Source of the DNA: an uncultured Clostridium sp.
GTDB lineage: Bacteria; Bacillota_I; Bacilli_A; RF39; UBA660
Direction: 5' to 3'
Length of the DNA stretch: 52,957 nucleotides
Assembly: GCA_964612605.1 (NCBI GenBank)
Contig: CAZTEJ010000002.1
Coordinates: forward strand, 1 to 52,957
The notes beneath the pieces were generated by a model, which ran no database searches, was not told where the DNA came from, and saw only the letters and a list, made by a program, of their open reading frames with translations. Shown here one piece after another: positions 1 through 52,957 of this stretch; positions within the stretch are counted from its first letter, which is position 1, and the number at the start of each line of letters is the position of its first letter. A program made the position numbers and the translations under genes.

Positions 1-335
1 TTAATTATTTTATTTGCCCAAGTCCTAAATTTAATTGCTTTTTTAGAGTTAACTCGAAAACCTATTGAAATAATCATATCTAGATTATAGTACTTGGTAT
101 TATAAGTTTGTTTTCCCTCATTACCCACATGTGCAATTTTCACTTAATTCTTCATCTTTATAAATATTATTTATATGTTTAACTATACCACTTCTATCAA
201 TACTAAAAAGAGTAGCTAATGCTTCTGTATTTAGCAAACATCTTCATTTTCTAATAGTACTTCAACTTTTGTATTGCCTTCTTCATCATTATAAAATAAA
301 ATATTTTTCTCATTTCCAATTAACTTATCATTTAT
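1..335 (-). pseudogene. RhuM-family protein, N-terminal part. It is frameshifted, its start codon is lost, and it runs off the left edge.
   Basis: The minus strand reads NILFYNDEEGNTKVEVLLENEDV / LNTEALATLFSIDRSGIVKHINNIYKDEELSEN / IAHVGNEGKQTYNTKYYNLDMIISIGFRVNSKKAIKFRTWANKII in three different frames. This matches the RhuM N-terminal pattern as I recall it. The GGAGG RBS is followed by ATA where ATG is expected. Confidence 0.6.
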
Positions 336-461
336 GATTATACCTCCTTTTTTTCAATATTTTTCAGTTTTAGATATTGCATTATTTTTTCTATAAAAAG
401 TATCCCTTTATAATTTAAAAGATGTAAACATATTATTTCTTGTTCACACCCTTATTTTATA

Positions 462-780
462 CTACTTACCACAACATTGTTTGTACTTTTTACCAGAGCC
501 GCATATTTATCCTTTTTGGGTATTATTTGTACTATTATGTGATACCATTATTATTATATATTATTCAAAGATTATCGGGGCTAGACGGATATAATATTAT
601 GCAGTACTATGTGCACTATGTGTTTTCCATCTTTTGCAAACAAATTGCAAACAATGTTTGCATTCATTCTCACACGATTATTTTTTTCTAATTTCACAAT
701 TTTTATTATTTATTATACTTAATAATTCACTAACAGTTACATTAGTTCCCTCAATATGATAATCATCATATAAATTATCA
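462..780 (-). pseudogene. Decayed ORF remnant ending in a SEC-C metal-binding motif
   Basis: The minus strand 503..462 reads CGSGKKYKQCCGK-stop. Upstream coding-like stretches (DNLYDDYHIEGTNVTVSELLSIINNKNCEIRKK, ENECKHCLQFVCKRWKTH) are broken by several stops and frame changes. Confidence 0.35.
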
Positions 781-790
781 TATGTACTTA

Positions 791-1765
791 TTAATAATAT
801 AAAATCTTGAAATTTATCATATAATATTTGTTCTTTCCCATATGCTTTATATATACAATTTTTTTATATACATATTTAATAAAAGTTGAAGCAAATTTTT
901 CAGAATCAATTTTTAATTCAACATTTTCTAACAAGCATCTTAACAAATACATTATTTTGGATATTCTTTCAGTAATATCTTGTCTTTTAAATATACTATC
1001 ATAAAATCTTGAATAACAAACTAATAATATTTGACACACCTCATGTATAATTTTTTCATAGTCTTGTTGCTTTTTATAAAAATTGCACAACAAAATACTG
1101 TTAACTACCATGGCACTAAAACCGGCAAATTCATTTTGATATTCATGATTATTTTTTCTTGTTATGGAATCGTCATCATCATTATATGTATATCCTACAG
1201 TTTTAGTTGAAACTACTTTTGGATTATAATATCGCAATTGTGCTTCAAAAAATGTATCCTCTTCCCATCTTAAAATTTCACTAAAATTTATATTGTGTTC
1301 AATTAAAAATTGTTTTTTTATAAAAATTCCAAAAATATACGCATTATTAAATAGAAAACTTCTTCTTTTATTACCAGAATCAACATCATAAATTTTTGTT
1401 GAAATAATGTCGTAATCTAAATTATTATAATTGTTAAATTCTTTTAAAACAAAATCATTAAACAAAGCATCACCACAATCAAGAAAAAATATAAAATCAC
1501 CCGTTGCAATATTTAACGCCGTTTGTCTAGCAACACCAGGGCCTTGATTTTTGGAAAGTTTCATATAATTGATGTTTAGAGATTGATATCCATTTAATAA
1601 TCCGTTCCAATTAATTTGTTTTTGATCTGAACAATCATCTATAATAATAACCTCAATTTTGTTAAAATCATATTCTTTTTGAGAAATTATTGAGTATAAT
1701 GTCCTATTTATTTTTTCAAACGAATCAGTATAAGTTGGTATTATTATTGTTAATTCTTTTTTCAA
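791..1765 (-). CDS. Family 2 (GT-A) glycosyltransferase
   Basis: 324-aa ORF. The N-terminus LTIIIPTYTDS...LYSIISQ...IEVIIIDDCSD and a later DCGD (DxD-like) motif are typical of GT2 enzymes. Confidence 0.75.
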   Translation of the reverse strand: MKKELTIIIPTYTDSFEKINRTLYSIISQKEYDFNKIEVIIIDDCSDQKQINWNGLLNGYQSLNINYMKLSKNQGPGVARQTALNIATGDFIFFLDCGDALFNDFVLKEFNNYNNLDYDIISTKIYDVDSGNKRRSFLFNNAYIFGIFIKKQFLIEHNINFSEILRWEEDTFFEAQLRYYNPKVVSTKTVGYTYNDDDDSITRKNNHEYQNEFAGFSAMVVNSILLCNFYKKQQDYEKIIHEVCQILLVCYSRFYDSIFKRQDITERISKIMYLLRCLLENVELKIDSEKFASTFIKYVYKKIVYIKHMGKNKYYMINFKILYY

Positions 1766-1943
1766 TCTTACACCTCTCTCGATATATAAGCTTTCAAAGG
1801 TGACTCGACCCTTGATTTTAAAAATTTATTTTTTTTGCTGAAATTTTGAAAATTCGCAAACAAATTTTAAACATTTTATCAAAATTTAGTAAATTTTATG
1901 TATTTTCAACCCTTATCAAATCATGCAATCCTTGTAAAATAAT

Positions 1944-4442
1944 TTATTTTCCACAACATTGTTTGTACTTTTTACCAGAGCCACATGGGCATAAATCGTT
2001 ACGTCCTATTTTTTTATTTTTATTTACTGTTGGTTCTTTCTTTAAATGTTCTTTTCCATCGTTTGTTATTCCTTTTTGAATTGGTTCTTTTTTAATATTT
2101 ATGTTTATATTTACTTTTAGTAAAAAGTTTACTATGCTTGCATCAATGTTGTCTTGCATTTTATCGAATATATCGTATCCTTCTAAAGCATAGGCTTGTA
2201 ATGGATTTGTTTGTGCATAACCTCTTAGTCCGATTCCTTCTTTTAAATGTTCCATAGCGTTTATGTGTTCTACCCATGCTTCGTCTATTACTTTTAATGA
2301 TATGTATCTTTCGAAGTCTGCTATTGCTTCTGGTTGTATATCTTTTATTTTTGTTTCGTAATCTTCGATTACGATGTTTGTTATGTATTCTATTACTTCA
2401 TCTTCTTTTTTATTTTCTATATCTTCTAGTTTTATTTTATTAATTTTTAATATATTATTAAATGAAGATTCGATTGATTTTAAATCATTATTTGTTAGGT
2501 ATCCTTCTGGTGCTATGTGGTTATCTACAAATTCAAAAACATAGTCTTTGAAGGTTTCTATTGTTAACTTGTGAATATTTTCTGTATCTAGTATATTATT
2601 TCTTTTTTCATAAATTTTTTTTCTTTGTTCTGAGACAATGTTGTCAAAGTCCAGAAGTGTTTTACGAGTATCATAGTTATTTCCTTCTATTTTCTTTTGA
2701 GCTGTTTCTACGCTTTTTGAGAATGTTTTTGACCTTATAGGAGTTGTTTCGTCATAACCTACTGTTTGTATCATTGTTTTGATTTTTTCGGCACCGAATC
2801 TTCTCATTAACTCATCTTCAAATGAGATAAAAAATTGTGAGTATCCAGGGTCTCCTTGCCTTCCGGCACGTCCTCTTAGCTGGTTATCTATACGACGTGA
2901 TTCGTGTCTTTCTGTTCCTAATACGCATAGTCCACCTAGGTCTTTTACTCCTTCTCCTAGTTTAATATCTGTACCACGTCCTGCCATGTTTGTGGCTATT
3001 GTTATTGCTCCTTTTTCTCCGGCTTTTGCTATAATGTCTGCTTCTCTTTCATGATTTTTAGCATTTAACACTTCGTGTGGTAGTTTGGCTTTTGTTAGCA
3101 TTTTACTTAGTTTTTCGTTTGATTCTACTGATATTGTTCCTACTAGGATTGGTTCTCCGGTTTCGTGTACTTCTTTGATGAATTTAACTATTGCGTCGTA
3201 TTTTCCTTTTTCGGTTGCAAACATCATGTCTGCCATATCTTCTCTAATACATGGTTTATTAGTTGGTATTTCTATAACGTACATGTTATAGATATCTCTA
3301 AATTCTTCTTCTTCGGTTTTGGCTGTTCCAGTCATTCCAGATAGTTTGTTATACATTCTAAATAAATTTTGGAATGTGATTGTTGCAAGTGTTTTTGTTT
3401 CTTCGTTTATTTTTACGCCTTCTTTTGCTTCTATTGCTTGATGTAGTCCTTCGCTGAATTGACGTCCATGCATTAATCTTCCAGTAAATTGATCAACTAT
3501 AACAACATTTCCTTCTTCATCTACAACGTAATCTACGTCTTTATTCATTCCATAGTTTGCTTTTAATGCTTGATTTATGTGATGAACTAATGCGGTATTT
3601 TCTGCATCGTATAAATTATTTAATTTAAAATGTGTTTGTACTTTTATGCTTCCTTTTTCAGTTAGGATAACTGTTTTGGATTTTTCATCTACATAGTAGT
3701 CTTCTGTTTCTTGTAGTTTTTTTACGGCTCTATCTGCATCTGTATATAGATTTGCTGAATTCATTTTTCCACCTGAAATTATTAATGGAGTTCTTGCTTC
3801 GTCAATTAAAATGGAGTCTACCTCGTCTATTATGATATAGTTTAATCCTCTTTGGGTGCGATCTTGTTTGGTTCCAACCATATTATCTCTAAGGTAATCG
3901 AATCCGATTTCATTATTTGTTGAGTATGTTATATCGCAGTTGTAAACTTCTTTTTTTTGAGCTGGAGTTAGTTCTCTAAGATTTACTCCTACTGTTATTC
4001 CTAGAAAATCATATATTGGTCCCATCCACTCTGCGTTTCTTGCGCTTAGGTATTCGTTTACGGTTACTACGTGTACTCCTTTTCCTGTTAATGCATTAAG
4101 GTATGCTGGTAATATGGTTGTTAGGGTTTTTCCTTCTCCTGTTTTCATTTCAGCTATGTTTCCGTAATGAATTGCTAGTCCTCCGATTAATTGAACTCTG
4201 TATGGTTTTTCTCCTATCATACGATATGCGGCTTCTCTTGCGGTTGCAAAGGCTTCTACTTTAATGTCTTCTAGGGTTTCTCCTTTATTTAGTCTTTCTT
4301 TAAATTCTTTTGTTTTCCCCTGTAGTTCTTCGTTACTCATTTTTGAATATGTTTCGTCTAATGATTCTATTTCATCTGCTATTTTATTAAATCTTTTTAA
4401 TTCTTTATATTCTGTATCAACAAGTTTTTTTATTAAACTCAT
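1944..4442 (-). CDS. secA: Preprotein translocase ATPase SecA
   Basis: Walker A MKTGEGKT, IIDEVDSILIDEARTPLIISG, and a C-terminal SEC-C motif CPCGSGKKYKQCCGK. The ATG at 4442 has a GAGGG RBS about 8 nt upstream. The GTG at 4451 in the ORF track is probably not the start. Confidence 0.97.
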   Translation of the reverse strand: MSLIKKLVDTEYKELKRFNKIADEIESLDETYSKMSNEELQGKTKEFKERLNKGETLEDIKVEAFATAREAAYRMIGEKPYRVQLIGGLAIHYGNIAEMKTGEGKTLTTILPAYLNALTGKGVHVVTVNEYLSARNAEWMGPIYDFLGITVGVNLRELTPAQKKEVYNCDITYSTNNEIGFDYLRDNMVGTKQDRTQRGLNYIIIDEVDSILIDEARTPLIISGGKMNSANLYTDADRAVKKLQETEDYYVDEKSKTVILTEKGSIKVQTHFKLNNLYDAENTALVHHINQALKANYGMNKDVDYVVDEEGNVVIVDQFTGRLMHGRQFSEGLHQAIEAKEGVKINEETKTLATITFQNLFRMYNKLSGMTGTAKTEEEEFRDIYNMYVIEIPTNKPCIREDMADMMFATEKGKYDAIVKFIKEVHETGEPILVGTISVESNEKLSKMLTKAKLPHEVLNAKNHEREADIIAKAGEKGAITIATNMAGRGTDIKLGEGVKDLGGLCVLGTERHESRRIDNQLRGRAGRQGDPGYSQFFISFEDELMRRFGAEKIKTMIQTVGYDETTPIRSKTFSKSVETAQKKIEGNNYDTRKTLLDFDNIVSEQRKKIYEKRNNILDTENIHKLTIETFKDYVFEFVDNHIAPEGYLTNNDLKSIESSFNNILKINKIKLEDIENKKEDEVIEYITNIVIEDYETKIKDIQPEAIADFERYISLKVIDEAWVEHINAMEHLKEGIGLRGYAQTNPLQAYALEGYDIFDKMQDNIDASIVNFLLKVNININIKKEPIQKGITNDGKEHLKKEPTVNKNKKIGRNDLCPCGSGKKYKQCCGK

Positions 4443-4465
4443 TTTTATCACCCTCTCAGGTTATT

Positions 4466-4474
4466 ATTATATCA
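4466..4474 (-). promoter_or_regulatory. Extended -10 element (TGATATAAT) upstream of secA
   Basis: The reverse complement of attatatca is TGATATAAT. It lies about 25 nt upstream of the secA start. Confidence 0.4.
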
Positions 4475-4711
4475 TGGAATATTTATAGTGTAAATTAATG
4501 TTAAAGAAAATCAATAAAAATTTTAGGTTGATTGATATATAAATTGTGTAAAGTAAGTGACAATTTATTGCTTTTTTAATAATAAAAAGTTAAAAAAACG
4601 AATTTCGGTAAGAATTTGTTTGTTTTTTATTAATATTTAAGTTATTATAAGTATTGTAATTTAAATTTTAATGTTATATTTATAAGAAAATTTAGTTTTT
4701 CGTTAATTTTA

Positions 4712-4721
4712 CCGATATCGG
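4712..4721. promoter_or_regulatory. Perfect 10-bp palindrome CCGATATCGG, a possible operator upstream of the XRE-family gene
   Basis: Read directly from the sequence. It sits about 12 nt upstream of a TATAAT hexamer (4734..4739) and about 50 nt upstream of the 4774 start. Confidence 0.3.
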
Positions 4722-4773
4722 GAGATATTTTCTTATAATATTTGTTACAATTTATTGGTAAGGAGAGATTTGT

Positions 4774-5013
4774 ATGCTTTTTAAACAAGCTGTAAGTTCT
4801 AGAATTTTAGAATTATGTAAATTAAATAATTATACACCAAATAAGTTAGCTGAGTTATCTGCTATTGCGCCTTCTACTTTGAATGCGATGTTATGCTGTA
4901 AGGTTGAAAATCCTAGTTCAACTAATATTTATAAAATATGCAAGGTATTTAATATTAGTTTAAAAGAATTTTTTAGTTCTGAATTTTTTAACGAAATTGA
5001 TATAATTGATTAG
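4774..5013 (+). CDS. XRE/Cro-C1-type helix-turn-helix protein
   Basis: 79-aa ORF with RBS AAGGAGAG. NYTPNKLAELSAIAPSTLNAML...IYKICKVFNISLKEFF fits an HTH_3 pattern. Confidence 0.7.
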   Translation: MLFKQAVSSRILELCKLNNYTPNKLAELSAIAPSTLNAMLCCKVENPSSTNIYKICKVFNISLKEFFSSEFFNEIDIID

Positions 5014-5067
5014 TTGATATTCTTCAACTTTTTTTATTTTTTATGTATAATTAAGTTAGAGGTAAAT

Positions 5068-5931
5068 ATGAAAAAATTAATTAGTTATATATTTAGTATA
5101 GTTTTTATTTTATTGGTAAGTTTATTTTATTATAGTTATAATACTAGTAATAGTAGTAGTAATAAAGATGTTAAATTAGATTATGTAATTAATGTACATT
5201 TTATTGATGTTGGTCAAGGTGATGCTACTTTTATTGAACTTCCTAATAATGAATGTATGTTGATTGATGCTGGTGAGAGGTCTTATGGTGATGTTGTTAA
5301 AAATTATATAGAGAAATTAGGGTATAGTTCAATTGATTATGTTATTGGTACTCATCCTCATACTGATCATATTGGTGGTCTTGAAAATATTATTAATAGT
5401 TTTGGGATTGGTTCTATTTATATGCCTATGGTTACTTCTAATAGTAAAACTTTTGAAAGTTTAATTAATACTATATCTAGTAAAGATTTAAAAATAAATA
5501 GTGCTAGGGATGATGTTGTTTTATTTGATTATAATAATCTTAAGGGGTATTTTGTTGCTCCGGTTAGTTCTAATTATAGTGATTTAAATAATTATTCGGC
5601 TGTTTTATTACTTAGGTATGGTAATGTTAGTTTTTTATTTATGGGTGATGCTGAGATTTTAAGTGAGAATGAGATAAATGATAATATTGATGTTGATGTT
5701 GTTAAGATTGGGCATCATGGAAGTATTTCTTCTTCTGGTAGTAGTTTAATTAATCGTGTTAGTGCTAGGTATGGGATTATTTCTGTTGGAAAGAATAGTT
5801 ATGGTCATCCTAGTGATGAGGTTATTAGTAGGTGGAGTGATAATGGTACTTATATTTATAGGACTGATATTAATGGAGATATTGTTGTTAATACTGATGG
5901 TAATGAGATTAGTATTAGTGTAGAAAGGTAG
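5068..5931 (+). CDS. ComEC-C-terminal-like metallo-beta-lactamase-fold hydrolase with an N-terminal membrane anchor
   Basis: HFIDVGQGDATFIELP...LIDAG and GTHPHTDHIGG (HxHxDH). The ATG at 5068 is preceded by GAGG. The TTG at 5014 in the ORF track is unlikely to be the start. Confidence 0.8.
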   Translation: MKKLISYIFSIVFILLVSLFYYSYNTSNSSSNKDVKLDYVINVHFIDVGQGDATFIELPNNECMLIDAGERSYGDVVKNYIEKLGYSSIDYVIGTHPHTDHIGGLENIINSFGIGSIYMPMVTSNSKTFESLINTISSKDLKINSARDDVVLFDYNNLKGYFVAPVSSNYSDLNNYSAVLLLRYGNVSFLFMGDAEILSENEINDNIDVDVVKIGHHGSISSSGSSLINRVSARYGIISVGKNSYGHPSDEVISRWSDNGTYIYRTDINGDIVVNTDGNEISISVER

Positions 5932-5932
5932 G

Positions 5933-6139
5933 ATGGTTATGAGAGTTGTTATTGATAGATTTGAGGGGGATTATGCTGTGGTTGAGTTAGATGATTTATC
6001 TATTGTAAATGTTCCTAAAAGCCTTTTTAAAGGGGCAAAAGAAGGGGATATTATTGACATTATTATTAATAAAGAGGAATCGGATAAAAGAAAGGGTAGT
6101 ATAAATAAATTAATAGATAATTTATTTATAAATAAGTGA
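5933..6139 (+). CDS. DUF3006-like small protein
   Basis: MRVVIDRFEGDYAVVELDD is the typical DUF3006 start. It lies immediately downstream of the ComEC-like MBL gene, an arrangement I recall as common in Firmicutes. Confidence 0.6.
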   Translation: MVMRVVIDRFEGDYAVVELDDLSIVNVPKSLFKGAKEGDIIDIIINKEESDKRKGSINKLIDNLFINK

Positions 6140-6208
6140 ACTAATAAATGAATTTTCCTCTTTTGTTTTTGTCTTAATATTTCCTCCTTCTACTTATATA
6201 TATACACT

Positions 6209-6769
6209 TTAAATGTTTGTTTTTCTTGTTTTTTTGTATAAAAAACAATTTTTTTGATGTGAATTTATTATTCCAATAGCTTGTAGGTATGAATGTATGA
6301 TTGTTGGTCCTACGTATTTCATTCCTCTTTTGGTAAGATCTTTTGATATTCTGTTTGCTAGTTCTGAGGTTGTTGAATCTGTATCATATATTATTGTGTT
6401 ATTTGTAAATGTTGATAGGTAGTTATCGAATGTATTGTATTCTTTTAATATTTGTTTAAATATTATTGTGTTATTGATACTTGCTTTTATTTTTAATTTG
6501 TTTCTTATTATGTTTTTATTGTTCAACAATTCATTTATTTTGTTATCATCATAGTTTGATATTTTATCTATATTAAAGTTATCATATGCTTCTTCGAAGT
6601 ATTTTCTTTTGTTTAATATGCATTCCCATGATAAACCTGCTTGGAATGATTCTAGTATTAACATTTCAAATAATTGATTATCGTTATGAGTTGGGTTTCC
6701 CCATTCTTCGTCATGGTATTTAATATATAATGGATTGTTTAAGTTACACCAGTTACATCTTGTTTTCAT
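6209..6769 (-). CDS. tag: DNA-3-methyladenine glycosylase I
   Basis: RCNWC..NPLYIKYHDEEWGNP...LFEMLILESFQAGLSWECILNKR is collinear with E. coli Tag. Confidence 0.9.
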   Translation of the reverse strand: MKTRCNWCNLNNPLYIKYHDEEWGNPTHNDNQLFEMLILESFQAGLSWECILNKRKYFEEAYDNFNIDKISNYDDNKINELLNNKNIIRNKLKIKASINNTIIFKQILKEYNTFDNYLSTFTNNTIIYDTDSTTSELANRISKDLTKRGMKYVGPTIIHSYLQAIGIINSHQKNCFLYKKTRKTNI

Positions 6770-6817
6770 TGTTTCTCCTCTCTTATTTTAATAAAAAAAT
6801 ATCGAGTTAACGATATT

Positions 6818-8215
6818 TTATATAAATAGCATTATTACAATTAATATTAGTAAGATAGCTACAATAAATTTCCAAATGTATTTTAACCATTCTTTGTATT
6901 TAATATCACATAGTGATAGTCCTAGTAAAAGTATGGCTGATGATGGAGTTATCATTGATGCTATACCGAATGTTGTTTGTAGTATTATTGCAATTTGATT
7001 TATGTTATCTGCAAATAATGCTTTTAAGTATAATCCGATTAAGCTTACTGTGTATTGATATTCTACTGTAAATAATGATGTGAATAATCCAGAAATAGTT
7101 GTTAGAACTATGTTGAATTTATCACTTAGACTAATAAACCAATCTATGATTGTTGGAATTACTGGATACATTACGGCGAATTCTAGGGTAAGGTAACTTA
7201 AAAGTAATAATACTACTAGTTTTCCTGATTTTTTAAATCCTTCTCCGAATGATGTTAGGTAATCGTCTAAACTTAATTTGTAAATTACTTTTAGAATTAA
7301 TGTTGCTATTACCATTAGTGCTTGTATTCCGAAGATATCCCAGTTTCCGAAGGCGTTAACGTCCCCTAGAATGTATGTGAATATTGTTGAATCAAATAAT
7401 TCAAATGTTTGTATTGATTCTAATGCTTTTTCAAAGCATGTTATTTCGAATACGTCGTTCCATGGGAAGTATGCCATAATTGATATTATTGCAAATAATG
7501 TTAGTACTATAGCTAGTGGCCATATTTTTTTATTACTTGTAACGTTTGCTGGGGCAAATTCGTCATTTATTATTTCAGCTGATTTGTTATTTAATGTTTT
7601 TCTTATATGTAATACATTAAATACGTTAAATAGTATAAATGCTAGTAATAGGATAATTAATTTAATATACCATAGTGTATTGTATTCTAATCCTAAATAA
7701 TTTACGTTTATTCCTACTATTTTTGTACTGTACATTGATCCAATTGTTCCTACTAGGATTGAACCGAATGTCATTGTGAATCCACTTATTTTATCTAATT
7801 TTAATTCTTTTGCTATAGCTAGTATAAATGGTACTGCTGCTATTAATAAGAAGTATTCATTTGTTACTGAACTTAGTGCTGTAAAAATAAATGAAACAAT
7901 TAATGTAAATAGTATTTCCTTTCTTTTAAATATTTTAGCTAGTTTTGTAACTATGGATTGGTATCCTCCAATTCTTGATAGTACTTGATAGAATCCTCCT
8001 AGAACAAATACGAATGTTACTAAAACTGTGAAGTAATACATTCCTAATAGTCCGTAGGTGAAAAAGTCAAATATACCAACGCGTGTTATTTCAGTTACGT
8101 TAATTGCTGTTCCTGAGAATGTTCCTTGTGGGATTATCCATGTTAATAACACTGATAGTAATACCATAAATCCTGATGCTTTAACTAGATCTAATTTTTT
8201 TCCATCTTTTTTCAT
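6818..8215 (-). CDS. YfcC/DcuC-superfamily polytopic membrane permease
   Basis: 465 aa with many hydrophobic segments. LTWIIPQGTF and LVTFVFVLGGFYQVLSRIGG...KEILFTLIVSFIFTALSS align with E. coli YfcC from memory. Confidence 0.65.
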   Translation of the reverse strand: MKKDGKKLDLVKASGFMVLLSVLLTWIIPQGTFSGTAINVTEITRVGIFDFFTYGLLGMYYFTVLVTFVFVLGGFYQVLSRIGGYQSIVTKLAKIFKRKEILFTLIVSFIFTALSSVTNEYFLLIAAVPFILAIAKELKLDKISGFTMTFGSILVGTIGSMYSTKIVGINVNYLGLEYNTLWYIKLIILLLAFILFNVFNVLHIRKTLNNKSAEIINDEFAPANVTSNKKIWPLAIVLTLFAIISIMAYFPWNDVFEITCFEKALESIQTFELFDSTIFTYILGDVNAFGNWDIFGIQALMVIATLILKVIYKLSLDDYLTSFGEGFKKSGKLVVLLLLSYLTLEFAVMYPVIPTIIDWFISLSDKFNIVLTTISGLFTSLFTVEYQYTVSLIGLYLKALFADNINQIAIILQTTFGIASMITPSSAILLLGLSLCDIKYKEWLKYIWKFIVAILLILIVIMLFI

Positions 8216-8316
8216 TCTTAACCTCCTTCTAATACTAATTATAGCATAAATTAGAAAAATGAATATATTTTTTATTGAATTTATTAAATTTTTATGTGTT
8301 ATTAGTTAATATTATA

Positions 8317-8344
8317 TAAAAAAAGATAGTATAATTTTACTATC
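8317..8344 (-). terminator. Rho-independent terminator downstream of lysS
   Basis: 8-bp stem agatagta/tactatct with a 6-nt loop, followed on the minus strand by a run of 7 T. It begins 5 nt after the lysS stop. Confidence 0.7.
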
Positions 8345-8348
8345 TATA

Positions 8349-9836
8349 TTATTTATCGTTTGGTTTCATTGTTGGGAATAGTAGTACATCTCTAATTGAT
8401 TCTTGTTCTGTAAATAGCATTATTAATCTATCTATTCCATATCCTATTCCTCCGGCTGGTGGCATTCCGTATTCTAATGCTTCTATGAAGTCGTTATCTA
8501 TATCGTTTGCTTCGTCGTTTCCTAATTCTTTTTCTTTTAGTTGTTCTTGGAATCTTTCTAATTGATCTATTGGGTCGTTTAGTTCTGTGTAAGCATTAGC
8601 GCATTCGTGTCCTGAAATAAATAGCTCAAATCTATCTACGAATCTAGGATCTTCGGGATTCTTTTTGGTTAGTGGTGATATTTCTATTGGGTGGCCATAT
8701 AGAAATGTTGGTTCGATTAGTGTTTCTTCTACGTATTTTTCAAAGAATAAATTGATTATATGTCCTACTGTGTGTTCGTGGTCTGCTACTTCTATATTGT
8801 GTTCTTTGGCTAGGTTTAATGCTTCATCTATTGTCATTTCTTTTTTGAAATCTATTCCTGTTACTTCTTTAATTGAATCTACCATGCTAATTCTTTTCCA
8901 TTTTCCTGATAAATCTATATCATGTCCTAGGTAATGGAATGTAGTTTTTCCGCATACTTTTTGAGCAATTGTTTGATACATTTCTTCGGTTAGATCCATC
9001 ATTCCGTCCAGGTTAGAATATGCTTGATATACTTCCATCATTGTAAATTCTGGGTTGTGTTGTGGATCCATTCCTTCGTTTCTGAATGTTCTTCCTATTT
9101 CGTATACTGATTCCATTCCTCCTACTAGTAATCTTTTAAGGTTTAATTCTAGCGCAATACGTAGGTACATATCTAAATCTTGGGTATTATGATGGGTTAT
9201 GAATGGGCGAGCTGATGCTCCGGTAAGTAGTGTTGTTAGGATTGGTGTTTCTACTTCTGTAAATCCTTTTTCGTCTAGGAAGTTTTGGATGCAACGAATT
9301 ATTTTTGGACGCATGAAAGCAACTTTTTTTGATTCTTCGTTCATTATTAAATCAACATATCTTCTTCTATATCTTTCTTCTATGTCTGTTAATCCGTGGA
9401 ATTTTTCTGGTAATGGTCTTAGTGCTTTTACTAAATGTGTGTATTCTAAGCATTTTAATGTTATTTCTCCGGTTTTGGTTTTCATTACTTTACCGTAAAC
9501 TCCTACTATGTCTCCTATATCTGCTGTTTTAAATAGGTTGTAGATTTCTTCTCCTACATCGTTTATTGATATATATATTTGTATTTTTCCGGTTTTGTCT
9601 TGTATTGTGAAAAACGATGCTTTTCCCATTTTTCTTATAAACATTATTCTTCCAGCGACTTTGTATGTGTCTTCAATAGTTTCAAATTCTTCGTGGTCTA
9701 TTTCTTGGTATTTATTTTTTATTTCACTCGCAAAAGCGGTTCTATCGTATTTTGTTCCAAATGGATCTAGTCCTAGTTCTTTTAGTTTAGTTAATTTTTC
9801 TCTTCTTACTATTTCTTGATCTGTTAAATTACGCAT
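8349..9836 (-). CDS. lysS: Lysine--tRNA ligase (class II)
   Basis: [23 protein letters not shown] and [17 protein letters not shown]. An N-terminal OB-fold region is present. Confidence 0.97.
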
Positions 9837-9917
9837 TTATATCACTTCTTTCGTTATTAGTATACTTAAAAAGTTATAAAAAAGCAACATATGAATATTA
9901 TTTAATGGGAGGTTTTT

Positions 9918-10283
9918 ATGAATGGGAATTATTATCCTAATGCGAAGTATCCTGGGGATTTTGGTGTAAATAGTTCTGGGAATGATTATAATCTTAATAC
10001 GGCTCCTATTGGGAATAATTTAGATGATGAGCAAAGTTATATTGAAAATATTTTAAGATTGAATAAGGGTAAAAGGGCTAAGGCTTATTTTTCTTTTCCT
10101 GATTCTAGTGAATGGCGTGATAGAATTTTTGAAGGGGTTATTGAGGAAGCTGGTAAGGATCATTTGGTTATGAGTGATTCTAGAACAGGGAAATGGTCTT
10201 TGATTTTACTTATTTATCTTAATTATGTTGAATTTGATGAAAAGATTAATTATAGTCATTCTTATTCAGAGATAACTTATTAG
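9918..10283 (+). CDS. gerQ: Spore coat protein GerQ-like
   Basis: QSYIENILRLNKGKRAKAYFSF...FEGVIEEAGKDHLVMSD..TGKWSLILLIYLNYVEFDEKI matches the GerQ (YwdL) core pattern as I recall it. Confidence 0.7.
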   Translation: MNGNYYPNAKYPGDFGVNSSGNDYNLNTAPIGNNLDDEQSYIENILRLNKGKRAKAYFSFPDSSEWRDRIFEGVIEEAGKDHLVMSDSRTGKWSLILLIYLNYVEFDEKINYSHSYSEITY

Positions 10284-10778
10284 GTTATTTCTTTCTTTTT
10301 GAAGTGTTGTGGGTTCTCCGTGGCCTGGATTTATTTCTAGGTTTGTGTAGTTATTTAATATAGTTTTTATGCTTGATTGCATTTCTTTTAGGTTTCCTCC
10401 TGGTAGGTCATATCTTCCTATGGTTCCTTTGAAGATGAAATCTCCGCTAAATAGTTTGTTTTCAAATAGGAATCCGACTAGGTCTTCTTTATGGCCCGGT
10501 AGGGGTATTATTTTAAATTGAAATTTATTTATTTTGAGATTTTGATTTTGATGGTTATGGTCATATATTGGTACGTGATATTGGTTTGATAGTTCTTTTA
10601 GACATCCTATGTGGTCAAAGTGGTAATGGGTTATTAAAATTGCTTTTAGGTTTCCTTTGATTGAATGAGTTATTTCGTTAATATTGTCTGCTGGATCTAT
10701 TACGATGTAGTCGTTTTCTATATTTAATATATAGCAGTTTGTTTCTAGGGGACCTAGTTTAAGTATTTTGATGTTCAT
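10266..10778 (-). CDS. MBL-fold metallo-hydrolase (glyoxalase II-like)
   Basis: ITHYHFDHIG, GHKEDLVGF and a C-terminal INPGHGEPT. Confidence 0.8.
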   Translation of the reverse strand: MNIKILKLGPLETNCYILNIENDYIVIDPADNINEITHSIKGNLKAILITHYHFDHIGCLKELSNQYHVPIYDHNHQNQNLKINKFQFKIIPLPGHKEDLVGFLFENKLFSGDFIFKGTIGRYDLPGGNLKEMQSSIKTILNNYTNLEINPGHGEPTTLQKERNNLISYL

Positions 10779-10847
10779 TATTTTTTCTCCTTTTTGTCTT
10801 TTATTTTTTTAATTTTTAATGTATACTTTTATAGTAGGTGATGTAAA

Positions 10848-11393
10848 ATGAATTTTGGAACTTTAATGATGATTTTTTTAATCATTGGTGGAGTTATTTC
10901 TATTGTTTATATTATTTTTTATAATAATTTGCAAGCTTATGTGCTTAAGATTAATGAGGCTGAGGGGGTTATTGATGATCTTCTCAGAAAAAAGTATGAT
11001 AATATTATGATGATCAAGGATATTGTTCTGGAAGAAACTGATTTGCCTGAGAAGTCGTTTGATGAGTTTGTTAAGTTTAAGAAGCAAAATATTTCTAGTT
11101 TTGATTTTGAAAGAAAGTTAACTGAGTTTAATAATTTTATTACTAAGGTTTCTAGTGATTATGATTGTTTGATGGGAAATGTTAGATTTAATAATTATTA
11201 TAGTGAGCTTACTGAGATTAATCAGAAGTTGGAGGCAGCTAAGAGTTTTTATAATAAGTATACTAATATGCTTAATAGTTGTACTAAGAAGTTTCCTTCT
11301 AATGTGATTGCGTTTACTCATGGGATTAAGTCTAGGGCTTTCTTTGATGGTAAGGATATGTTTGATGAGGATATAAAGGATTTTAAGTTATAA
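10848..11393 (+). CDS. lemA: LemA family membrane protein
   Basis: N-terminal TM helix. Also YNNLQAYVLKINEAEGVIDDLLRKKYD and a C-terminal YNKYTNMLNSCTKKFPSNVIAFTHGIKSRAFFD. Confidence 0.7.
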   Translation: MNFGTLMMIFLIIGGVISIVYIIFYNNLQAYVLKINEAEGVIDDLLRKKYDNIMMIKDIVLEETDLPEKSFDEFVKFKKQNISSFDFERKLTEFNNFITKVSSDYDCLMGNVRFNNYYSELTEINQKLEAAKSFYNKYTNMLNSCTKKFPSNVIAFTHGIKSRAFFDGKDMFDEDIKDFKL

Positions 11394-11430
11394 TCCTTTT
11401 TTGTTTATAGAAAAAATGACATTAAGTCAT

Positions 11431-11856
11431 TTAGTACATTATTTTGTTTTCTATTGCCCATGGTATGAAGTGGTCTTTTATTGCGGATGCTAATTCGTCT
11501 TGTGAATCTTTTATTGAATACCATTTGTAGTCTATTATTTCTTCGTTTGGTAATAGTTCTACGTCTACTTCTTTGTTTGATAGCATCATGTGCATTTCGA
11601 TTGTTAGGTTTGGATCTGAAAGGGCTGGTTCTCTAAAGCATAGTATTTCGGTTAGATTATCTTCATTAATTGTAAATCCGTTGCTTATTTCTTCTGTACA
11701 TTCTCTTACTGCTGCTTCTTTATATGTTTCGCCTTTTTCTACTCCACCGCCTACTAGGGTATATTTTCCTTTTTTAGCACTTCTTTGGGACATGCTTATT
11801 AGTAGTTTTCCGTCTTTTATGAATGCGGTTCCTACTACGTGTATTAATTCTTCCAT
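11431..11856 (-). CDS. NUDIX hydrolase
   Basis: Nudix box GGGVEKGETYKEAAVRECTEEI. Confidence 0.85.
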   Translation of the reverse strand: MEELIHVVGTAFIKDGKLLISMSQRSAKKGKYTLVGGGVEKGETYKEAAVRECTEEISNGFTINEDNLTEILCFREPALSDPNLTIEMHMMLSNKEVDVELLPNEEIIDYKWYSIKDSQDELASAIKDHFIPWAIENKIMY

Positions 11857-11863
11857 TTTAACC

Positions 11864-12298
11864 TCACTTATGATATGTTTCGTTATTTATTATTTTAAAT
11901 GAACGATATATTTGTTCTAATAGGATTCCTCTGAATAATCCGTGAGGAAATGTTAAGGGGCTAAATGATAGTTTGTAATCTACTTGTTTTAGTACTTGTT
12001 CATCTAGTCCTTCTGATCCTCCTATTATGAAATCTATGTTGCTATAATTCATTAATTTTGTTTCGATGAATTTTGATAGTTCTGGGGATGTTAATCTTTC
12101 TCCATCTATTGTTAGAGCTACTTTATATGATTTATTTGATAGTTTTGAAAGTATTTTTATTCCTTCTTCTTTTTTGTTGGTATCTTGTAGTTCGATTATT
12201 TCTATTTTATGATATTTATTTGTTCTTGTTAGATAATCATTTATTAGTTCTGTTAAATATTTTTCTTTTATTTTTCCTATACATATTATTTTTATCAT
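11864..12298 (-). CDS. rlmH: 23S rRNA (pseudouridine1915-N3)-methyltransferase RlmH
   Basis: 144-aa SPOUT-type protein. IICIGKIKEKYL...FIIGGSEGLDEQV...LSFSPLTFPHGLFRGILLEQIYR. Confidence 0.9.
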   Translation of the reverse strand: MIKIICIGKIKEKYLTELINDYLTRTNKYHKIEIIELQDTNKKEEGIKILSKLSNKSYKVALTIDGERLTSPELSKFIETKLMNYSNIDFIIGGSEGLDEQVLKQVDYKLSFSPLTFPHGLFRGILLEQIYRSFKIINNETYHK

Positions 12299-13059
12299 AT
12301 TTCTATTGTTCCTGTTATTTCGTTTTGTTTTGCTACTTTAATGTTTGTAAAATCTATATTATGTTCTATAAATTCTTGTTTTAAGGTTGATAGGGCTAGG
12401 TCTTCGGTGTTGTTTTCTTCGCTTAAGTGGGCTAGCACTATTTCTTTGGTATTTTCTCCAATTATTTTGCTTAAATAGAATGAAGATGATTCGTTTGATA
12501 GGTGACCTCTGTCTGATGCTACTCTTCTTTTTAACCATCCGGGATACCTTCCATTTAAGAGCATATCTGTGTTATGATTGCTTTCAAAAATGTAAACATT
12601 TTTGTTTGATAATTTTTTGAAATATTTTTGGTTTAGGTATCCTGTATCTGTTATTTGTACCATGCTTGAGGTTCCTTCTGTTATGATATATCCTCTTGAA
12701 TCTGATGTATCGTGACTTGTTTTGATGTTTTCTATTAAAATATTGTCTATTATCATATCATCTTCTAATAGTTTGATATTTTCATATTTTTTTAGATATG
12801 GCATATCTTCTAGCATTGGTATTGTTAAGATTAATGTTGGTTTATATTTATTTGTAATTGTTTTTAAAGCGCTTGTGTGATCTGCATGGGTGTGGGTGAT
12901 GAGGATGTAGTCTATGTTAGATAATGATGTGTTGTTTTCTTTTAATTTATCATTAATGTATTTCATATTACATCCTGCATCTATTAAGAGTTCGTGGTTT
13001 GTTGTTTTGATATATGTTGAATTCCCTTTGGAACCGCTTGCAAGTACGCTTACTAGCAT
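12295..13059 (-). CDS. yycJ: YycJ/WalJ-like MBL-fold hydrolase
   Basis: VLASGSKGNSTYI, ITHTHADH, GHLSNE. The start at 13059 (MLVSVLASGS) fits B. subtilis YycJ better than the ORF-track start at 13074. Confidence 0.8.
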   Translation of the reverse strand: MLVSVLASGSKGNSTYIKTTNHELLIDAGCNMKYINDKLKENNTSLSNIDYILITHTHADHTSALKTITNKYKPTLILTIPMLEDMPYLKKYENIKLLEDDMIIDNILIENIKTSHDTSDSRGYIITEGTSSMVQITDTGYLNQKYFKKLSNKNVYIFESNHNTDMLLNGRYPGWLKRRVASDRGHLSNESSSFYLSKIIGENTKEIVLAHLSEENNTEDLALSTLKQEFIEHNIDFTNIKVAKQNEITGTIEI

Positions 13060-14558
13060 GAGTACACCGAGCATGGATTGTGATATCCAGCTGAACTTTG
13101 GATTGCAAAGTGAAGGTGGGTTCCGGTTGATGAACCTGAATCCCCCATTGTTCCTATGATTTGTCCTCTTGTTACTGTTTGGCCTACTGATACTCTTATA
13201 TCACTTCTCATATGGGCATATATAATTGTGTATTCTCCGTATTGGATTCTTATGTAATTTCCCCATTGATTTCCACAGTTGTTTCCGTAGTATCCTCTAT
13301 CAGCGCATGATGAGTATGCTGCTATTACTGTTCCGTCTGTTGCTGAATATATTGGTGAACCGAATCCGGTTCCGGAAATATCTATTCCGTTGTGATGTTT
13401 TCCCCAACGCCATCCGAATCTACTGGTTATTACGTATGGTGATAGGGTTGGCCAACGCCATTCGTCTGTTCCAACGTTTATGTATGTTCCTGATGGGTTT
13501 GAATAGTATTTTGTTCCTTTTGCTACTATTTTATTAACTGTTGGTTTTACTTCTTCTGATTTTGTAATTATCAAGCTTTCTATTTCTCCGTTTTTGTATT
13601 GGATTGATTCGGTTACTTTTGATACTCCGTTTACTCCTTCTTGGATTGTTTTGGTTTGTCCTACGTACATTGTATCGTCGTCTTGGTATTCTGTTACATA
13701 TTTATTAGTTATGTTTTCTACTACTTCTGTTTCGTGAATTATTTCTACTATTGGTGAAATTAATCCGATTGAAACTTCTTGATTCTTTTTTAATAGTGTA
13801 TTTTTACTTGGTATTGATGGGTTTGCGATTAGGAATTCTTCTATGCTTAAGTTATTGTTTTCTATTATATTGTCTATTGAATCGTTTTCTTTTACGGTGT
13901 ATGTTTTTTGTTTTTCTGTTGTTCCAAATAATAGGTATTGGCTAAGTTCTTCTGTATTTGTGAATATTTGTTTATCTGTGCTGATATGATCTTCTTTTAT
14001 TGTTATTTCTTCTTGCCAATATATTGATGTTATTTTTGTTCCTTCATCGGTTATTTCTTCTTGGGTGTTATTTTCGTAGTTTTTTAGTTCTTTACTTCCA
14101 ACAAATGCGGATACTAGGTTGTAGAATGCTTCTTCAAAGTATTCTTTTTTTAATGTATATATTGTTATTGGTTCTTTTGTTTCGTCTTTATACTTTATTG
14201 TTATTACGTATCCTTGGATTGTAAACGGATTTATATTTTCAATTGTATTGTATATTTCTTCTGATGTTTTTATATTATCACTATAGGTTGTGTTTTTTTC
14301 TATTTCTAATCCGCTTGGTGGATATACTTTATCAACGTTGTATGTTTGTTTTATTTCTTGTTGTTTTTCATCAACTAGATTAAGAAATTCTTCTTCGTTT
14401 GATAGGTATCCGATGCTTTTTCCTTCTACGAATACTTCGTATACGTCTTTTGGTATATCGGTATTTTGTTTATTGGTTGATAGGAAAAACATTAGTCCAG
14501 ATAGTAATATGGTTATTATTATTGATAATATTATTTCTTTTGTTTTCAATTTAATCAC
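13053..14558 (-). CDS. Membrane-anchored LysM + G5 + M23 (LytM-type) peptidase
   Basis: N-terminal TM helix. LysM-like YTVKENDSIDNII. G5-like VGQTKTIQEGVNGVSKV...VNKIVAKGTK. M23 motifs HHNGIDISG, YAHM and GTHLHF. Confidence 0.85.
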   Translation of the reverse strand: MIKLKTKEIILSIIITILLSGLMFFLSTNKQNTDIPKDVYEVFVEGKSIGYLSNEEEFLNLVDEKQQEIKQTYNVDKVYPPSGLEIEKNTTYSDNIKTSEEIYNTIENINPFTIQGYVITIKYKDETKEPITIYTLKKEYFEEAFYNLVSAFVGSKELKNYENNTQEEITDEGTKITSIYWQEEITIKEDHISTDKQIFTNTEELSQYLLFGTTEKQKTYTVKENDSIDNIIENNNLSIEEFLIANPSIPSKNTLLKKNQEVSIGLISPIVEIIHETEVVENITNKYVTEYQDDDTMYVGQTKTIQEGVNGVSKVTESIQYKNGEIESLIITKSEEVKPTVNKIVAKGTKYYSNPSGTYINVGTDEWRWPTLSPYVITSRFGWRWGKHHNGIDISGTGFGSPIYSATDGTVIAAYSSCADRGYYGNNCGNQWGNYIRIQYGEYTIIYAHMRSDIRVSVGQTVTRGQIIGTMGDSGSSTGTHLHFAIQSSAGYHNPCSVYSC

Positions 14559-14569
14559 TTCTTTTTCTT

Positions 14570-15916
14570 TTATTTTTCTTCATTTTTTTTGATATAGTTT
14601 CTAAAGTTGCTCATGCTTCTTTCGAATAGTAATTCGATTGTTCCGGTTCCACCGTTTCTGTGTTTTCCAATAATTAGTTCGGTTATTGAGGTGTCTGTTT
14701 GTTCTGCGGCTGCTTTGTTGTAGTAATCATCTCTATATAGGAACATTACGATGTCTGCATCTTGTTCGATTGAACCTGATTCTCTTAGGTCTGACATTAT
14801 TGGTCTTTTATTTTCTCTTAATTCTACGCTACGTGATAATTGGGCTAGGGCAACTACTGGGACTTTTAATTCCATTGCCATTGTTTTAAGGGAACGTGAT
14901 ATTTCTGATACTTCTTGGACACGATTTCCTTCATTTTTGCTTGATCCTGAAATTAATTGTAGATAGTCTATTACAATTAGTCCTAGTCCTTTATCGCTGG
15001 TTGCGAGTCTTCTACATTTTGCTCTTATTTCTGAGATTGTCATTCCGGCATTGTCTTCTATGTAAAGATTGGTTTCGCTTAGTTCGCTCATTGCTTCGTT
15101 TACTTTTTTCCAATCTCCGTGTTCTAGTCTTCCGGTTCTGACTTTGTTCATTTCGATTCCACCGGCTGCTGCTATCATACGCATTGCTAGTTGTTCTGCT
15201 GACATTTCTAGATTGAATAGTGCGACTGCTTTTTCGCTTCTTGATGCTGCGTTTACGGCTAGGTTTAATGCGAATGCGGTTTTACCCATTGCTGGTCTTG
15301 CTGCTACGATTATTAGTTCGTTTTCGTGAAAGCCACTGGTTAGTTTATCTAAATCGTAGAATCCGGTTGCTAGTCCGGTTATTTCGTTTTGATTTTTTGC
15401 TAGTTTTTCAATTTGTTCTTGAGCACTTCTCATTACTGATGCGATTGTTTTAAATTCTCCAGCTTTTCTTGCTTTTGTAACACTGAAGATTTTCTTTTCG
15501 GCATCGTCTATTAAATAATTTGTTTCCTCTTCTTCGTTATATGCTTCTTGATTTATTTTGTTTGTAACGTCTATTAGTTTTCTTCTTAATGCTTTATCTT
15601 TTATTATATCTATGTAGTAATCTATATTTGATGCTGATATTACTGAGTCTATTACTTCGCTTAGGTATTCTACTCCTCCGATTGCTGTAATTGATATATG
15701 TTTTTCGATTTCATTTTTTATTGCCATTGAATCTAATGGTAATTTGTTTTGGTGTAGTGTGAATATTGCATCGTATATTCTTCTGTTTGCTTCTGATACA
15801 AACATTTCGCTTTCTAGTTCTTCACATATTTTATCACAGGCGTATCTTGTTAAAAAAGCACATCCTAGGGCCATCATTTCAGCTTCTAGGTTTTGAGGCA
15901 TTTTTCTTTCTGCCAC
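14570..15916 (-). CDS. dnaB: Replicative DNA helicase (DnaB family)
   Basis: PQNLEAEMMALGCAFL, Walker A ARPAMGKTAFALN, IVIDYLQLI, and IAKHRNG-type GKHRNGGTG. Confidence 0.97.
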   Translation of the reverse strand: MAERKMPQNLEAEMMALGCAFLTRYACDKICEELESEMFVSEANRRIYDAIFTLHQNKLPLDSMAIKNEIEKHISITAIGGVEYLSEVIDSVISASNIDYYIDIIKDKALRRKLIDVTNKINQEAYNEEEETNYLIDDAEKKIFSVTKARKAGEFKTIASVMRSAQEQIEKLAKNQNEITGLATGFYDLDKLTSGFHENELIIVAARPAMGKTAFALNLAVNAASRSEKAVALFNLEMSAEQLAMRMIAAAGGIEMNKVRTGRLEHGDWKKVNEAMSELSETNLYIEDNAGMTISEIRAKCRRLATSDKGLGLIVIDYLQLISGSSKNEGNRVQEVSEISRSLKTMAMELKVPVVALAQLSRSVELRENKRPIMSDLRESGSIEQDADIVMFLYRDDYYNKAAAEQTDTSITELIIGKHRNGGTGTIELLFERSMSNFRNYIKKNEEK

Positions 15917-15918
15917 TT

Positions 15919-16362
15919 TTACACCTCTTTTACTACTATACTTATGTTTGCTTCTACTTTTTTATGTAGTTTTATTTTAATAATATGTGTTCCTAAGGTA
16001 TCTATTGGGGTGTTTATTTCGATTTGTTTTTTATCTATGTTATATCCTTTTTTATTTAATTCTTCTGATATTTGTTTTGATGAGATTGTTCCGAATATTT
16101 TTCCGTTTTTACCTGATTTAACTTTAAATGTAATTGGAGTTTTTTCGATTTGTTCTTTAATTTGTTTACAATCTCTTATAAGTAAATCTTCTTCTAATGC
16201 TTTGGTTTCTAATTCGTTTTGTAGTCTTTTTTTGCTTCCTTCTGTATATTTTACTGCTAATCCATTTTTGATTAGGAAGTTTTCTGCATATCCATCTGAC
16301 ACTTCTATTATTTGATCTTTTTTTCCTTGTTTTTTAACGTCTTTTAATAATATTACTTTCAT
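15919..16362 (-). CDS. rplI: 50S ribosomal protein L9
   Basis: MKVILLKDVKKQGKKDQIIEVSDGYAENFLIKNGLA. Confidence 0.95.
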   Translation of the reverse strand: MKVILLKDVKKQGKKDQIIEVSDGYAENFLIKNGLAVKYTEGSKKRLQNELETKALEEDLLIRDCKQIKEQIEKTPITFKVKSGKNGKIFGTISSKQISEELNKKGYNIDKKQIEINTPIDTLGTHIIKIKLHKKVEANISIVVKEV

Positions 16363-16439
16363 TCAAAACTCTCCTGTCTAATCAATTTATAGTATAACAA
16401 ATTATTTAAAAAAAAGATACCTCTTATAGAGATACTTTA

Positions 16440-16655
16440 TTATTTTACAAATGGGATTAAAGCCATAAATCTTGCTCTTTTGATTTGTTTAGCAATATAT
16501 CTTTGATGTTTTGCACATGCTCCTGTCATTCTACGAGGTAGGATTTTTCCTTTATCATTGATATATTTGTTAATAATATTTACGTCTTTATAATCTACGC
16601 TTTTTCCAGCACACATTTGACAAATTTTCTTTTTCTTACGATAAAATTCTGCCAT
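16440..16655 (-). CDS. rpsR: 30S ribosomal protein S18
   Basis: [50 protein letters not shown]. Confidence 0.95.
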
Positions 16656-16667
16656 GATTTTTCCTTT

Positions 16668-17132
16668 CTAGAATGGTAAATCGTCATCGCTTAACACTAC
16701 TTCGGAACCGAAATCTTTAAATGGGTCTTCTGTAATGTCGGTTGTTGCTGCATGACTTATATTGTTATTTAGTTGTGGAAAGTCCATTCCTGTGTTTCCA
16801 TTACTATTTTTGCTACCTAAGAATGTTACTGTTGTAGCACTTACTTCTGTTACGTATACTGTAACTCCGTCTTTATTTTGATAATTTCTTGTTTGTATTC
16901 TTCCTTGGACTCCTATTTGAGAACCTTTTGAACAGTATTTGCATAGATTTTCTGCTTGTTTTCCCCAGGCTACACAGTTAATGAAATCTGCGTCTCTTTC
17001 TCCATTTTGGTTTGTTGTTAGTTTAGATACAGCTATTGTGAAATTACAAGTTGAAAGAGGACCGTTTTGTCCGTTTACTGTTCTTAATTCTGGATCTCTT
17101 GTTAGTCTTCCTACTAAAACTACGTTATTCAT
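16668..17132 (-). CDS. ssb: Single-stranded DNA-binding protein
   Basis: MNNVVLVGRLTRDPELR OB-fold start and an acidic C-terminal tip DDDLPF. Confidence 0.95.
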   Translation of the reverse strand: MNNVVLVGRLTRDPELRTVNGQNGPLSTCNFTIAVSKLTTNQNGERDADFINCVAWGKQAENLCKYCSKGSQIGVQGRIQTRNYQNKDGVTVYVTEVSATTVTFLGSKNSNGNTGMDFPQLNNNISHAATTDITEDPFKDFGSEVVLSDDDLPF

Positions 17133-17135
17133 AAA

Positions 17136-17426
17136 TTACTCCTCATCTAATTTTAAAATTTGATGTCTAATGATATTTTCGTTTAGTCTAGCTTTACGAT
17201 CAAATTCAGCTATTGCTTCGTTTGATGCTTCTACAGTTAGAACGTAGTAGAAACCATTAATTTCTTTGTTAATAGGATATGCTAGTTGTCTTTGTCCCAT
17301 TTCTTTTGAATTAGTAATTTTTCCGTTCATATCTGTAATTACTTTTTTTAGATTTTCTACAGTTGATGTTACTGTTTTTTCATCTAATGTTGTTTTTACG
17401 ATAAACATTACTTCATAATTTGTCAT
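17136..17426 (-). CDS. rpsF: 30S ribosomal protein S6
   Basis: YEVMFIVKTTLDE...QLAYPINKE..GFYYV, in the classic rpsF-ssb-rpsR order. Confidence 0.95.
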   Translation of the reverse strand: MTNYEVMFIVKTTLDEKTVTSTVENLKKVITDMNGKITNSKEMGQRQLAYPINKEINGFYYVLTVEASNEAIAEFDRKARLNENIIRHQILKLDEE

Positions 17427-17505
17427 TTTTTCTTTCCTCCTTCTGGTCTATTCGGCTTTGCTTAACAAAGCAAGGAGCTTTCGCTCAATAGGTATATTAT
17501 CATAT
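17427..17505 (-). promoter_or_regulatory. rpsF 5' leader with two hairpins (candidate S6:S18-binding leader) and an extended -10 element
   Basis: The minus strand shows TGATAATAT (-10-like), then the hairpins GAGC-GAAA-GCTC and GCTTTG-TTAAG-CAAAGC, then CCGAAUAG and the AGGAGG RBS. Confidence 0.4.
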
Positions 17506-17604
17506 TTATTGTGGAAATGCTAGGATTTTTTAACATTTTGAGAAAATTTAATTATTATATTTTGAAATTTTAAAAAATTTATTTGTTTGTTATTTGTTTT
17601 TATG

Positions 17605-17635
17605 AAAAAATGAGATATAAATTATTTATATCTCA
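17605..17635 (-). terminator. Rho-independent terminator downstream of hpf
   Basis: 10-bp stem tgagatataa/ttatatctca with a 5-nt loop, followed on the minus strand by 6 T. Confidence 0.7.
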
Positions 17636-17650
17636 CTGTATTGTTTTTGT

Positions 17651-18178
17651 TTATTTATTAGTATTTATTATTCCGTAAGCTCCATCTTTTCTTTTATAAA
17701 GTACTGAAATACATTCTTCATCTATGTTGTTAAATACGAAGAAGTCATGGTCTAATAGTTCCATTTGAAGGATTGCTTCTTCTTCATCCATTGGTTTAAC
17801 GTCTAGAATTTTTCTTTTTATTATTTTACTTTGATTTGATTCTTCTTGAGTTTCTTCTATTTGTGCAAATATTGGTTCGAATGTTTTGTATCTATTTAGT
17901 TTGGTTTTGTTTTTTCTTATTTGTCTTTCTAGTTTGTCTACTACTAAGTCTATTGCTGCGTATAAATCATTGTGTTTTTCTTCTGCTCGAAGGGTAAATT
18001 TGTCTGTAGGGATTGTTACTTCTATTATTTGATCTTTGTCTCTTACTTTAACAACTATGTTGCATCTTATTTCTGAGTTACTGTCAAAGTATTTGTCTAA
18101 TCTACTAAGTTTTTCTGTAACGTAGTTTTTGATTGCTTCTGTAACTTTTAGTTTATCTCCTCTAATATTAATTTCCAT
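17651..18178 (-). CDS. hpf: Ribosome hibernation-promoting factor (long form)
   Basis: MEINIRGDKLKVTEAIKNYVTEKLSRLDKYF and a C-terminal dimerisation-type domain. The ATG at 18178 has a GGAGAG RBS. Confidence 0.9.
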   Translation of the reverse strand: MEINIRGDKLKVTEAIKNYVTEKLSRLDKYFDSNSEIRCNIVVKVRDKDQIIEVTIPTDKFTLRAEEKHNDLYAAIDLVVDKLERQIRKNKTKLNRYKTFEPIFAQIEETQEESNQSKIIKRKILDVKPMDEEEAILQMELLDHDFFVFNNIDEECISVLYKRKDGAYGIINTNK

Positions 18179-18225
18179 ATGTATCACTCTCCTAATATCA
18201 TATTATCATATTTTTATAAAAAAAA

Positions 18226-18441
18226 CTACACTGTGGTAGTTATATTTACATGGTTTACTTCTTTTGCTTGGAGTCCTTTGGATGTTTCTATTAGTTTAAA
18301 CTCTACTGTATCTCCTTCGTTTAGGGTACGGTATCCTTTCATGTTGATTGTACTATAGTGAAAGAATATATCGCTTAGTCCTTTTACTTCGATAAATCCG
18401 TATCCTAGATCGTTGTTAAACCATTTTACTTTTCCTATCAT
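18226..18441 (-). CDS. Cold-shock domain protein
   Basis: GKVKWFNNDLGYGFIE (RNP1-like), 71 aa. Confidence 0.9.
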   Translation of the reverse strand: MIGKVKWFNNDLGYGFIEVKGLSDIFFHYSTINMKGYRTLNEGDTVEFKLIETSKGLQAKEVNHVNITTTV

Positions 18442-18506
18442 AATTCTTTATCCTTTCTATGTTTAAAGGATAATATATTTTTGCTTAATTATTTGTCGAA
18501 TTATGG

Positions 18507-18953
18507 TTAGTATGTGTAAGTATTTTTTATTTCTCTATTTAGGTCTCTTTCTTTTATTGTTTGTCTTTTGTCATAGGTGTGTTTTCCTTTTGCTATTGCT
18601 ACTTTAATTTTGGCTTTGTTGTTTTTAAGATATAATATTGTTGGTATTAGGGTGTATCCTTCTTTTTGGGATGCTTCTTGTAATCTTTTTATTTCTTGGT
18701 TGTGTAGTAATAGTTTTCTGGTTCTTCTTTCGTCTTGGTTGTTGTATGTTCCATTTTCGTATTTTGATATGAACATATTAATTATATAGCATTCGTTGTG
18801 TTTTATTTTTATGTATGAATCTTTTAGATTTGCAGAACCGTTTCTTATGGATTTGATTTCGGTTCCGGTAAGAACGATTCCTGCTTCTATTTCTTTTTCT
18901 ATAAAGTAATCAAAGTATGCTTTTTTGTTTTTTATTTCCATGTTTTTCTCCAT
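18507..18953 (-). CDS. smpB: SsrA-binding protein SmpB
   Basis: NKKAYFDYFIEKEIEAGIVLTGTEIKSIR...RTRKLLLH. The start could be either of the first two Met codons. Confidence 0.93.
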   Translation of the reverse strand: MEKNMEIKNKKAYFDYFIEKEIEAGIVLTGTEIKSIRNGSANLKDSYIKIKHNECYIINMFISKYENGTYNNQDERRTRKLLLHNQEIKRLQEASQKEGYTLIPTILYLKNNKAKIKVAIAKGKHTYDKRQTIKERDLNREIKNTYTY

Positions 18954-21045
18954 CTAGCACTATGAAGTCGATTGTTTTGGCTTCTTTGCTTGCTCCTATA
19001 CATTTTACTCTTATTTTGTCTCCAAGTCTATATGTTTTTTTGGTATTTGTTCCAATAAGTGCGAATAGTTCTGGTATGTAGTTATAGTAATCTCCTTCTA
19101 GGGTGCTTGTGTGTACGAGTCCTTCTATCTTGTTTGGTAGTTCAACGAATAGTCCGAAGTTGGTTACTGTGCTTATTGTTCCTTCGAAGGTTTCTCCGAT
19201 GTGGTTTTCCATGTATTCTGCCATTTTCATGTCGTCTACTTCTCTTTCGGCTTCGGTTGCGGCTTGTTCTCTTTCGCTACAGTTTGTTGCAATGTAGTCT
19301 AGGTTTGTTTCCCAGTAGTTTATAGTGTTTGTATCTATGTTGTTGTTGTATAGGTATTCTCTTAGGAGTCTATGAACTATTAGGTCTGGATATCTTCTTA
19401 TTGGGCTTGTGAAATGGGTATAACATGTACTGCCTAGTCCGAAGTGTCCGATATTGTCTTTTTGATAAACTGCTTTTTGCATGCTTCTTAGTAATATACT
19501 TGAGAATATGTCTACTTCTGGAACATCTTTTAGTTGGGTTAGAATTTTTTGCATTGTTATTGGTTTTATTTCATTAAATTTTCCTACTATTTTGTATCCC
19601 ATTAGACTAACTAGGTGGATAAATGAATCTATTTTTTCTTTTTTTGGTTCTCCGTGTACACGGTATATAAATGGTAGTTCCATATTATATATATGTGTTG
19701 CGACTGTTTCGTTTGCGGCAATCATGAAGTCTTCTATTAGTTTTTCTCCGTCTTCTCTTTCATTTACTTTAACGTCTATGCATTTTCCGTTTTCATCGCA
19801 TATTAGTTTTGGTTCGTCTAGATCGAAATCTATATATCCTCTTTTTTCTTTGTTTTTTCTTAATATATGAGCTAGTTCATTCATTCCTTGTAATTGTTCT
19901 TTGTATGGTTCGTAGTCTGGATCTATTATGTTTCTTACTAATAGGTCGTTTACTTTTTTGTATGTCATTTTCTTTTTTGACTTTATGTATGATGGAAATA
20001 TGTCGTAGTTAATTACATTTCCATTTGAATCTATATCCATTATGCATGATTGGGTTAGTCTTATTTCGCCTTCGTTTAGTGAGCATATTCCGTTTGATAG
20101 GATATGTGGTAGCATTGGGATTACTGAGTATGCTAAATAGGAGCTTGTTCCTCTTTGGAATGCATCTTTGTCTAGTGGGCTGTCTTTGGTTACGTAGTAT
20201 GATACGTCTGCAATGTGTACTCCTAAAGTATATATTCCATCGTGTTTTTTAAAACTAATTGCATCGTCTATGTCTTTTGTATCGTCTCCGTCTATTGTGA
20301 ATATGGTTTCGTTTGTTAGATTTTTTCTTCCTTGGAGGTCTTTATCGGTTACTTGTGTTGGTAGGCTGTTTGCCATATCTATAGCTTCTTTTGAGAATTC
20401 TTCGTATATTTTATATTTGTAGGCTATTGATGTTATGTCTACTCCTGGGTCGTCTTTGTGTCCTAGTATTTTAACTATTTTTCCGATGTAGTAATTTTTT
20501 TGTTTTTCTTTGGCTAGATTTACAACTACTTTTGTTCCTTCTACGCATCCTTTTAAGGTATTTTGATCTATTTCTATGGTTATTTTTTTCTTTTTGTCGT
20601 CTAGTTCTAAGAATGTTTTGTTTTTCTTGTTATATAGTGTTCCGATGATGTTTTTGGTATTTCTTTCGAGGATTTTTATTACTTTTCCTTCTTTTTTTCC
20701 GTTGTAGGTAATTACTTCTACTAGTACGATGTCTTGGTCTACTGCTCCGTTTATGTTGTGATAGTTTATATATAGATCATCACCATCTAGTAGTAGGAAT
20801 CCGTTGCCCATTTTGTTTATGCTTATTTTTCCAGCTTTTACTCCTGGGTTATTATCGTATAGTATGTATTTGTCTTTTTTGGTTTGGTATATTGTGTATT
20901 CTTTTACTAATTGGGTTAGTGTTTCTTGTAGTATGTTTAATTCTTCTGGTGTGGTTAGTTTTAATAAATCGTTTATTTCTATTAGACTTAGTGCATCGTA
21001 TTTGTTTTTTAATTGTTTTAATATTTCTTCTTTCAATTTTATCAC
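18910..21045 (-). CDS. rnr: Ribonuclease R
   Basis: RNB motif FTIDGDDTKDIDDAISF, HFGL..YTHFTSPIRRYPDLIVHR, and a C-terminal S1 domain GTISTVTNFGLFVEL. Confidence 0.95.
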   Translation of the reverse strand: MIKLKEEILKQLKNKYDALSLIEINDLLKLTTPEELNILQETLTQLVKEYTIYQTKKDKYILYDNNPGVKAGKISINKMGNGFLLLDGDDLYINYHNINGAVDQDIVLVEVITYNGKKEGKVIKILERNTKNIIGTLYNKKNKTFLELDDKKKKITIEIDQNTLKGCVEGTKVVVNLAKEKQKNYYIGKIVKILGHKDDPGVDITSIAYKYKIYEEFSKEAIDMANSLPTQVTDKDLQGRKNLTNETIFTIDGDDTKDIDDAISFKKHDGIYTLGVHIADVSYYVTKDSPLDKDAFQRGTSSYLAYSVIPMLPHILSNGICSLNEGEIRLTQSCIMDIDSNGNVINYDIFPSYIKSKKKMTYKKVNDLLVRNIIDPDYEPYKEQLQGMNELAHILRKNKEKRGYIDFDLDEPKLICDENGKCIDVKVNEREDGEKLIEDFMIAANETVATHIYNMELPFIYRVHGEPKKEKIDSFIHLVSLMGYKIVGKFNEIKPITMQKILTQLKDVPEVDIFSSILLRSMQKAVYQKDNIGHFGLGSTCYTHFTSPIRRYPDLIVHRLLREYLYNNNIDTNTINYWETNLDYIATNCSEREQAATEAEREVDDMKMAEYMENHIGETFEGTISTVTNFGLFVELPNKIEGLVHTSTLEGDYYNYIPELFALIGTNTKKTYRLGDKIRVKCIGASKEAKTIDFIVLDGEKHGNKKQKSIL

Positions 21046-21118
21046 CTATTTATTCTATATAAATATATCATATGATTTTTATTTTTACAATTGGGTTTCT
21101 ATGCATAAAAAATTAATA

Positions 21119-21328
21119 CTACATAAATGTAATATTAATATCTTTGCTTAATATATCTGTATATGAGTAACTTTTTTTAGTGTTGTTATTTTTGACAATG
21201 AAGACGTGACTATATATTTCACATATTTTTCCATAGAATATGTCTTGTTTGTTTCTATTTTCTTTTGATATTACTTTTACTTCTTGGTTAAGATGTTGTT
21301 GGATATCTCTTTTTATTGTTTCTATCAT
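21119..21328 (-). CDS. veg: Veg-like small protein
   Basis: IETIKRDIQQHLNQEVKV...YGKICEIYSHVFIV......SYSYTDILSKDINITF parallels B. subtilis Veg. Confidence 0.75.
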   Translation of the reverse strand: MIETIKRDIQQHLNQEVKVISKENRNKQDIFYGKICEIYSHVFIVKNNNTKKSYSYTDILSKDINITFM

Positions 21329-22104
21329 CTTGGATACCCCACGTACATTAATCCGTTTCCCATAAGGCCTCCCATTCCATTTGAACCGTATTTGGTTTTA
21401 TTTAATAATGTTATTAAGTCTATTTGTTTTGATTTATCAGTTAGGGCAAGTGTTGTTGCTATTATTGCTGGGTCAAGTGCATGAATATTAACGCGTTTTG
21501 GACTTGATGCGAAGTTTGCACCGCATTTGATTAGTTCTTCGTAGTCGCTTTGACATGCGCCTGCTATTATAACGAGTTTTTCGTGGTTTTTTTCGTATTG
21601 TCTGGCTTTTGTTACTGCTTCGCAGAAGTATTTTGAATTTCGGTAGTTTTCTAGGTTTGTTTTATCTTTTTTCTTTGAATTGTATGAATCGTGTCCGGTT
21701 ATTATGACTATATCTGGGTTGTATTCTTTTAGATATTTTATTATTTTATTTGGTATTTCTTCTTCTGATACTAGTTTTCCAATTGCTTGGAGTTTGTTTT
21801 TCTTGTAGTAATTAAGGCATTTGTTAATGTATGATTCGTCTGAGTCTATGTGAAGTACTTTTGCTGGTAAATAGAAGTAGGAATCTCTGTCTAGGGTTTC
21901 TTCTTCTATTTGGGTTTCGAATGTATCTATTTCTTTTTGATTGTAGGGTTCTAAATCTTCTAAGGGACTATCTGCGTAGAGTCTTATGTTTGTTCCTTTG
22001 AGGAATGCGATGTTTTTCTCTATGTTTATTACTTTAAATATTATATCGTTATTATAGCTTTTTCTTGTTACTAGTGAATGTATTTTTATATTCATTATTA
22101 CCAC
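21325..22104 (-). CDS. yabG: Sporulation-specific peptidase YabG (U57)
   Basis: DIVIITGHDSY, LVIIAGACQSDYEELI..GANFASSP and IHALDPAII are YabG-like. It is adjacent to veg, as in Bacillus. Confidence 0.8.
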   Translation of the reverse strand: MVIMNIKIHSLVTRKSYNNDIIFKVINIEKNIAFLKGTNIRLYADSPLEDLEPYNQKEIDTFETQIEEETLDRDSYFYLPAKVLHIDSDESYINKCLNYYKKNKLQAIGKLVSEEEIPNKIIKYLKEYNPDIVIITGHDSYNSKKKDKTNLENYRNSKYFCEAVTKARQYEKNHEKLVIIAGACQSDYEELIKCGANFASSPKRVNIHALDPAIIATTLALTDKSKQIDLITLLNKTKYGSNGMGGLMGNGLMYVGYPR

Positions 22105-22150
22105 CTATTAATTATATGTTTATATAAATAAAAAAAGCACTTTTTGTGCT

Positions 22151-22954
22151 TTATGCTACTAACCATTTGTGTTTTTTTACGCTGTATAGTGGGATTAATG
22201 GTAAAAGTATTGGAGTTTTTTTCTTGTATTCTTGGTATTTTTTATCTTTTCCATAGTTTTTATCTTGTCTTATTTCTAATCGTCTTGCTCCGCTAAACAT
22301 TACGTAGATAATTCCAACATATCCGATTATTGCGATTATGTATTGTCCTATAGATGTTAGTGCGGTTATTCCGCTTATGAATACGCCTGTCCACATTATT
22401 AATTCTCCAAGGTAATTTGGGCATCTAACAATTTTGTATAATCCGGTTGATACGAATGTATTGGGATTTATTTTTTTTGAATTGTTTTTTTGGATATCTG
22501 CTACTGCTTCTATTATTATTCCTAAAAGCATTACTATTATTCCTATAATTAATGATGTATTTGTTTGAACGTTGTTTATGTATCTATATATTAGTGGTGA
22601 GGTCATCATAAAGTATAATAAACCGCATGAGGTCCATAGCATCATTTTTAGTGGGATTGTCATATGACTTCCGTCTGATATTTCGTTTTTCATTTTGTTG
22701 TTGTAAGATGTGCTTTTTAATTCTCTGTATGCTAGGTATCCTGATAGTCTTATTCCATATAGGAATAGGATTATTGATGATATTATCATTCCTAGATCTT
22801 GTGTATCTTTGAATATAATTAGTGATGCTAGTCCGGTTATGCTTATTGAGAAACCGTAGCCAATTGATATAAACCATACGTATTTTTTAAATCCGATGGA
22901 ACTTACTAATAGTATTAGTAAAAATATTATTAATATTTGGGTTGTGTAAATCAT
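22151..22954 (-). CDS. DUF1295 / steroid-5-alpha-reductase-like polytopic membrane protein
   Basis: About 7 hydrophobic segments. YKIVRCPNYLGELIMWTG resembles the RHPNYFGE signature. Confidence 0.6.
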   Translation of the reverse strand: MIYTTQILIIFLLILLVSSIGFKKYVWFISIGYGFSISITGLASLIIFKDTQDLGMIISSIILFLYGIRLSGYLAYRELKSTSYNNKMKNEISDGSHMTIPLKMMLWTSCGLLYFMMTSPLIYRYINNVQTNTSLIIGIIVMLLGIIIEAVADIQKNNSKKINPNTFVSTGLYKIVRCPNYLGELIMWTGVFISGITALTSIGQYIIAIIGYVGIIYVMFSGARRLEIRQDKNYGKDKKYQEYKKKTPILLPLIPLYSVKKHKWLVA

Positions 22955-23035
22955 TTTTAATCCTCTTTTCTATTTTAATTATAATATTTTTTTATTTTTA
23001 TTTAAAGTTTATTTTGTTGTTTTGTGTAAAGTATT

Positions 23036-25225
23036 CTAATTTATATTAGATATGATTTGTTCTATAATGTGTTTGGTTTGGGCTGGTGTTTCGTTGTAAA
23101 GATCTACTCTGAAATTATTTATTCCTATGTTTTGGTATTCTTTTATTTCTTGGATTTTGTTTGTTATGTGATGATTTAAGATGTAACTTGTATGATTAGG
23201 GTAGTCTGTTATTATTGGGTATTGTTTGTTGTTTCTGTCTTTTAGTTGGTATGTATTATTTTCTTGGCAAAGGGTACATTGTTGTTGTTTATTGATGTTA
23301 TTTATTATGCAATTTTTCATTATCATAAGTTCGATTCTTCCGTAAATAAGTATGGCTGTGTTTGAGTTTGTATTTTGCATTATTTGTTTAATATCGTTGT
23401 AAGTGTTTTCTGGTGATAGTGTGACTATTTGATTGTATTTTTGGGCTATATCTAGAGAATAGTGATTTGTTATATTGAGGAAGTAGTCTGATATTTGATT
23501 TTTGTTTTTAATCATACTTGCGTATGATGTGTTCATGACTTTTCCTTGATATGTTTGATATGTGTAGTTGTTTCTAGGTATTTTATATATAAAATCTTTT
23601 TCTAGGTATTGTGGTTTGTCTACGATTATTTTTACTGGGTATTGTTTTAGTATTTCTATTTGTTCTTTGGTTCTAGCTAGTACTAGTATTTCTTTTGTTT
23701 TTGGGGGATTTTGATTTTGCTTTGTGTATGTTTGTTTTATATATTTTGGTTTTTCTATTCTTTTATTTGTAAGTTTGATTATTGCTTCTCTTCTAAGGTT
23801 GTTTAAATCTATGTTTCTTATGAATAGGTTATTATCTAGTTCGATATTTATTTCAGTTACTTGATATGGTGTGTTTCCGGTTTTGGTTAGACTTTTTGTT
23901 ATTTGTTCTTTTGTTATTGATGTGGTTATTGCTGGTTCTGGTTTGGGACCTATAACTTTTATTTTGTTATTATCATCTTCTATTTCTAGGATTATGTTTT
24001 CGTTAAGGTGGGAGGTGAAATTCATTTTTATATTTATTTTTTTGGTTATTATTTTTTCTGGAATGTATTTTGGTGAGGTTATGTATATTTCGTCTTTGGT
24101 TGTTAAATTAAGAAAGTTATCTATATATATTGTATCATTTTTATATGCTTTATTTATTAGATTATCTTTTTTATCATAGATGTAGTTTAGTGTTATTCCT
24201 TTGTTATGTTGTTTGAAACGAATACTGTCGAATTGATGAAGGTCTTCGGCGAGTTTTATTTCTATTTTTTTGGGTGTTATATTTGTTATTTTTCCAGCAT
24301 ATAGTCCAATGTGGTTTGATGATTTTTGATTTATTATATTTTTGTCATTAAATAAGTTACCGGTTGTATATTCTCTATAGAAAATTGATTTTAATTGTTT
24401 TATGTATTCTTCTGGCACTGTTGGTTCTATATTATTTTCGTAATCGTCTATTAGTTTGCGATATATTTTGGTTACTATTGCTACGTATGCTGGGGATTTC
24501 ATTCTTCCTTCTATTTTAAATGAGTAGATGTTGCTTTTCATTAATTCTTTGAATTTATCTATTGTGCAAAGGTCTTTTGGACTTAAAAGATAATCTCCGA
24601 TTGTTGGTTCTGTCTCATTATTTTTTAATATTTGGTATTTTAATCTACACATTCCGGCGCACTCTCCTCTGTTTGCGCTTCTGTTTAGAATGAATTTTGA
24701 GTAGTAACATTGTCCTGAGTAGCTTATACAAAGGGAACCGTGTATGAATACTTCTTTTTGCATTTTTGTTTTTATGTTGTTGATTTGTTCTAGGGATAAT
24801 TCTCTAGCAAAAACAATTCTTTTGATACCTAGTTCTTCTAGTAGTTGGATGTTGTCTTGGGAATGGTTATGCATTTGGGTTGAGGCATGTATTTCTAGGT
24901 TTGGGAATGTTTCATGTGTTAGTTTGATTAGTCCAATATCTTGCATGATGATGGCATCTACTCCTATTTGATGAAGTTGTTCTATGTATTCTAATGCTTC
25001 TTGGATTTCTTGTTCATATATTAATGTATTAACTGTAATGAATATTTTTACTCCGTATTTATGACATGTTATTGTTGCTTGTTCTATTTCTTCTAGTGAG
25101 AAGTTTTCAGCATATGCTCGGGCACCGTATTTTTTTCCGGCTAGGTAGACTGCGTCTGCTCCGTTGTTTATTGCTGCTATTAGGGATTCTTTGTTTCCTA
25201 CTGGTATTAATAGTTCGTGTTTCAT
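23036..25225 (-). CDS. U32-family protein (collagenase-like peptidase / RlhA-TrhP-type)
   Basis: ELLIPVGNKESLIAAINNGADAVYLAGKKYGARAYAENFSLEE, then IHASTQM and EGRMKSPAYV. Confidence 0.85.
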   Translation of the reverse strand: MKHELLIPVGNKESLIAAINNGADAVYLAGKKYGARAYAENFSLEEIEQATITCHKYGVKIFITVNTLIYEQEIQEALEYIEQLHQIGVDAIIMQDIGLIKLTHETFPNLEIHASTQMHNHSQDNIQLLEELGIKRIVFARELSLEQINNIKTKMQKEVFIHGSLCISYSGQCYYSKFILNRSANRGECAGMCRLKYQILKNNETEPTIGDYLLSPKDLCTIDKFKELMKSNIYSFKIEGRMKSPAYVAIVTKIYRKLIDDYENNIEPTVPEEYIKQLKSIFYREYTTGNLFNDKNIINQKSSNHIGLYAGKITNITPKKIEIKLAEDLHQFDSIRFKQHNKGITLNYIYDKKDNLINKAYKNDTIYIDNFLNLTTKDEIYITSPKYIPEKIITKKINIKMNFTSHLNENIILEIEDDNNKIKVIGPKPEPAITTSITKEQITKSLTKTGNTPYQVTEINIELDNNLFIRNIDLNNLRREAIIKLTNKRIEKPKYIKQTYTKQNQNPPKTKEILVLARTKEQIEILKQYPVKIIVDKPQYLEKDFIYKIPRNNYTYQTYQGKVMNTSYASMIKNKNQISDYFLNITNHYSLDIAQKYNQIVTLSPENTYNDIKQIMQNTNSNTAILIYGRIELMIMKNCIINNINKQQQCTLCQENNTYQLKDRNNKQYPIITDYPNHTSYILNHHITNKIQEIKEYQNIGINNFRVDLYNETPAQTKHIIEQIISNIN

Positions 25226-25935
25226 TTTTTTACTTCCTTTTGATTATATAATTCTTCGTATTTTTGATTGGTTAATGAGTATTCGTTAGTTGGTTTTAAC
25301 AGTGTATTAAGGTATATTTCTTCTGTAATGTTTGAATTTGGTATTTTATTGTTTTGAAGTATTGTTCCTTGTTTTGAATAATAAAATGAGTCGCAGTATT
25401 GTTTGGCAACTGATGGGGTTAGTTCTATATATCCGTTTTGAATAATTTGTTTTGCGATGGTTTTTCCTTCTTGGGTTTGGGTTATGTAGTATCCTGGATC
25501 TGGAGATTTTAATATCATATTTTCATATATTATGAAATTGTTTTGGGTGCAATTTTCTTCTTGAAAAAATTGACAGTATGTTGGGTCTACTAGATATGTT
25601 TTGTTAGGCATTTTAACAATTAAAAATGAGTGTCCTGGAGTGGTTGATGTTATTGTTTTATGTGTTTCTTTGGGAAATGTGGTAATGTTTAGTTTTTGGA
25701 GGTATTTTCCTAAAATGTATTGTGTATAGTCGCATTTGTTTGTTAATGGGTTATTATATGCATCTATTTGAAATTGGTTTGATATTTGTTCTAGTGTTTT
25801 TTGGATTGCATATGTTAATAGTATTTGTTCTTCTTCTATGGTTAGTGTTCTTGTTAAAAGGTATTTATCTATTATTTTATTTATATTTGTTTGATTTATT
25901 TCTTTTTTTATATATTTATTATTTGTTATTAACAT
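25222..25935 (-). CDS. Hypothetical protein with a possible transglutaminase-like Cys-His-Asp fold
   Basis: NKCDYTQYILGKYL ... PGHSFLIV......YLVDPTY has the spacing of a C/H/D triad. Its stop overlaps the U32 start (ATGA). Confidence 0.3.
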   Translation of the reverse strand: MLITNNKYIKKEINQTNINKIIDKYLLTRTLTIEEEQILLTYAIQKTLEQISNQFQIDAYNNPLTNKCDYTQYILGKYLQKLNITTFPKETHKTITSTTPGHSFLIVKMPNKTYLVDPTYCQFFQEENCTQNNFIIYENMILKSPDPGYYITQTQEGKTIAKQIIQNGYIELTPSVAKQYCDSFYYSKQGTILQNNKIPNSNITEEIYLNTLLKPTNEYSLTNQKYEELYNQKEVKK

Positions 25936-25990
25936 TATTATCGCCTCTTTTATAGTATATCATTATTTAAATAGAAAAAAATTATGATTT

Positions 25991-27565
25991 TTATTTTAAA
26001 TCATAATTTCCTTTTGATATTGTATCTTTTGTTAATTGTAATGTTTTGTATTTGGTTGGATTTGATAGTATTTCGTATTCTATATCTAGAAATGAGTCTG
26101 ATATTATATTATTTAAGTCTCGAATGCTTTGTTCATGTGATTTTAATTCTTCTATTATGCTTCTTGCAAATTCTTCATCTCCTTGAATGGTGATTCCGAA
26201 CTGGTTTTTAAATCTTTCTTTTTTTAGTAGATATGTGCTTAGTTTTGAGTATAGTATTATTTTTATTTTATCTTCGTCTGTTAAATTTTGGTATGGGATA
26301 AAGTGATTAAATCTAGTTAATAATTCAGAAGAAAAATATCCTTTTTTAACTAGTAGGTTTTTATCAAATTGTTCTTGGACTGTTTCTTTGGAATCAAAAC
26401 CGATTGTTGCTTTATCTTTTTTATATGCTTCTGTAAAGGTTCCTAAACATACTTTTGATGACATTGTTGTATTATATATTTGGGTTTGCTTCATTTGTCT
26501 TACGATTGGGAATCTTCCACCTTCTAATACTTTTAGAAAGATATTAGTTAGTGAGGTCTTTGTTTCAAGACTATCTATTCCTAGTTTATCAAATTCATCG
26601 AATACGATAATTGCTTTTTCTGCTAGTTTTATATCTCCTTTGCACTCTTCTATTAGGGTGGAAAATTCGTCTTCTATTGTTGTTCCTACTATTCCTTCTG
26701 GTACTAGGTTTATTGTATTTATATTTTTGAATGGGATGTTAAAGTATTTTGATGCTGTGTTGAATGTTGCGGTTTTTCCGGTTCCTGTTGGACCTGGGAT
26801 AAGGATTGATTCTGTTCCATAAATTGGGTTTGAATAGTAATTCATTAGTAGGATTGTTGCAATTTTTTTTAGTTCTTTATCGTGTCCAATTATGTGTTGT
26901 TTAAGGTATTCGTATAGTCCTTGGACTGTAAATTCTGAACTATTTATTTCTGGGGTATTTGTTTTATTTTTTTCTTCTATTAGCGTTTGTTCTGTTTTGA
27001 ATGGTAGGTTTGTTGCTGATATTTCTTTTGTGTTGGTTAGTTCTAGATATGAAAGGTTTAATTTTTTGTTGATTGTTTTGAATTTTGTAATTGCGTCTTT
27101 ATATCCTTGTAGTATGTCTTCTATTGGTTTTGTTTTGGATAATTCAATTATTTCTTTAATTCTATTTTCGTTAAGTATTACGCTTGATTCTCCACTGATT
27201 ATTGAGAATAGATCTAGTTTTTCTTCGTTTTCTGATAATAAGTATGGACTTAGAACTACGATTTTTCCATCATAAGCTAGTAGGAATTTTTCTTTTTCTT
27301 CCATATCAAATAGTTCGATTGCTTCTTCGTCTGTGAAATCGTTTTCTATTGTGTACATTTCTTTTATTTCTTCGATGGTATGTGCTGGTCCTACTATGTA
27401 TTTGCTATCGAATGTGGTGTCTGTAATGTATGTATATGTTGTTTTATTTGTTATAAATGTATTGTCTTTTATTTCTCCCTTTACTATATTTTTAGGTATT
27501 AATATATTTGTTTTTTCATCTAATGTGATGTTTTGATATTTCATTGCGTATTTCATTTTCAACAA
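25991..27565 (-). CDS. ClpX-family AAA+ unfoldase paralog with an unrecognised ~230-aa N-terminal domain in place of the zinc-binding domain
   Basis: Collinear with E. coli ClpX: Walker A PGPTGTGKT, pore loop EGIVGT (ClpX has GYVG), Walker B IIVFDEFDKL, LKVLEGG, an IGF-loop equivalent ATIGFDSKE, and ELLTRFNHFIPYQNLT. Confidence 0.8.
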   Translation of the reverse strand: MLKMKYAMKYQNITLDEKTNILIPKNIVKGEIKDNTFITNKTTYTYITDTTFDSKYIVGPAHTIEEIKEMYTIENDFTDEEAIELFDMEEKEKFLLAYDGKIVVLSPYLLSENEEKLDLFSIISGESSVILNENRIKEIIELSKTKPIEDILQGYKDAITKFKTINKKLNLSYLELTNTKEISATNLPFKTEQTLIEEKNKTNTPEINSSEFTVQGLYEYLKQHIIGHDKELKKIATILLMNYYSNPIYGTESILIPGPTGTGKTATFNTASKYFNIPFKNINTINLVPEGIVGTTIEDEFSTLIEECKGDIKLAEKAIIVFDEFDKLGIDSLETKTSLTNIFLKVLEGGRFPIVRQMKQTQIYNTTMSSKVCLGTFTEAYKKDKATIGFDSKETVQEQFDKNLLVKKGYFSSELLTRFNHFIPYQNLTDEDKIKIILYSKLSTYLLKKERFKNQFGITIQGDEEFARSIIEELKSHEQSIRDLNNIISDSFLDIEYEILSNPTKYKTLQLTKDTISKGNYDLK

Positions 27566-27709
27566 CTCTTTCTTTTTTATAAATTGTTTCTAGTATATCA
27601 CTTTGATTTTGATAAGTAAATATAAATTTTCTTTGTGTTAAGAAATAAATTAGTTGCGTTTGAAATAATATTAATATCAATGCTTTCTTGAATTAAATTT
27701 TATACTATT

Positions 27710-28405
27710 TTATTCTTCAATTGCTGCTTCTATTAGTGTGTTTTGTTGCATTAATTTGTCTGTTTCTTCAAGCATAATATCTATAAATTTTGGATTTTTA
27801 TTTTCTTCTCTTATGATTTTTTTGTATTTGTTTATAGTATCATCGTTAGGTAATGTATCTAGTTCTTTATTGTTTAATCCAAGCATTATTAAATATTTAC
27901 TTTTAGTAATTTCTTCAATATTATTGTCATATCATGCTTTGATATAGTAATCCATATTGATATTATAAATTCTGAAGTTATCTATAAAATCTGGTTCGTT
28001 ATCTTGATTTATGAATCTATATTCTTTTCTTTCTTTTTCTTCTGGACCTAATCCCCAAATAAGATTTATTTGAATTATATTCTTTTTATATATTTCATTA
28101 TTGTTGTATAAATTTTTGTAAACATTAAATATATAAGATGCATTTCTAGCTGGAATAAAATTATCATTATGGCAGTTAATATTGATTATATTATTTTCTG
28201 TTTGTACTAGAATATATCCTCTTTTATCTTCAACTTCCATATTATCATAATATACTTTTGAATTTATTATTTTTATATTATTTAGGTTAGTTAATAATAT
28301 ATTTTCTAATATTGTTTTTAAAATATCAACGTTATTTTGATTTGAAAAAATCATTTTAAATGCTTTGCTATATTCACAGGTATAAAACATGTTGTAATTG
28401 GTCAT
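27710..28405 (-). pseudogene. Rpn/YhgA-like PD-(D/E)XK 'transposase-like' protein interrupted by an in-frame TGA
   Basis: AFKMIFSNQNNVDILKTILENIL...DKRGYILV.....NININ fits the family N-terminus. After the TGA at 27934..27932 the same frame stays open for 73 more codons (YDNNIEEITKSKYLIMLGL...IEAAIEE). Confidence 0.5.
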
Positions 28406-28505
28406 TTTTATTCACCTCCTTTCGTCAAAAATACTTTAGCATATGTCAAAATATAACGCAAAAAGCTGATTTTGAAGATCTGAGGTGAAAATCATACAGA
28501 TTATA

Positions 28506-28545
28506 TAAAAACTGCCTAGCAGATTTTATATAATCTTCTAGGCAG
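28506..28545 (-). terminator. Rho-independent terminator downstream of the YtxH gene
   Basis: Stem ctgcctag/ctaggcag plus an inner agatt/aatct pairing, followed on the minus strand by a T-run. Confidence 0.65.
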
Positions 28546-28587
28546 ATTTAGAAATTTCATATGTTTTAAATTTTTTTAAATATTTCA

Positions 28588-28980
28588 TTATTTTGTTTCT
28601 AATTTGTTAATCATTTCGTTCAAAACTTCTACTGTTTTTTCTTTAACGTCAGCTGCTGCTTTTTCTAGTACAGGGGTTCCTTTTTCTACTGCAAGGTTGT
28701 ATAGTTCAGTTGCTTTTTTCTCAATTTCTTTTCCTTTTTTCTTTACTACTGAAACTACTTTTTCTTTGTCTAAATCTTTTAATTCTTTTTGAATGTCTTC
28801 AATTGATTTTTCAATTGTGTTTTTAACATCTTCGTATTCAATTTCTTTTGCGTTATTCCATAGTTCTTTCATTTTGTTTGTTAATTCTTTTCTTGTGTCT
28901 TCCCCTTTTTTTGGTGCAAATAGGACTCCTAGGGCTGTTCCTATAGCAAGTCCGGTAAATAATCCAGATTTTTTATTCAT
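28588..28980 (-). CDS. YtxH domain protein
   Basis: GLFTGLAIGTALGVLFAPKKGEDTRKEL followed by a long charged helix. Confidence 0.8.
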   Translation of the reverse strand: MNKKSGLFTGLAIGTALGVLFAPKKGEDTRKELTNKMKELWNNAKEIEYEDVKNTIEKSIEDIQKELKDLDKEKVVSVVKKKGKEIEKKATELYNLAVEKGTPVLEKAAADVKEKTVEVLNEMINKLETK

Positions 28981-29260
28981 ATAAATCGTCTCCTTTTTCT
29001 TTTTTATGATTACTTAGTTTTTCAATTATGCTTGTTATTATTGTACCTATTTTGTCTGTTACAAATGTTAATTTATTTGATACTAAATCAAATATTGAAA
29101 ATATTGAATCAAGTGTTTTAACTTTTTTGGTTACATCGTCAACTAAATTATCAACTTTGTCTATTGTTATTATAAGTTTTATTCCTAATATTATTCCAAT
29201 TATTATTAAGATTATTAATAATATATTAATAAATATTGGTAATAGTTCTACTAATGTCAT
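28973..29260 (-). CDS. DUF948-like membrane protein
   Basis: One N-terminal TM helix and a coiled region (VDNLVDDVTKKVKTLD). It precedes YtxH, an arrangement I recall as common in Firmicutes. Confidence 0.65.
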   Translation of the reverse strand: MTLVELLPIFINILLIILIIIGIILGIKLIITIDKVDNLVDDVTKKVKTLDSIFSIFDLVSNKLTFVTDKIGTIITSIIEKLSNHKKEKGDDLYE

Positions 29261-30081
29261 TCTTCTTCACCATCTTTTTCTTCATACATTGAATCTATAA
29301 GGTTGAATAGATCTTTTTCTAATGTATCTTCTTCATTTATTTCGTTTGGTTCTTCACTTAATTCATCTATAATATTATGTTCATTTATTTCTAAATTATT
29401 ATTTTCTTCTATTTCTGGAAGTATTTCTTCTTCTAATGTTGGTTCTTCAACTACTGGATTATTGATTAAGATTTCATCTAGTGTTTTTAATGGTTCTTCG
29501 AATTCGTCTTCTTCTTTTTGTTGTTCTAATTTTCTTTTCTTTTCATAAGCTTTTTTTCTAACTTCTTCTAGAGATGGACTTTTTACTCCGGTATCTGTTT
29601 TAACAATTACATCATCTTTTGTATAGTTTTGATTTAATACTCCATAAACTGGTGATATTACAGGTGATGGTGTGAATTGTTTTCTTTTTTCTTCTCTTTT
29701 TGGTTGTAAATATTTTGAATAGTCTCTTGGTGCATCGTTTTTTCTTTCTGGTTCTTTTACAATATACTCTTCTCTGTTTCTTCTTGGGGTATCGAAGTCA
29801 TCGTCAAATAAACTTCTTGTAGTTGTGTTGTAATTTTTTGATTCGCTACGAATGGTTTCTCTTCTTGTTATTATTTCGTCTTCAAAGTCCATAGGAAAAT
29901 TGAAGTTATTTTTTGGTTCTTCAATAACTTCTGGAGTTCTTTCTTTTGTTTCGTTTGGCATTTTTACTTCTTTTATTGGATTTTTGTCAATTACTGGATT
30001 TGATTTGTTTATTATTGGGGTTGTTTCTTCTTCTTCTTCGATATCAAATAGTACGTCTTTTATTTTTTTTAATACACTCAT
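29257..30081 (-). CDS. Hypothetical highly charged (Glu/Lys-rich) protein
   Basis: 274-aa ORF with overlapping start/stop junctions to both neighbours. No family recognised. Confidence 0.5.
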   Translation of the reverse strand: MSVLKKIKDVLFDIEEEEETTPIINKSNPVIDKNPIKEVKMPNETKERTPEVIEEPKNNFNFPMDFEDEIITRRETIRSESKNYNTTTRSLFDDDFDTPRRNREEYIVKEPERKNDAPRDYSKYLQPKREEKRKQFTPSPVISPVYGVLNQNYTKDDVIVKTDTGVKSPSLEEVRKKAYEKKRKLEQQKEEDEFEEPLKTLDEILINNPVVEEPTLEEEILPEIEENNNLEINEHNIIDELSEEPNEINEEDTLEKDLFNLIDSMYEEKDGEEE

Positions 30082-30082
30082 T

Positions 30083-30727
30083 TTAATTCTCCTTTATTAA
30101 ATCATAATCTGGAATTTCTTCCTCATTATAATTGTCGTATTCTTCTATTACTTTTAAGAAATTTGAGTCATCTGATTCGGTTTCAAATAGACTAAATGTT
30201 TCTTCTGTATAGTTTAATATATCGTCTTCTAGCATGTTTTTTATTATTTCATCTGTGTAATCTATGGATGTAAGTATTATTAAACTATTAACAATAGATG
30301 TGTATATGTTGCTTTCATCTACCATTAATTCTATTTTAGCATAATTATACATTATTTCAATTAAATATTTATCATTTTTTTGATTTACTTCAATATAACC
30401 TGTTTTATTGTCGTGATTAATTGTTTTGCTAATAAGTGCTTTGGAGTTAGTTTTGTAATTAAATTCGGTTTTGTTGTAGTAGCTTATTATATCTACGAAC
30501 ATATAGTAATTAAGGTTATTTTCTGTTAGTACAACGTTTTTCCCATATGAATTTTTGATAATAATATTGGATGGGAGATAAAATTTATAACCGTTTTTAT
30601 ATGTGTTTGGATGTTTATTTTCACTTGACACTATTTGGTCAACTAGTTTATCAACATTTTGTTGTTCTATTTTAGTACATCCTGACAATAGAAGAAGTGA
30701 TATTATTAATAATATTATTTTTTTCAT
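30083..30727 (-). CDS. Putative lipoprotein
   Basis: Signal peptide with lipobox: MKKIILLIISLLLLSGC. Confidence 0.7.
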   Translation of the reverse strand: MKKIILLIISLLLLSGCTKIEQQNVDKLVDQIVSSENKHPNTYKNGYKFYLPSNIIIKNSYGKNVVLTENNLNYYMFVDIISYYNKTEFNYKTNSKALISKTINHDNKTGYIEVNQKNDKYLIEIMYNYAKIELMVDESNIYTSIVNSLIILTSIDYTDEIIKNMLEDDILNYTEETFSLFETESDDSNFLKVIEEYDNYNEEEIPDYDLIKEN

Positions 30728-30793
30728 TTTTTAAACCTCAATATAATCATATCACAAAAAAATGATTGTATAAAGAAAAAGTTGATATTAGAA

Positions 30794-30830
30794 AAGAGTA
30801 TACAAGCCTTTCTAATCCTTGTATACTCTT
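30794..30830 (-). terminator. Hairpin terminator downstream of the secreted-protein gene
   Basis: 13-bp stem aagagtatacaag/cttgtatactctt with an 11-nt loop. The T-tract on the minus strand is weak. Confidence 0.5.
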
Positions 30831-30913
30831 CTGGACATTTCATACCTGTCGGTACATTCATAATAAAGGAAACAATATTTTACATATAATTCTTTCATCT
30901 TAATCCTAGTTGT

Positions 30914-31669
30914 CTAACTGTTTGGTCCTAGATATGCATCTACGCCACACATTTCATCATAAACACCGTAAGCTGCACCATAGAAGAAGAATACTCCACC
31001 TATTCCACCATATCCGGTTGTGTATTTCATACTAGTTTCTAAAGTAATTTTAGATGTAGCATGCTGATATGATGAGTAGAATGTTGTGTCTCCTGTAACG
31101 TATAATTCTGTATCTTGATAGATTATCATTTGATAATCTGTTGTAGGAAGTGGCAAACTGCATCCCCAACCTGTTCCGTTATCCACATAATTAGTATATA
31201 CGTAATTATTGGTTCCTGCATTTAAATTAGTTGTTAATGAACCTACTCTTTGAGCATTTCCACCATATATTACTGAGCCAATAATATCGTAACTTGTTAC
31301 TCTTGGGATCCCTTTCCAGGTTAATGACGTAATCATTGTACAGTATCCTGAAAGACATGAATATGATAATTGTAATTTTTTAGCGGTTGTTTCATGTGAT
31401 TGAGATCTTAATGAATCATTTGTTGGTTCAATTTCTTTAACAACAGTTTTTACTTCTTTATCAAATAGTCCTTTGGTTAGATATCTGTTATATATATCAT
31501 TAGTAACTTGTGATTGAAATCCTTCCCAATACATTTTGGTAAAGAAATCATATTGTTGTTTTGTCATACTAACTCCATGTTCACTAGTATAATAAATATC
31601 ATCTGCATAAACATTTAATAAGAAAAGTAAACTTCCTAGGGCAACTAAAATCTTTATGATTTTATTCAA
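30914..31669 (-). CDS. Secreted hypothetical protein
   Basis: N-terminal signal peptide (MNKIIKILVALGSLLFLLNVYA). The body is Gly/Tyr/Thr-rich. No family recognised. Confidence 0.55.
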   Translation of the reverse strand: MNKIIKILVALGSLLFLLNVYADDIYYTSEHGVSMTKQQYDFFTKMYWEGFQSQVTNDIYNRYLTKGLFDKEVKTVVKEIEPTNDSLRSQSHETTAKKLQLSYSCLSGYCTMITSLTWKGIPRVTSYDIIGSVIYGGNAQRVGSLTTNLNAGTNNYVYTNYVDNGTGWGCSLPLPTTDYQMIIYQDTELYVTGDTTFYSSYQHATSKITLETSMKYTTGYGGIGGVFFFYGAAYGVYDEMCGVDAYLGPNS

Positions 31670-31743
31670 CTATGTATCACACTCCTTTCGTATCTTAACC
31701 ATACTATAAAGGTGTAAAAATTGGTAGTGAATATCGTTCACGT

Positions 31744-32817
31744 CTAGATAAATCCCTGAAAATATGGGCTTAAAAATTTTTCATATATTTCTTTAAAGGT
31801 ATTGTAATTTGGATCTTGTTGATTAGTATAATCATCAATTGTGATTGTAATTGGTTTATTATTATCAACATATTTTTCATATTTTACTGATTTGTTCTTA
31901 ATATTTATACTCATTTTTATTTTATAATTTTTCTCATTTATTTTAATTGCAATTTGTTCAGTTGATTTAACATAATCTATTTCTATTTTATCTTTATGTA
32001 AATAATACATTTCATTTATTTCGTCATATTTAAATCCATATTTTTTTAGTTGGTCTATAATATTTGGTTCGGCAGTCAATGTCTTTGCTTTTTGTCCTTT
32101 TATGGTTTGAATATCATCAAATATTACTTTATCATTGTTATAATTTTTATATGTATTTATGGTAATTTGTTCACATTTCTTTTCATAACATGCATCTAGG
32201 TATAGATTTTCTTTCTTATTAATTATATTTAAGAATAATTCGTGTGAATTTGATAATTCAACTAATAAATTGTCTAAATCACTTTTTAGTAATGTAGTCT
32301 TGATATTATTTTCATATGTGTATAATTCGATTGTTTCTACATTGATTGTTTCGTTTTTGTTATTGTAAAAGTTTCCTGGTTTGAAATACATTTTATCGTT
32401 TGCAAATAGGATTAATCCATCTTTTGTTTTGATTGTATCGTTGTTTCCATAGAATCTATACACTTCTGTAGAGTTATATGTTTTTGCAAAATAGTATATT
32501 AGAAATAGTATTAATGTTAAGATTAGTATAATTATTGATAATGTTGTTATTTTAAAGATAGGACTTTTTGATTTGAATATTTTTCTTAGATTATCGTTTT
32601 TATCTATTCTTGATCCGTTTAATAGTTCATCTACTGATATGTTAAAGAAATTGGCTATTGTTATTAATGTATCGTTTAATGGGACTACTATTCCTTTTTC
32701 CCATTTGTTAACTGTTGTTCTATGTACGAATAGTTTTTCTGCTAGTTCTTCTTGGCTTAGGCCTTGTTCGTTTCTTAATTCTTTTAGAAAGTTTCCAAAT
32801 TTATTTTCATTATTCAT
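31744..32817 (-). CDS. XRE-type HTH protein fused to a TM helix and an extracytoplasmic domain
   Basis: FGNFLKELRNEQGLSQEELAEKLFVHRTTVNKWEKG, then a TM helix (ITTLSIIILILTLILFLIYYF). Confidence 0.75.
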   Translation of the reverse strand: MNNENKFGNFLKELRNEQGLSQEELAEKLFVHRTTVNKWEKGIVVPLNDTLITIANFFNISVDELLNGSRIDKNDNLRKIFKSKSPIFKITTLSIIILILTLILFLIYYFAKTYNSTEVYRFYGNNDTIKTKDGLILFANDKMYFKPGNFYNNKNETINVETIELYTYENNIKTTLLKSDLDNLLVELSNSHELFLNIINKKENLYLDACYEKKCEQITINTYKNYNNDKVIFDDIQTIKGQKAKTLTAEPNIIDQLKKYGFKYDEINEMYYLHKDKIEIDYVKSTEQIAIKINEKNYKIKMSINIKNKSVKYEKYVDNNKPITITIDDYTNQQDPNYNTFKEIYEKFLSPYFQGFI

Positions 32818-32937
32818 TGTTACACCTCATTTTGAAATATGTTTAAGTTTATCATATTTTTTAATAAATCACTAGTGGGATATATTTTTGCATAGTTATA
32901 TAATCTTATGATATAATTTATATGGATGGTGAGTTTG

Positions 32938-33786
32938 ATGAATCGTAGAGATGGAGTTAAGGTTAAAGATATTGATGGGATGCATAATTTGATGTTGGAG
33001 TTAATGCCTAGAAGGTGTGATTCTGATGTTTATATATCAGCTAAGATTGATGTTACTAATTTAGTTAGTTATTTGGAAGAAAAGAAAAAGGATAATGGTA
33101 ATTTAACTTTTTTTCATGCTTTTTGTATTGCGATTGGTAAGCTTGTTTATAATAGACCGTTGTTGAATAGATTTATTATTAATAAGTGTTTTTATGACAG
33201 GAAGTATGTTAGTATTGGGTTTGTTGCTAAGAAAGAGTTTACTGATCATTCTGAGGAGGTTTTTAGTTCTATTAGGATTGATAATGATGATACAATTGAT
33301 TCTGTAAGTAAAAAAGTATATGATAAGGTTTATGGGGTTAGGCATAATAGGACTAATAATACTGATAATTTTGTTAATGTAATTGGTCATTTTCCTAAGG
33401 TATTGAGATTTTTAATTATGAAGATTTTTAAGTTTATGGATAATTATGATTTAATTCCTAGAAGTTTGACTGATAATTTGATTTATTATCAAACTGCTTT
33501 GGTTTCTAATTTGGGGTCTATTGATTGTGGTGCGATTTATCATCATTTAACTGATTTTGGAACTAATGAGGCGTTGATTACTTTTGGTAAGATTAAGGAT
33601 GAGGTTTGTGTTGTTGATGGTAAGGATTGTATAAGAAAATTTTTGGATGTGGGTATTACAATTGATGAGAGAATTGCTGATGGGTTTTATTTTGCTAAGT
33701 CGTTAAAGTATTTAGAATATTTTTTTGAAAATCCGAAATGTTTAGAAGATAATGCGGATAAGTTATATGATATTAAGTTGAGATAG
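32938..33786 (+). CDS. 2-oxoacid dehydrogenase E2 / CAT-fold acyltransferase-like protein (catalytic domain only)
   Basis: The C-terminal VGITIDERIADGFYFAKSLKYLEYFFENP aligns with the E2 DHRxxDG...P signature, with Glu in the His position. The start was chosen at MNRRDG. Confidence 0.6.
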   Translation: MNRRDGVKVKDIDGMHNLMLELMPRRCDSDVYISAKIDVTNLVSYLEEKKKDNGNLTFFHAFCIAIGKLVYNRPLLNRFIINKCFYDRKYVSIGFVAKKEFTDHSEEVFSSIRIDNDDTIDSVSKKVYDKVYGVRHNRTNNTDNFVNVIGHFPKVLRFLIMKIFKFMDNYDLIPRSLTDNLIYYQTALVSNLGSIDCGAIYHHLTDFGTNEALITFGKIKDEVCVVDGKDCIRKFLDVGITIDERIADGFYFAKSLKYLEYFFENPKCLEDNADKLYDIKLR

Positions 33787-33792
33787 TTAAAA

Positions 33793-33819
33793 AATACTAG
33801 ATATTTTTCTAGTATTTTT
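33793..33819. terminator. Bidirectional hairpin terminator between convergent genes
   Basis: 9-bp stem aatactaga/tctagtatt with a 6-nt loop, an A-run on one side and a T-run on the other. Confidence 0.65.
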
Positions 33820-34423
33820 ATTGTGTTTTGTATGATGTTAATCCGATAGATGTTAATATTTCTTTGTTTGCGTAATCGTTTGATGTTGATATATCTAGCC
33901 AGGTTGTTATTCTATAGGTTGAGGTTTGGTTTTTAGCAAATGAGGTTTCTGATGTTAGGTTGTATGATGTGTATCCTGTGTTTAGGATTTCGTCTGTTGT
34001 TGTTATGTTTGATAGTGTATTATTTACTAGTGTTGTTGTGCTTGCGCAGGTTGCATTGGCACATTTTTCGGCTTTTATGTGTATTAGATTTGAAGGTATT
34101 TCGGTGTTGGTTTCGATGTTTAGATTGTAGTCTACTGATACTTTGTTGTTATTTGATATTGTAAATACATATGGTGTGCATGTTGCTGCTTCTGTATCTG
34201 TTATTGGATATGTTTGGCATAGTTTTAATTCTCCACTTACGTATGTAAGTGTTAGGTCTAATTTTTGTGATTGGATTACCATTGTTGATGTACTTTCGTT
34301 ACCGTTTATTTGTAATACGTAGTATGCGTAACTACTTGTTAGTATTAATATTATTATTCCTAGTATTATTGATGATAGTAATATTATTGTTTGATTTTTG
34401 TAATTTGTCTTTTTTTTGTTCAT
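33818..34423 (-). CDS. Secreted protein with a TasA/camelysin-like (SipW-type) N-terminus
   Basis: Signal anchor followed by SSYAYYVLQINGNES...QSQKLDLTLT (compare TWAAFND...GTLDL in TasA). The C-terminus ends ...SIGLTSYKTQ. Confidence 0.4.
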   Translation of the reverse strand: MNKKKTNYKNQTIILLSSIILGIIILILTSSYAYYVLQINGNESTSTMVIQSQKLDLTLTYVSGELKLCQTYPITDTEAATCTPYVFTISNNNKVSVDYNLNIETNTEIPSNLIHIKAEKCANATCASTTTLVNNTLSNITTTDEILNTGYTSYNLTSETSFAKNQTSTYRITTWLDISTSNDYANKEILTSIGLTSYKTQ

Positions 34424-34547
34424 ATGTTTCTCACCCTTATAGTTAAACTATATCATAATTATTAAGTAAATTCAATTGGTGGGAAAGATTTTTATTATGT
34501 GTTAATTATTTGGTTGATATGGAGAATTTTTTTGTCATTGTTATGTG

Positions 34548-34925
34548 TTATTGATTTTGTTGTGTTAATTCGTTTTCTAGTGCGATAATCTTGTTAAAGT
34601 ATTTATCATTTTTTTCTTTATATTTTGATATTTCTTCTTCATTTCTTTGAATTTTATATTTTAATACCTCAATATGTTCTTCTTTTGTTCTGATGAAACA
34701 ATTTCCAATTAATCCTCTACCATAATTGCCTATATATTTATATCCATCTTCTCCTAGTATTTCATATATTTGTTCATACCATGGACTTCCATGATATGAT
34801 AAATCATCAGATTGTTTGCTTGATTGAATTGTACCAAGAATATAGTTCTCATCATTTTGGTCTGTTCCCCATTCTCTAAAATATTTAAATATTAATACTT
34901 CGGTTCCGTTTGGTATTATATTCAT
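34548..34925 (-). CDS. Hypothetical protein with a C-terminal coiled coil
   Basis: 125-aa ORF, 19 nt after the preceding gene, with a GGGAGGAAG RBS. No family recognised. Confidence 0.5.
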   Translation of the reverse strand: MNIIPNGTEVLIFKYFREWGTDQNDENYILGTIQSSKQSDDLSYHGSPWYEQIYEILGEDGYKYIGNYGRGLIGNCFIRTKEEHIEVLKYKIQRNEEEISKYKEKNDKYFNKIIALENELTQQNQ

Positions 34926-34944
34926 TTTTATCTTCCTCCCTTAA

Positions 34945-35562
34945 TTATCTCATTTGTGGATATTTTTTTAGTATTAATTGTTTTGCTTTGGTTTGTCCTT
35001 GTTCGATTGATGTTATAAAATAGTCTTTTCGTACTTCATTGAATCCATTATCATTTTTTATGGTGTTGTATGGATTTAATATTGTATACTTTTCTTTTAA
35101 TTCGCTTACGAGGTATCTATTGTATAATTTATGGCAATATTCACTTGGTGTTGGATAATAACGATAGTATGAATCTTTTTCAAAGCATTTTTGAATATAA
35201 TCATCTGTATATGCCTTGTATATTCTATTTGTTTCTATATCTTTAAATTTTTGATATTGTATATATTTGTTATCAAATTCAAGCTTTTTTTCGTACCAAT
35301 TTGTTTCTTGATAAATTATATCACCTGTTAGTAAATAGTTTCCAATGCATACGAGTATCCCATTTGATTCGGTTATTTCAAATTTTTTTAGTAGTTCGTT
35401 TAACATTAAGTATTTATCTGTTTCTGGTGGATTTAGATTTATATCGTTTAGTAAAATAAATTCTTGTATTAGCTCGTTGGTGAATAATTCGTTTATTCTG
35501 TTTCGTTTGTTTGTTTCTTGTGTAATAGTTTTTTTTAATTTAATTAGTTCTTCTTTCTTCAT
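34945..35562 (-). CDS. Hypothetical protein
   Basis: 205-aa ORF with a GGAGGA RBS. An extended -10-like TGATAAAAT lies upstream (~35590). No family recognised. Confidence 0.5.
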   Translation of the reverse strand: MKKEELIKLKKTITQETNKRNRINELFTNELIQEFILLNDINLNPPETDKYLMLNELLKKFEITESNGILVCIGNYLLTGDIIYQETNWYEKKLEFDNKYIQYQKFKDIETNRIYKAYTDDYIQKCFEKDSYYRYYPTPSEYCHKLYNRYLVSELKEKYTILNPYNTIKNDNGFNEVRKDYFITSIEQGQTKAKQLILKKYPQMR

Positions 35563-35660
35563 TTTTCCTCCTTCTTACAAGTATATTTTATCATATATGA
35601 GGGTTAGGTTTGCTCTATGATTTGTAGAGTTTTAAATTTTATCGCATGATGTCATTAGTT

Positions 35661-35939
35661 TCATTCACATTCGCTTGCAAATAGAGGTATTTCTTTTCCT
35701 TTTTTAATTATATAGGGTATTTCTAAATCTGTCTTAAAGAGGATGTCTTCAACATCAATAAAGTTTTCTGGGATTATTCCTATTCCGGTTGGATCGTATG
35801 AAATACACTTTACTTTATTATCTTTTGTTAGTGCTAGTATATATAAGTGTGATGTTTTTATTTTTTTATATTTTATACCGCTTATGTAGTTGTGTAAACT
35901 ATATTGTGATGTAATTGTTTCAATCATATTATTATTCAT
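35661..35939 (-). CDS. Hypothetical small protein
   Basis: The ORF-track start at 36002 overlaps the upstream gene by 71 nt. An internal ATG at 35939 (MNNNMIETI) gives an ATGAATAA start/stop overlap typical of coupling. Confidence 0.4.
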   Translation of the reverse strand: MNNNMIETITSQYSLHNYISGIKYKKIKTSHLYILALTKDNKVKCISYDPTGIGIIPENFIDVEDILFKTDLEIPYIIKKGKEIPLFASECE

Positions 35940-36159
35940 GATAGCAAATATACTTAGTCCATCCATAAAACATAATTTGTTTATTTTTATATAGGGTTCC
36001 ATTTTTTAATAAGATATATATAGAGTTGAAATAATCTGTTTCTATTTGTTTAATATCATTTTGAGATATATTATCTAATATTTCTGTATTTTCCATAATA
36101 TATTTTAGTTTTTCTTTGTAATCGGTTATAAAGTAAATTTTAAAATCATTATCGTTCAT
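35932..36159 (-). CDS. Hypothetical small protein
   Basis: 75-aa ORF with an AGGAGA RBS. It shares an xxYILxLxK(D/N)xxx motif with the next ORF. Confidence 0.4.
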   Translation of the reverse strand: MNDNDFKIYFITDYKEKLKYIMENTEILDNISQNDIKQIETDYFNSIYILLKNGTLYKNKQIMFYGWTKYICYHE

Positions 36160-36281
36160 TGTTTATTTCTCCTTTCATTTGTTACTATAGCATACTTTGG
36201 AGGGTGAAATTACTGACTCTGAATTAATTATTGGGAAGTTGGTTATTATATAGTTGTTTAGATTTTGGATCTTAATAGAAT

Positions 36282-36301
36282 AAAACTAGTCATGTGACTA
36301 G
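36282..36301 (-). terminator. Short hairpin terminator downstream of the AEP-helicase gene
   Basis: Stem ctagtc/gactag with a 4-nt loop, followed on the minus strand by TTTT. Confidence 0.45.
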
Positions 36302-36349
36302 CTTTGTCTTAATAAGTTTTTTGATGAAAAGTATTTTAATGTATGTAAA

Positions 36350-38695
36350 TTATTCTTCTATAATTTCATATCCTAATTTTTCGTAGGTCTTTTTCCTTTT
36401 TAGAAACATATTTCTTGTTTTTGAGTAGTTATCATCTACATAATCATAGATTATAATTTCTTTTTTATTGCTATCTTTGCGATGGAGTCTTCCTGTATAT
36501 TGAATTACTCTTGTTTTTCCTGAGATTGGCATTGTTAAGAATAATACTTCTAGTTTTGAATCGTCAAATCCTTCGCCTATGTAGGAACCGGTTGCTACTA
36601 TAATTTTGTTTTCGTTATTTTCTTGGATTTGATTTAGTTGTTCTTGATATTTAGTTAATACTTTTTTACCAATTCCTCCATAATATTTAAATATATTGTT
36701 TGTTATTTGATTTAATTTTTCGTAGATATAGTTCATTAGTTCTAGTCTTTCAGTTAGCACAAGTATATTTTTTCCTTTGTTGTATTCTGCTATGATATCT
36801 TTTATTATTTTTTCGGTTCTTATAACATCTTTTGAAATAAAATCATTTATTTCGTTTAGTTCATAGTTATTGATTTTTGGGTTTGTAAAATTAAGGTGGG
36901 TATTTTTAACTATTACTTTCATTGGAATATTTAACTCTTTATTGTATTTTAAACTATCTACTTTGTACCTTATATCTCCACATTGCATTTTAATTATTGG
37001 TGTGTGTCCGTTTTCTCTTTCTGGGGTTGCGGATATTCCATACACGTATTTGGCACTTCCTGTATTAATTGCTTGTTCATACGTATAGGCAGCTGTATGA
37101 TGGCATTCGTCTATGATAATCATTCCGTAATTTTTAGCTATATCTAGTATATTTCCGTTATTCCATAGTGATTTTATACTTGCTACGTCTATAATGTTAG
37201 TTATTTTTTTCTTTTTACTACTTATTTCTCCAACTTCGTCTATATCTAAAAATTCTTTTATTCTTTCTTTCCATTGATTTAGTAATTGTATTTTGTTTAC
37301 TAGTATTAATGTGTTTACTTGGTTTTGTTCGATCATTTTGCATCCTATAACGGTTTTGCCGAAGCCGGTTGGGGCACTTAATATTCCATTTTCGTGTTTT
37401 AATAGGTTATCTAAGGCTTTTTGTTGTTCATCTTTAAGCGTTCCTTTGAATGTTACATTAATTTGTTTTCCTGGGAATCTTTTGTCTATTTTATTTATTG
37501 TTATGTTGTTTGCTTTGCAAAGATTTTCTAAGTATTCGTATGTTCCTCTAGGTAGTTTTAGGTATTTTTCATCTTCTTTGCTACAGTCAATTACCATTGG
37601 TATATTGTGCACTGATAGTCTTAGTCTTTGGTGTTGATAAAATTCTGGGTTAGCAAATGTGGCTAATCTTCTGAAACTATTTTTTACGGATACTGTAATA
37701 TTTGTTTTATCTATGTAAATCATGTCATCTAGTATAATATTTATATTTTTTGGATATTCTATTGTTGTATTTGTTTTGTTGATTAATTCTTGGTTCATGT
37801 CTGTTATTTCGTGTCCTATATCGATTGTTTCTTTGGTTAGTTGTTTGATTTTTTCGTGCACTTCTTCTTCTGTTAGTTTTTGTATTGTGTTTAAATATTG
37901 AATTTGATTTTTTATTTGGTTAAAGTTTTTATCGATGAGAATTGTATTTCCTTGTTTTGCTGGTTCGTATTGGAATGGGAGTGCGATTAGGTTTCCATAT
38001 CCTCCTTTTGGTAATGTATCTTGGTTTGGGAACATTCTATCAAATGTTTTTATTGATAGATTGGATATTTCCATTGTTTTTGATAATAATAGACTTCCTA
38101 GTTTTCTTGCTGTAATGGCTTTTATTTTGTGAGTAAAGAATATCCATATGTGGATTCCGTTTCCTGATGAGCTTCGTTCTAGTACATAGGGTATGGTATA
38201 TTTTTCACATATTTTGATAAATGCTTGGACGTCTGTTTTTAAATCATGGGTTGTTTGTTTGTTGTCAAAATCTAGTGCAAGAAAGTAGCATGTATCATCT
38301 TCTAGTAATGGATAGATACCTATTGGGTTGTTTGTATACATGTGGTTATATATTGTTTCTTTGGTTAGTGGTTTGTTTTCTCTGTATTTGCATGTTTTGC
38401 ATTTTTTACTCATTGTTTTGTTGCATATTCCTTTTTTCCATTCGTTTGCACAGGCTGGGATATAGTATTTAATTTTTGGGTTGTTTTTATCAATTGATAT
38501 GTATGGATAGGTGTCTGTTCTTCCTTTAAAGTAATTCATAATTATTTTAATTGTTTCTTCTCTTGTGGTTGTGATTTCTGGATGGATTTGGTTTTGTTCT
38601 TGATACTGTTTTTTTAGTTCGTCTAGTTCTTGTTGGATTTTAATTAGTTCTTGTTCTTTTGTTTTAATTTGGTTTAATATTTCCGATTTGTTCAT
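36350..38695 (-). CDS. Archaeo-eukaryotic primase (AEP)-like domain fused to an SF2 DEAD/DEAH-type helicase
   Basis: AEP motifs CYFLALDFD (DxD), SSSGNGIHIWIFF (sGxGxH) and DRMFPNQD. A Cys cluster (CANEW..C..CKTCKY) is present. Helicase motifs are APTGFGKT, IIIDECHH, ISATPER and QYTGRLHR. Confidence 0.85.
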   Translation of the reverse strand: MNKSEILNQIKTKEQELIKIQQELDELKKQYQEQNQIHPEITTTREETIKIIMNYFKGRTDTYPYISIDKNNPKIKYYIPACANEWKKGICNKTMSKKCKTCKYRENKPLTKETIYNHMYTNNPIGIYPLLEDDTCYFLALDFDNKQTTHDLKTDVQAFIKICEKYTIPYVLERSSSGNGIHIWIFFTHKIKAITARKLGSLLLSKTMEISNLSIKTFDRMFPNQDTLPKGGYGNLIALPFQYEPAKQGNTILIDKNFNQIKNQIQYLNTIQKLTEEEVHEKIKQLTKETIDIGHEITDMNQELINKTNTTIEYPKNINIILDDMIYIDKTNITVSVKNSFRRLATFANPEFYQHQRLRLSVHNIPMVIDCSKEDEKYLKLPRGTYEYLENLCKANNITINKIDKRFPGKQINVTFKGTLKDEQQKALDNLLKHENGILSAPTGFGKTVIGCKMIEQNQVNTLILVNKIQLLNQWKERIKEFLDIDEVGEISSKKKKITNIIDVASIKSLWNNGNILDIAKNYGMIIIDECHHTAAYTYEQAINTGSAKYVYGISATPERENGHTPIIKMQCGDIRYKVDSLKYNKELNIPMKVIVKNTHLNFTNPKINNYELNEINDFISKDVIRTEKIIKDIIAEYNKGKNILVLTERLELMNYIYEKLNQITNNIFKYYGGIGKKVLTKYQEQLNQIQENNENKIIVATGSYIGEGFDDSKLEVLFLTMPISGKTRVIQYTGRLHRKDSNKKEIIIYDYVDDNYSKTRNMFLKRKKTYEKLGYEIIEE

Positions 38696-38852
38696 GTTTC
38701 TCCTTATTTATTTAAAATTGTTTGTTATAAATCTTTGTTTGTTATTTTTGTCCTAAATTTTAATTAATTTAAAATCACCCTTTGGTTGTATATTATATCA
38801 TATATGTTTTAAAATGAAATATATAATTGTTAATAAGAAGTAAGTATATGTG

Positions 38853-38878
38853 AAAAAAATCTCAAGTTGTTGAGATTT
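38853..38878 (-). terminator. Rho-independent terminator
   Basis: 9-bp stem aaatctcaa/ttgagattt with a 4-nt loop, followed on the minus strand by a T-run that overlaps the descending arm. Confidence 0.6.
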
Positions 38879-38955
38879 GATTGAGAGGTATATTTTGATT
38901 ATTTAATATTTTTACTTTTGTACCTACAGTATGTCATTTTGTGGAACTATAGTAA

Positions 38956-39194
38956 TTAATTAACTTTATTAAATAATTCGTCTACAATTAAATCTTTTGA
39001 ATGTAAATTATTATTTTTACCTAATAATAAATCTTCATAGAATTTAATTAAGAAAGTATTGTCTTCTCTAAATGGATGTATTTGCCATATTCTACTAGAA
39101 AAACATGTTATATTATTAATTACATCAACTATAATCATTTCATTATAGTTTTTATTTCATACTTTGATAGTATTTGTTCTACTATATTATTCAT
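38956..39194 (-). pseudogene. Truncated, frameshifted stub with a degenerate Fic-like motif
   Basis: MNNIVEQILSKYEIKTIMK-stop, then in another frame ...RIWQIHPFREDNTFLIKFYEDLL (compare the Fic motif HPFxxGNGRxxR). It is far too short for a Fic domain. Confidence 0.35.
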
Positions 39195-39777
39195 TTTGAT
39201 TCCTCCTCATGTATCTTGCCAATAAATTTATGTTTGTAGAGTGATATAATTCGCTTAATCTTTCTATCTTATCAATATTTAATTTGTTAAATGTTTCTTC
39301 ATCTATTCTTAAGTCACTAAATAACATATTTTCTAAATTAGTATAGTTGTTTAATGGTGCTAATGTATATAGCTTATCACATAATGCTTTTTCAGGTGTT
39401 GCAATTTGATATGAATAATTATTTTCTTCTTTTAATAATATTTCTTTTGGGTATGCTAAAACAGGTATATCTCTATATATAAATGTCCCAAAATTTGTAT
39501 AGTATTCCTTTTTCTTTTTCTTATCACATGTAGCACATGTGATTGTAGATACTCTTTCAGGTATTAAACCATAATATGATAAAGCATATTCAAAAGATAT
39601 ATATGAAGGACCATATATACTTCCTGCTAATAAATAGCTAGGTGTATTAGGATCCGTTTCATATAATCCATTAATTATTTTGAATATTTTACCTTCTTTA
39701 ACTTCCCTAGCTAATTAAGTGTCTTTATTAGAATATTTATCATAATTGTTTTTAGCTAATCTACTTGTGATTATCAT
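39187..39777 (-). pseudogene. AbiEi-family (type IV TA antitoxin-like) gene with an in-frame TAA
   Basis: MIITSRLAKNNYDKYSNKDT-TAA-LAREVKEGKIFKIINGLYE...YISFEYALSYYGLIPERV... is 196 codons in one frame. The stop is at 39717..39715. It is missing from the ORF track because no start codon follows the stop. Confidence 0.6.
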
Positions 39778-40077
39778 ATTTTCACCTCTAATTACTATTT
39801 AGCGATAATTTGTGGTGAAAATCAAGGAAATTTGTATTCAGTATATTATGTAAATTACTTAACTTTTATACTGTTTTAGTATCATTTTCTCATTCAAAAT
39901 TGTGCATTTAGTACTGAAAATACTCATTACTTGTCATTTTACACTTAATTGTGCAATTTATTTAGAATTTAATACTTTAAATTATCTTTATAAAATTATC
40001 CATTCCCCGTTTTGTTCTATATTATATGTTATTTGTTTAATTGGATTTGTAGATGTTGAATAATCATCTTATATATT

Positions 40078-40719
40078 TTATTTTTTTAATACCAATCTTT
40101 TTGGATTAGAAGTATAATATCTATCTAACAATGATATTGCTTGTTCTTCTGTTTGCAATCTTATTTTTTCTTGAGTATTTTCTAATGAGTGTAATTGCTT
40201 CATTATTTCAAACAATTCTTCACTATTTCCAAATGGATTAATTTGAAGTGCAATTCTATATAAAAGTCCAGGATGACATGTTTGTAAACATTCCTCACTT
40301 ATTAAATTTACATCTGAGTTATTAAAACTTTTTCTGCCTCTAGAGTATGAATCTTTAAATACTTCTTCAAACATTTGACTTTCCAATGTTTTTTTATTGT
40401 ATCCTGTTAATGATGGAATCATACCTCTAAAACTTTTAGAAAATTCTATATATTCACTATCTAATGCTTCTTCTATTCTATTAAATCTATTGGTTAATCC
40501 ACAATGAACACATTCTACTTCGTTGGCCTCTTTATAATAATCTGTAGAATGATATCCAAATATTTCTTTTCCTTGTCTAAGTTTAACAAATAAGTGATTG
40601 CAATTTCTTATTTCTTCTTGTCTTTTTTGTGTGATTTCAGTAGGAGCAATTCTTAATTTTCTCATACATTGTCCAAATTCATCGTTTATTGGCAATTGTT
40701 TTATTTCTATTTCATTCAT
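40078..40719 (-). CDS. Hypothetical protein with a CxH...CxxC cluster
   Basis: 213-aa ORF with an AGGAGAAAG RBS. NCNH...ECVHCG is a possible zinc site. No family recognised. Confidence 0.5.
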   Translation of the reverse strand: MNEIEIKQLPINDEFGQCMRKLRIAPTEITQKRQEEIRNCNHLFVKLRQGKEIFGYHSTDYYKEANEVECVHCGLTNRFNRIEEALDSEYIEFSKSFRGMIPSLTGYNKKTLESQMFEEVFKDSYSRGRKSFNNSDVNLISEECLQTCHPGLLYRIALQINPFGNSEELFEIMKQLHSLENTQEKIRLQTEEQAISLLDRYYTSNPKRLVLKK

Positions 40720-40810
40720 AATTTTCTTTCTCCTTTTATTATATTTGACAAACTATCTCATTTGTGAATATTTACTTAATACTAATTGTTTTGATTTTGG
40801 TTGACCTTTT

Positions 40811-41122
40811 TTATATTGTAGTTGTAAAAAAATCCTTTTGAACTTTCGTAAACCCATTACTATTTTTATAATATCGTATATTTTTCCAGGAACTAACTGA
40901 ATATCTTCCATACCTCTTATAACAAAATTCGCTATGTGTCATTTTTGATGTGGTGTAATATTTATTTTCTTTCTCAAGTCTACTTTGAATATGTTTATCT
41001 GTATAAGAAGTATGTATCTTATTTGTTTCAATATCCTCAAATGTTTGATATTCAATAATCTGTTTCTTGATAACAAATACTACAGATAATCAAATATCTT
41101 TCAGTACATACAAGAATTCCAT
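40811..41122 (-). pseudogene. 103-codon ORF interrupted by an in-frame TGA at codon 11
   Basis: MEFLYVLKDI-TGA-LSVVFVIKKQIIEYQTFEDIE...SSWKNIRYYKNSNGFTKVQKDFFTTTI. TGG is used for Trp later in the same frame. Confidence 0.35.
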
Positions 41123-41874
41123 TGGATTATATTATTTAAAATTCTAATATTTGTAATATTATCCCCAAAGGAAGCATTTTTTCTCCTTACACATATATTC
41201 TAACATATTAGTTTGTTATTTTTACTCTAGTTTTTGTAGAGAGTGAATGTTTCTTATTATTTGTAACTATTCAGACTTAATACCATTAAAAAGTAAAGAG
41301 TAATACAAATTGCTCTTTTATATTTCTTTTTATAGATGTTTTTATAATTAGCATAGTCTTGAGCTGCATCTATACTTTTAAATCTATTAGATATTTTTAT
41401 TTTTAAGTATATCAATTTCTTCTAATTTATTTTTATCTCTTCATTTTTATTTTGGATAGTTGTATTAAATTTTTCTATTTCTTCAAATAATCTAGCTTGA
41501 CAATCTCTTTGTCTTCCTATTCTTTATCACTATCCCTTGTATATTGATTTTCTCATATAAAGGAAAAAATAGTATCACTTCTTGACGCTATTTTACTTTT
41601 ATTTGAAATTTATAGTTTGAATAGTTATATATTTTAAGCAAGATATCTATTGATGAAATAGTATTTTTTTATATTTTATTGATATTAATACTACCTCATT
41701 TCAACATTTACATTTAAAAATCTACTTTTTTAGTAATAATATTTGATTTGACATTTCATTAAGTTTTTTCAATTATTTAGAACTCCTTATAATTCTTTTT
41801 ATTTTCTTGTTGTTCATATCTTGCATATGTAGCCACCATTGTATCATTTAGATTCTTCATATTATTTATCCTTA

Positions 41875-42690
41875 CTACGAATTAGCTTCAAAGTATTCTA
41901 TATAATCTTCGATATTCCCATCTTTCTTTTTATTGCTGTTATTAACTTTCTTATATTCTAATCCAAAACTTTCAACTAAATCTTTAAATCCTACATCAAT
42001 TAATAGTTTTTCCACACTAGAATTATAATGATTTAATCTAAAAGTATAGAATAATTCTACTTGTTTCTTACTATTTTTATTGATAATTTTTGTTAATTCA
42101 TTAGCACTATCTATTTCTTGTTCTATCAACATATTTAATTTATTATGATACTTTTTAGTATTAAAAATAATATCAGGTATTTCTTTAATTTTTTCATCGG
42201 TTTTACACCAAGTACAGATGGAAACAATAAATAGAATGCACATACAACTCGCAAGTATCCATGCTAAATAAACAATAAATTCAGGACCTTCACAAACTGA
42301 TGCAGATAAAGCAATAGATAATGCCTCGCTAATAACGGAACCAATAGACCATTTTTTAGCATTTTTTGACTTTATAATCAGTTCTTCTTTTTTCTTTTGA
42401 CCTTCCTTATTATTAAAATAACAATCAGCAGATATTTTATCGCCTAATTCATTTATATTATATTTTTTTGCTATATCCATTACCTCATAAAGTCCAAGTT
42501 CTGAGACTTTTTCGTTATAATGAAGTAAAAAGTCATACTTACTACTCATTAATAAATGTTCATCTCTTTGTTTTAGTAATTCATTTGTAAATTTTGAATT
42601 AATGTAAGTATCATATGTTTCCTTACTAATTCCTATATCATCAAATAGTCTTAAGATACGCATCTTTTCTTCATGTTGAAGTTTATTCAT
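41875..42690 (-). CDS. Two-TM hypothetical protein. It is probably the 3' part of a longer gene whose 5' end (to 42862) is frameshifted and carries a TAG.
   Basis: Central hydrophobic pair SIGSVISEALSIALSASV / FIVYLAWILASCMCILFIVSI. Upstream, an RBS plus ATG at 42862 opens MDIKNKFLSRDGQYYDTLTEDSRASIAWDEK. This joins the 271-aa frame only through a 1-nt shift and a TAG at 42726..42724. Confidence 0.5.
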   Translation of the reverse strand: MNKLQHEEKMRILRLFDDIGISKETYDTYINSKFTNELLKQRDEHLLMSSKYDFLLHYNEKVSELGLYEVMDIAKKYNINELGDKISADCYFNNKEGQKKKEELIIKSKNAKKWSIGSVISEALSIALSASVCEGPEFIVYLAWILASCMCILFIVSICTWCKTDEKIKEIPDIIFNTKKYHNKLNMLIEQEIDSANELTKIINKNSKKQVELFYTFRLNHYNSSVEKLLIDVGFKDLVESFGLEYKKVNNSNKKKDGNIEDYIEYFEANS

Positions 42691-42874
42691 TTCTAATTCA
42701 TAATTCTTTTGAATTTTCTCTTGCTATAATTGATAGTTTAATTGATTTTGTTGTTCTTTTGCAAATTCATTTTTCGTCCCAAGCAATACTTGCTCGTGAA
42801 TCTTCCGTCAAAGTATCATAATACTGTCCATCTCTACTTAAAAACTTATTTTTAATATCCATTTTCTAATTCTC

Positions 42875-44170
42875 CTAACTTTTTAGTATTTCATTAATTG
42901 AATTAACCCTTTTAAGATTATTATCATTATATAAATATGGTAATTCCTCTTTAATTAACTCAATTAATTCTAAAATTTCTTCTGGTTTATTATTAATACT
43001 ATAATAATAATAATTTTTACTACCAGCAGGAATGCTCAATGTTCCATACTGTTTAATGGTATGATAACTTTTTGTTCTAGCTTCTGCATATTCTTCTTGT
43101 GAATAAACAAATTTGTTTTTATTTATCTTGTCTAATTGTTTGTAGTCCTCTATAGGAACTTTTGAAATTATATCCTTGAAAACCTCATATATAAACCTAG
43201 TATCAGGGTAATACTTATCATTTAATTTGTTTCTTTCTCTAATATTTTCAGCAATTCTATTCATTGTGTCAAAATATTCTTTTTCTATATTTATATCGTT
43301 CATTTTTATTAAGTTTATAAATAGTATTCTTAATAATTTTTGATTTTTTTCAAAGAAAGATTTAACATAATCATCCTTTTTATCTTTTAATAAACCATCT
43401 ATGAATTCTTTTATAATTTTTTTATTCTTGTTCCATACTTGTAATGTAAGTTTTTTTCCTTCAGTTGTTATAGGTATATAATTAATATCAAATTTTTCAT
43501 TAAAATATAAACCTGAAAAACTATTAATATATTCATTTATTGTAAGTGATAGGTTATTATCGTAAGATTTATAACTACATGGTTCATATACATAATTAAT
43601 TAAGTCTTGATATGTAAATTTTAAGTAATGTTCTTCATCTGATATTGGATCATCTTTACTTAAACTTAGATATAAATAAGTTTTGGTATAAGAATTGTAA
43701 TCAGCTAATTTTTCTAAATCTATTCTATAATTTTTACATTGTTCATCATGTTCTAAACTATCAAGTTTTGCTTCTAATGCTATAAGATATTGCTCTTTTT
43801 TCTCATTTTCTATAACATCGAACTTTATAAGTAAATCAATTCGCCCACTTGGTAACTTCTCTTGAATTTTTATCTCAATATTGGATAAATCACTACTTGA
43901 CATACAAATATTTTTAATATGTGAAAATTTATTATCTATATCTTTGCTTGCGATTAGTTCGCAAAGTAGTTGTAAAGGATAATCACCTAAACCATATGGA
44001 TTGTTTTCATTTAATAATGAGGCTAAAAAATTAGTATGTACATCTTCAAATCTAAAGAAATTTATTTGTTCCAATATACTTGTTTTACCATAATATTTTT
44101 CAAATTCAATCCATTCTTTACTATTTTTTAGTTCGATCAAATTGTTAAACATATCCATTAAGTTAGTCAC
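42875..44170 (-). CDS. PD-(D/E)XK nuclease family protein
   Basis: FEDVHTNFLASLLNENNPYGLGDYPLQLL, then GRIDLLI...YLIALEAKL (D...ExK) and EHDEQCKNY. Confidence 0.65.
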   Translation of the reverse strand: MTNLMDMFNNLIELKNSKEWIEFEKYYGKTSILEQINFFRFEDVHTNFLASLLNENNPYGLGDYPLQLLCELIASKDIDNKFSHIKNICMSSSDLSNIEIKIQEKLPSGRIDLLIKFDVIENEKKEQYLIALEAKLDSLEHDEQCKNYRIDLEKLADYNSYTKTYLYLSLSKDDPISDEEHYLKFTYQDLINYVYEPCSYKSYDNNLSLTINEYINSFSGLYFNEKFDINYIPITTEGKKLTLQVWNKNKKIIKEFIDGLLKDKKDDYVKSFFEKNQKLLRILFINLIKMNDINIEKEYFDTMNRIAENIRERNKLNDKYYPDTRFIYEVFKDIISKVPIEDYKQLDKINKNKFVYSQEEYAEARTKSYHTIKQYGTLSIPAGSKNYYYYSINNKPEEILELIELIKEELPYLYNDNNLKRVNSINEILKS

Positions 44171-44288
44171 CTCAATGACATTATAGCACTTTCTGGTGTA
44201 TCCTCCAATAATTTGCAGTGTAATTTACAAATTTTTATAGTATAAAAAATAATACCTTGTAGTTGCTAAAATTATATTAGTTGAACTT

Positions 44289-44525
44289 ATGAAAATAATT
44301 GATAAAGAAAATTATGAGCAAATTTGGAATTCAATCTCTATGAAAAATCTACATAAAGTAATAATAAGCAATGATTATACGCTCACTAAGGTGGCTATCA
44401 ATTCTAAAGTAAGTGATTCTACTATAATTTCTTATATACCCCTATCTCTTCCGCCTTTAATTAGCATTGCAGACTTTCTAAATGTGAACATTGATTATTT
44501 ACTTGATCGAACTAAAAATAAATAA
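44289..44525 (+). CDS. XRE-type HTH protein, divergent from the PD-(D/E)XK gene
   Basis: YTLTKVAINSKVSDSTIISYI...LISIADFLNVNIDYLLDRT. Confidence 0.6.
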   Translation: MKIIDKENYEQIWNSISMKNLHKVIISNDYTLTKVAINSKVSDSTIISYIPLSLPPLISIADFLNVNIDYLLDRTKNK

Positions 44526-44535
44526 ATTATAACTC

Positions 44536-44578
44536 TGACAAATCTAATGAAATATTTATATTTTCATTAGATTTGTCA
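44536..44578. repeat. Perfect 17-bp inverted repeat (hairpin) 11 nt after the HTH stop
   Basis: tgacaaatctaatgaaa - 9 nt - tttcattagatttgtca. There is no clear U-tract. Confidence 0.7.
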
Positions 44579-44649
44579 TGATAATAATGACTATTTCTAA
44601 ATTTATGCACATAAAATTACTTTATAATCTTCAAACCTATAAATTCAAC

Positions 44650-44672
44650 AAAAAGTGGAGCCTTTCGGCTCC
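44650..44672 (-). terminator. GC-rich GNRA-loop terminator ending the defence operon
   Basis: The minus strand reads GGAGCC-GAAA-GGCTCC followed by ACTTTTT. It is conspicuously GC-rich against an AT-rich background. Confidence 0.7.
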
Positions 44673-44794
44673 TTCAGGGGGCTATTATATTAAAAAAGAG
44701 GATTGTTTAAAATCCCCGTAATATCGACATATAACTCATATAGAGTTTAATAAAATTTAATCAAAAATTGATAAATTTATCTTAATTTGATGGG

Positions 44795-44831
44795 TAGCTG
44801 ATGGGTAGAAATGCTTATCAGCTAATTTTTT
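44795..44831 (+). terminator. Plus-strand-oriented intrinsic terminator directly behind the TIR gene
   Basis: Stem tagctgat/atcagcta with a 14-nt loop, followed by A+TTTTTT on the plus strand. It overlaps a tandem 9-nt repeat gatgggtag (44789..44797 and 44800..44808). Confidence 0.5.
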
Positions 44832-44864
44832 ATAATGACAATATGACATTATATAGATATGCAG

Positions 44865-45374
44865 TTATATCTCATTATACTCTTTCAATCTTCTTGAATT
44901 ATCAATCAATTGATTTCTCTCTGTTCTTGCATAAAATGCATCATTTATAATTTGAATTAATTGATTTTCATTTTGTGGATAATTATATATTTTAGCATAT
45001 CCAGATTTATAATTATCCAAAAGTCTAGCTGGAATAACTGTATTACAAAAATCACATCCAGGTAAAAATATTCCAACTAATCCACTTCTTTTATTATTTT
45101 GATCATTTCTTAATGTAGAAGCTATTTCCCAATCTACATATTTTCTTTTATATGTTTCATTGCCAATCATAACAATAGTAACTGTAGAATCCGACAGATA
45201 ATTTTCGCGTATAACCCTCATTGTATAATCGACATTATTACTGTTTATAGATGTTCCATACTCATTTCCTATAATTCTTCTTATAAAAACATTATTATTA
45301 GAATAATTATTTACAAAATTTGATACTACTTTATCATCTTTATGATGATATGATATAAAAACTTTATGTTGCAT
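44865..45374 (-). CDS. TIR-like protein (DUF1863/ThsB-type)
   Basis: HKVFISYHHKDD at the N-terminus, STVTIVMIGNETYKRKYVDWEIASTL (candidate catalytic Glu in WEI). 169 aa. Its ATG lies 1 nt after the upstream stop and its RBS is inside the upstream gene. Confidence 0.75.
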   Translation of the reverse strand: MQHKVFISYHHKDDKVVSNFVNNYSNNNVFIRRIIGNEYGTSINSNNVDYTMRVIRENYLSDSTVTIVMIGNETYKRKYVDWEIASTLRNDQNNKRSGLVGIFLPGCDFCNTVIPARLLDNYKSGYAKIYNYPQNENQLIQIINDAFYARTERNQLIDNSRRLKEYNEI

Positions 45375-45375
45375 T

Positions 45376-45981
45376 TTATTTTCTCCTTATTTCATCAAGT
45401 TTATTAGTTAATTCAACCACTTTAATATTTACTTTCCACATATCTTCAACAATTTCTTTATATTTAGGATACCTCTTTTGAATTTCTTGTGGTTCTTCAT
45501 CAGAATTTTTTTTCAATTCTTTTTCATACCACTTTCTATATCTAGCTTGATATTTTGTCAAATGGCTTCTTAAATCAGTATTTAATACCTCAATTAAAAG
45601 GTTAACTAATTTATTTACTTCCTCATCGTTTTTTCCAGCCAAATCCTTTATAATTGTCCTAAACTGATTATAAATAGAATACCATGAGTCGTAAACTTCA
45701 ACAATAACATCATTTTCTGGATCAAAAGGTAATGCTAATTTTCTTGTAATTAATTCAGTCCATGCTTTATGAGCTATTATTTTTACTTCCTTATTACATC
45801 CAATATCGACGGTAACTCCTTTAATACAAATTTGTGATACTTTTATATCTTTTAATTTTTTAACTTTATTTATTATCTTAATTATGACTAAAACAAACAA
45901 AATAATTAATGGTAACAAAATTATAACATTATCTAAGCTAATTGTTATTTTATATTTTGATAAATATTTCAATATTTCCAT
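45376..45981 (-). CDS. Single-pass membrane protein with an unrecognised helical C-terminal domain
   Basis: TM helix VIILLPLIILFVLVIIKII. Strong RBS GGGAGGTG before the ATG at 45981 (the ORF track starts at 45996). No family recognised for AHKAWTELITRKLALPFDPENDVIVEVYDSWYSIYNQF. Confidence 0.6.
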   Translation of the reverse strand: MEILKYLSKYKITISLDNVIILLPLIILFVLVIIKIINKVKKLKDIKVSQICIKGVTVDIGCNKEVKIIAHKAWTELITRKLALPFDPENDVIVEVYDSWYSIYNQFRTIIKDLAGKNDEEVNKLVNLLIEVLNTDLRSHLTKYQARYRKWYEKELKKNSDEEPQEIQKRYPKYKEIVEDMWKVNIKVVELTNKLDEIRRK

Positions 45982-46002
45982 ACCAACACCTCCCAATTTT
46001 AA

Positions 46003-47796
46003 CTATAAAGAATAATAATACTCTTTTATTTTTTTTGCCATTAATATTCTACGTTGTTTTAAGAATTCATCAAAATCTTCAACAGTCATATTATCAAATC
46101 CTTCTGGAATACAATTAAGTTTTAAGTTTGATTTTAATATTTCCTTATCAACAATTGACCCGATAGTTGCAATTCCATTATTACATTGATTATTCACTTC
46201 TAACATGTAAGTATTTGGAGCTTTATTAGTTATTTGCAAATTTATTTCAGTTTGAATTAATGCAAAATTTGCAATTTGATTGTAAATGCTTTTATTGTTT
46301 TTACCATTCTTTTGTAAATAATCTTTAGGAAATATATGATGTACATCTCCTCTACCTTCAACTAATGTTCTGACCTTCATATCTTTAGATAAGAATGCAC
46401 TATCATTTAAAGCAATTTGAGCTATAAGATAAGTTTTCCAATAAGGGGAACTAGCTACTGGAGTATTAAAGTTTTCTACTAAAATACTATCCCAGAATGC
46501 ATCACCTAATCTTCTGTCTAACTCATCATTAATATATTGAATTAAATCTTCTGCTTCATTTAATCTTCTTATATCCAAGTCAAATTGAGATTCTGGAGAA
46601 GAAGTATATCTTTGAGTAATAATTGACATTATTACCCATCTCTTAACTAATTTTTCAATTACATCAGGAACTACATTCCTTTCTCTTAATAATAAGAATA
46701 AAATATATCCAAAATTTAATACATTTTGTGATCTAATTAATGAATCGTCAATTATACCTGCAGATTTTAAAATCATTACATATCTTTCAAAGTTAGTTTG
46801 ACTAACAAATGCTTTTACGCCATCATATAATTTTTTATAACTATCTTCTACAATATCTTCTCTATATTCTCTTGTTTCAAAGTCACGACCAGATAGTAAG
46901 CTTACTAAATCTTGTAATTTACCTCTTTTAAACTTATATGTGAATGCTACTCTTAAAACATCTACATAACTTGGTAAATATAAATCTTCATTTTTATCTT
47001 TTATCCATGTTATCTTATTAAAAATATCCTTAGTACTAAATGCAGAATCATTATTTTTTATATTATCAAAATCTACAGGTGTCTTAGCAAAGTGACAGAA
47101 ATAATCAATAGTTTTTCTAATATCATTACCATCATATTTTTCGTTAACACTAATCTTACTCATTGCAAAATCTGCTTGAGATAAAACTACACCAGCTGAA
47201 TTTATTCTAACAAATATTTCTGTTACTGCTTCAATATCTAACATTGAACCTAACTCAATACGACCAATCATTATATTTTTAATAGATTGTAATTTTGTTA
47301 TTTTTTTACTTACTTCATTTGCATCAATATTAAATTTATCTGCATAACTTCTTACAAATTCAAAAGCATTAAATCCAGATTTCATTACTTCTGCTATATC
47401 TGGTATCCACTCTTCTTGTTTTTCAATTGCGGGATTACTTGTTTGAAACTCTTCTGTTTGGAGATTAAATGCAATTTTTATTCTTTTCTTTTTATAATCA
47501 CTATCTAGTACTTCTTTGCCAAGTAATGAAGCTGTTAAAGCTGTAATTCTTTGCTGCCCATCTATCAATATTTGTTTTCCTTCAGACGAAGAGCCATCTT
47601 TTAATTTTACATCAGGACTTTTCCATGTGATTATGTAACCAACAGGGTACTCTCTATATAAAGAATCAATTAAATCTCTAACTTTTGTTGTATCCCATAC
47701 AAATGGTCTTTGTATTTCTGGAATCGCTATAGTTCCATCACTAACATATCCAAGTAACGTTTCAACACTAACATTATTTACATCAAATTTTGCCAT
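46003..47796 (-). CDS. GmrSD-family protein (DUF262 + DUF1524 His-Me finger), a putative type IV restriction enzyme
   Basis: IPEIQRPFVWDTTKVRDLIDSLYREYPVG and LIDGQQRITAL (DUF262). The C-terminal GDVHHIFPKDYL...NQIANFALIQTEIN fits DUF1524. Confidence 0.85.
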   Translation of the reverse strand: MAKFDVNNVSVETLLGYVSDGTIAIPEIQRPFVWDTTKVRDLIDSLYREYPVGYIITWKSPDVKLKDGSSSEGKQILIDGQQRITALTASLLGKEVLDSDYKKKRIKIAFNLQTEEFQTSNPAIEKQEEWIPDIAEVMKSGFNAFEFVRSYADKFNIDANEVSKKITKLQSIKNIMIGRIELGSMLDIEAVTEIFVRINSAGVVLSQADFAMSKISVNEKYDGNDIRKTIDYFCHFAKTPVDFDNIKNNDSAFSTKDIFNKITWIKDKNEDLYLPSYVDVLRVAFTYKFKRGKLQDLVSLLSGRDFETREYREDIVEDSYKKLYDGVKAFVSQTNFERYVMILKSAGIIDDSLIRSQNVLNFGYILFLLLRERNVVPDVIEKLVKRWVIMSIITQRYTSSPESQFDLDIRRLNEAEDLIQYINDELDRRLGDAFWDSILVENFNTPVASSPYWKTYLIAQIALNDSAFLSKDMKVRTLVEGRGDVHHIFPKDYLQKNGKNNKSIYNQIANFALIQTEINLQITNKAPNTYMLEVNNQCNNGIATIGSIVDKEILKSNLKLNCIPEGFDNMTVEDFDEFLKQRRILMAKKIKEYYYSL

Positions 47797-47811
47797 TTTA
47801 TCACCACTTTC

Positions 47812-50800
47812 CTACATTTCTTTTATTGAATTTTCAATATGTTCAATTTCTTCATTAGTTAAGTCATACTTTAAATATAATTGTTGATCTATTTCTTTAA
47901 TAGACTTATTCCAATCTACATCAGAGTTTTCAGTGAAATCTTGAATAGGAACTAATTCAAAAGTTTTTGAGGTAGCATCTTGACTACTCTTTAATAAGCT
48001 ATGTAAGAATCTTACAAATTTTGTTTTCATATATTTTTCTAGATTTTTAGCCGAATCTTCATCAAGTCCTAAATCGGCACCTACCACTAAATATGACTCC
48101 GTACATATTTCATTTGGCTTTCCTATAAACGAATTCAAGTTATCATCACTAAGCTCCGTACCAATATTATCAGCACGTGGAATAAATACTTTCCATTTGT
48201 TAATCCATTCTAAATGCGTAATTACATATTTTTTTTCAACAAAACCCTTTTGCCTTCCTTTTGCATAGCATACAACAGGACTTAACATATTATCAATAGA
48301 ATTTTTATAGTTTTCCGTTTTAGAAAAATAACCTCTTAACCCAAATGGTCTTAATGAAGAAATATAATTAGCTAAACTATTGAAATCTAAATTATTTACT
48401 TTTTCAATAATTGTGAATGCTGAACCATCACGTATAAAAACATCTTTATTTTCAAATTTCATAGGTCTTCTAACATCGTTTATTATACTATTATTTTCAT
48501 ATGTAATAACATTAACTAAATCATTAATATTGTTATAGTCCAAGTCTCTTAAAAAATAACATACGCCACCCCTAATATTTGTGTTTGGGAAAATAGAATC
48601 GGGAGTTAAACAATCATGTAATTCCTTCACGTGAAAATCATTTAACATTCCATTTCTAAACTCATCTAACCCTTTTCCTCCTACAAACCATCTAGTTGGA
48701 ATTATTAGTGAAGTAAACCTTGAACTTAATTGATTTGCAATTGCAACAAAATATTGATAAATTGGTTTTGCACTAGCTTGTGCACCACCATCTGCTTCTT
48801 GATATGGGGGATTCCCAACAACAATATCAAACTTCATTTTTCCATCTCCTTCCTTGTAAAATAAATTATCTTCTAATAAGATTTCAGACATCTTTTTATT
48901 TTGTAGAAGATATCCTTTTATTCTATTTAAATCCAAATTACCACCATTTCTAATATCCAGCAAATCATATGAAGTAAAATTTGTAGCAATATTATCGATA
49001 TTCAAATTCAAAATTTCATATATTTTTCTTGTGAATTCGTATGCTATTTTAGATGTCGGTATAGAATATAAACAATTGCTAATCAATTCTTCTTTTACAC
49101 CTAATTCTTTTAATTTAGAATATAATGCTATAGTAAATTCTCCTTCTTTACTAGCAATATCTAATATTTTTGAACCCGAAATTACTACTTTTACTATATC
49201 ACTATCTAGTATCATTGATATCATTTGTTTGCAAACTTTATTAGGTGTAATTATTTCTGAATCTGATAGTTTATCAAACTTATTTATAGCAACTAATGCT
49301 CTCTCTATCTTATCTAAAGATTCATCATTCGATAATTTGTTAATATTTTGTATTTTATAATCTAATTGACTTAAAACAAATGGGTCAATATTTTCATGTA
49401 TTAATTTTAATATATTTATATCTAGTTCTAAATTCTTTAAAATTCTTCGATTGTTAATATCTTTACAAGTATCAATAATATTTTTTAAAGAATGTAATTC
49501 ACTACTAGATAAGAAAGAATAAAATAAAATTCTCACATAATAAGTTTTAAATTTATTAACAATAATTTTCTTTAAATCATTATCATTAGAATTATTTGTT
49601 GATGAATTACTTGGAGAATTATTGTCTTGATTTTCTGATTCTTCATCAAATTCAAACGAAAGTTCTTCAAAGTCATCAGTGTCATCATCAGTATTGGTTA
49701 ATTTTAAGCCACCTTTTGAACCAAGCTCAGCCTGTTTTAATATTATTTCTCTTATTTCATCAATATTTAGCAACTTAAAATCAACTGGTAAATCATTAGA
49801 TTCGTCAAGGACGCTTCTTGAATTTGAATAATTACTTATGTAATTCATAATATCTATTGCTGTTATTTGTCTAAGTTTATTACTATCAAAAACAATAATT
49901 GGCGAAATATTTAATTCATTTTCTAATCTATCTTTCAATTTATCATTTCCATTATTTTCTGTATTAACATTATAAATTAAAGACTTGGTTTCTTGCATTA
50001 TAAACATCCTATTTGGATTAAAATCAACAAGTAATGTTTGTGGTTTTTTATTATATTTAATAATATCACCATCTTCAGATATATAATCTTTAACATATTG
50101 ATTTTGTAATCTAAATATAGCCTGATCATACTCTTGTGGAGATGATGTATCTTTTAAATAAATCATTGTATCCCATTCTTCAACAGTGCTTCCAGTAAGC
50201 ATCCTATTGACTGTTAAAGTTATTGTTTTTTTATCGTTCTTTTCACAATTTTTTATTGCATATTTTACATCATTTATACTTTTATAAGAGTTTGACTCAT
50301 CCACTCCTGATATATTAATAATTTCATAATCATTTAAATTCTTAAATTTATCTTTATTATCTTTAATTAATTTTTCAAAAGAATCACATGAAGCACGAAA
50401 TGGTAATACTACGACAATATGCCTACACATTTTTCCTTCTTTTATTTTATCGAAGTTTAAAAAGCCAAGTACTTCATCATCATTCTTGCTACCATCAATA
50501 ACTTCTAATAAATCTAATATTTCTGACTCATATATAAATTTTTTATGTTTTCCTTCAGAATCTTTTGTTATAGACATAGGTCTAAATAATTCAGAAAAAG
50601 CATATGTCACTCCTGAGTTCTTTAATTCTATCAATTTTTGTCTAATTGATTTATTTGGATTAAATGCAAACCTAATCATTTGTGGAAATCCATAATACGG
50701 ATTTTCCCATTCTTTATATGAATCATCTAATATATGTTCTTTATCCCAATCTAATTGAGCTTTTACAATATCAGAAAATTGATAAAAACCGATTATATCT

Positions 50801-51840
50801 TCTTTTTCAAATTCAGAACTCATCAAAATTCTATATGGAGTACCTGACAAGTGAATTCTAACTTTGGATTTTAATACTTTAACAATATCATCAGCGTCAT
50901 CAAAATTTATAATTTCATCTTCTCTAGTATCTCTTACATCTCTTAATACAGCTCCGAAGTTCTCAGCTCTTGCACCAAAGTGTGTTTCATCAATTAATAA
51001 CAAATCTATTTGATTATTGAATAATTCTTTATGTTTTTCTTTTATTTTTGTTCCTTGTAAATCTTGTAATGTTAAAAACATAACTACTTTTCTGCCTGTC
51101 TCTAACTTATGTTTTATTATATCGTTATCCCTTAAAAGTTGATCGTTCTCAATAAAATCATAATCTTTAAAATTATCAGCACTTTGTACAGTTTTCTTCC
51201 ATTCTTCTTTTACATCAGCTTTTGCCGAAACAATTAAAACAACATTTGCATTCATTTCTAAAGCACAACACATCGATGTAAAACTTTTACCGAATCTCAT
51301 TACTGCATATAGTAATAAATTTGTTCTACCTGCTTCATATGCTTTTTTAAAGTTTTCTACAACTTCCTTTTGATTAGGTCTTAAATTCCACATACCAGTA
51401 GAAGCATATTCAGTTATTACTCTTAAACTATCTTTAGCATTGTAAAACTGGTATTTCATAAGATTTTCGTCGAAATCATTCTTTATGTCTTTGATAGCCT
51501 CGTCAATATCAACTATAGAAGTATCTTTAAAAAACTCATTTGAAAAATAAATTCCTTCATCTATATCGGATGATTTTAATCTCGTTTTTTGCAAATTATG
51601 TTCTAAAAATTGATGTACTGAATAATCTCTAAAAAATATATCATCTGATACCGTAGCTTTAGTATCATATTTTTTCTCAAGTTCAGGGTAATACTTTTTC
51701 CATTCATCAAGTCTTATGGATACGGGTCTATAGGTATCACCAACCTTTATATAATTTGGTATTGTATTAGTAGTAAAAGCATATATATGTGGTTCAACAC
51801 GTCCAACAATAATTTTATCTAACAAACTTAAATCTCTCAT
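47812..51840 (-). CDS. 1342-aa fusion: T5orf172/GIY-YIG-like N-domain + SF2 (ResIII-type) helicase + gamma-class N6-adenine DNA methyltransferase + a C-terminal putative target-recognition region
   Basis: N-domain: HIYAFTTNTIPNYIKVGDTYRPVSIRLDEW...VHQFLE...NEFF. Helicase: MRFGKSFT, LLIDETHFG, LSGTPYR, QAIFRLQN. Acidic/Asn-rich linker: DDDTDDFEELSFEFDEESENQDNN. MTase: ITPNKVCKQM, ILDIASKEGEF, FDIVVGNPPYQ. Confidence 0.8.
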   Translation of the reverse strand: MRDLSLLDKIIVGRVEPHIYAFTTNTIPNYIKVGDTYRPVSIRLDEWKKYYPELEKKYDTKATVSDDIFFRDYSVHQFLEHNLQKTRLKSSDIDEGIYFSNEFFKDTSIVDIDEAIKDIKNDFDENLMKYQFYNAKDSLRVITEYASTGMWNLRPNQKEVVENFKKAYEAGRTNLLLYAVMRFGKSFTSMCCALEMNANVVLIVSAKADVKEEWKKTVQSADNFKDYDFIENDQLLRDNDIIKHKLETGRKVVMFLTLQDLQGTKIKEKHKELFNNQIDLLLIDETHFGARAENFGAVLRDVRDTREDEIINFDDADDIVKVLKSKVRIHLSGTPYRILMSSEFEKEDIIGFYQFSDIVKAQLDWDKEHILDDSYKEWENPYYGFPQMIRFAFNPNKSIRQKLIELKNSGVTYAFSELFRPMSITKDSEGKHKKFIYESEILDLLEVIDGSKNDDEVLGFLNFDKIKEGKMCRHIVVVLPFRASCDSFEKLIKDNKDKFKNLNDYEIINISGVDESNSYKSINDVKYAIKNCEKNDKKTITLTVNRMLTGSTVEEWDTMIYLKDTSSPQEYDQAIFRLQNQYVKDYISEDGDIIKYNKKPQTLLVDFNPNRMFIMQETKSLIYNVNTENNGNDKLKDRLENELNISPIIVFDSNKLRQITAIDIMNYISNYSNSRSVLDESNDLPVDFKLLNIDEIREIILKQAELGSKGGLKLTNTDDDTDDFEELSFEFDEESENQDNNSPSNSSTNNSNDNDLKKIIVNKFKTYYVRILFYSFLSSSELHSLKNIIDTCKDINNRRILKNLELDINILKLIHENIDPFVLSQLDYKIQNINKLSNDESLDKIERALVAINKFDKLSDSEIITPNKVCKQMISMILDSDIVKVVISGSKILDIASKEGEFTIALYSKLKELGVKEELISNCLYSIPTSKIAYEFTRKIYEILNLNIDNIATNFTSYDLLDIRNGGNLDLNRIKGYLLQNKKMSEILLEDNLFYKEGDGKMKFDIVVGNPPYQEADGGAQASAKPIYQYFVAIANQLSSRFTSLIIPTRWFVGGKGLDEFRNGMLNDFHVKELHDCLTPDSIFPNTNIRGGVCYFLRDLDYNNINDLVNVITYENNSIINDVRRPMKFENKDVFIRDGSAFTIIEKVNNLDFNSLANYISSLRPFGLRGYFSKTENYKNSIDNMLSPVVCYAKGRQKGFVEKKYVITHLEWINKWKVFIPRADNIGTELSDDNLNSFIGKPNEICTESYLVVGADLGLDEDSAKNLEKYMKTKFVRFLHSLLKSSQDATSKTFELVPIQDFTENSDVDWNKSIKEIDQQLYLKYDLTNEEIEHIENSIKEM

Positions 51841-51854
51841 GTGTACCTCACTTT

Positions 51855-52829
51855 CTATTTAATTAAAGAAATAAACTTTATACTTCTATTTGTTTTCCAA
51901 TTCATTACTTTGCAATAAATTCCATTATGATTTTTATTTTTATTTTTTTTACAGCCTAAGCACTCTTCAATGTGTTCAATTTCGCCAAACAATGTTAGCT
52001 CAACTTTTTTCTCATTTTTACAACTATTTGGAATAACAAATTTCAAACCATCCATTTGCCAAATATTCCAACTAATAATTTCTGCCACTTTTTCAACTAA
52101 TTCTAATCCCGGCTTTTTACTAAATTTATCTTTATAATAATCAATAAATGTGTATAGCAAATTTTCTCTTGCAATTAATACATTATCTCCTTGCCAATCA
52201 TATCCATAAACACTTTTCATTGCTTTGATAGACCATTCTACCCATTCGGACTCATCATCTATATTTTCAGAAACTATTCTTAGTTTTCTATCTAATAATC
52301 CAATTCTATCTTTTATTTTTATTGTTTTACCTGTCACTGAATCATATCTACTGACAAGATAAGGGGCTTCTCCACATGAAATTTCCAATCTAGTACTGTT
52401 AATATAATCTTGCCATGATTTATTTTCCGGAAAAGTTATTTTATCTTCAATGGTTTCCCAGCTATCTTTATCAGATTTATTAAACACATTTTTTCTTCCA
52501 AACCAAGCATCATCTACTAAATTATTTTGGTTGTTACATACCCACGACGGGGTGAAAACTTCGGCATTTTCTTTTATTCTCTTATTTTTTTCTTCATTTG
52601 TTTTTTTTGATCTAGGTTTTATTATTTCTCCATAATTACCAGTTATTTTTTCGATAGTTATTTCATCACTAAAACCAAAACCATGGCCATATTGTTGGTA
52701 ATTATCTGTTGCCCAAATTATATTCTTTTTACTGCTATGATCAAATAAAAGAATATTTAAAATTTGCATGTCAATTAGTAATAAATTTTCTTCTTTTATA
52801 TCAACTAACTCTCTAAACAAAGTTTTCAC
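51855..52829 (-). CDS. Methyltransferase-like protein lacking a (D/N/S)PP(Y/F/W) motif, with a C-terminal Cys cluster
   Basis: AEVFTPSWVCNNQNN (motif X-like), RLEISCGEAPYLVSRYD (motif I-like position) and YGYDWQGDNVLIAREN, but no NPPY-type motif anywhere. C-terminal C-x18-C-x2-C-x12-C. The start may be the TTG at 52820, since the GTG at 52829 lies inside the RBS GGGAGGTG. Confidence 0.6.
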   Translation of the reverse strand: MKTLFRELVDIKEENLLLIDMQILNILLFDHSSKKNIIWATDNYQQYGHGFGFSDEITIEKITGNYGEIIKPRSKKTNEEKNKRIKENAEVFTPSWVCNNQNNLVDDAWFGRKNVFNKSDKDSWETIEDKITFPENKSWQDYINSTRLEISCGEAPYLVSRYDSVTGKTIKIKDRIGLLDRKLRIVSENIDDESEWVEWSIKAMKSVYGYDWQGDNVLIARENLLYTFIDYYKDKFSKKPGLELVEKVAEIISWNIWQMDGLKFVIPNSCKNEKKVELTLFGEIEHIEECLGCKKNKNKNHNGIYCKVMNWKTNRSIKFISLIK

Positions 52830-52853
52830 CTCCCAACTGTTTTTTATAATTAT

Positions 52854-52957
52854 TTAAATATCTTTTGGTAATTTATCATAATCATATTTTTCTTCAACTG
52901 TCTCTAATTCATCAAAAGACCATTTAATATCTTCTATAGCTTTATCTATTGTATATA
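52854..52957 (-). CDS. 3' end of an unidentified gene truncated by the right edge, the first visible gene of the operon
   Basis: The frame reads ...YTIDKAIEDIKWSFDELETVEEKYDYDKLPKDI-stop. The stop lies 24 nt upstream of the next gene's start. Confidence 0.5.
   Translation of the reverse strand, partial: YTIDKAIEDIKWSFDELETVEEKYDYDKLPKDI

What the first reader, a model, noticed from the sequence alone, without database searches (positions are those of the whole stretch)
44865..52957. Intact, tightly coupled minus-strand operon of at least six genes joining methylation, helicase, type IV restriction and TIR modules
The genes at 52957->44865 are separated by only 24, 14, 15, 21 and 1 nt, each with its own Shine-Dalgarno sequence. 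The first clear minus-strand terminator is a GC-rich hairpin at 44650-44672.

The order is: unknown partial gene, MTase-like protein without motif IV, T5orf172-like/helicase/N6A-MTase fusion, GmrSD, 1-TM protein, ThsB-like TIR.

Each module alone resembles known defence parts. I do not recognise this combination as a named system. The spacing argues for co-expression rather than chance adjacency. Every other conflict gene in the island is decayed, yet this operon has no interruption over about 8 kb. That suggests selection is maintaining it. The operon continues beyond the window.
Basis: partly seen in the sequence, partly recalled or inferred. Interest (0 to 1): 0.85.

Follow-up and report, generated by a model that had tools for sequence, protein, structure and literature searches.

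The report
Three known defence systems in one operon
The tightly packed six-gene operon is real and intact, but it is three separate, already described anti-phage systems (a restriction-modification pair, a GmrSD type IV restriction enzyme and a type VI Thoeris pair) strung together on a mobile element, not one new combined system.

Summary
Five complete minus-strand genes plus the 3' end of a sixth are packed with 1-33 nt gaps, each has its own ribosome-binding site, and a terminator sits at 44672-44657.

The operon resolves into three modules.

1. An XRE regulator, a 321/324-aa M-like protein and a 1342-aa T5orf172-helicase-MTase fusion. The last two are an RM pair conserved in 23 of 29 fetched loci across several phyla, without the other genes. 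PADLOC matches them full length to REBASE-derived Type IIG and MTase models.
2. A GmrSD type IV enzyme related to BrxU.
3. The "1-TM protein + TIR" pair, which is type VI Thoeris (ThsG + ThsB). It matches the experimentally verified system of Yirmiya et al. 2025 at 36% and 39% identity (E 6e-38 and 6e-30). The pair recurs in dozens of genomes without RM or GmrSD.

A 93%-identical element carries type II Thoeris in the same slot. Another relative carries a Type III RM in the RM slot. The breakpoints fall exactly at gene junctions.

The operon has only one further gene beyond the window, the 173-180-aa regulator. It is cargo of an integrase/relaxase element. This is an ordinary defence-island mosaic, and interest is low to moderate.

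The parts
52854..52957 (-). 3' end (33 codons plus stop) of the first gene of the operon, an XRE-family HTH regulator. It is 173-180 aa in relatives and is probably the controller of at least the RM module.
   Evidence: The translated tail matches L012, L001 and L024 at 75-94%. The full-length L012 homologue has Pfam HTH_3 at 1.5e-16. PADLOC gives weak hits to RM control proteins and capH. Divergent genes lie upstream in L012 and L192.
51855..52829 (-). M-like partner protein (324 aa from GTG; probably 321 aa from TTG 52820). It carries the motifs EVFTP and E.SCGEAPYL, and WNIWQ where NPPY would be expected. A conserved C-terminal Cys/His cluster is also present. Its role is unknown; it could be a second-strand methylase or a non-catalytic specificity or assembly subunit.
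   Evidence: PADLOC MTase_II PDLC03390, 402 bits, full length. No Pfam, NCBIfam or PDB match. At least 8000 relatives, named 'restriction endonuclease subunit M' by NCBI. It sits immediately upstream of the fusion gene in 22 of the 23 pair-bearing loci (L019 has one intervening gene). Invariant residues are listed.
47812..51840 (-). 1342-aa single-chain RM enzyme. Domains in order: N-terminal T5orf172/GIY-YIG-like nuclease (about residues 1-110), SF2 ResIII helicase/translocase (Walker A GKS, DETH), an acidic low-complexity linker, an Eco57I-type gamma N6-adenine MTase (GNPPYQ 1009-1014), and a variable C-terminal region that is probably the target-recognition domain.
   Evidence: Pfam ResIII 1.2e-12 and Eco57I 1.9e-22. 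PADLOC REase_MTase_IIG PDLC03626, 1552 bits, full length. Invariant motifs. T5orf172 hit in 14 of 21 homologous N-termini. Weak profile match to DrdV 7lo5.
46003..47796 (-). GmrSD-family type IV (modification-dependent) restriction endonuclease, 597 aa. The DUF262 NTPase domain has IPEIQRPFVW and DGQQR. The C-terminal part has a His-Me finger motif, DVHHIFPK...N.
   Evidence: Pfam GmrSD_N 1.8e-32. PADLOC HEC-05 6e-29. PDB BrxU 7p9k at E 1e-6, of similar length. The motifs were read in the translation.
45376..45981 (-). ThsG, the effector of type VI Thoeris. It is 201 aa: one N-terminal TM helix, a beta hairpin and a four-helix cytoplasmic domain with invariant E76, R80, D91, W100, R108, R138, H140, R149, W151 and Q165.
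   Evidence: 36% identity, E 6e-38, full length, to the verified ThsG on scaffold Ga0209396_1000232 (L113:3513-4157). Family alignment A1. AF2 model with pLDDT 88. Adjacent to a TIR gene in 55 of 78 GTDB loci, plus 11 more two genes away, and in 50 of 50 JGI loci.
44865..45374 (-). ThsB, the TIR-domain sensor and signal synthase of type VI Thoeris (169 aa). The conserved VDWEI glutamate is present.
   Evidence: Pfam ThsB_TIR 3.3e-17. 39% identity, E 6e-30, to the verified type VI ThsB Ga0209396_100023224. TIRs next to ThsG-family genes are up to 69% identical to that ThsB, and it is the best reference for 65 of 71 of them.
44638..44812 (-). Conserved 3' flank of the operon. It contains the intrinsic terminator (44672-44657 plus T run) and a 13-bp-stem palindrome (44795-44824). 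The palindrome is followed by a T run only on the + strand, so it would serve convergent transcription.
   Evidence: Terminator scan. 92% identical to L192:18205-18382, although the Thoeris genes between differ.

Best explanation
The region is the cargo operon of an integrative mobilisable element (tyrosine integrase, Mob_Pre relaxase, AAA_25 protein). One XRE-type regulator gene is followed by three autonomous anti-phage systems placed head to tail.

(1) An ATP-dependent restriction-modification pair.
- The 1342-aa enzyme recognises a site through its C-terminal region. It methylates adenine with its gamma-class NPPY domain on host DNA.
- On unmodified DNA it translocates with its SF2 motor and cuts with its N-terminal T5orf172/GIY-YIG-like nuclease.
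- The always-present 321-aa M-like partner supplies a second, unidentified function.

(2) A GmrSD type IV enzyme. It cuts hypermodified phage DNA that escapes system 1.

(3) A type VI Thoeris.
- The ThsB TIR protein senses infection and makes 2'cADPR from NAD+.
- The membrane-anchored ThsG binds the signal, oligomerises and damages the membrane, which stops growth or kills the cell before phage release.

What is shown here: gene structure, family assignments, modular distribution and the cassette-swap breakpoints. What is inferred from relatives: the biochemical steps, a shared transcript, and complementarity of the three layers.
For: Family assignments:
- The fusion protein and its partner match PADLOC models full length (1552 and 402 bits).
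- Pfam finds ResIII, Eco57I, GmrSD_N and ThsB_TIR.
- T5orf172 is recovered via homologues.
- GmrSD matches BrxU.
- The ThsG and ThsB genes match the experimentally verified type VI Thoeris scaffold. Its defence activity and 2'cADPR signal are reported in bioRxiv 10.64898/2025.12.03.692087.

Modularity:
- The RM pair is conserved in 23 of 29 loci across Bacilli, Clostridia, Bacteroidota, Gastranaerophilales, Saccharibacteria and Fibrobacteraceae. Three further loci carry a split version.
- What follows the pair varies: Gabija, PifA/QatA-like, another DUF262 enzyme, Ppl/mad3-like.
- The ThsG+TIR pair lies on the same strand in 55 of 78 GTDB loci, plus 11 within two genes, in both gene orders, in bacteria and archaea. 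GmrSD is present in only 4 of those loci and the RM pair in 2, all from one lineage.

Cassette swaps:
- L192 is 93% identical to the window from 52957 to 45999, which is 4 nt past the GmrSD stop. It then carries ThsA-Macro + ThsB (type II Thoeris). Homology resumes at 44812-44638.
- L030 and L032 carry a Type III Mod/Res in front of the same GmrSD-ThsG-ThsB block. Their homology to the window begins exactly at the GmrSD start codon, 47796.

Mobile-element context: integrase, Mob_Pre and AAA_25 sit upstream of the regulator gene, next to recG.
Against: - No transcript or phenotype data exist. A single promoter is assumed only because the gaps are short and no terminator-like site lies inside the operon on the minus strand.
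- The same six-gene order persists at about 82% nucleotide identity in two other species-level MAGs, L001 and L012. The combination therefore has some stability. The RM pair also has a GmrSD or DUF262 neighbour in two further lineages, L018 and L016. Some functional synergy cannot be excluded.
- Pfam DUF6650, the label used for ThsG, does not hit the window protein. It does not hit the verified TM-bearing ThsG either.
- The M-like partner has no supported fold assignment.
- A related three-gene cluster in B. subtilis, DnmA-YeeB-YeeC, showed no anti-phage activity (PMC9973331).
Confidence: 0.85

Rival explanations
1. The six genes are one integrated, so far unnamed defence system whose methylation, helicase, type IV and TIR modules depend on each other.
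For: Gaps of 1-33 nt with individual ribosome-binding sites and a single terminator. The identical gene order is kept at about 82% nucleotide identity in L001 and L012.
Against: Each module occurs alone in many unrelated genomes. A 93%-identical element has a different Thoeris type in the last slot, and other relatives have a Type III RM in the first slot, with breakpoints at gene junctions. Each module matches a system shown or annotated to work on its own.
Confidence: 0.04
2. The modules are autonomous in mechanism but coupled in regulation or function. A single XRE-controlled transcript sets their dosage. One layer may also feed another, for example DNA ends or stalled complexes made by the RM or GmrSD enzymes acting as the trigger sensed by ThsB.
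For: One regulator gene sits at the head, and no internal minus-strand terminator-like site was found. GmrSD stays attached to a Thoeris cassette while both the RM type and the Thoeris type vary. The RM pair has a GmrSD or DUF262 neighbour in lineages other than the window's (L018, L016).
Against: ThsG+ThsB pairs work and occur without any RM or GmrSD neighbour. The co-occurrence is confined to a few lineages and is compatible with ordinary defence-island clustering. No data bear on the trigger.
Confidence: 0.1
3. The 'RM pair' is not a working restriction system. It is a relic or an epigenetic/regulatory methylase, as proposed for B. subtilis DnmA-YeeB-YeeC, and the M-like protein is an inactive pseudo-enzyme. 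This concerns only that sub-part of the operon.
For: The M-like protein lacks NPPY and a GxG motif. The MTase domain of the fusion has an unusual motif I, LDIASKEGEF. The B. subtilis analogue gave no phage protection (PMC9973331).
Against: All catalytic motifs of the nuclease, motor and MTase are invariant across 17 homologues at 49-63% identity. The pair is full length in 20 or more lineages and sits in defence islands on mobile elements. Vibrio homologues of DnmA/YeeB were reported to affect phage sensitivity (cited in PMC9973331).
Confidence: 0.12

Closest known systems
Type VI Thoeris (ThsB + ThsG, 'DUF6650 and TM' subtype), Yirmiya et al., bioRxiv 10.64898/2025.12.03.692087
   Same: A two-gene unit made of a ThsB-type TIR protein and a protein of about 200-215 aa with an N-terminal TM helix and a helical domain. 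Both window proteins align full length with the verified Gammaproteobacteria-scaffold system (39% and 36% identity). All family-invariant residues are present.
   Different: The gene order here is ThsG then ThsB. This is the minority order: 14 against 41 in GTDB loci and 5 against 44 in JGI loci. The host is a low-GC gut Bacilli-type organism. The pair is embedded as the last two genes of a longer operon. The 2'cADPR signal is assumed, not measured.
GmrSD / BrxU type IV restriction enzymes (PDB 7p9k)
   Same: Similar length (597 against 587 aa). DUF262 N-terminal NTPase motifs (QR, DGQQR) and a C-terminal His-Me finger motif. Like BrxU, it sits next to a methylation-based system.
   Different: Only the N-terminal motifs align significantly with BrxU (E 1e-6). 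Pfam's C-terminal model was not hit. Substrate preference is unknown.
[quoted passage not shown]
   Same: One polypeptide with nuclease, SF2 helicase-like motor, gamma-class adenine MTase and a C-terminal recognition region, in that order. This predicts ATP-driven translocation and cleavage away from the site.
   Different: The nuclease is T5orf172/GIY-YIG-like, not Mrr. There is no detectable sequence similarity to the solved Type ISP structures. An obligatory separate M-like partner gene is present.
DnmA(YeeA)-YeeB-YeeC clusters: MmeI-family MTase + SF2 helicase + T5orf172 protein (PMC9973331)
   Same: The same three activities. Distant relatives of the window enzyme (L027-L029) are likewise split into an MTase gene and a T5orf172-helicase gene.
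   Different: Here the three are fused in the order nuclease-helicase-MTase, and a fourth M-like protein is added. Direct homology to YeeA/B/C was not tested.
Defence islands and hotspots on mobile elements with complementary layers, for example BREX + BrxU on pEFER
   Same: A methylation-based system, a modification-dependent nuclease and an abortive-infection system lie side by side on a mobilisable element, with modules exchanged between relatives.
   Different: The modules here are packed into what looks like a single transcription unit. The exchanges occurred precisely at intergenic junctions.

Membership tests
Type VI Thoeris | A TIR-domain ThsB protein related to experimentally verified type VI ThsB proteins | tested here: met
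   Pfam ThsB_TIR 3.3e-17. 39% identity, E 6e-30, to Ga0209396_100023224, and 37%, E 2e-19, to E. coli ACN001 ThsB. The VDWEI glutamate aligns.
Type VI Thoeris | An adjacent ThsG effector homologous to a verified ThsG | tested here: met
   36% identity, E 6e-38, over the full length to L113:3513-4157, the gene next to the verified ThsB on scaffold Ga0209396_1000232. The family profile also matches the Priestia plasmid neighbour at hhalign probability 97%.
Type VI Thoeris | Effector carries Pfam DUF6650 (PF20355) | tested here: inconclusive
   No DUF6650 hit for the window protein or for 36 relatives at E<=1. The verified TM-bearing ThsG gives no hit either, so the test does not discriminate here.
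Type VI Thoeris | The TIR and the effector form a conserved two-gene unit | tested here: met
   55 of 78 GTDB loci have them adjacent on the same strand, plus 11 within two genes. 50 of 50 JGI loci that contain the effector have them adjacent.
Type VI Thoeris | Phage-induced 2'cADPR production, effector activation by 2'cADPR, and phage protection | not testable with these tools
   Reported for relatives in bioRxiv 10.64898/2025.12.03.692087.
GmrSD type IV restriction | N-terminal DUF262 NTPase domain with QR and DGQQR motifs | tested here: met
   Pfam GmrSD_N 1.8e-32, covering 5-197 of 199 profile positions. The motifs align with BrxU.
GmrSD type IV restriction | C-terminal DUF1524 His-Me finger nuclease | tested here: inconclusive
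   The motif RGDVHHIFPK...N...N was read in the translation. No Pfam C-terminal model was reported at E<=0.01.
GmrSD type IV restriction | Cleavage restricted to modified (hmC / glucosyl-hmC) DNA | not testable with these tools
   -
REBASE-type 'Type IIG' RM enzyme with companion MTase (PADLOC PDLC03626 + PDLC03390) | Full-length match to the family models, with the two genes adjacent | tested here: met
   1552 bits over 4-1342 of the protein, and 402 bits over 9-324. The two genes are directly adjacent in 22 of the 23 pair-bearing loci, and separated by one gene in L019.
Type ISP RM (LlaGI/LlaBIII) | Mrr-family PD-(D/E)xK nuclease at the N-terminus | tested here: not met
   The N-terminus belongs to the T5orf172/GIY-YIG-like family: 14 of 21 homologues hit PF10544, best E 2.7e-14. 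Invariant residues are IY, K.G.T.R, R, E and E.
Type ISP RM (LlaGI/LlaBIII) | Single polypeptide sufficient on its own, with no separate subunit | tested here: not met
   The M-like gene is present in all 23 loci carrying the fused enzyme, and a shorter relative is present in the split versions.
Type ISP RM (LlaGI/LlaBIII) | Sequence homology to solved Type ISP enzymes | tested here: not met
   No PDB hit by phmmer. The profile search gives only DrdV 7lo5 at E 0.0065.
Catalytically competent N6-adenine MTase (the 321/324-aa protein) | Motif IV (D/N/S)PP(Y/F/W) and a glycine-rich AdoMet motif I | tested here: not met
   The invariant residues are W-N-I-W-Q-M-D-G and C-G-E-x-P-Y-L instead. The fold search was uninformative because the model had pLDDT 62. 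Similarity to the MTase domain of the fusion is limited to motif X, hhalign E 0.14.
A single multi-gene defence system (all six genes) | Components co-occur across unrelated lineages | tested here: not met
   The full set occurs only in one lineage: the window, L001/L031 and L012/L033. L024 is cut before the later genes. Modules are swapped in L192, L030, L032 and L018.

The most novel reading that the evidence does not exclude
Two readings are not excluded.

(a) The RM-like pair is an uncharacterised class of ATP-dependent restriction enzyme. A very abundant NPPY-less MTase paralogue (at least 8000 relatives, no Pfam family, conserved Cys/His cluster) would be an obligatory non-catalytic partner of a T5orf172-helicase-MTase fusion, for example as a specificity, loading or licensing subunit.

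(b) The XRE-headed operon of this integrative mobilisable element serves as a scaffold in which whole defence cassettes are exchanged at gene junctions under common control. The exchanges seen are ISP-like RM for Type III RM, and Thoeris VI for Thoeris II.
Probability: 0.3. Interest if true: 0.5.

Novelty: new member of a known kind. Interest (0 to 1): 0.25.

Why it matters
The case shows that tight operon spacing alone does not make a new system. Neighbourhood comparison split this locus cleanly into three known modules.

Useful by-products:
- A clear natural example of exact cassette exchange on near-identical mobile elements of gut Bacilli: type VI against type II Thoeris, and ISP-like against Type III RM.
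- Evidence that TM-bearing ThsG effectors form a large family that current Pfam and PADLOC v2 models do not detect. There are 292 loci among GTDB species representatives, including archaea.
- A pointer to a very common, uncharacterised M-like partner protein of a helicase-MTase-T5orf172 restriction enzyme.

Tried and rejected
- An exact look-up of the 1342-aa protein found no contig. The context was recovered instead through homologues.
- NCBIfam gave nothing for any of the proteins.
- PADLOC PDC-M50 was considered for the TM+TIR pair because the TIR weakly hits PDC-M50B. No member of the TM family hits any PADLOC v2 model, so it was dropped.
- SLATT or Macro identity of the TM protein: no Pfam support. 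The AF2 model is a TM helix plus a four-helix bundle, with no significant PDB neighbour.
- The E. coli plasmid copy of type VI Thoeris (L110) is frameshifted and could not serve as a reference. The verified JGI scaffold was fetched instead.
- The fold of the M-like protein: AF2 pLDDT was only 62, Foldseek found nothing below E 0.3, and profile searches against PDB and against the fusion's MTase domain were non-significant.
- Type ISP membership was rejected (see the membership test).
- Promoter scanning is uninformative in this AT-rich DNA.
- Direct comparison with B. subtilis YeeA/B/C, and a DefenseFinder run with the new Thoeris models, could not be done with the tools at hand.

Full report
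**Observation.**
- 44865-45374 (169 aa)
- 45376-45996/45981 (206/201 aa)
- 46003-47796 (597 aa)
- 47812-51840 (1342 aa)
- 51855-52829 (324 aa)

The tail of a sixth gene ends at 52854. Reading the junctions confirms gaps of 14, 15, 21 and 1 nt. Each gap holds a purine-rich ribosome-binding motif: GTGAGGT, AAGTGGTGA, GGGAGGTG and AAGGAGA.

The M-like gene more probably starts at TTG 52820, because GGGAGGTG lies 7 nt upstream and all database relatives are 321 aa. That makes the first gap 33 nt. The terminator scan finds GGAGCC-GAAA-GGCTCC plus a T run at 44672-44657 on the minus strand, and no minus-strand terminator-like site inside the operon. Promoter-like matches are at chance level in this 25-29% G+C DNA. 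Co-transcription is plausible but untested.

**What lies beyond the window.** Relatives of the 1342-aa protein were fetched from species-representative genomes. A 98%-identical copy of the M-like protein was traced to a 122-kb contig (L192). In L012, L001 and L192 the partial gene is a 173-180-aa XRE-family HTH protein (Pfam HTH_3 1.5e-16). It gives weak PADLOC hits to RM control proteins.

It is the first gene of the operon. Upstream, on the other strand, lie two small genes, an AAA_25 protein, a Mob_Pre relaxase and a tyrosine integrase next to recG. The operon therefore has exactly six genes and is cargo of an integrative mobilisable element.

**Module 1, the RM pair.**
- Domains of the 1342-aa protein. 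It has Pfam ResIII (152-337) and Eco57I MTase (922-1084). It matches PADLOC's REBASE-derived REase_MTase_IIG model end to end at 1552 bits.
- Conserved motifs. In an alignment of 17 homologues at 49-63% identity, several motifs are invariant: the N-terminal IY...K.G.T.R...R..E...E pattern, the Walker A GKS, DETH, and GNPPYQ.
- T5orf172. Pfam T5orf172 is hit by 14 of 21 homologous N-termini (best E 2.7e-14), though not by the window copy itself.
- The M-like protein. It matches PADLOC MTase_II PDLC03390 full length at 402 bits. It has at least 8000 relatives, which NCBI names 'restriction endonuclease subunit M', and no Pfam family. It keeps EVFTP and E.SCGEAPYL, but has an invariant WNIWQMDG where NPPY would be.
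- Its fold could not be settled. The AF2 model had pLDDT 62 and Foldseek found nothing. Similarity to the fusion's MTase domain is limited to motif X.
- Distribution. The two genes are adjacent in 22 of the 23 pair-bearing loci among the 29 fetched (one intervening gene in L019). These come from Bacilli, Clostridia, Bacteroidota, Gastranaerophilales, Saccharibacteria and Fibrobacteraceae. In three distant loci the fusion is split into an MTase gene and a T5orf172-helicase gene.

The closest characterised analogues are the Type ISP enzymes and the DnmA-YeeB-YeeC clusters. Membership of Type ISP fails on nuclease type, on the extra subunit and on sequence similarity.

**Module 2, GmrSD.** The 597-aa protein has Pfam GmrSD_N at 1.8e-32 and PADLOC HEC-05 at 6e-29. 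It resembles BrxU (7p9k) in length and in its N-terminal motifs. A DVHHIFPK...N motif is visible near the C-terminus.

Next to the RM pair it occurs only in the window's own lineage and in L018. In L018 the RM proteins are 49-69% identical to the window's but GmrSD is 71% identical. A different DUF262 enzyme follows the pair in L016. Elsewhere the slot holds Gabija, PifA/QatA-like or Ppl/mad3-like genes, or unknown genes.

**Module 3, the '1-TM protein + TIR' pair.**
- Size of the family. The 201-aa protein has 137 detectable relatives and 292 loci among species-representative genomes, archaea included. It has strongly conserved polar residues, but no Pfam or PADLOC v2 match.
- Structure. The AF2 model (pLDDT 88) shows a TM helix, a beta hairpin and a four-helix bundle, with no significant PDB neighbour.
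- Linkage to a TIR gene. In 78 GTDB loci a ThsB-type TIR gene is immediately adjacent on the same strand in 55 and within two genes in 11 more. Both gene orders occur. GmrSD is present in only 4 of the 80 loci and the RM pair in 2, all from the window's lineage.
- Literature. A search found Yirmiya et al. (bioRxiv 10.64898/2025.12.03.692087). They define type VI Thoeris as ThsB plus ThsG ('DUF6650', some with N-terminal TM helices). They verified it against phages and showed that it signals through 2'cADPR.
- Direct comparison. The scaffold of one verified system, Ga0209396_1000232, was fetched as L113. Its ThsG (L113:3513-4157, 214 aa) is 36% identical to the window protein over the full length (E 6e-38). 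Its ThsB is 39% identical to the window TIR (E 6e-30).
- Supporting comparisons. TIRs beside ThsG-family genes are up to 69% identical to that ThsB. 50 of 80 metagenome loci picked by ThsB similarity carry the ThsG-family gene next door.
- The DUF6650 label. The Pfam DUF6650 model hits neither the window protein nor the verified ThsG, so that label is not a usable test here.

The pair is type VI Thoeris.

**Mosaic structure.** DNA comparison shows three patterns.
- L192 is 93% identical to the window from 52957 to 45999, which is 4 nt past the GmrSD stop codon. It then carries ThsA-Macro + ThsB, a type II Thoeris (PADLOC 4.6e-87 and 8.3e-72), where the window has ThsG + ThsB. Homology resumes at 44812-44638, the terminator region.
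- L030 and L032 carry Type III Mod and Res genes (REase_III 1e-240) in front of the same GmrSD-ThsG-ThsB block. Their homology to the window starts exactly at the GmrSD start codon, 47796.
- L001 and L012 keep all six genes at about 82% identity.

So the nearer relative differs in Thoeris type while a more distant one agrees. That is the signature of recombinational cassette exchange between autonomous modules.

**Mechanism.**
- Shown here: the gene structure, intact catalytic motifs, family assignments, modular distribution, swap breakpoints and mobile-element context.
- Inferred from characterised relatives: site-specific adenine methylation and ATP-driven translocation and cleavage by the fusion enzyme; cleavage of hypermodified DNA by GmrSD; and infection-triggered 2'cADPR synthesis by ThsB that activates membrane damage by oligomeric ThsG.
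- Inferred from layout: one XRE-controlled transcript that gives layered protection. The layers act on unmodified DNA, on modified DNA, and by abortive infection as a backstop.

**Verdict.** The locus is a new instance of a familiar thing, a defence-island mosaic on a mobile element.

Residual novelty lies in two places. One is the uncharacterised M-like partner of the T5orf172-helicase-MTase enzyme. The other is the tidy cassette exchange within an operon-like scaffold. Interest is 0.25.

Noticed in passing
window 36350-38695 (-): An uninterrupted 781-aa protein with Pfam AEP-TOTE (TOTE conflict-system primase, 3e-80) plus ResIII/DEAD/Helicase_C.
   Followed up: partly
window 42875-44170 (-), 41875-42690 (-), 40078-40719 (-): A 431-aa PDDEXK_4 nuclease-family protein matches PADLOC candidate PDC-S26 (2e-22), followed by 271-aa and 213-aa proteins with no family match. 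This may be a further defence module just downstream of the operon's terminator. The stretches 38.7-40.0 kb and 40.7-41.9 kb have only short ORFs and may hold decayed genes.
   Followed up: partly
L012:17148-18095, also L001, L030, L032: In these relatives a 315-aa minus-strand gene with no Pfam hit sits between ThsB and the terminator. About 140 bp corresponding to window 44723-44861 is present on both sides of it, which looks like an insertion with a flanking duplication. The window and L192 lack it.
   Followed up: no
L064, L053, L044, L049, L060, L062 and others: Several ThsG loci carry two TIR genes. In L064 and L053 the extra one resembles the Bacillus-type type VI ThsB cluster (about 40% identity). 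These are multi-sensor Thoeris VI operons.
   Followed up: no
L122, L124, L128, L131, L141, L163 (JGI loci): Close relatives of the verified type VI ThsB are followed by a gene of about 154-163 aa instead of the TM-bearing ThsG. This could be a TM-less ThsG or a different effector. It was not identified.
   Followed up: no
L018:9384-12541: After RM pair + GmrSD, this Clostridia MAG has co-directional 800-aa and 249-aa genes with no Pfam or PADLOC match apart from one weak ApeA-like hit. They are candidate unknown defence genes in the slot that Thoeris occupies in the window.
   Followed up: partly
L110 (E. coli plasmid p13TMH22-1, NZ_CP019257.1:~440-1700): A copy of the E. coli ACN001-type type VI Thoeris in which both thsG and thsB are broken by frameshifts. 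The annotation shows only a 92-aa TIR fragment.
   Followed up: partly
L113:3513-4157 and alignment A1: The experimentally verified TM-bearing ThsG and all 37 sampled relatives escape Pfam (including DUF6650) and PADLOC-DB v2. Standard annotation pipelines will therefore miss this Thoeris subtype.
   Followed up: yes
window 47812-51840, residues about 715-760: An acidic and Asn/Ser-rich low-complexity linker (…DDDTDDFEELSFEFDEESENQDNNSPSNSSTNNSNDND…) lies between the helicase and MTase parts of the fusion. It is poorly conserved among homologues.
   Followed up: no
L024 (CAVKYO010000082.1): A contig 96% identical to the window's regulator, M-like and fusion genes is binned as Acidaminococcus fermentans. 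All other close relatives are Bacilli or 'Tenericutes' MAGs. This is either a mis-binned contig or recent transfer of the element.
   Followed up: no

What the first reader, a model, noticed from the sequence alone, without database searches (positions are those of the whole stretch)
44865..45996. Translationally coupled single-pass membrane protein + ThsB-like TIR pair without a recognisable ThsA: candidate new Thoeris-like module
The 169-aa protein has the DUF1863/ThsB-type TIR hallmarks: VFISYHHKDD, and a conserved Glu in YVDWEI.

In described Thoeris systems the TIR sensor is paired with an effector carrying SIR2+SLOG (type I) or TM+Macro (type II) domains. Here the partner is a ~200-aa protein with one TM helix and an all-helical, Gly-poor C-terminal domain. 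By eye that domain looks like none of SIR2, SLOG or Macro.

The TIR start lies 1 nt after the partner's stop, and its RBS (AAGGAG) is embedded in the partner's last codons. A membrane effector triggered by a TIR-made nucleotide signal is the natural hypothesis, but it is only an inference.
Basis: inference. Interest (0 to 1): 0.8.

Follow-up and report, generated by a model that had tools for sequence, protein, structure and literature searches.

The report
Type VI Thoeris pair (ThsG–ThsB)
The membrane protein and TIR protein are a real, conserved two-gene anti-phage module, but it is a type VI Thoeris system, a kind tested experimentally in a December 2025 preprint, so this is a new member of a known kind.

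Summary
On the minus strand, a 201-aa single-pass membrane protein (45376-45981) is followed after one nucleotide by a 169-aa ThsB-type TIR protein (44865-45374). The TIR gene's AAGGAG ribosome-binding site lies inside the last codons of the upstream gene.

The membrane protein matches no Pfam or PADLOC model and has no significant structural neighbour. It nevertheless belongs to a large family: 922 clusters at 50% identity, found in 277 species genomes from Bacilli to Patescibacteria and archaea. This family sits next to a TIR gene almost everywhere.

The decisive result is a full-length match (36% identity, E 6e-38) to the effector Ga0209396_100023225. That protein is the "DUF6650 and TM" ThsG of a type VI Thoeris system, which Yirmiya et al. 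(bioRxiv 2025.12.03.692087) showed to defend E. coli and to arrest growth when 2'cADPR is supplied. The two TIRs are 38% identical (E 9e-34).

The claim that it is new is not. Still inferred: that this copy uses 2'cADPR and that it acts by damaging the membrane.

Side finding: in 13 of 80 loci ThsG sits beside Nmad2/5-hmdU-kinase/TIR clusters that resemble the validated NTTI (DS-4) system.

The parts
45376..45981 (-). thsG-like effector gene. It encodes 201 aa: a short N-terminal segment, one TM helix (about residues 16-44), a beta hairpin (48-61) and a helical bundle domain (64-200) labelled 'DUF6650' in the literature.
   Evidence: ORF. Single hydrophobic peak. AF2 pLDDT 90.3. 36% identity and E 6e-38 over the full length to the validated ThsG of Ga0209396_1000232. 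Profile-profile match to E. coli ThsG at 98.7%. There are 17 invariant polar or aromatic residues: E76, T79, R80, D91, Y97, S99, W100, R108, N134, R138, H140, L141, T142, R149, W151, Q165, Q168.
44865..45374 (-). thsB gene. It encodes a 169-aa TIR protein, the predicted phage sensor and signal synthase, with catalytic Glu83 in YVDWEI.
   Evidence: Pfam ThsB_TIR at E 3.3e-17. PADLOC ThsB and PDC-M50B. 38% identity and E 9e-34 to the validated type VI ThsB Ga0209396_100023224. E83 is invariant in alignment A3.
45383..45388 (-). Shine-Dalgarno AAGGAG for thsB, inside the last codons (Arg-Arg) of thsG. The stop and the start codon are separated by 1 nt (45375).
   Evidence: Sequence read directly.
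45987..45994 (-). Shine-Dalgarno GGGAGGTG for thsG, 5 nt upstream of the ATG at 45981. Only 21 nt separate the ATG from the stop of the upstream GmrSD gene.
   Evidence: Sequence read directly.
44657..44717 (-). Two terminator-like hairpins with T-runs on the minus strand (44698-44717 and 44657-44672), about 150-200 nt downstream of thsB. They probably mark the end of the transcription unit.
   Evidence: Consensus scan found 4 terminator-like sites against 0.2 expected in shuffles. This is a pattern match only.

Best explanation
The pair is a type VI Thoeris anti-phage system, with the effector gene thsG upstream and the TIR gene thsB downstream.

Shown here by homology: ThsB is a ThsB-family TIR with the catalytic Glu. 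ThsG is a full-length homologue of an experimentally validated type VI effector. The two genes form a conserved, co-directional unit in defence islands.

Inferred from the published homologues:
- On phage infection, ThsB converts NAD+ into a cyclic ADP-ribose isomer, most likely 2'cADPR (1''-2' gcADPR).
- The signal binds the cytoplasmic helical domain of ThsG. Binding probably occurs in positively charged pockets between protomers of a ring-shaped homo-oligomer.
- The N-terminal TM helices then compromise the membrane, causing growth arrest or death before the phage completes its cycle.

The invariant R80, R108, R138, H140, R149, W100, W151 and Y97 are candidates for the ligand pocket. The 1-nt stop/start spacing with an embedded ribosome-binding site suggests coupled translation of effector and sensor.
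For: - Effector homology: 36% identity, E 6e-38, residues 8-198 of 201 aligned to L099:3513-4157. This is the gene next to TIR Ga0209396_100023224 on the scaffold listed in Table S2 as 'DUF6650 and TM, type VI, Defense: Yes'.
- All 17 invariant family residues are kept in that validated protein (read).
- The paper reports that 2'cADPR, but not 3'cADPR or cADPR, arrests growth of E. coli carrying that very system. It models ThsG as a hexameric tube with positive inter-protomer pockets.
- TIR homology: 38% identity, E 9e-34. The catalytic Glu is conserved.
- Remote link to E. coli ThsG, which sits next to a TIR 98% identical to the validated ACN001 TIR: hhalign 97.5% for the single protein and 98.7%, E 2.5e-16 profile against profile.
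- Gene association: in 80 species genomes, a TIR lies within 200 nt on the same strand in 59, elsewhere in the locus in 14, and is found by Pfam in 2 more. Four loci are cut by contig ends.
- Reciprocal association: 60 of 80 loci holding TIRs related to the validated type VI TIR carry this effector family.
- Defence-island context: a type IIG R-M gene, GmrSD and a PDC-S26-like nuclease flank the pair in the window. R-M, Mrr and RloB/AAA_21 genes flank it in other loci.
Against: - No experiment exists on this copy.
- Identity to the validated system is only 36-38%, so signal identity is extrapolated.
- TIRs at 47-50% identity to the window TIR pair with SLATT effectors. The paper assigns that pairing to type VII Thoeris, which signals with canonical cADPR.
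- Neither the window protein nor any of 40 relatives reaches Pfam DUF6650 (PF20355) with hmmscan. The validated ThsG proteins fail too, so this criterion does not discriminate.
- The mode of toxicity of ThsG is unresolved even in the paper. The hexamer and pocket were not modelled here.
Confidence: 0.85

Rival explanations
1. The architecture is the same (ThsB signal synthase plus ThsG membrane effector), but this Bacilli/Tenericutes-type subfamily uses a different TIR product. Candidates are canonical cADPR, 3'cADPR or an undescribed ADPR derivative.
For: The TIR is only 38% identical to the validated 2'cADPR-system TIR. Closer TIR relatives (47-50% identity) are coupled to SLATT effectors in Actinomyces and Streptomyces, and the paper links TIR-SLATT systems to canonical cADPR. 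The paper also notes that TIRs of one cluster can pair with different effectors.
Against: All 17 invariant residues of the effector family are shared with the 2'cADPR-responsive ThsG. This argues for a conserved ligand site. The paper found 2'cADPR for type VI systems from distant hosts, Gammaproteobacteria and Bacillus.
Confidence: 0.2
2. The TIR is an NAD+-depleting effector rather than a signal synthase. The membrane protein would then be its sensor, anchor or regulator, with no diffusible signal.
For: Some bacterial TIRs act as NADase effectors, for example in CBASS, Pycsar and TIR-pAgo, as listed. Tight translational coupling would also suit a stoichiometric complex.
Against: The TIR is of the ThsB family. 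For the homologous system, exogenous 2'cADPR alone triggers toxicity, and the sponges Tad1 and MoTad2 abolish type VI defence, which shows a diffusible signal. Gene order and spacing vary between loci. ThsG also occurs with unrelated TIR subtypes such as TIR_2 and DUF1883-TIR, which is hard to fit with a specific physical complex.
Confidence: 0.05
3. The pair is an inactive remnant, or has a role other than phage defence, such as a toxin-antitoxin-like addiction module of the island.
For: There is no direct functional evidence for this copy. In the paper about half of the cloned candidates, including one 'DUF6650 and TM' system, gave no defence in the test host.
Against: Both ORFs are intact with strong ribosome-binding sites. 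All invariant residues and the catalytic Glu are kept. The pair is conserved at 76-82% identity in four related MAG genomes. It lies between other defence genes.
Confidence: 0.05

Closest known systems
Type VI Thoeris, TM-containing form (ThsB + ThsG 'DUF6650 and TM') from metagenomic Gammaproteobacteria scaffold Ga0209396_1000232 (Yirmiya et al., bioRxiv 10.64898/2025.12.03.692087)
   Same: Both are two-gene operons of a ThsB-type TIR and an effector of about 200-215 aa with one N-terminal TM helix and the same helical domain. The effectors align over their full length (36% identity, E 6e-38) and the TIRs likewise (38% identity, E 9e-34). All invariant effector residues are shared.
   Different: Gene order is reversed: thsG lies upstream here, whereas the TIR lies upstream in the validated system. 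Here the genes are 1 nt apart, while there they overlap. The host lineage is a low-GC Bacilli/Tenericutes-like organism rather than a gammaproteobacterium. This copy has not been tested experimentally.
E. coli type VI Thoeris (strains S1 and ACN001; ThsG WP_000286098-like, 243 aa)
   Same: The effector domain is homologous (hhalign 98.7%, E 2.5e-16, 138 columns). Both share the LTK(H/W/Y)Q..(Y/F)R(R/K)W core motif and a ThsB-type TIR partner.
   Different: The E. coli protein has a longer N-terminal region of about 70 residues with more than one hydrophobic stretch (read from the sequence). It also has an insertion in the domain. Its TIR has a long Cys-rich insertion. Pairwise similarity is detectable only with profiles. 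It resides in a P2-like prophage hotspot.
Type VII Thoeris (ThsB + SLATT effector ThsH)
   Same: It is a TIR plus membrane-effector two-gene system. TIRs 47-50% identical to the window TIR are paired with SLATT proteins.
   Different: The window effector has no SLATT/DUF4231 match. It has one TM helix and a different cytoplasmic domain. The published type VII signal is canonical cADPR.
Type II Thoeris (ThsB + TM-Macro effector)
   Same: It has a TIR sensor and a membrane-spanning effector activated by an ADPR-derived signal.
   Different: The window effector has no Macro domain. The type II signal is His-ADPR.

Membership tests
Type VI Thoeris (ThsB-ThsG) | A ThsB-family TIR protein with the catalytic glutamate | tested here: met
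   PF08937 at E 3.3e-17. E83 is invariant and aligned with validated type VI TIRs and B. cereus ThsB.
Type VI Thoeris (ThsB-ThsG) | Effector homologous to an experimentally validated ThsG | tested here: met
   36% identity, E 6e-38, full length, against the effector of Ga0209396_1000232. hhalign 98.7% against the E. coli ThsG family.
Type VI Thoeris (ThsB-ThsG) | Effector annotated as Pfam DUF6650 (PF20355) | tested here: inconclusive
   No PF20355 hit for the window protein or 40 relatives at E<=1. The validated ThsG proteins also give none. Only one of 39 E. coli-type relatives has a precomputed PF20355 hit. Published DUF6650 labels seen in DefensePredictor's supplementary tables come from HHpred, which is not available here.
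Type VI Thoeris (ThsB-ThsG) | TIR and effector form a conserved adjacent operon in defence islands | tested here: met
   59 of 80 loci have an adjacent co-directional TIR, and 75 of 80 have a TIR somewhere in the locus. Defence genes flank the pair in the window and in other loci.
Type VI Thoeris (ThsB-ThsG) | The TIR produces 2'cADPR on infection, and 2'cADPR activates effector toxicity | not testable with these tools
   This needs LC-MS and growth assays. It was shown only for homologues in the paper.
Type VI Thoeris (ThsB-ThsG) | The effector forms a ring-shaped homo-hexamer with positively charged inter-protomer pockets | not tested
   Only a monomer model could be made. No multimer prediction is available.
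Type I Thoeris | SIR2-SLOG effector (ThsA) | tested here: not met
   No SIR2 or SLOG hits in the partner or in the neighbouring genes that were scanned.
Type II Thoeris | TM plus Macro-domain effector | tested here: not met
   No Macro hit by Pfam. The fold is an all-helical bundle without a significant PDB match.
Type VII Thoeris / CBASS SLATT effectors | SLATT (DUF4231) 2-TM effector | tested here: not met
   No SLATT or DUF4231 hit for 40 family members. SLATT neighbours of related TIRs are readily detected.

The most novel reading that the evidence does not exclude
Two readings remain open. First, the single-TM ThsG family may not be restricted to one signal or one sensor. It is paired with at least four TIR subtypes: ThsB-like, TIR_2 with an N-terminal domain, DUF1883-TIR, and the TIR of NTTI/DS-4-type clusters. 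In 13 of 80 loci it sits beside Nmad2/5-hmdU-kinase/thymidylate-synthase/TIR clusters. It could therefore be a portable membrane effector that couples TIR signalling to nucleotide-modification defence systems. Second, the window's Bacilli/Tenericutes-type subfamily may respond to a cADPR isomer other than 2'cADPR.
Probability: 0.2. Interest if true: 0.5.

Novelty: new member of a known kind. Interest (0 to 1): 0.25.

Why it matters
For this window it matters little. The pair should be annotated as thsG/thsB (type VI Thoeris) within a defence island.

Three practical points follow:
- Current Pfam and PADLOC (2023) models miss this effector completely, even the experimentally validated members. 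Pipelines that rely on them will keep reporting such pairs as orphan TIRs or new systems.
- The single-TM ThsG family is broad. It comprises 922 clusters at 50% identity and occurs in 277 of 185,579 species genomes, including Patescibacteria and archaea. The paper reported 255 operons, with only two in archaea.
- ThsG recurs next to NTTI/DS-4-type Nmad2/5-hmdU-kinase/TIR clusters. No paper in the searched library holds both terms Nmad2 and TIR, and Yirmiya et al. do not mention Nmad or the other cluster genes. This could be followed up.

Tried and rejected
- Pfam and PADLOC scans of the TM protein and of 40 relatives returned only noise, such as GAT, Occludin_ELL and KinB_sensor below cut-offs.
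- A PDB sequence-profile search returned only coiled-coil noise.
- Foldseek of the pLDDT-90 model against PDB and BFVD gave nothing at E<0.2. The top hits were generic four-helix bundles (FAT domain, de novo designs), so no fold assignment was made.
- I tried to confirm a DUF6650 label locally with validated ThsG proteins and with the one relative that has a precomputed PF20355 hit. hmmscan never reports PF20355.
- I looked for close TIR relatives in the paper's Table S1, but the stored copy is truncated and only the selected systems were searchable.
- A plasmid search with a Bacillus-type (TM-less DUF6650) TIR did not yield a usable bona fide DUF6650 effector. The link between the single-TM family and the TM-less Bacillus ThsG therefore remains untested here.
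- SLATT, Macro and SLOG identities were considered and rejected (see the membership test).
- The TTG start at 45996 (206 aa) was rejected in favour of the ATG at 45981, which has a strong ribosome-binding site and agrees with the 201-aa homologues.

Full report
**1. The observation**

On the minus strand, the ORF listing gives a 169-aa ORF at 44865-45374 and an ORF at 45376-45996. The latter starts at a TTG. The biologically likely start is the ATG at 45981 (201 aa). It is preceded by GGGAGGTG, and the closest homologues are all 201 aa.

The junction reads ATA AGG AGA AAA TAA A ATG. One base separates the stop codon from the start codon, and AAGGAG lies within the last codons of the upstream gene.

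The 169-aa protein matches Pfam ThsB_TIR at E 3.3e-17 and several PADLOC ThsB models. Glu83 of YVDWEI is invariant in an alignment with validated Thoeris TIRs.

The 201-aa protein has one hydrophobic segment. Its AlphaFold2 model is confident, with mean pLDDT 90.3. It shows a TM helix at 16-44, a beta hairpin at 48-61 and a helical domain at 64-200.

**2. What the membrane protein is not**

It has no Pfam or PADLOC match. The same holds for 40 diverse relatives scanned one by one. Nothing resembles SIR2, SLOG, Macro or SLATT.

A profile search of PDB sequences found nothing meaningful. Foldseek against PDB and BFVD found only generic helical bundles at E>0.2.

**3. The family and its genomic association**

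The word-indexed search found 137 relatives from Firmicutes, Bacteroidota, Vibrio, Acidobacteria and archaea, none with a Pfam domain.

An exhaustive HMM search with a 40-sequence alignment found 922 representative clusters at E<=1e-3 and 240 at E<=1e-30.

The alignment shows a variable N-terminus and TM segment followed by a strongly conserved domain. The domain has 17 invariant polar or aromatic residues: E76, T79, R80, D91, Y97, S99, W100, R108, N134, R138, H140, L141, T142, R149, W151, Q165 and Q168.

Look-ups of individual homologues all showed an adjacent ThsB_TIR gene. These were in Methanoplanus, Winogradskyella and two Firmicutes metagenome contigs.

A scan of one genome per species found relatives in 277 species, and 80 loci were fetched. 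Using an HMM built from the window TIR's relatives:
- 59 of 80 loci have a TIR within 200 nt on the same strand. The TIR is upstream in 44 and downstream, as in the window, in 15.
- 14 more loci have a TIR elsewhere in the locus.
- Of the 7 loci without a hit, two have an adjacent TIR_2-type gene by Pfam and four are cut by contig ends.
- One (L029) lies next to an nSTAND1-WD40 gene instead.

Homologues of the TM protein are almost always TIR-associated.

**4. Comparison with what is known**

[quoted passage not shown] The paper defines Thoeris types V-XI.

Type VI is a TIR plus ThsG. ThsG is a protein labelled DUF6650 (PF20355), "in some cases" with N-terminal TM helices. According to the paper:
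- The type VI TIRs make 2'cADPR on infection.
- 2'cADPR, but not 3'cADPR or cADPR, arrests growth of cells carrying the system.
- ThsG is modelled as a hexameric tube with positively charged pockets between protomers.
- The mode of toxicity is left open.

Table S2 lists four "DUF6650 and TM" systems. Three of them were defensive in E. coli.

I retrieved two of them. The first is the E. coli system. Its locus was found through a plasmid copy whose TIR is 98% identical to the TIR of strain ACN001, and then in 42 complete E. coli genomes. Its 243-aa effector is related to the window family by profile methods:
- hhalign 97.5% for the single sequence.
- 98.7%, E 2.5e-16 over 138 columns for profile against profile.
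- The core motif is shared: LTKHQNNYRRW in E. coli against LTKYQARYRKW in the window protein.

The second, and decisive, case is the paper's own metagenomic scaffold Ga0209396_1000232, fetched as L099. The gene directly after the validated TIR encodes a 214-aa protein with a single TM helix. It aligns with the window protein over residues 8-198 at 36% identity, E 6e-38, and it keeps all 17 invariant residues. The two TIRs are 38% identical over their full length, E 9e-34.

This scaffold's system is the one for which 2'cADPR-specific toxicity in E. coli is reported, along with the TM-containing hexamer model.

In the reciprocal direction, 60 of 80 metagenome loci carrying TIRs 57-100% identical to that validated TIR also carry an effector of the window's family. 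In 52 of them the effector is adjacent.

**5. The DUF6650 label**

Local hmmscan never reports PF20355. This holds for the window protein, the validated scaffold effector and the E. coli ThsG.

Only one of 39 E. coli-type relatives has a precomputed PF20355 hit. In the supplementary tables of the DefensePredictor paper, the DUF6650 assignments come from HHpred.

I therefore treat the Pfam criterion as inconclusive. Membership rests on direct homology to validated proteins.

**6. Mechanism**

Shown here:
- The pair consists of a ThsB-type TIR with its catalytic Glu and a full-length ThsG homologue.
- The two genes are tightly coupled and conserved as a unit.
- The pair lies in a defence island.

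Inferred from the homologues:
- Infection activates ThsB to make a cADPR isomer, most likely 2'cADPR.
- The signal binds the helical cytoplasmic domain of oligomeric ThsG.
- The TM helices then damage the membrane and stop growth.

The main uncertainty is the identity of the signal. TIRs 47-50% identical to the window TIR are paired with SLATT effectors, and the paper links that pairing to canonical cADPR. Against this, the complete conservation of the effector's invariant residues with the 2'cADPR-responsive homologue favours the same ligand.

**7. Context**

The window is chromosomal. It carries SecA, RNase R and a U32 peptidase, and its G+C content is about 27%.

From about 36 kb onward it is a defence island. 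It holds:
- an AEP-TOTE primase-helicase at 36350-38695;
- a PDDEXK_4 / PDC-S26-like nuclease at 42875-44170;
- thsG and thsB;
- a GmrSD gene at 46003-47796;
- a 1342-aa type IIG restriction-modification enzyme at 47812-51840.

The IIG, GmrSD, thsG and thsB genes are packed on one strand. The gap between GmrSD and thsG is 21 nt.

The same four-gene block is found in the closest relatives, four uncultured Bacilli/Tenericutes MAGs. There ThsG is 81-82% identical, ThsB 76-77% and GmrSD 89-91%. More distant pairs sit in unrelated defence contexts, so the two-gene pair is the conserved unit.

**8. Verdict**

It is a divergent, untested member of type VI Thoeris.

Interest is low to moderate. It stems mainly from the annotation gap and from the breadth and partner diversity of the single-TM ThsG family. 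That diversity includes its recurrent placement beside NTTI/DS-4-type Nmad2/5-hmdU-kinase/TIR clusters.

Noticed in passing
L003/L085, L048, L050, L051, L057, L058, L063, L069, L074, L079, L083, L086, L089 (ThsG at about 4001-4600 in most of L018-L097): [quoted passage not shown] This gene set resembles the 'NTTI' / DS-4 system validated in E. coli by DefensePredictor (PMC13092281 supplement), which lacks ThsG. In several loci the NTTI-type TIR is the only TIR near ThsG. Yirmiya et al. do not mention Nmad or the other cluster genes, and no paper in the library holds both Nmad2 and TIR.
   Followed up: partly
window 36350-52829: This region is a defence island on a chromosomal backbone. It holds an AEP-TOTE primase-helicase (36350-38695), a PDDEXK_4 / PDC-S26-like nuclease (42875-44170), GmrSD (46003-47796) and a type IIG R-M enzyme (47812-51840). 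Unannotated ORFs lie at 40078-40719, 41875-42690 (which has an internal hydrophobic stretch), 51855-52829 and on the plus strand at 44289-44525 (78 aa). GC skew changes sign at about 40 kb although the genes stay on the minus strand.
   Followed up: partly
L018-L021 (uncultured Bacilli/Tenericutes MAGs), positions 2-5120: The four-gene block of type IIG R-M, GmrSD, thsG and thsB is conserved in the closest relatives. The type IIG match is seen only in L019 and L021 (74% identity); in all four loci GmrSD is 89-91% identical, ThsG 81-82% and ThsB 76-77%. The block may move or be transcribed as one unit.
   Followed up: partly
P0393, P0395, P0405, P0417, P0420: Some members of the same effector family lack the TM helix. 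They carry a soluble N-terminal region of 100-180 aa with no Pfam match instead. This parallels the paper's remark that TM-less ThsG proteins exist with an unknown mode of toxicity.
   Followed up: partly
L029:3842-4474 and L029:170-3826: This is the only fully flanked ThsG locus with no TIR detected. ThsG follows a 1218-aa nSTAND1 NTPase with WD40 repeats. It may be a different sensor for the same effector, or a chance neighbour.
   Followed up: no
L028:2905-3705, L031:2661-3773, L039:2743-3873, L069:4741-5742: ThsG is also paired with other TIR architectures. These are DUF1883-TIR together with a second ThsB (L028 and similar Clostridium loci), and TIR_2 proteins of 330-376 aa with an N-terminal domain that has no Pfam match.
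   Followed up: partly
L017:2042-3390 (E. coli APEC E18005 chromosome); L013:814-1702 (plasmid p13TMH22-1): The E. coli type VI pair lies just upstream of phage portal and terminase genes, with a DinI-like gene further upstream, in what looks like a P2-like prophage cargo site. It occurs in 42 of 5,426 complete E. coli genomes. In the plasmid record the effector reading frame is only 90 aa (versus 243 aa in the chromosome) and the TIR reading frame is split into two ORFs.
   Followed up: partly
window 45376-45981 and L099:3513-4157, L017:2042-2773: There is an annotation gap. Pfam-A hmmscan and PADLOC-DB v2 give no hit for ThsG, even for the experimentally validated proteins. The window TIR's best PADLOC hit is PDC-M50B rather than a ThsB model.
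   Followed up: yes
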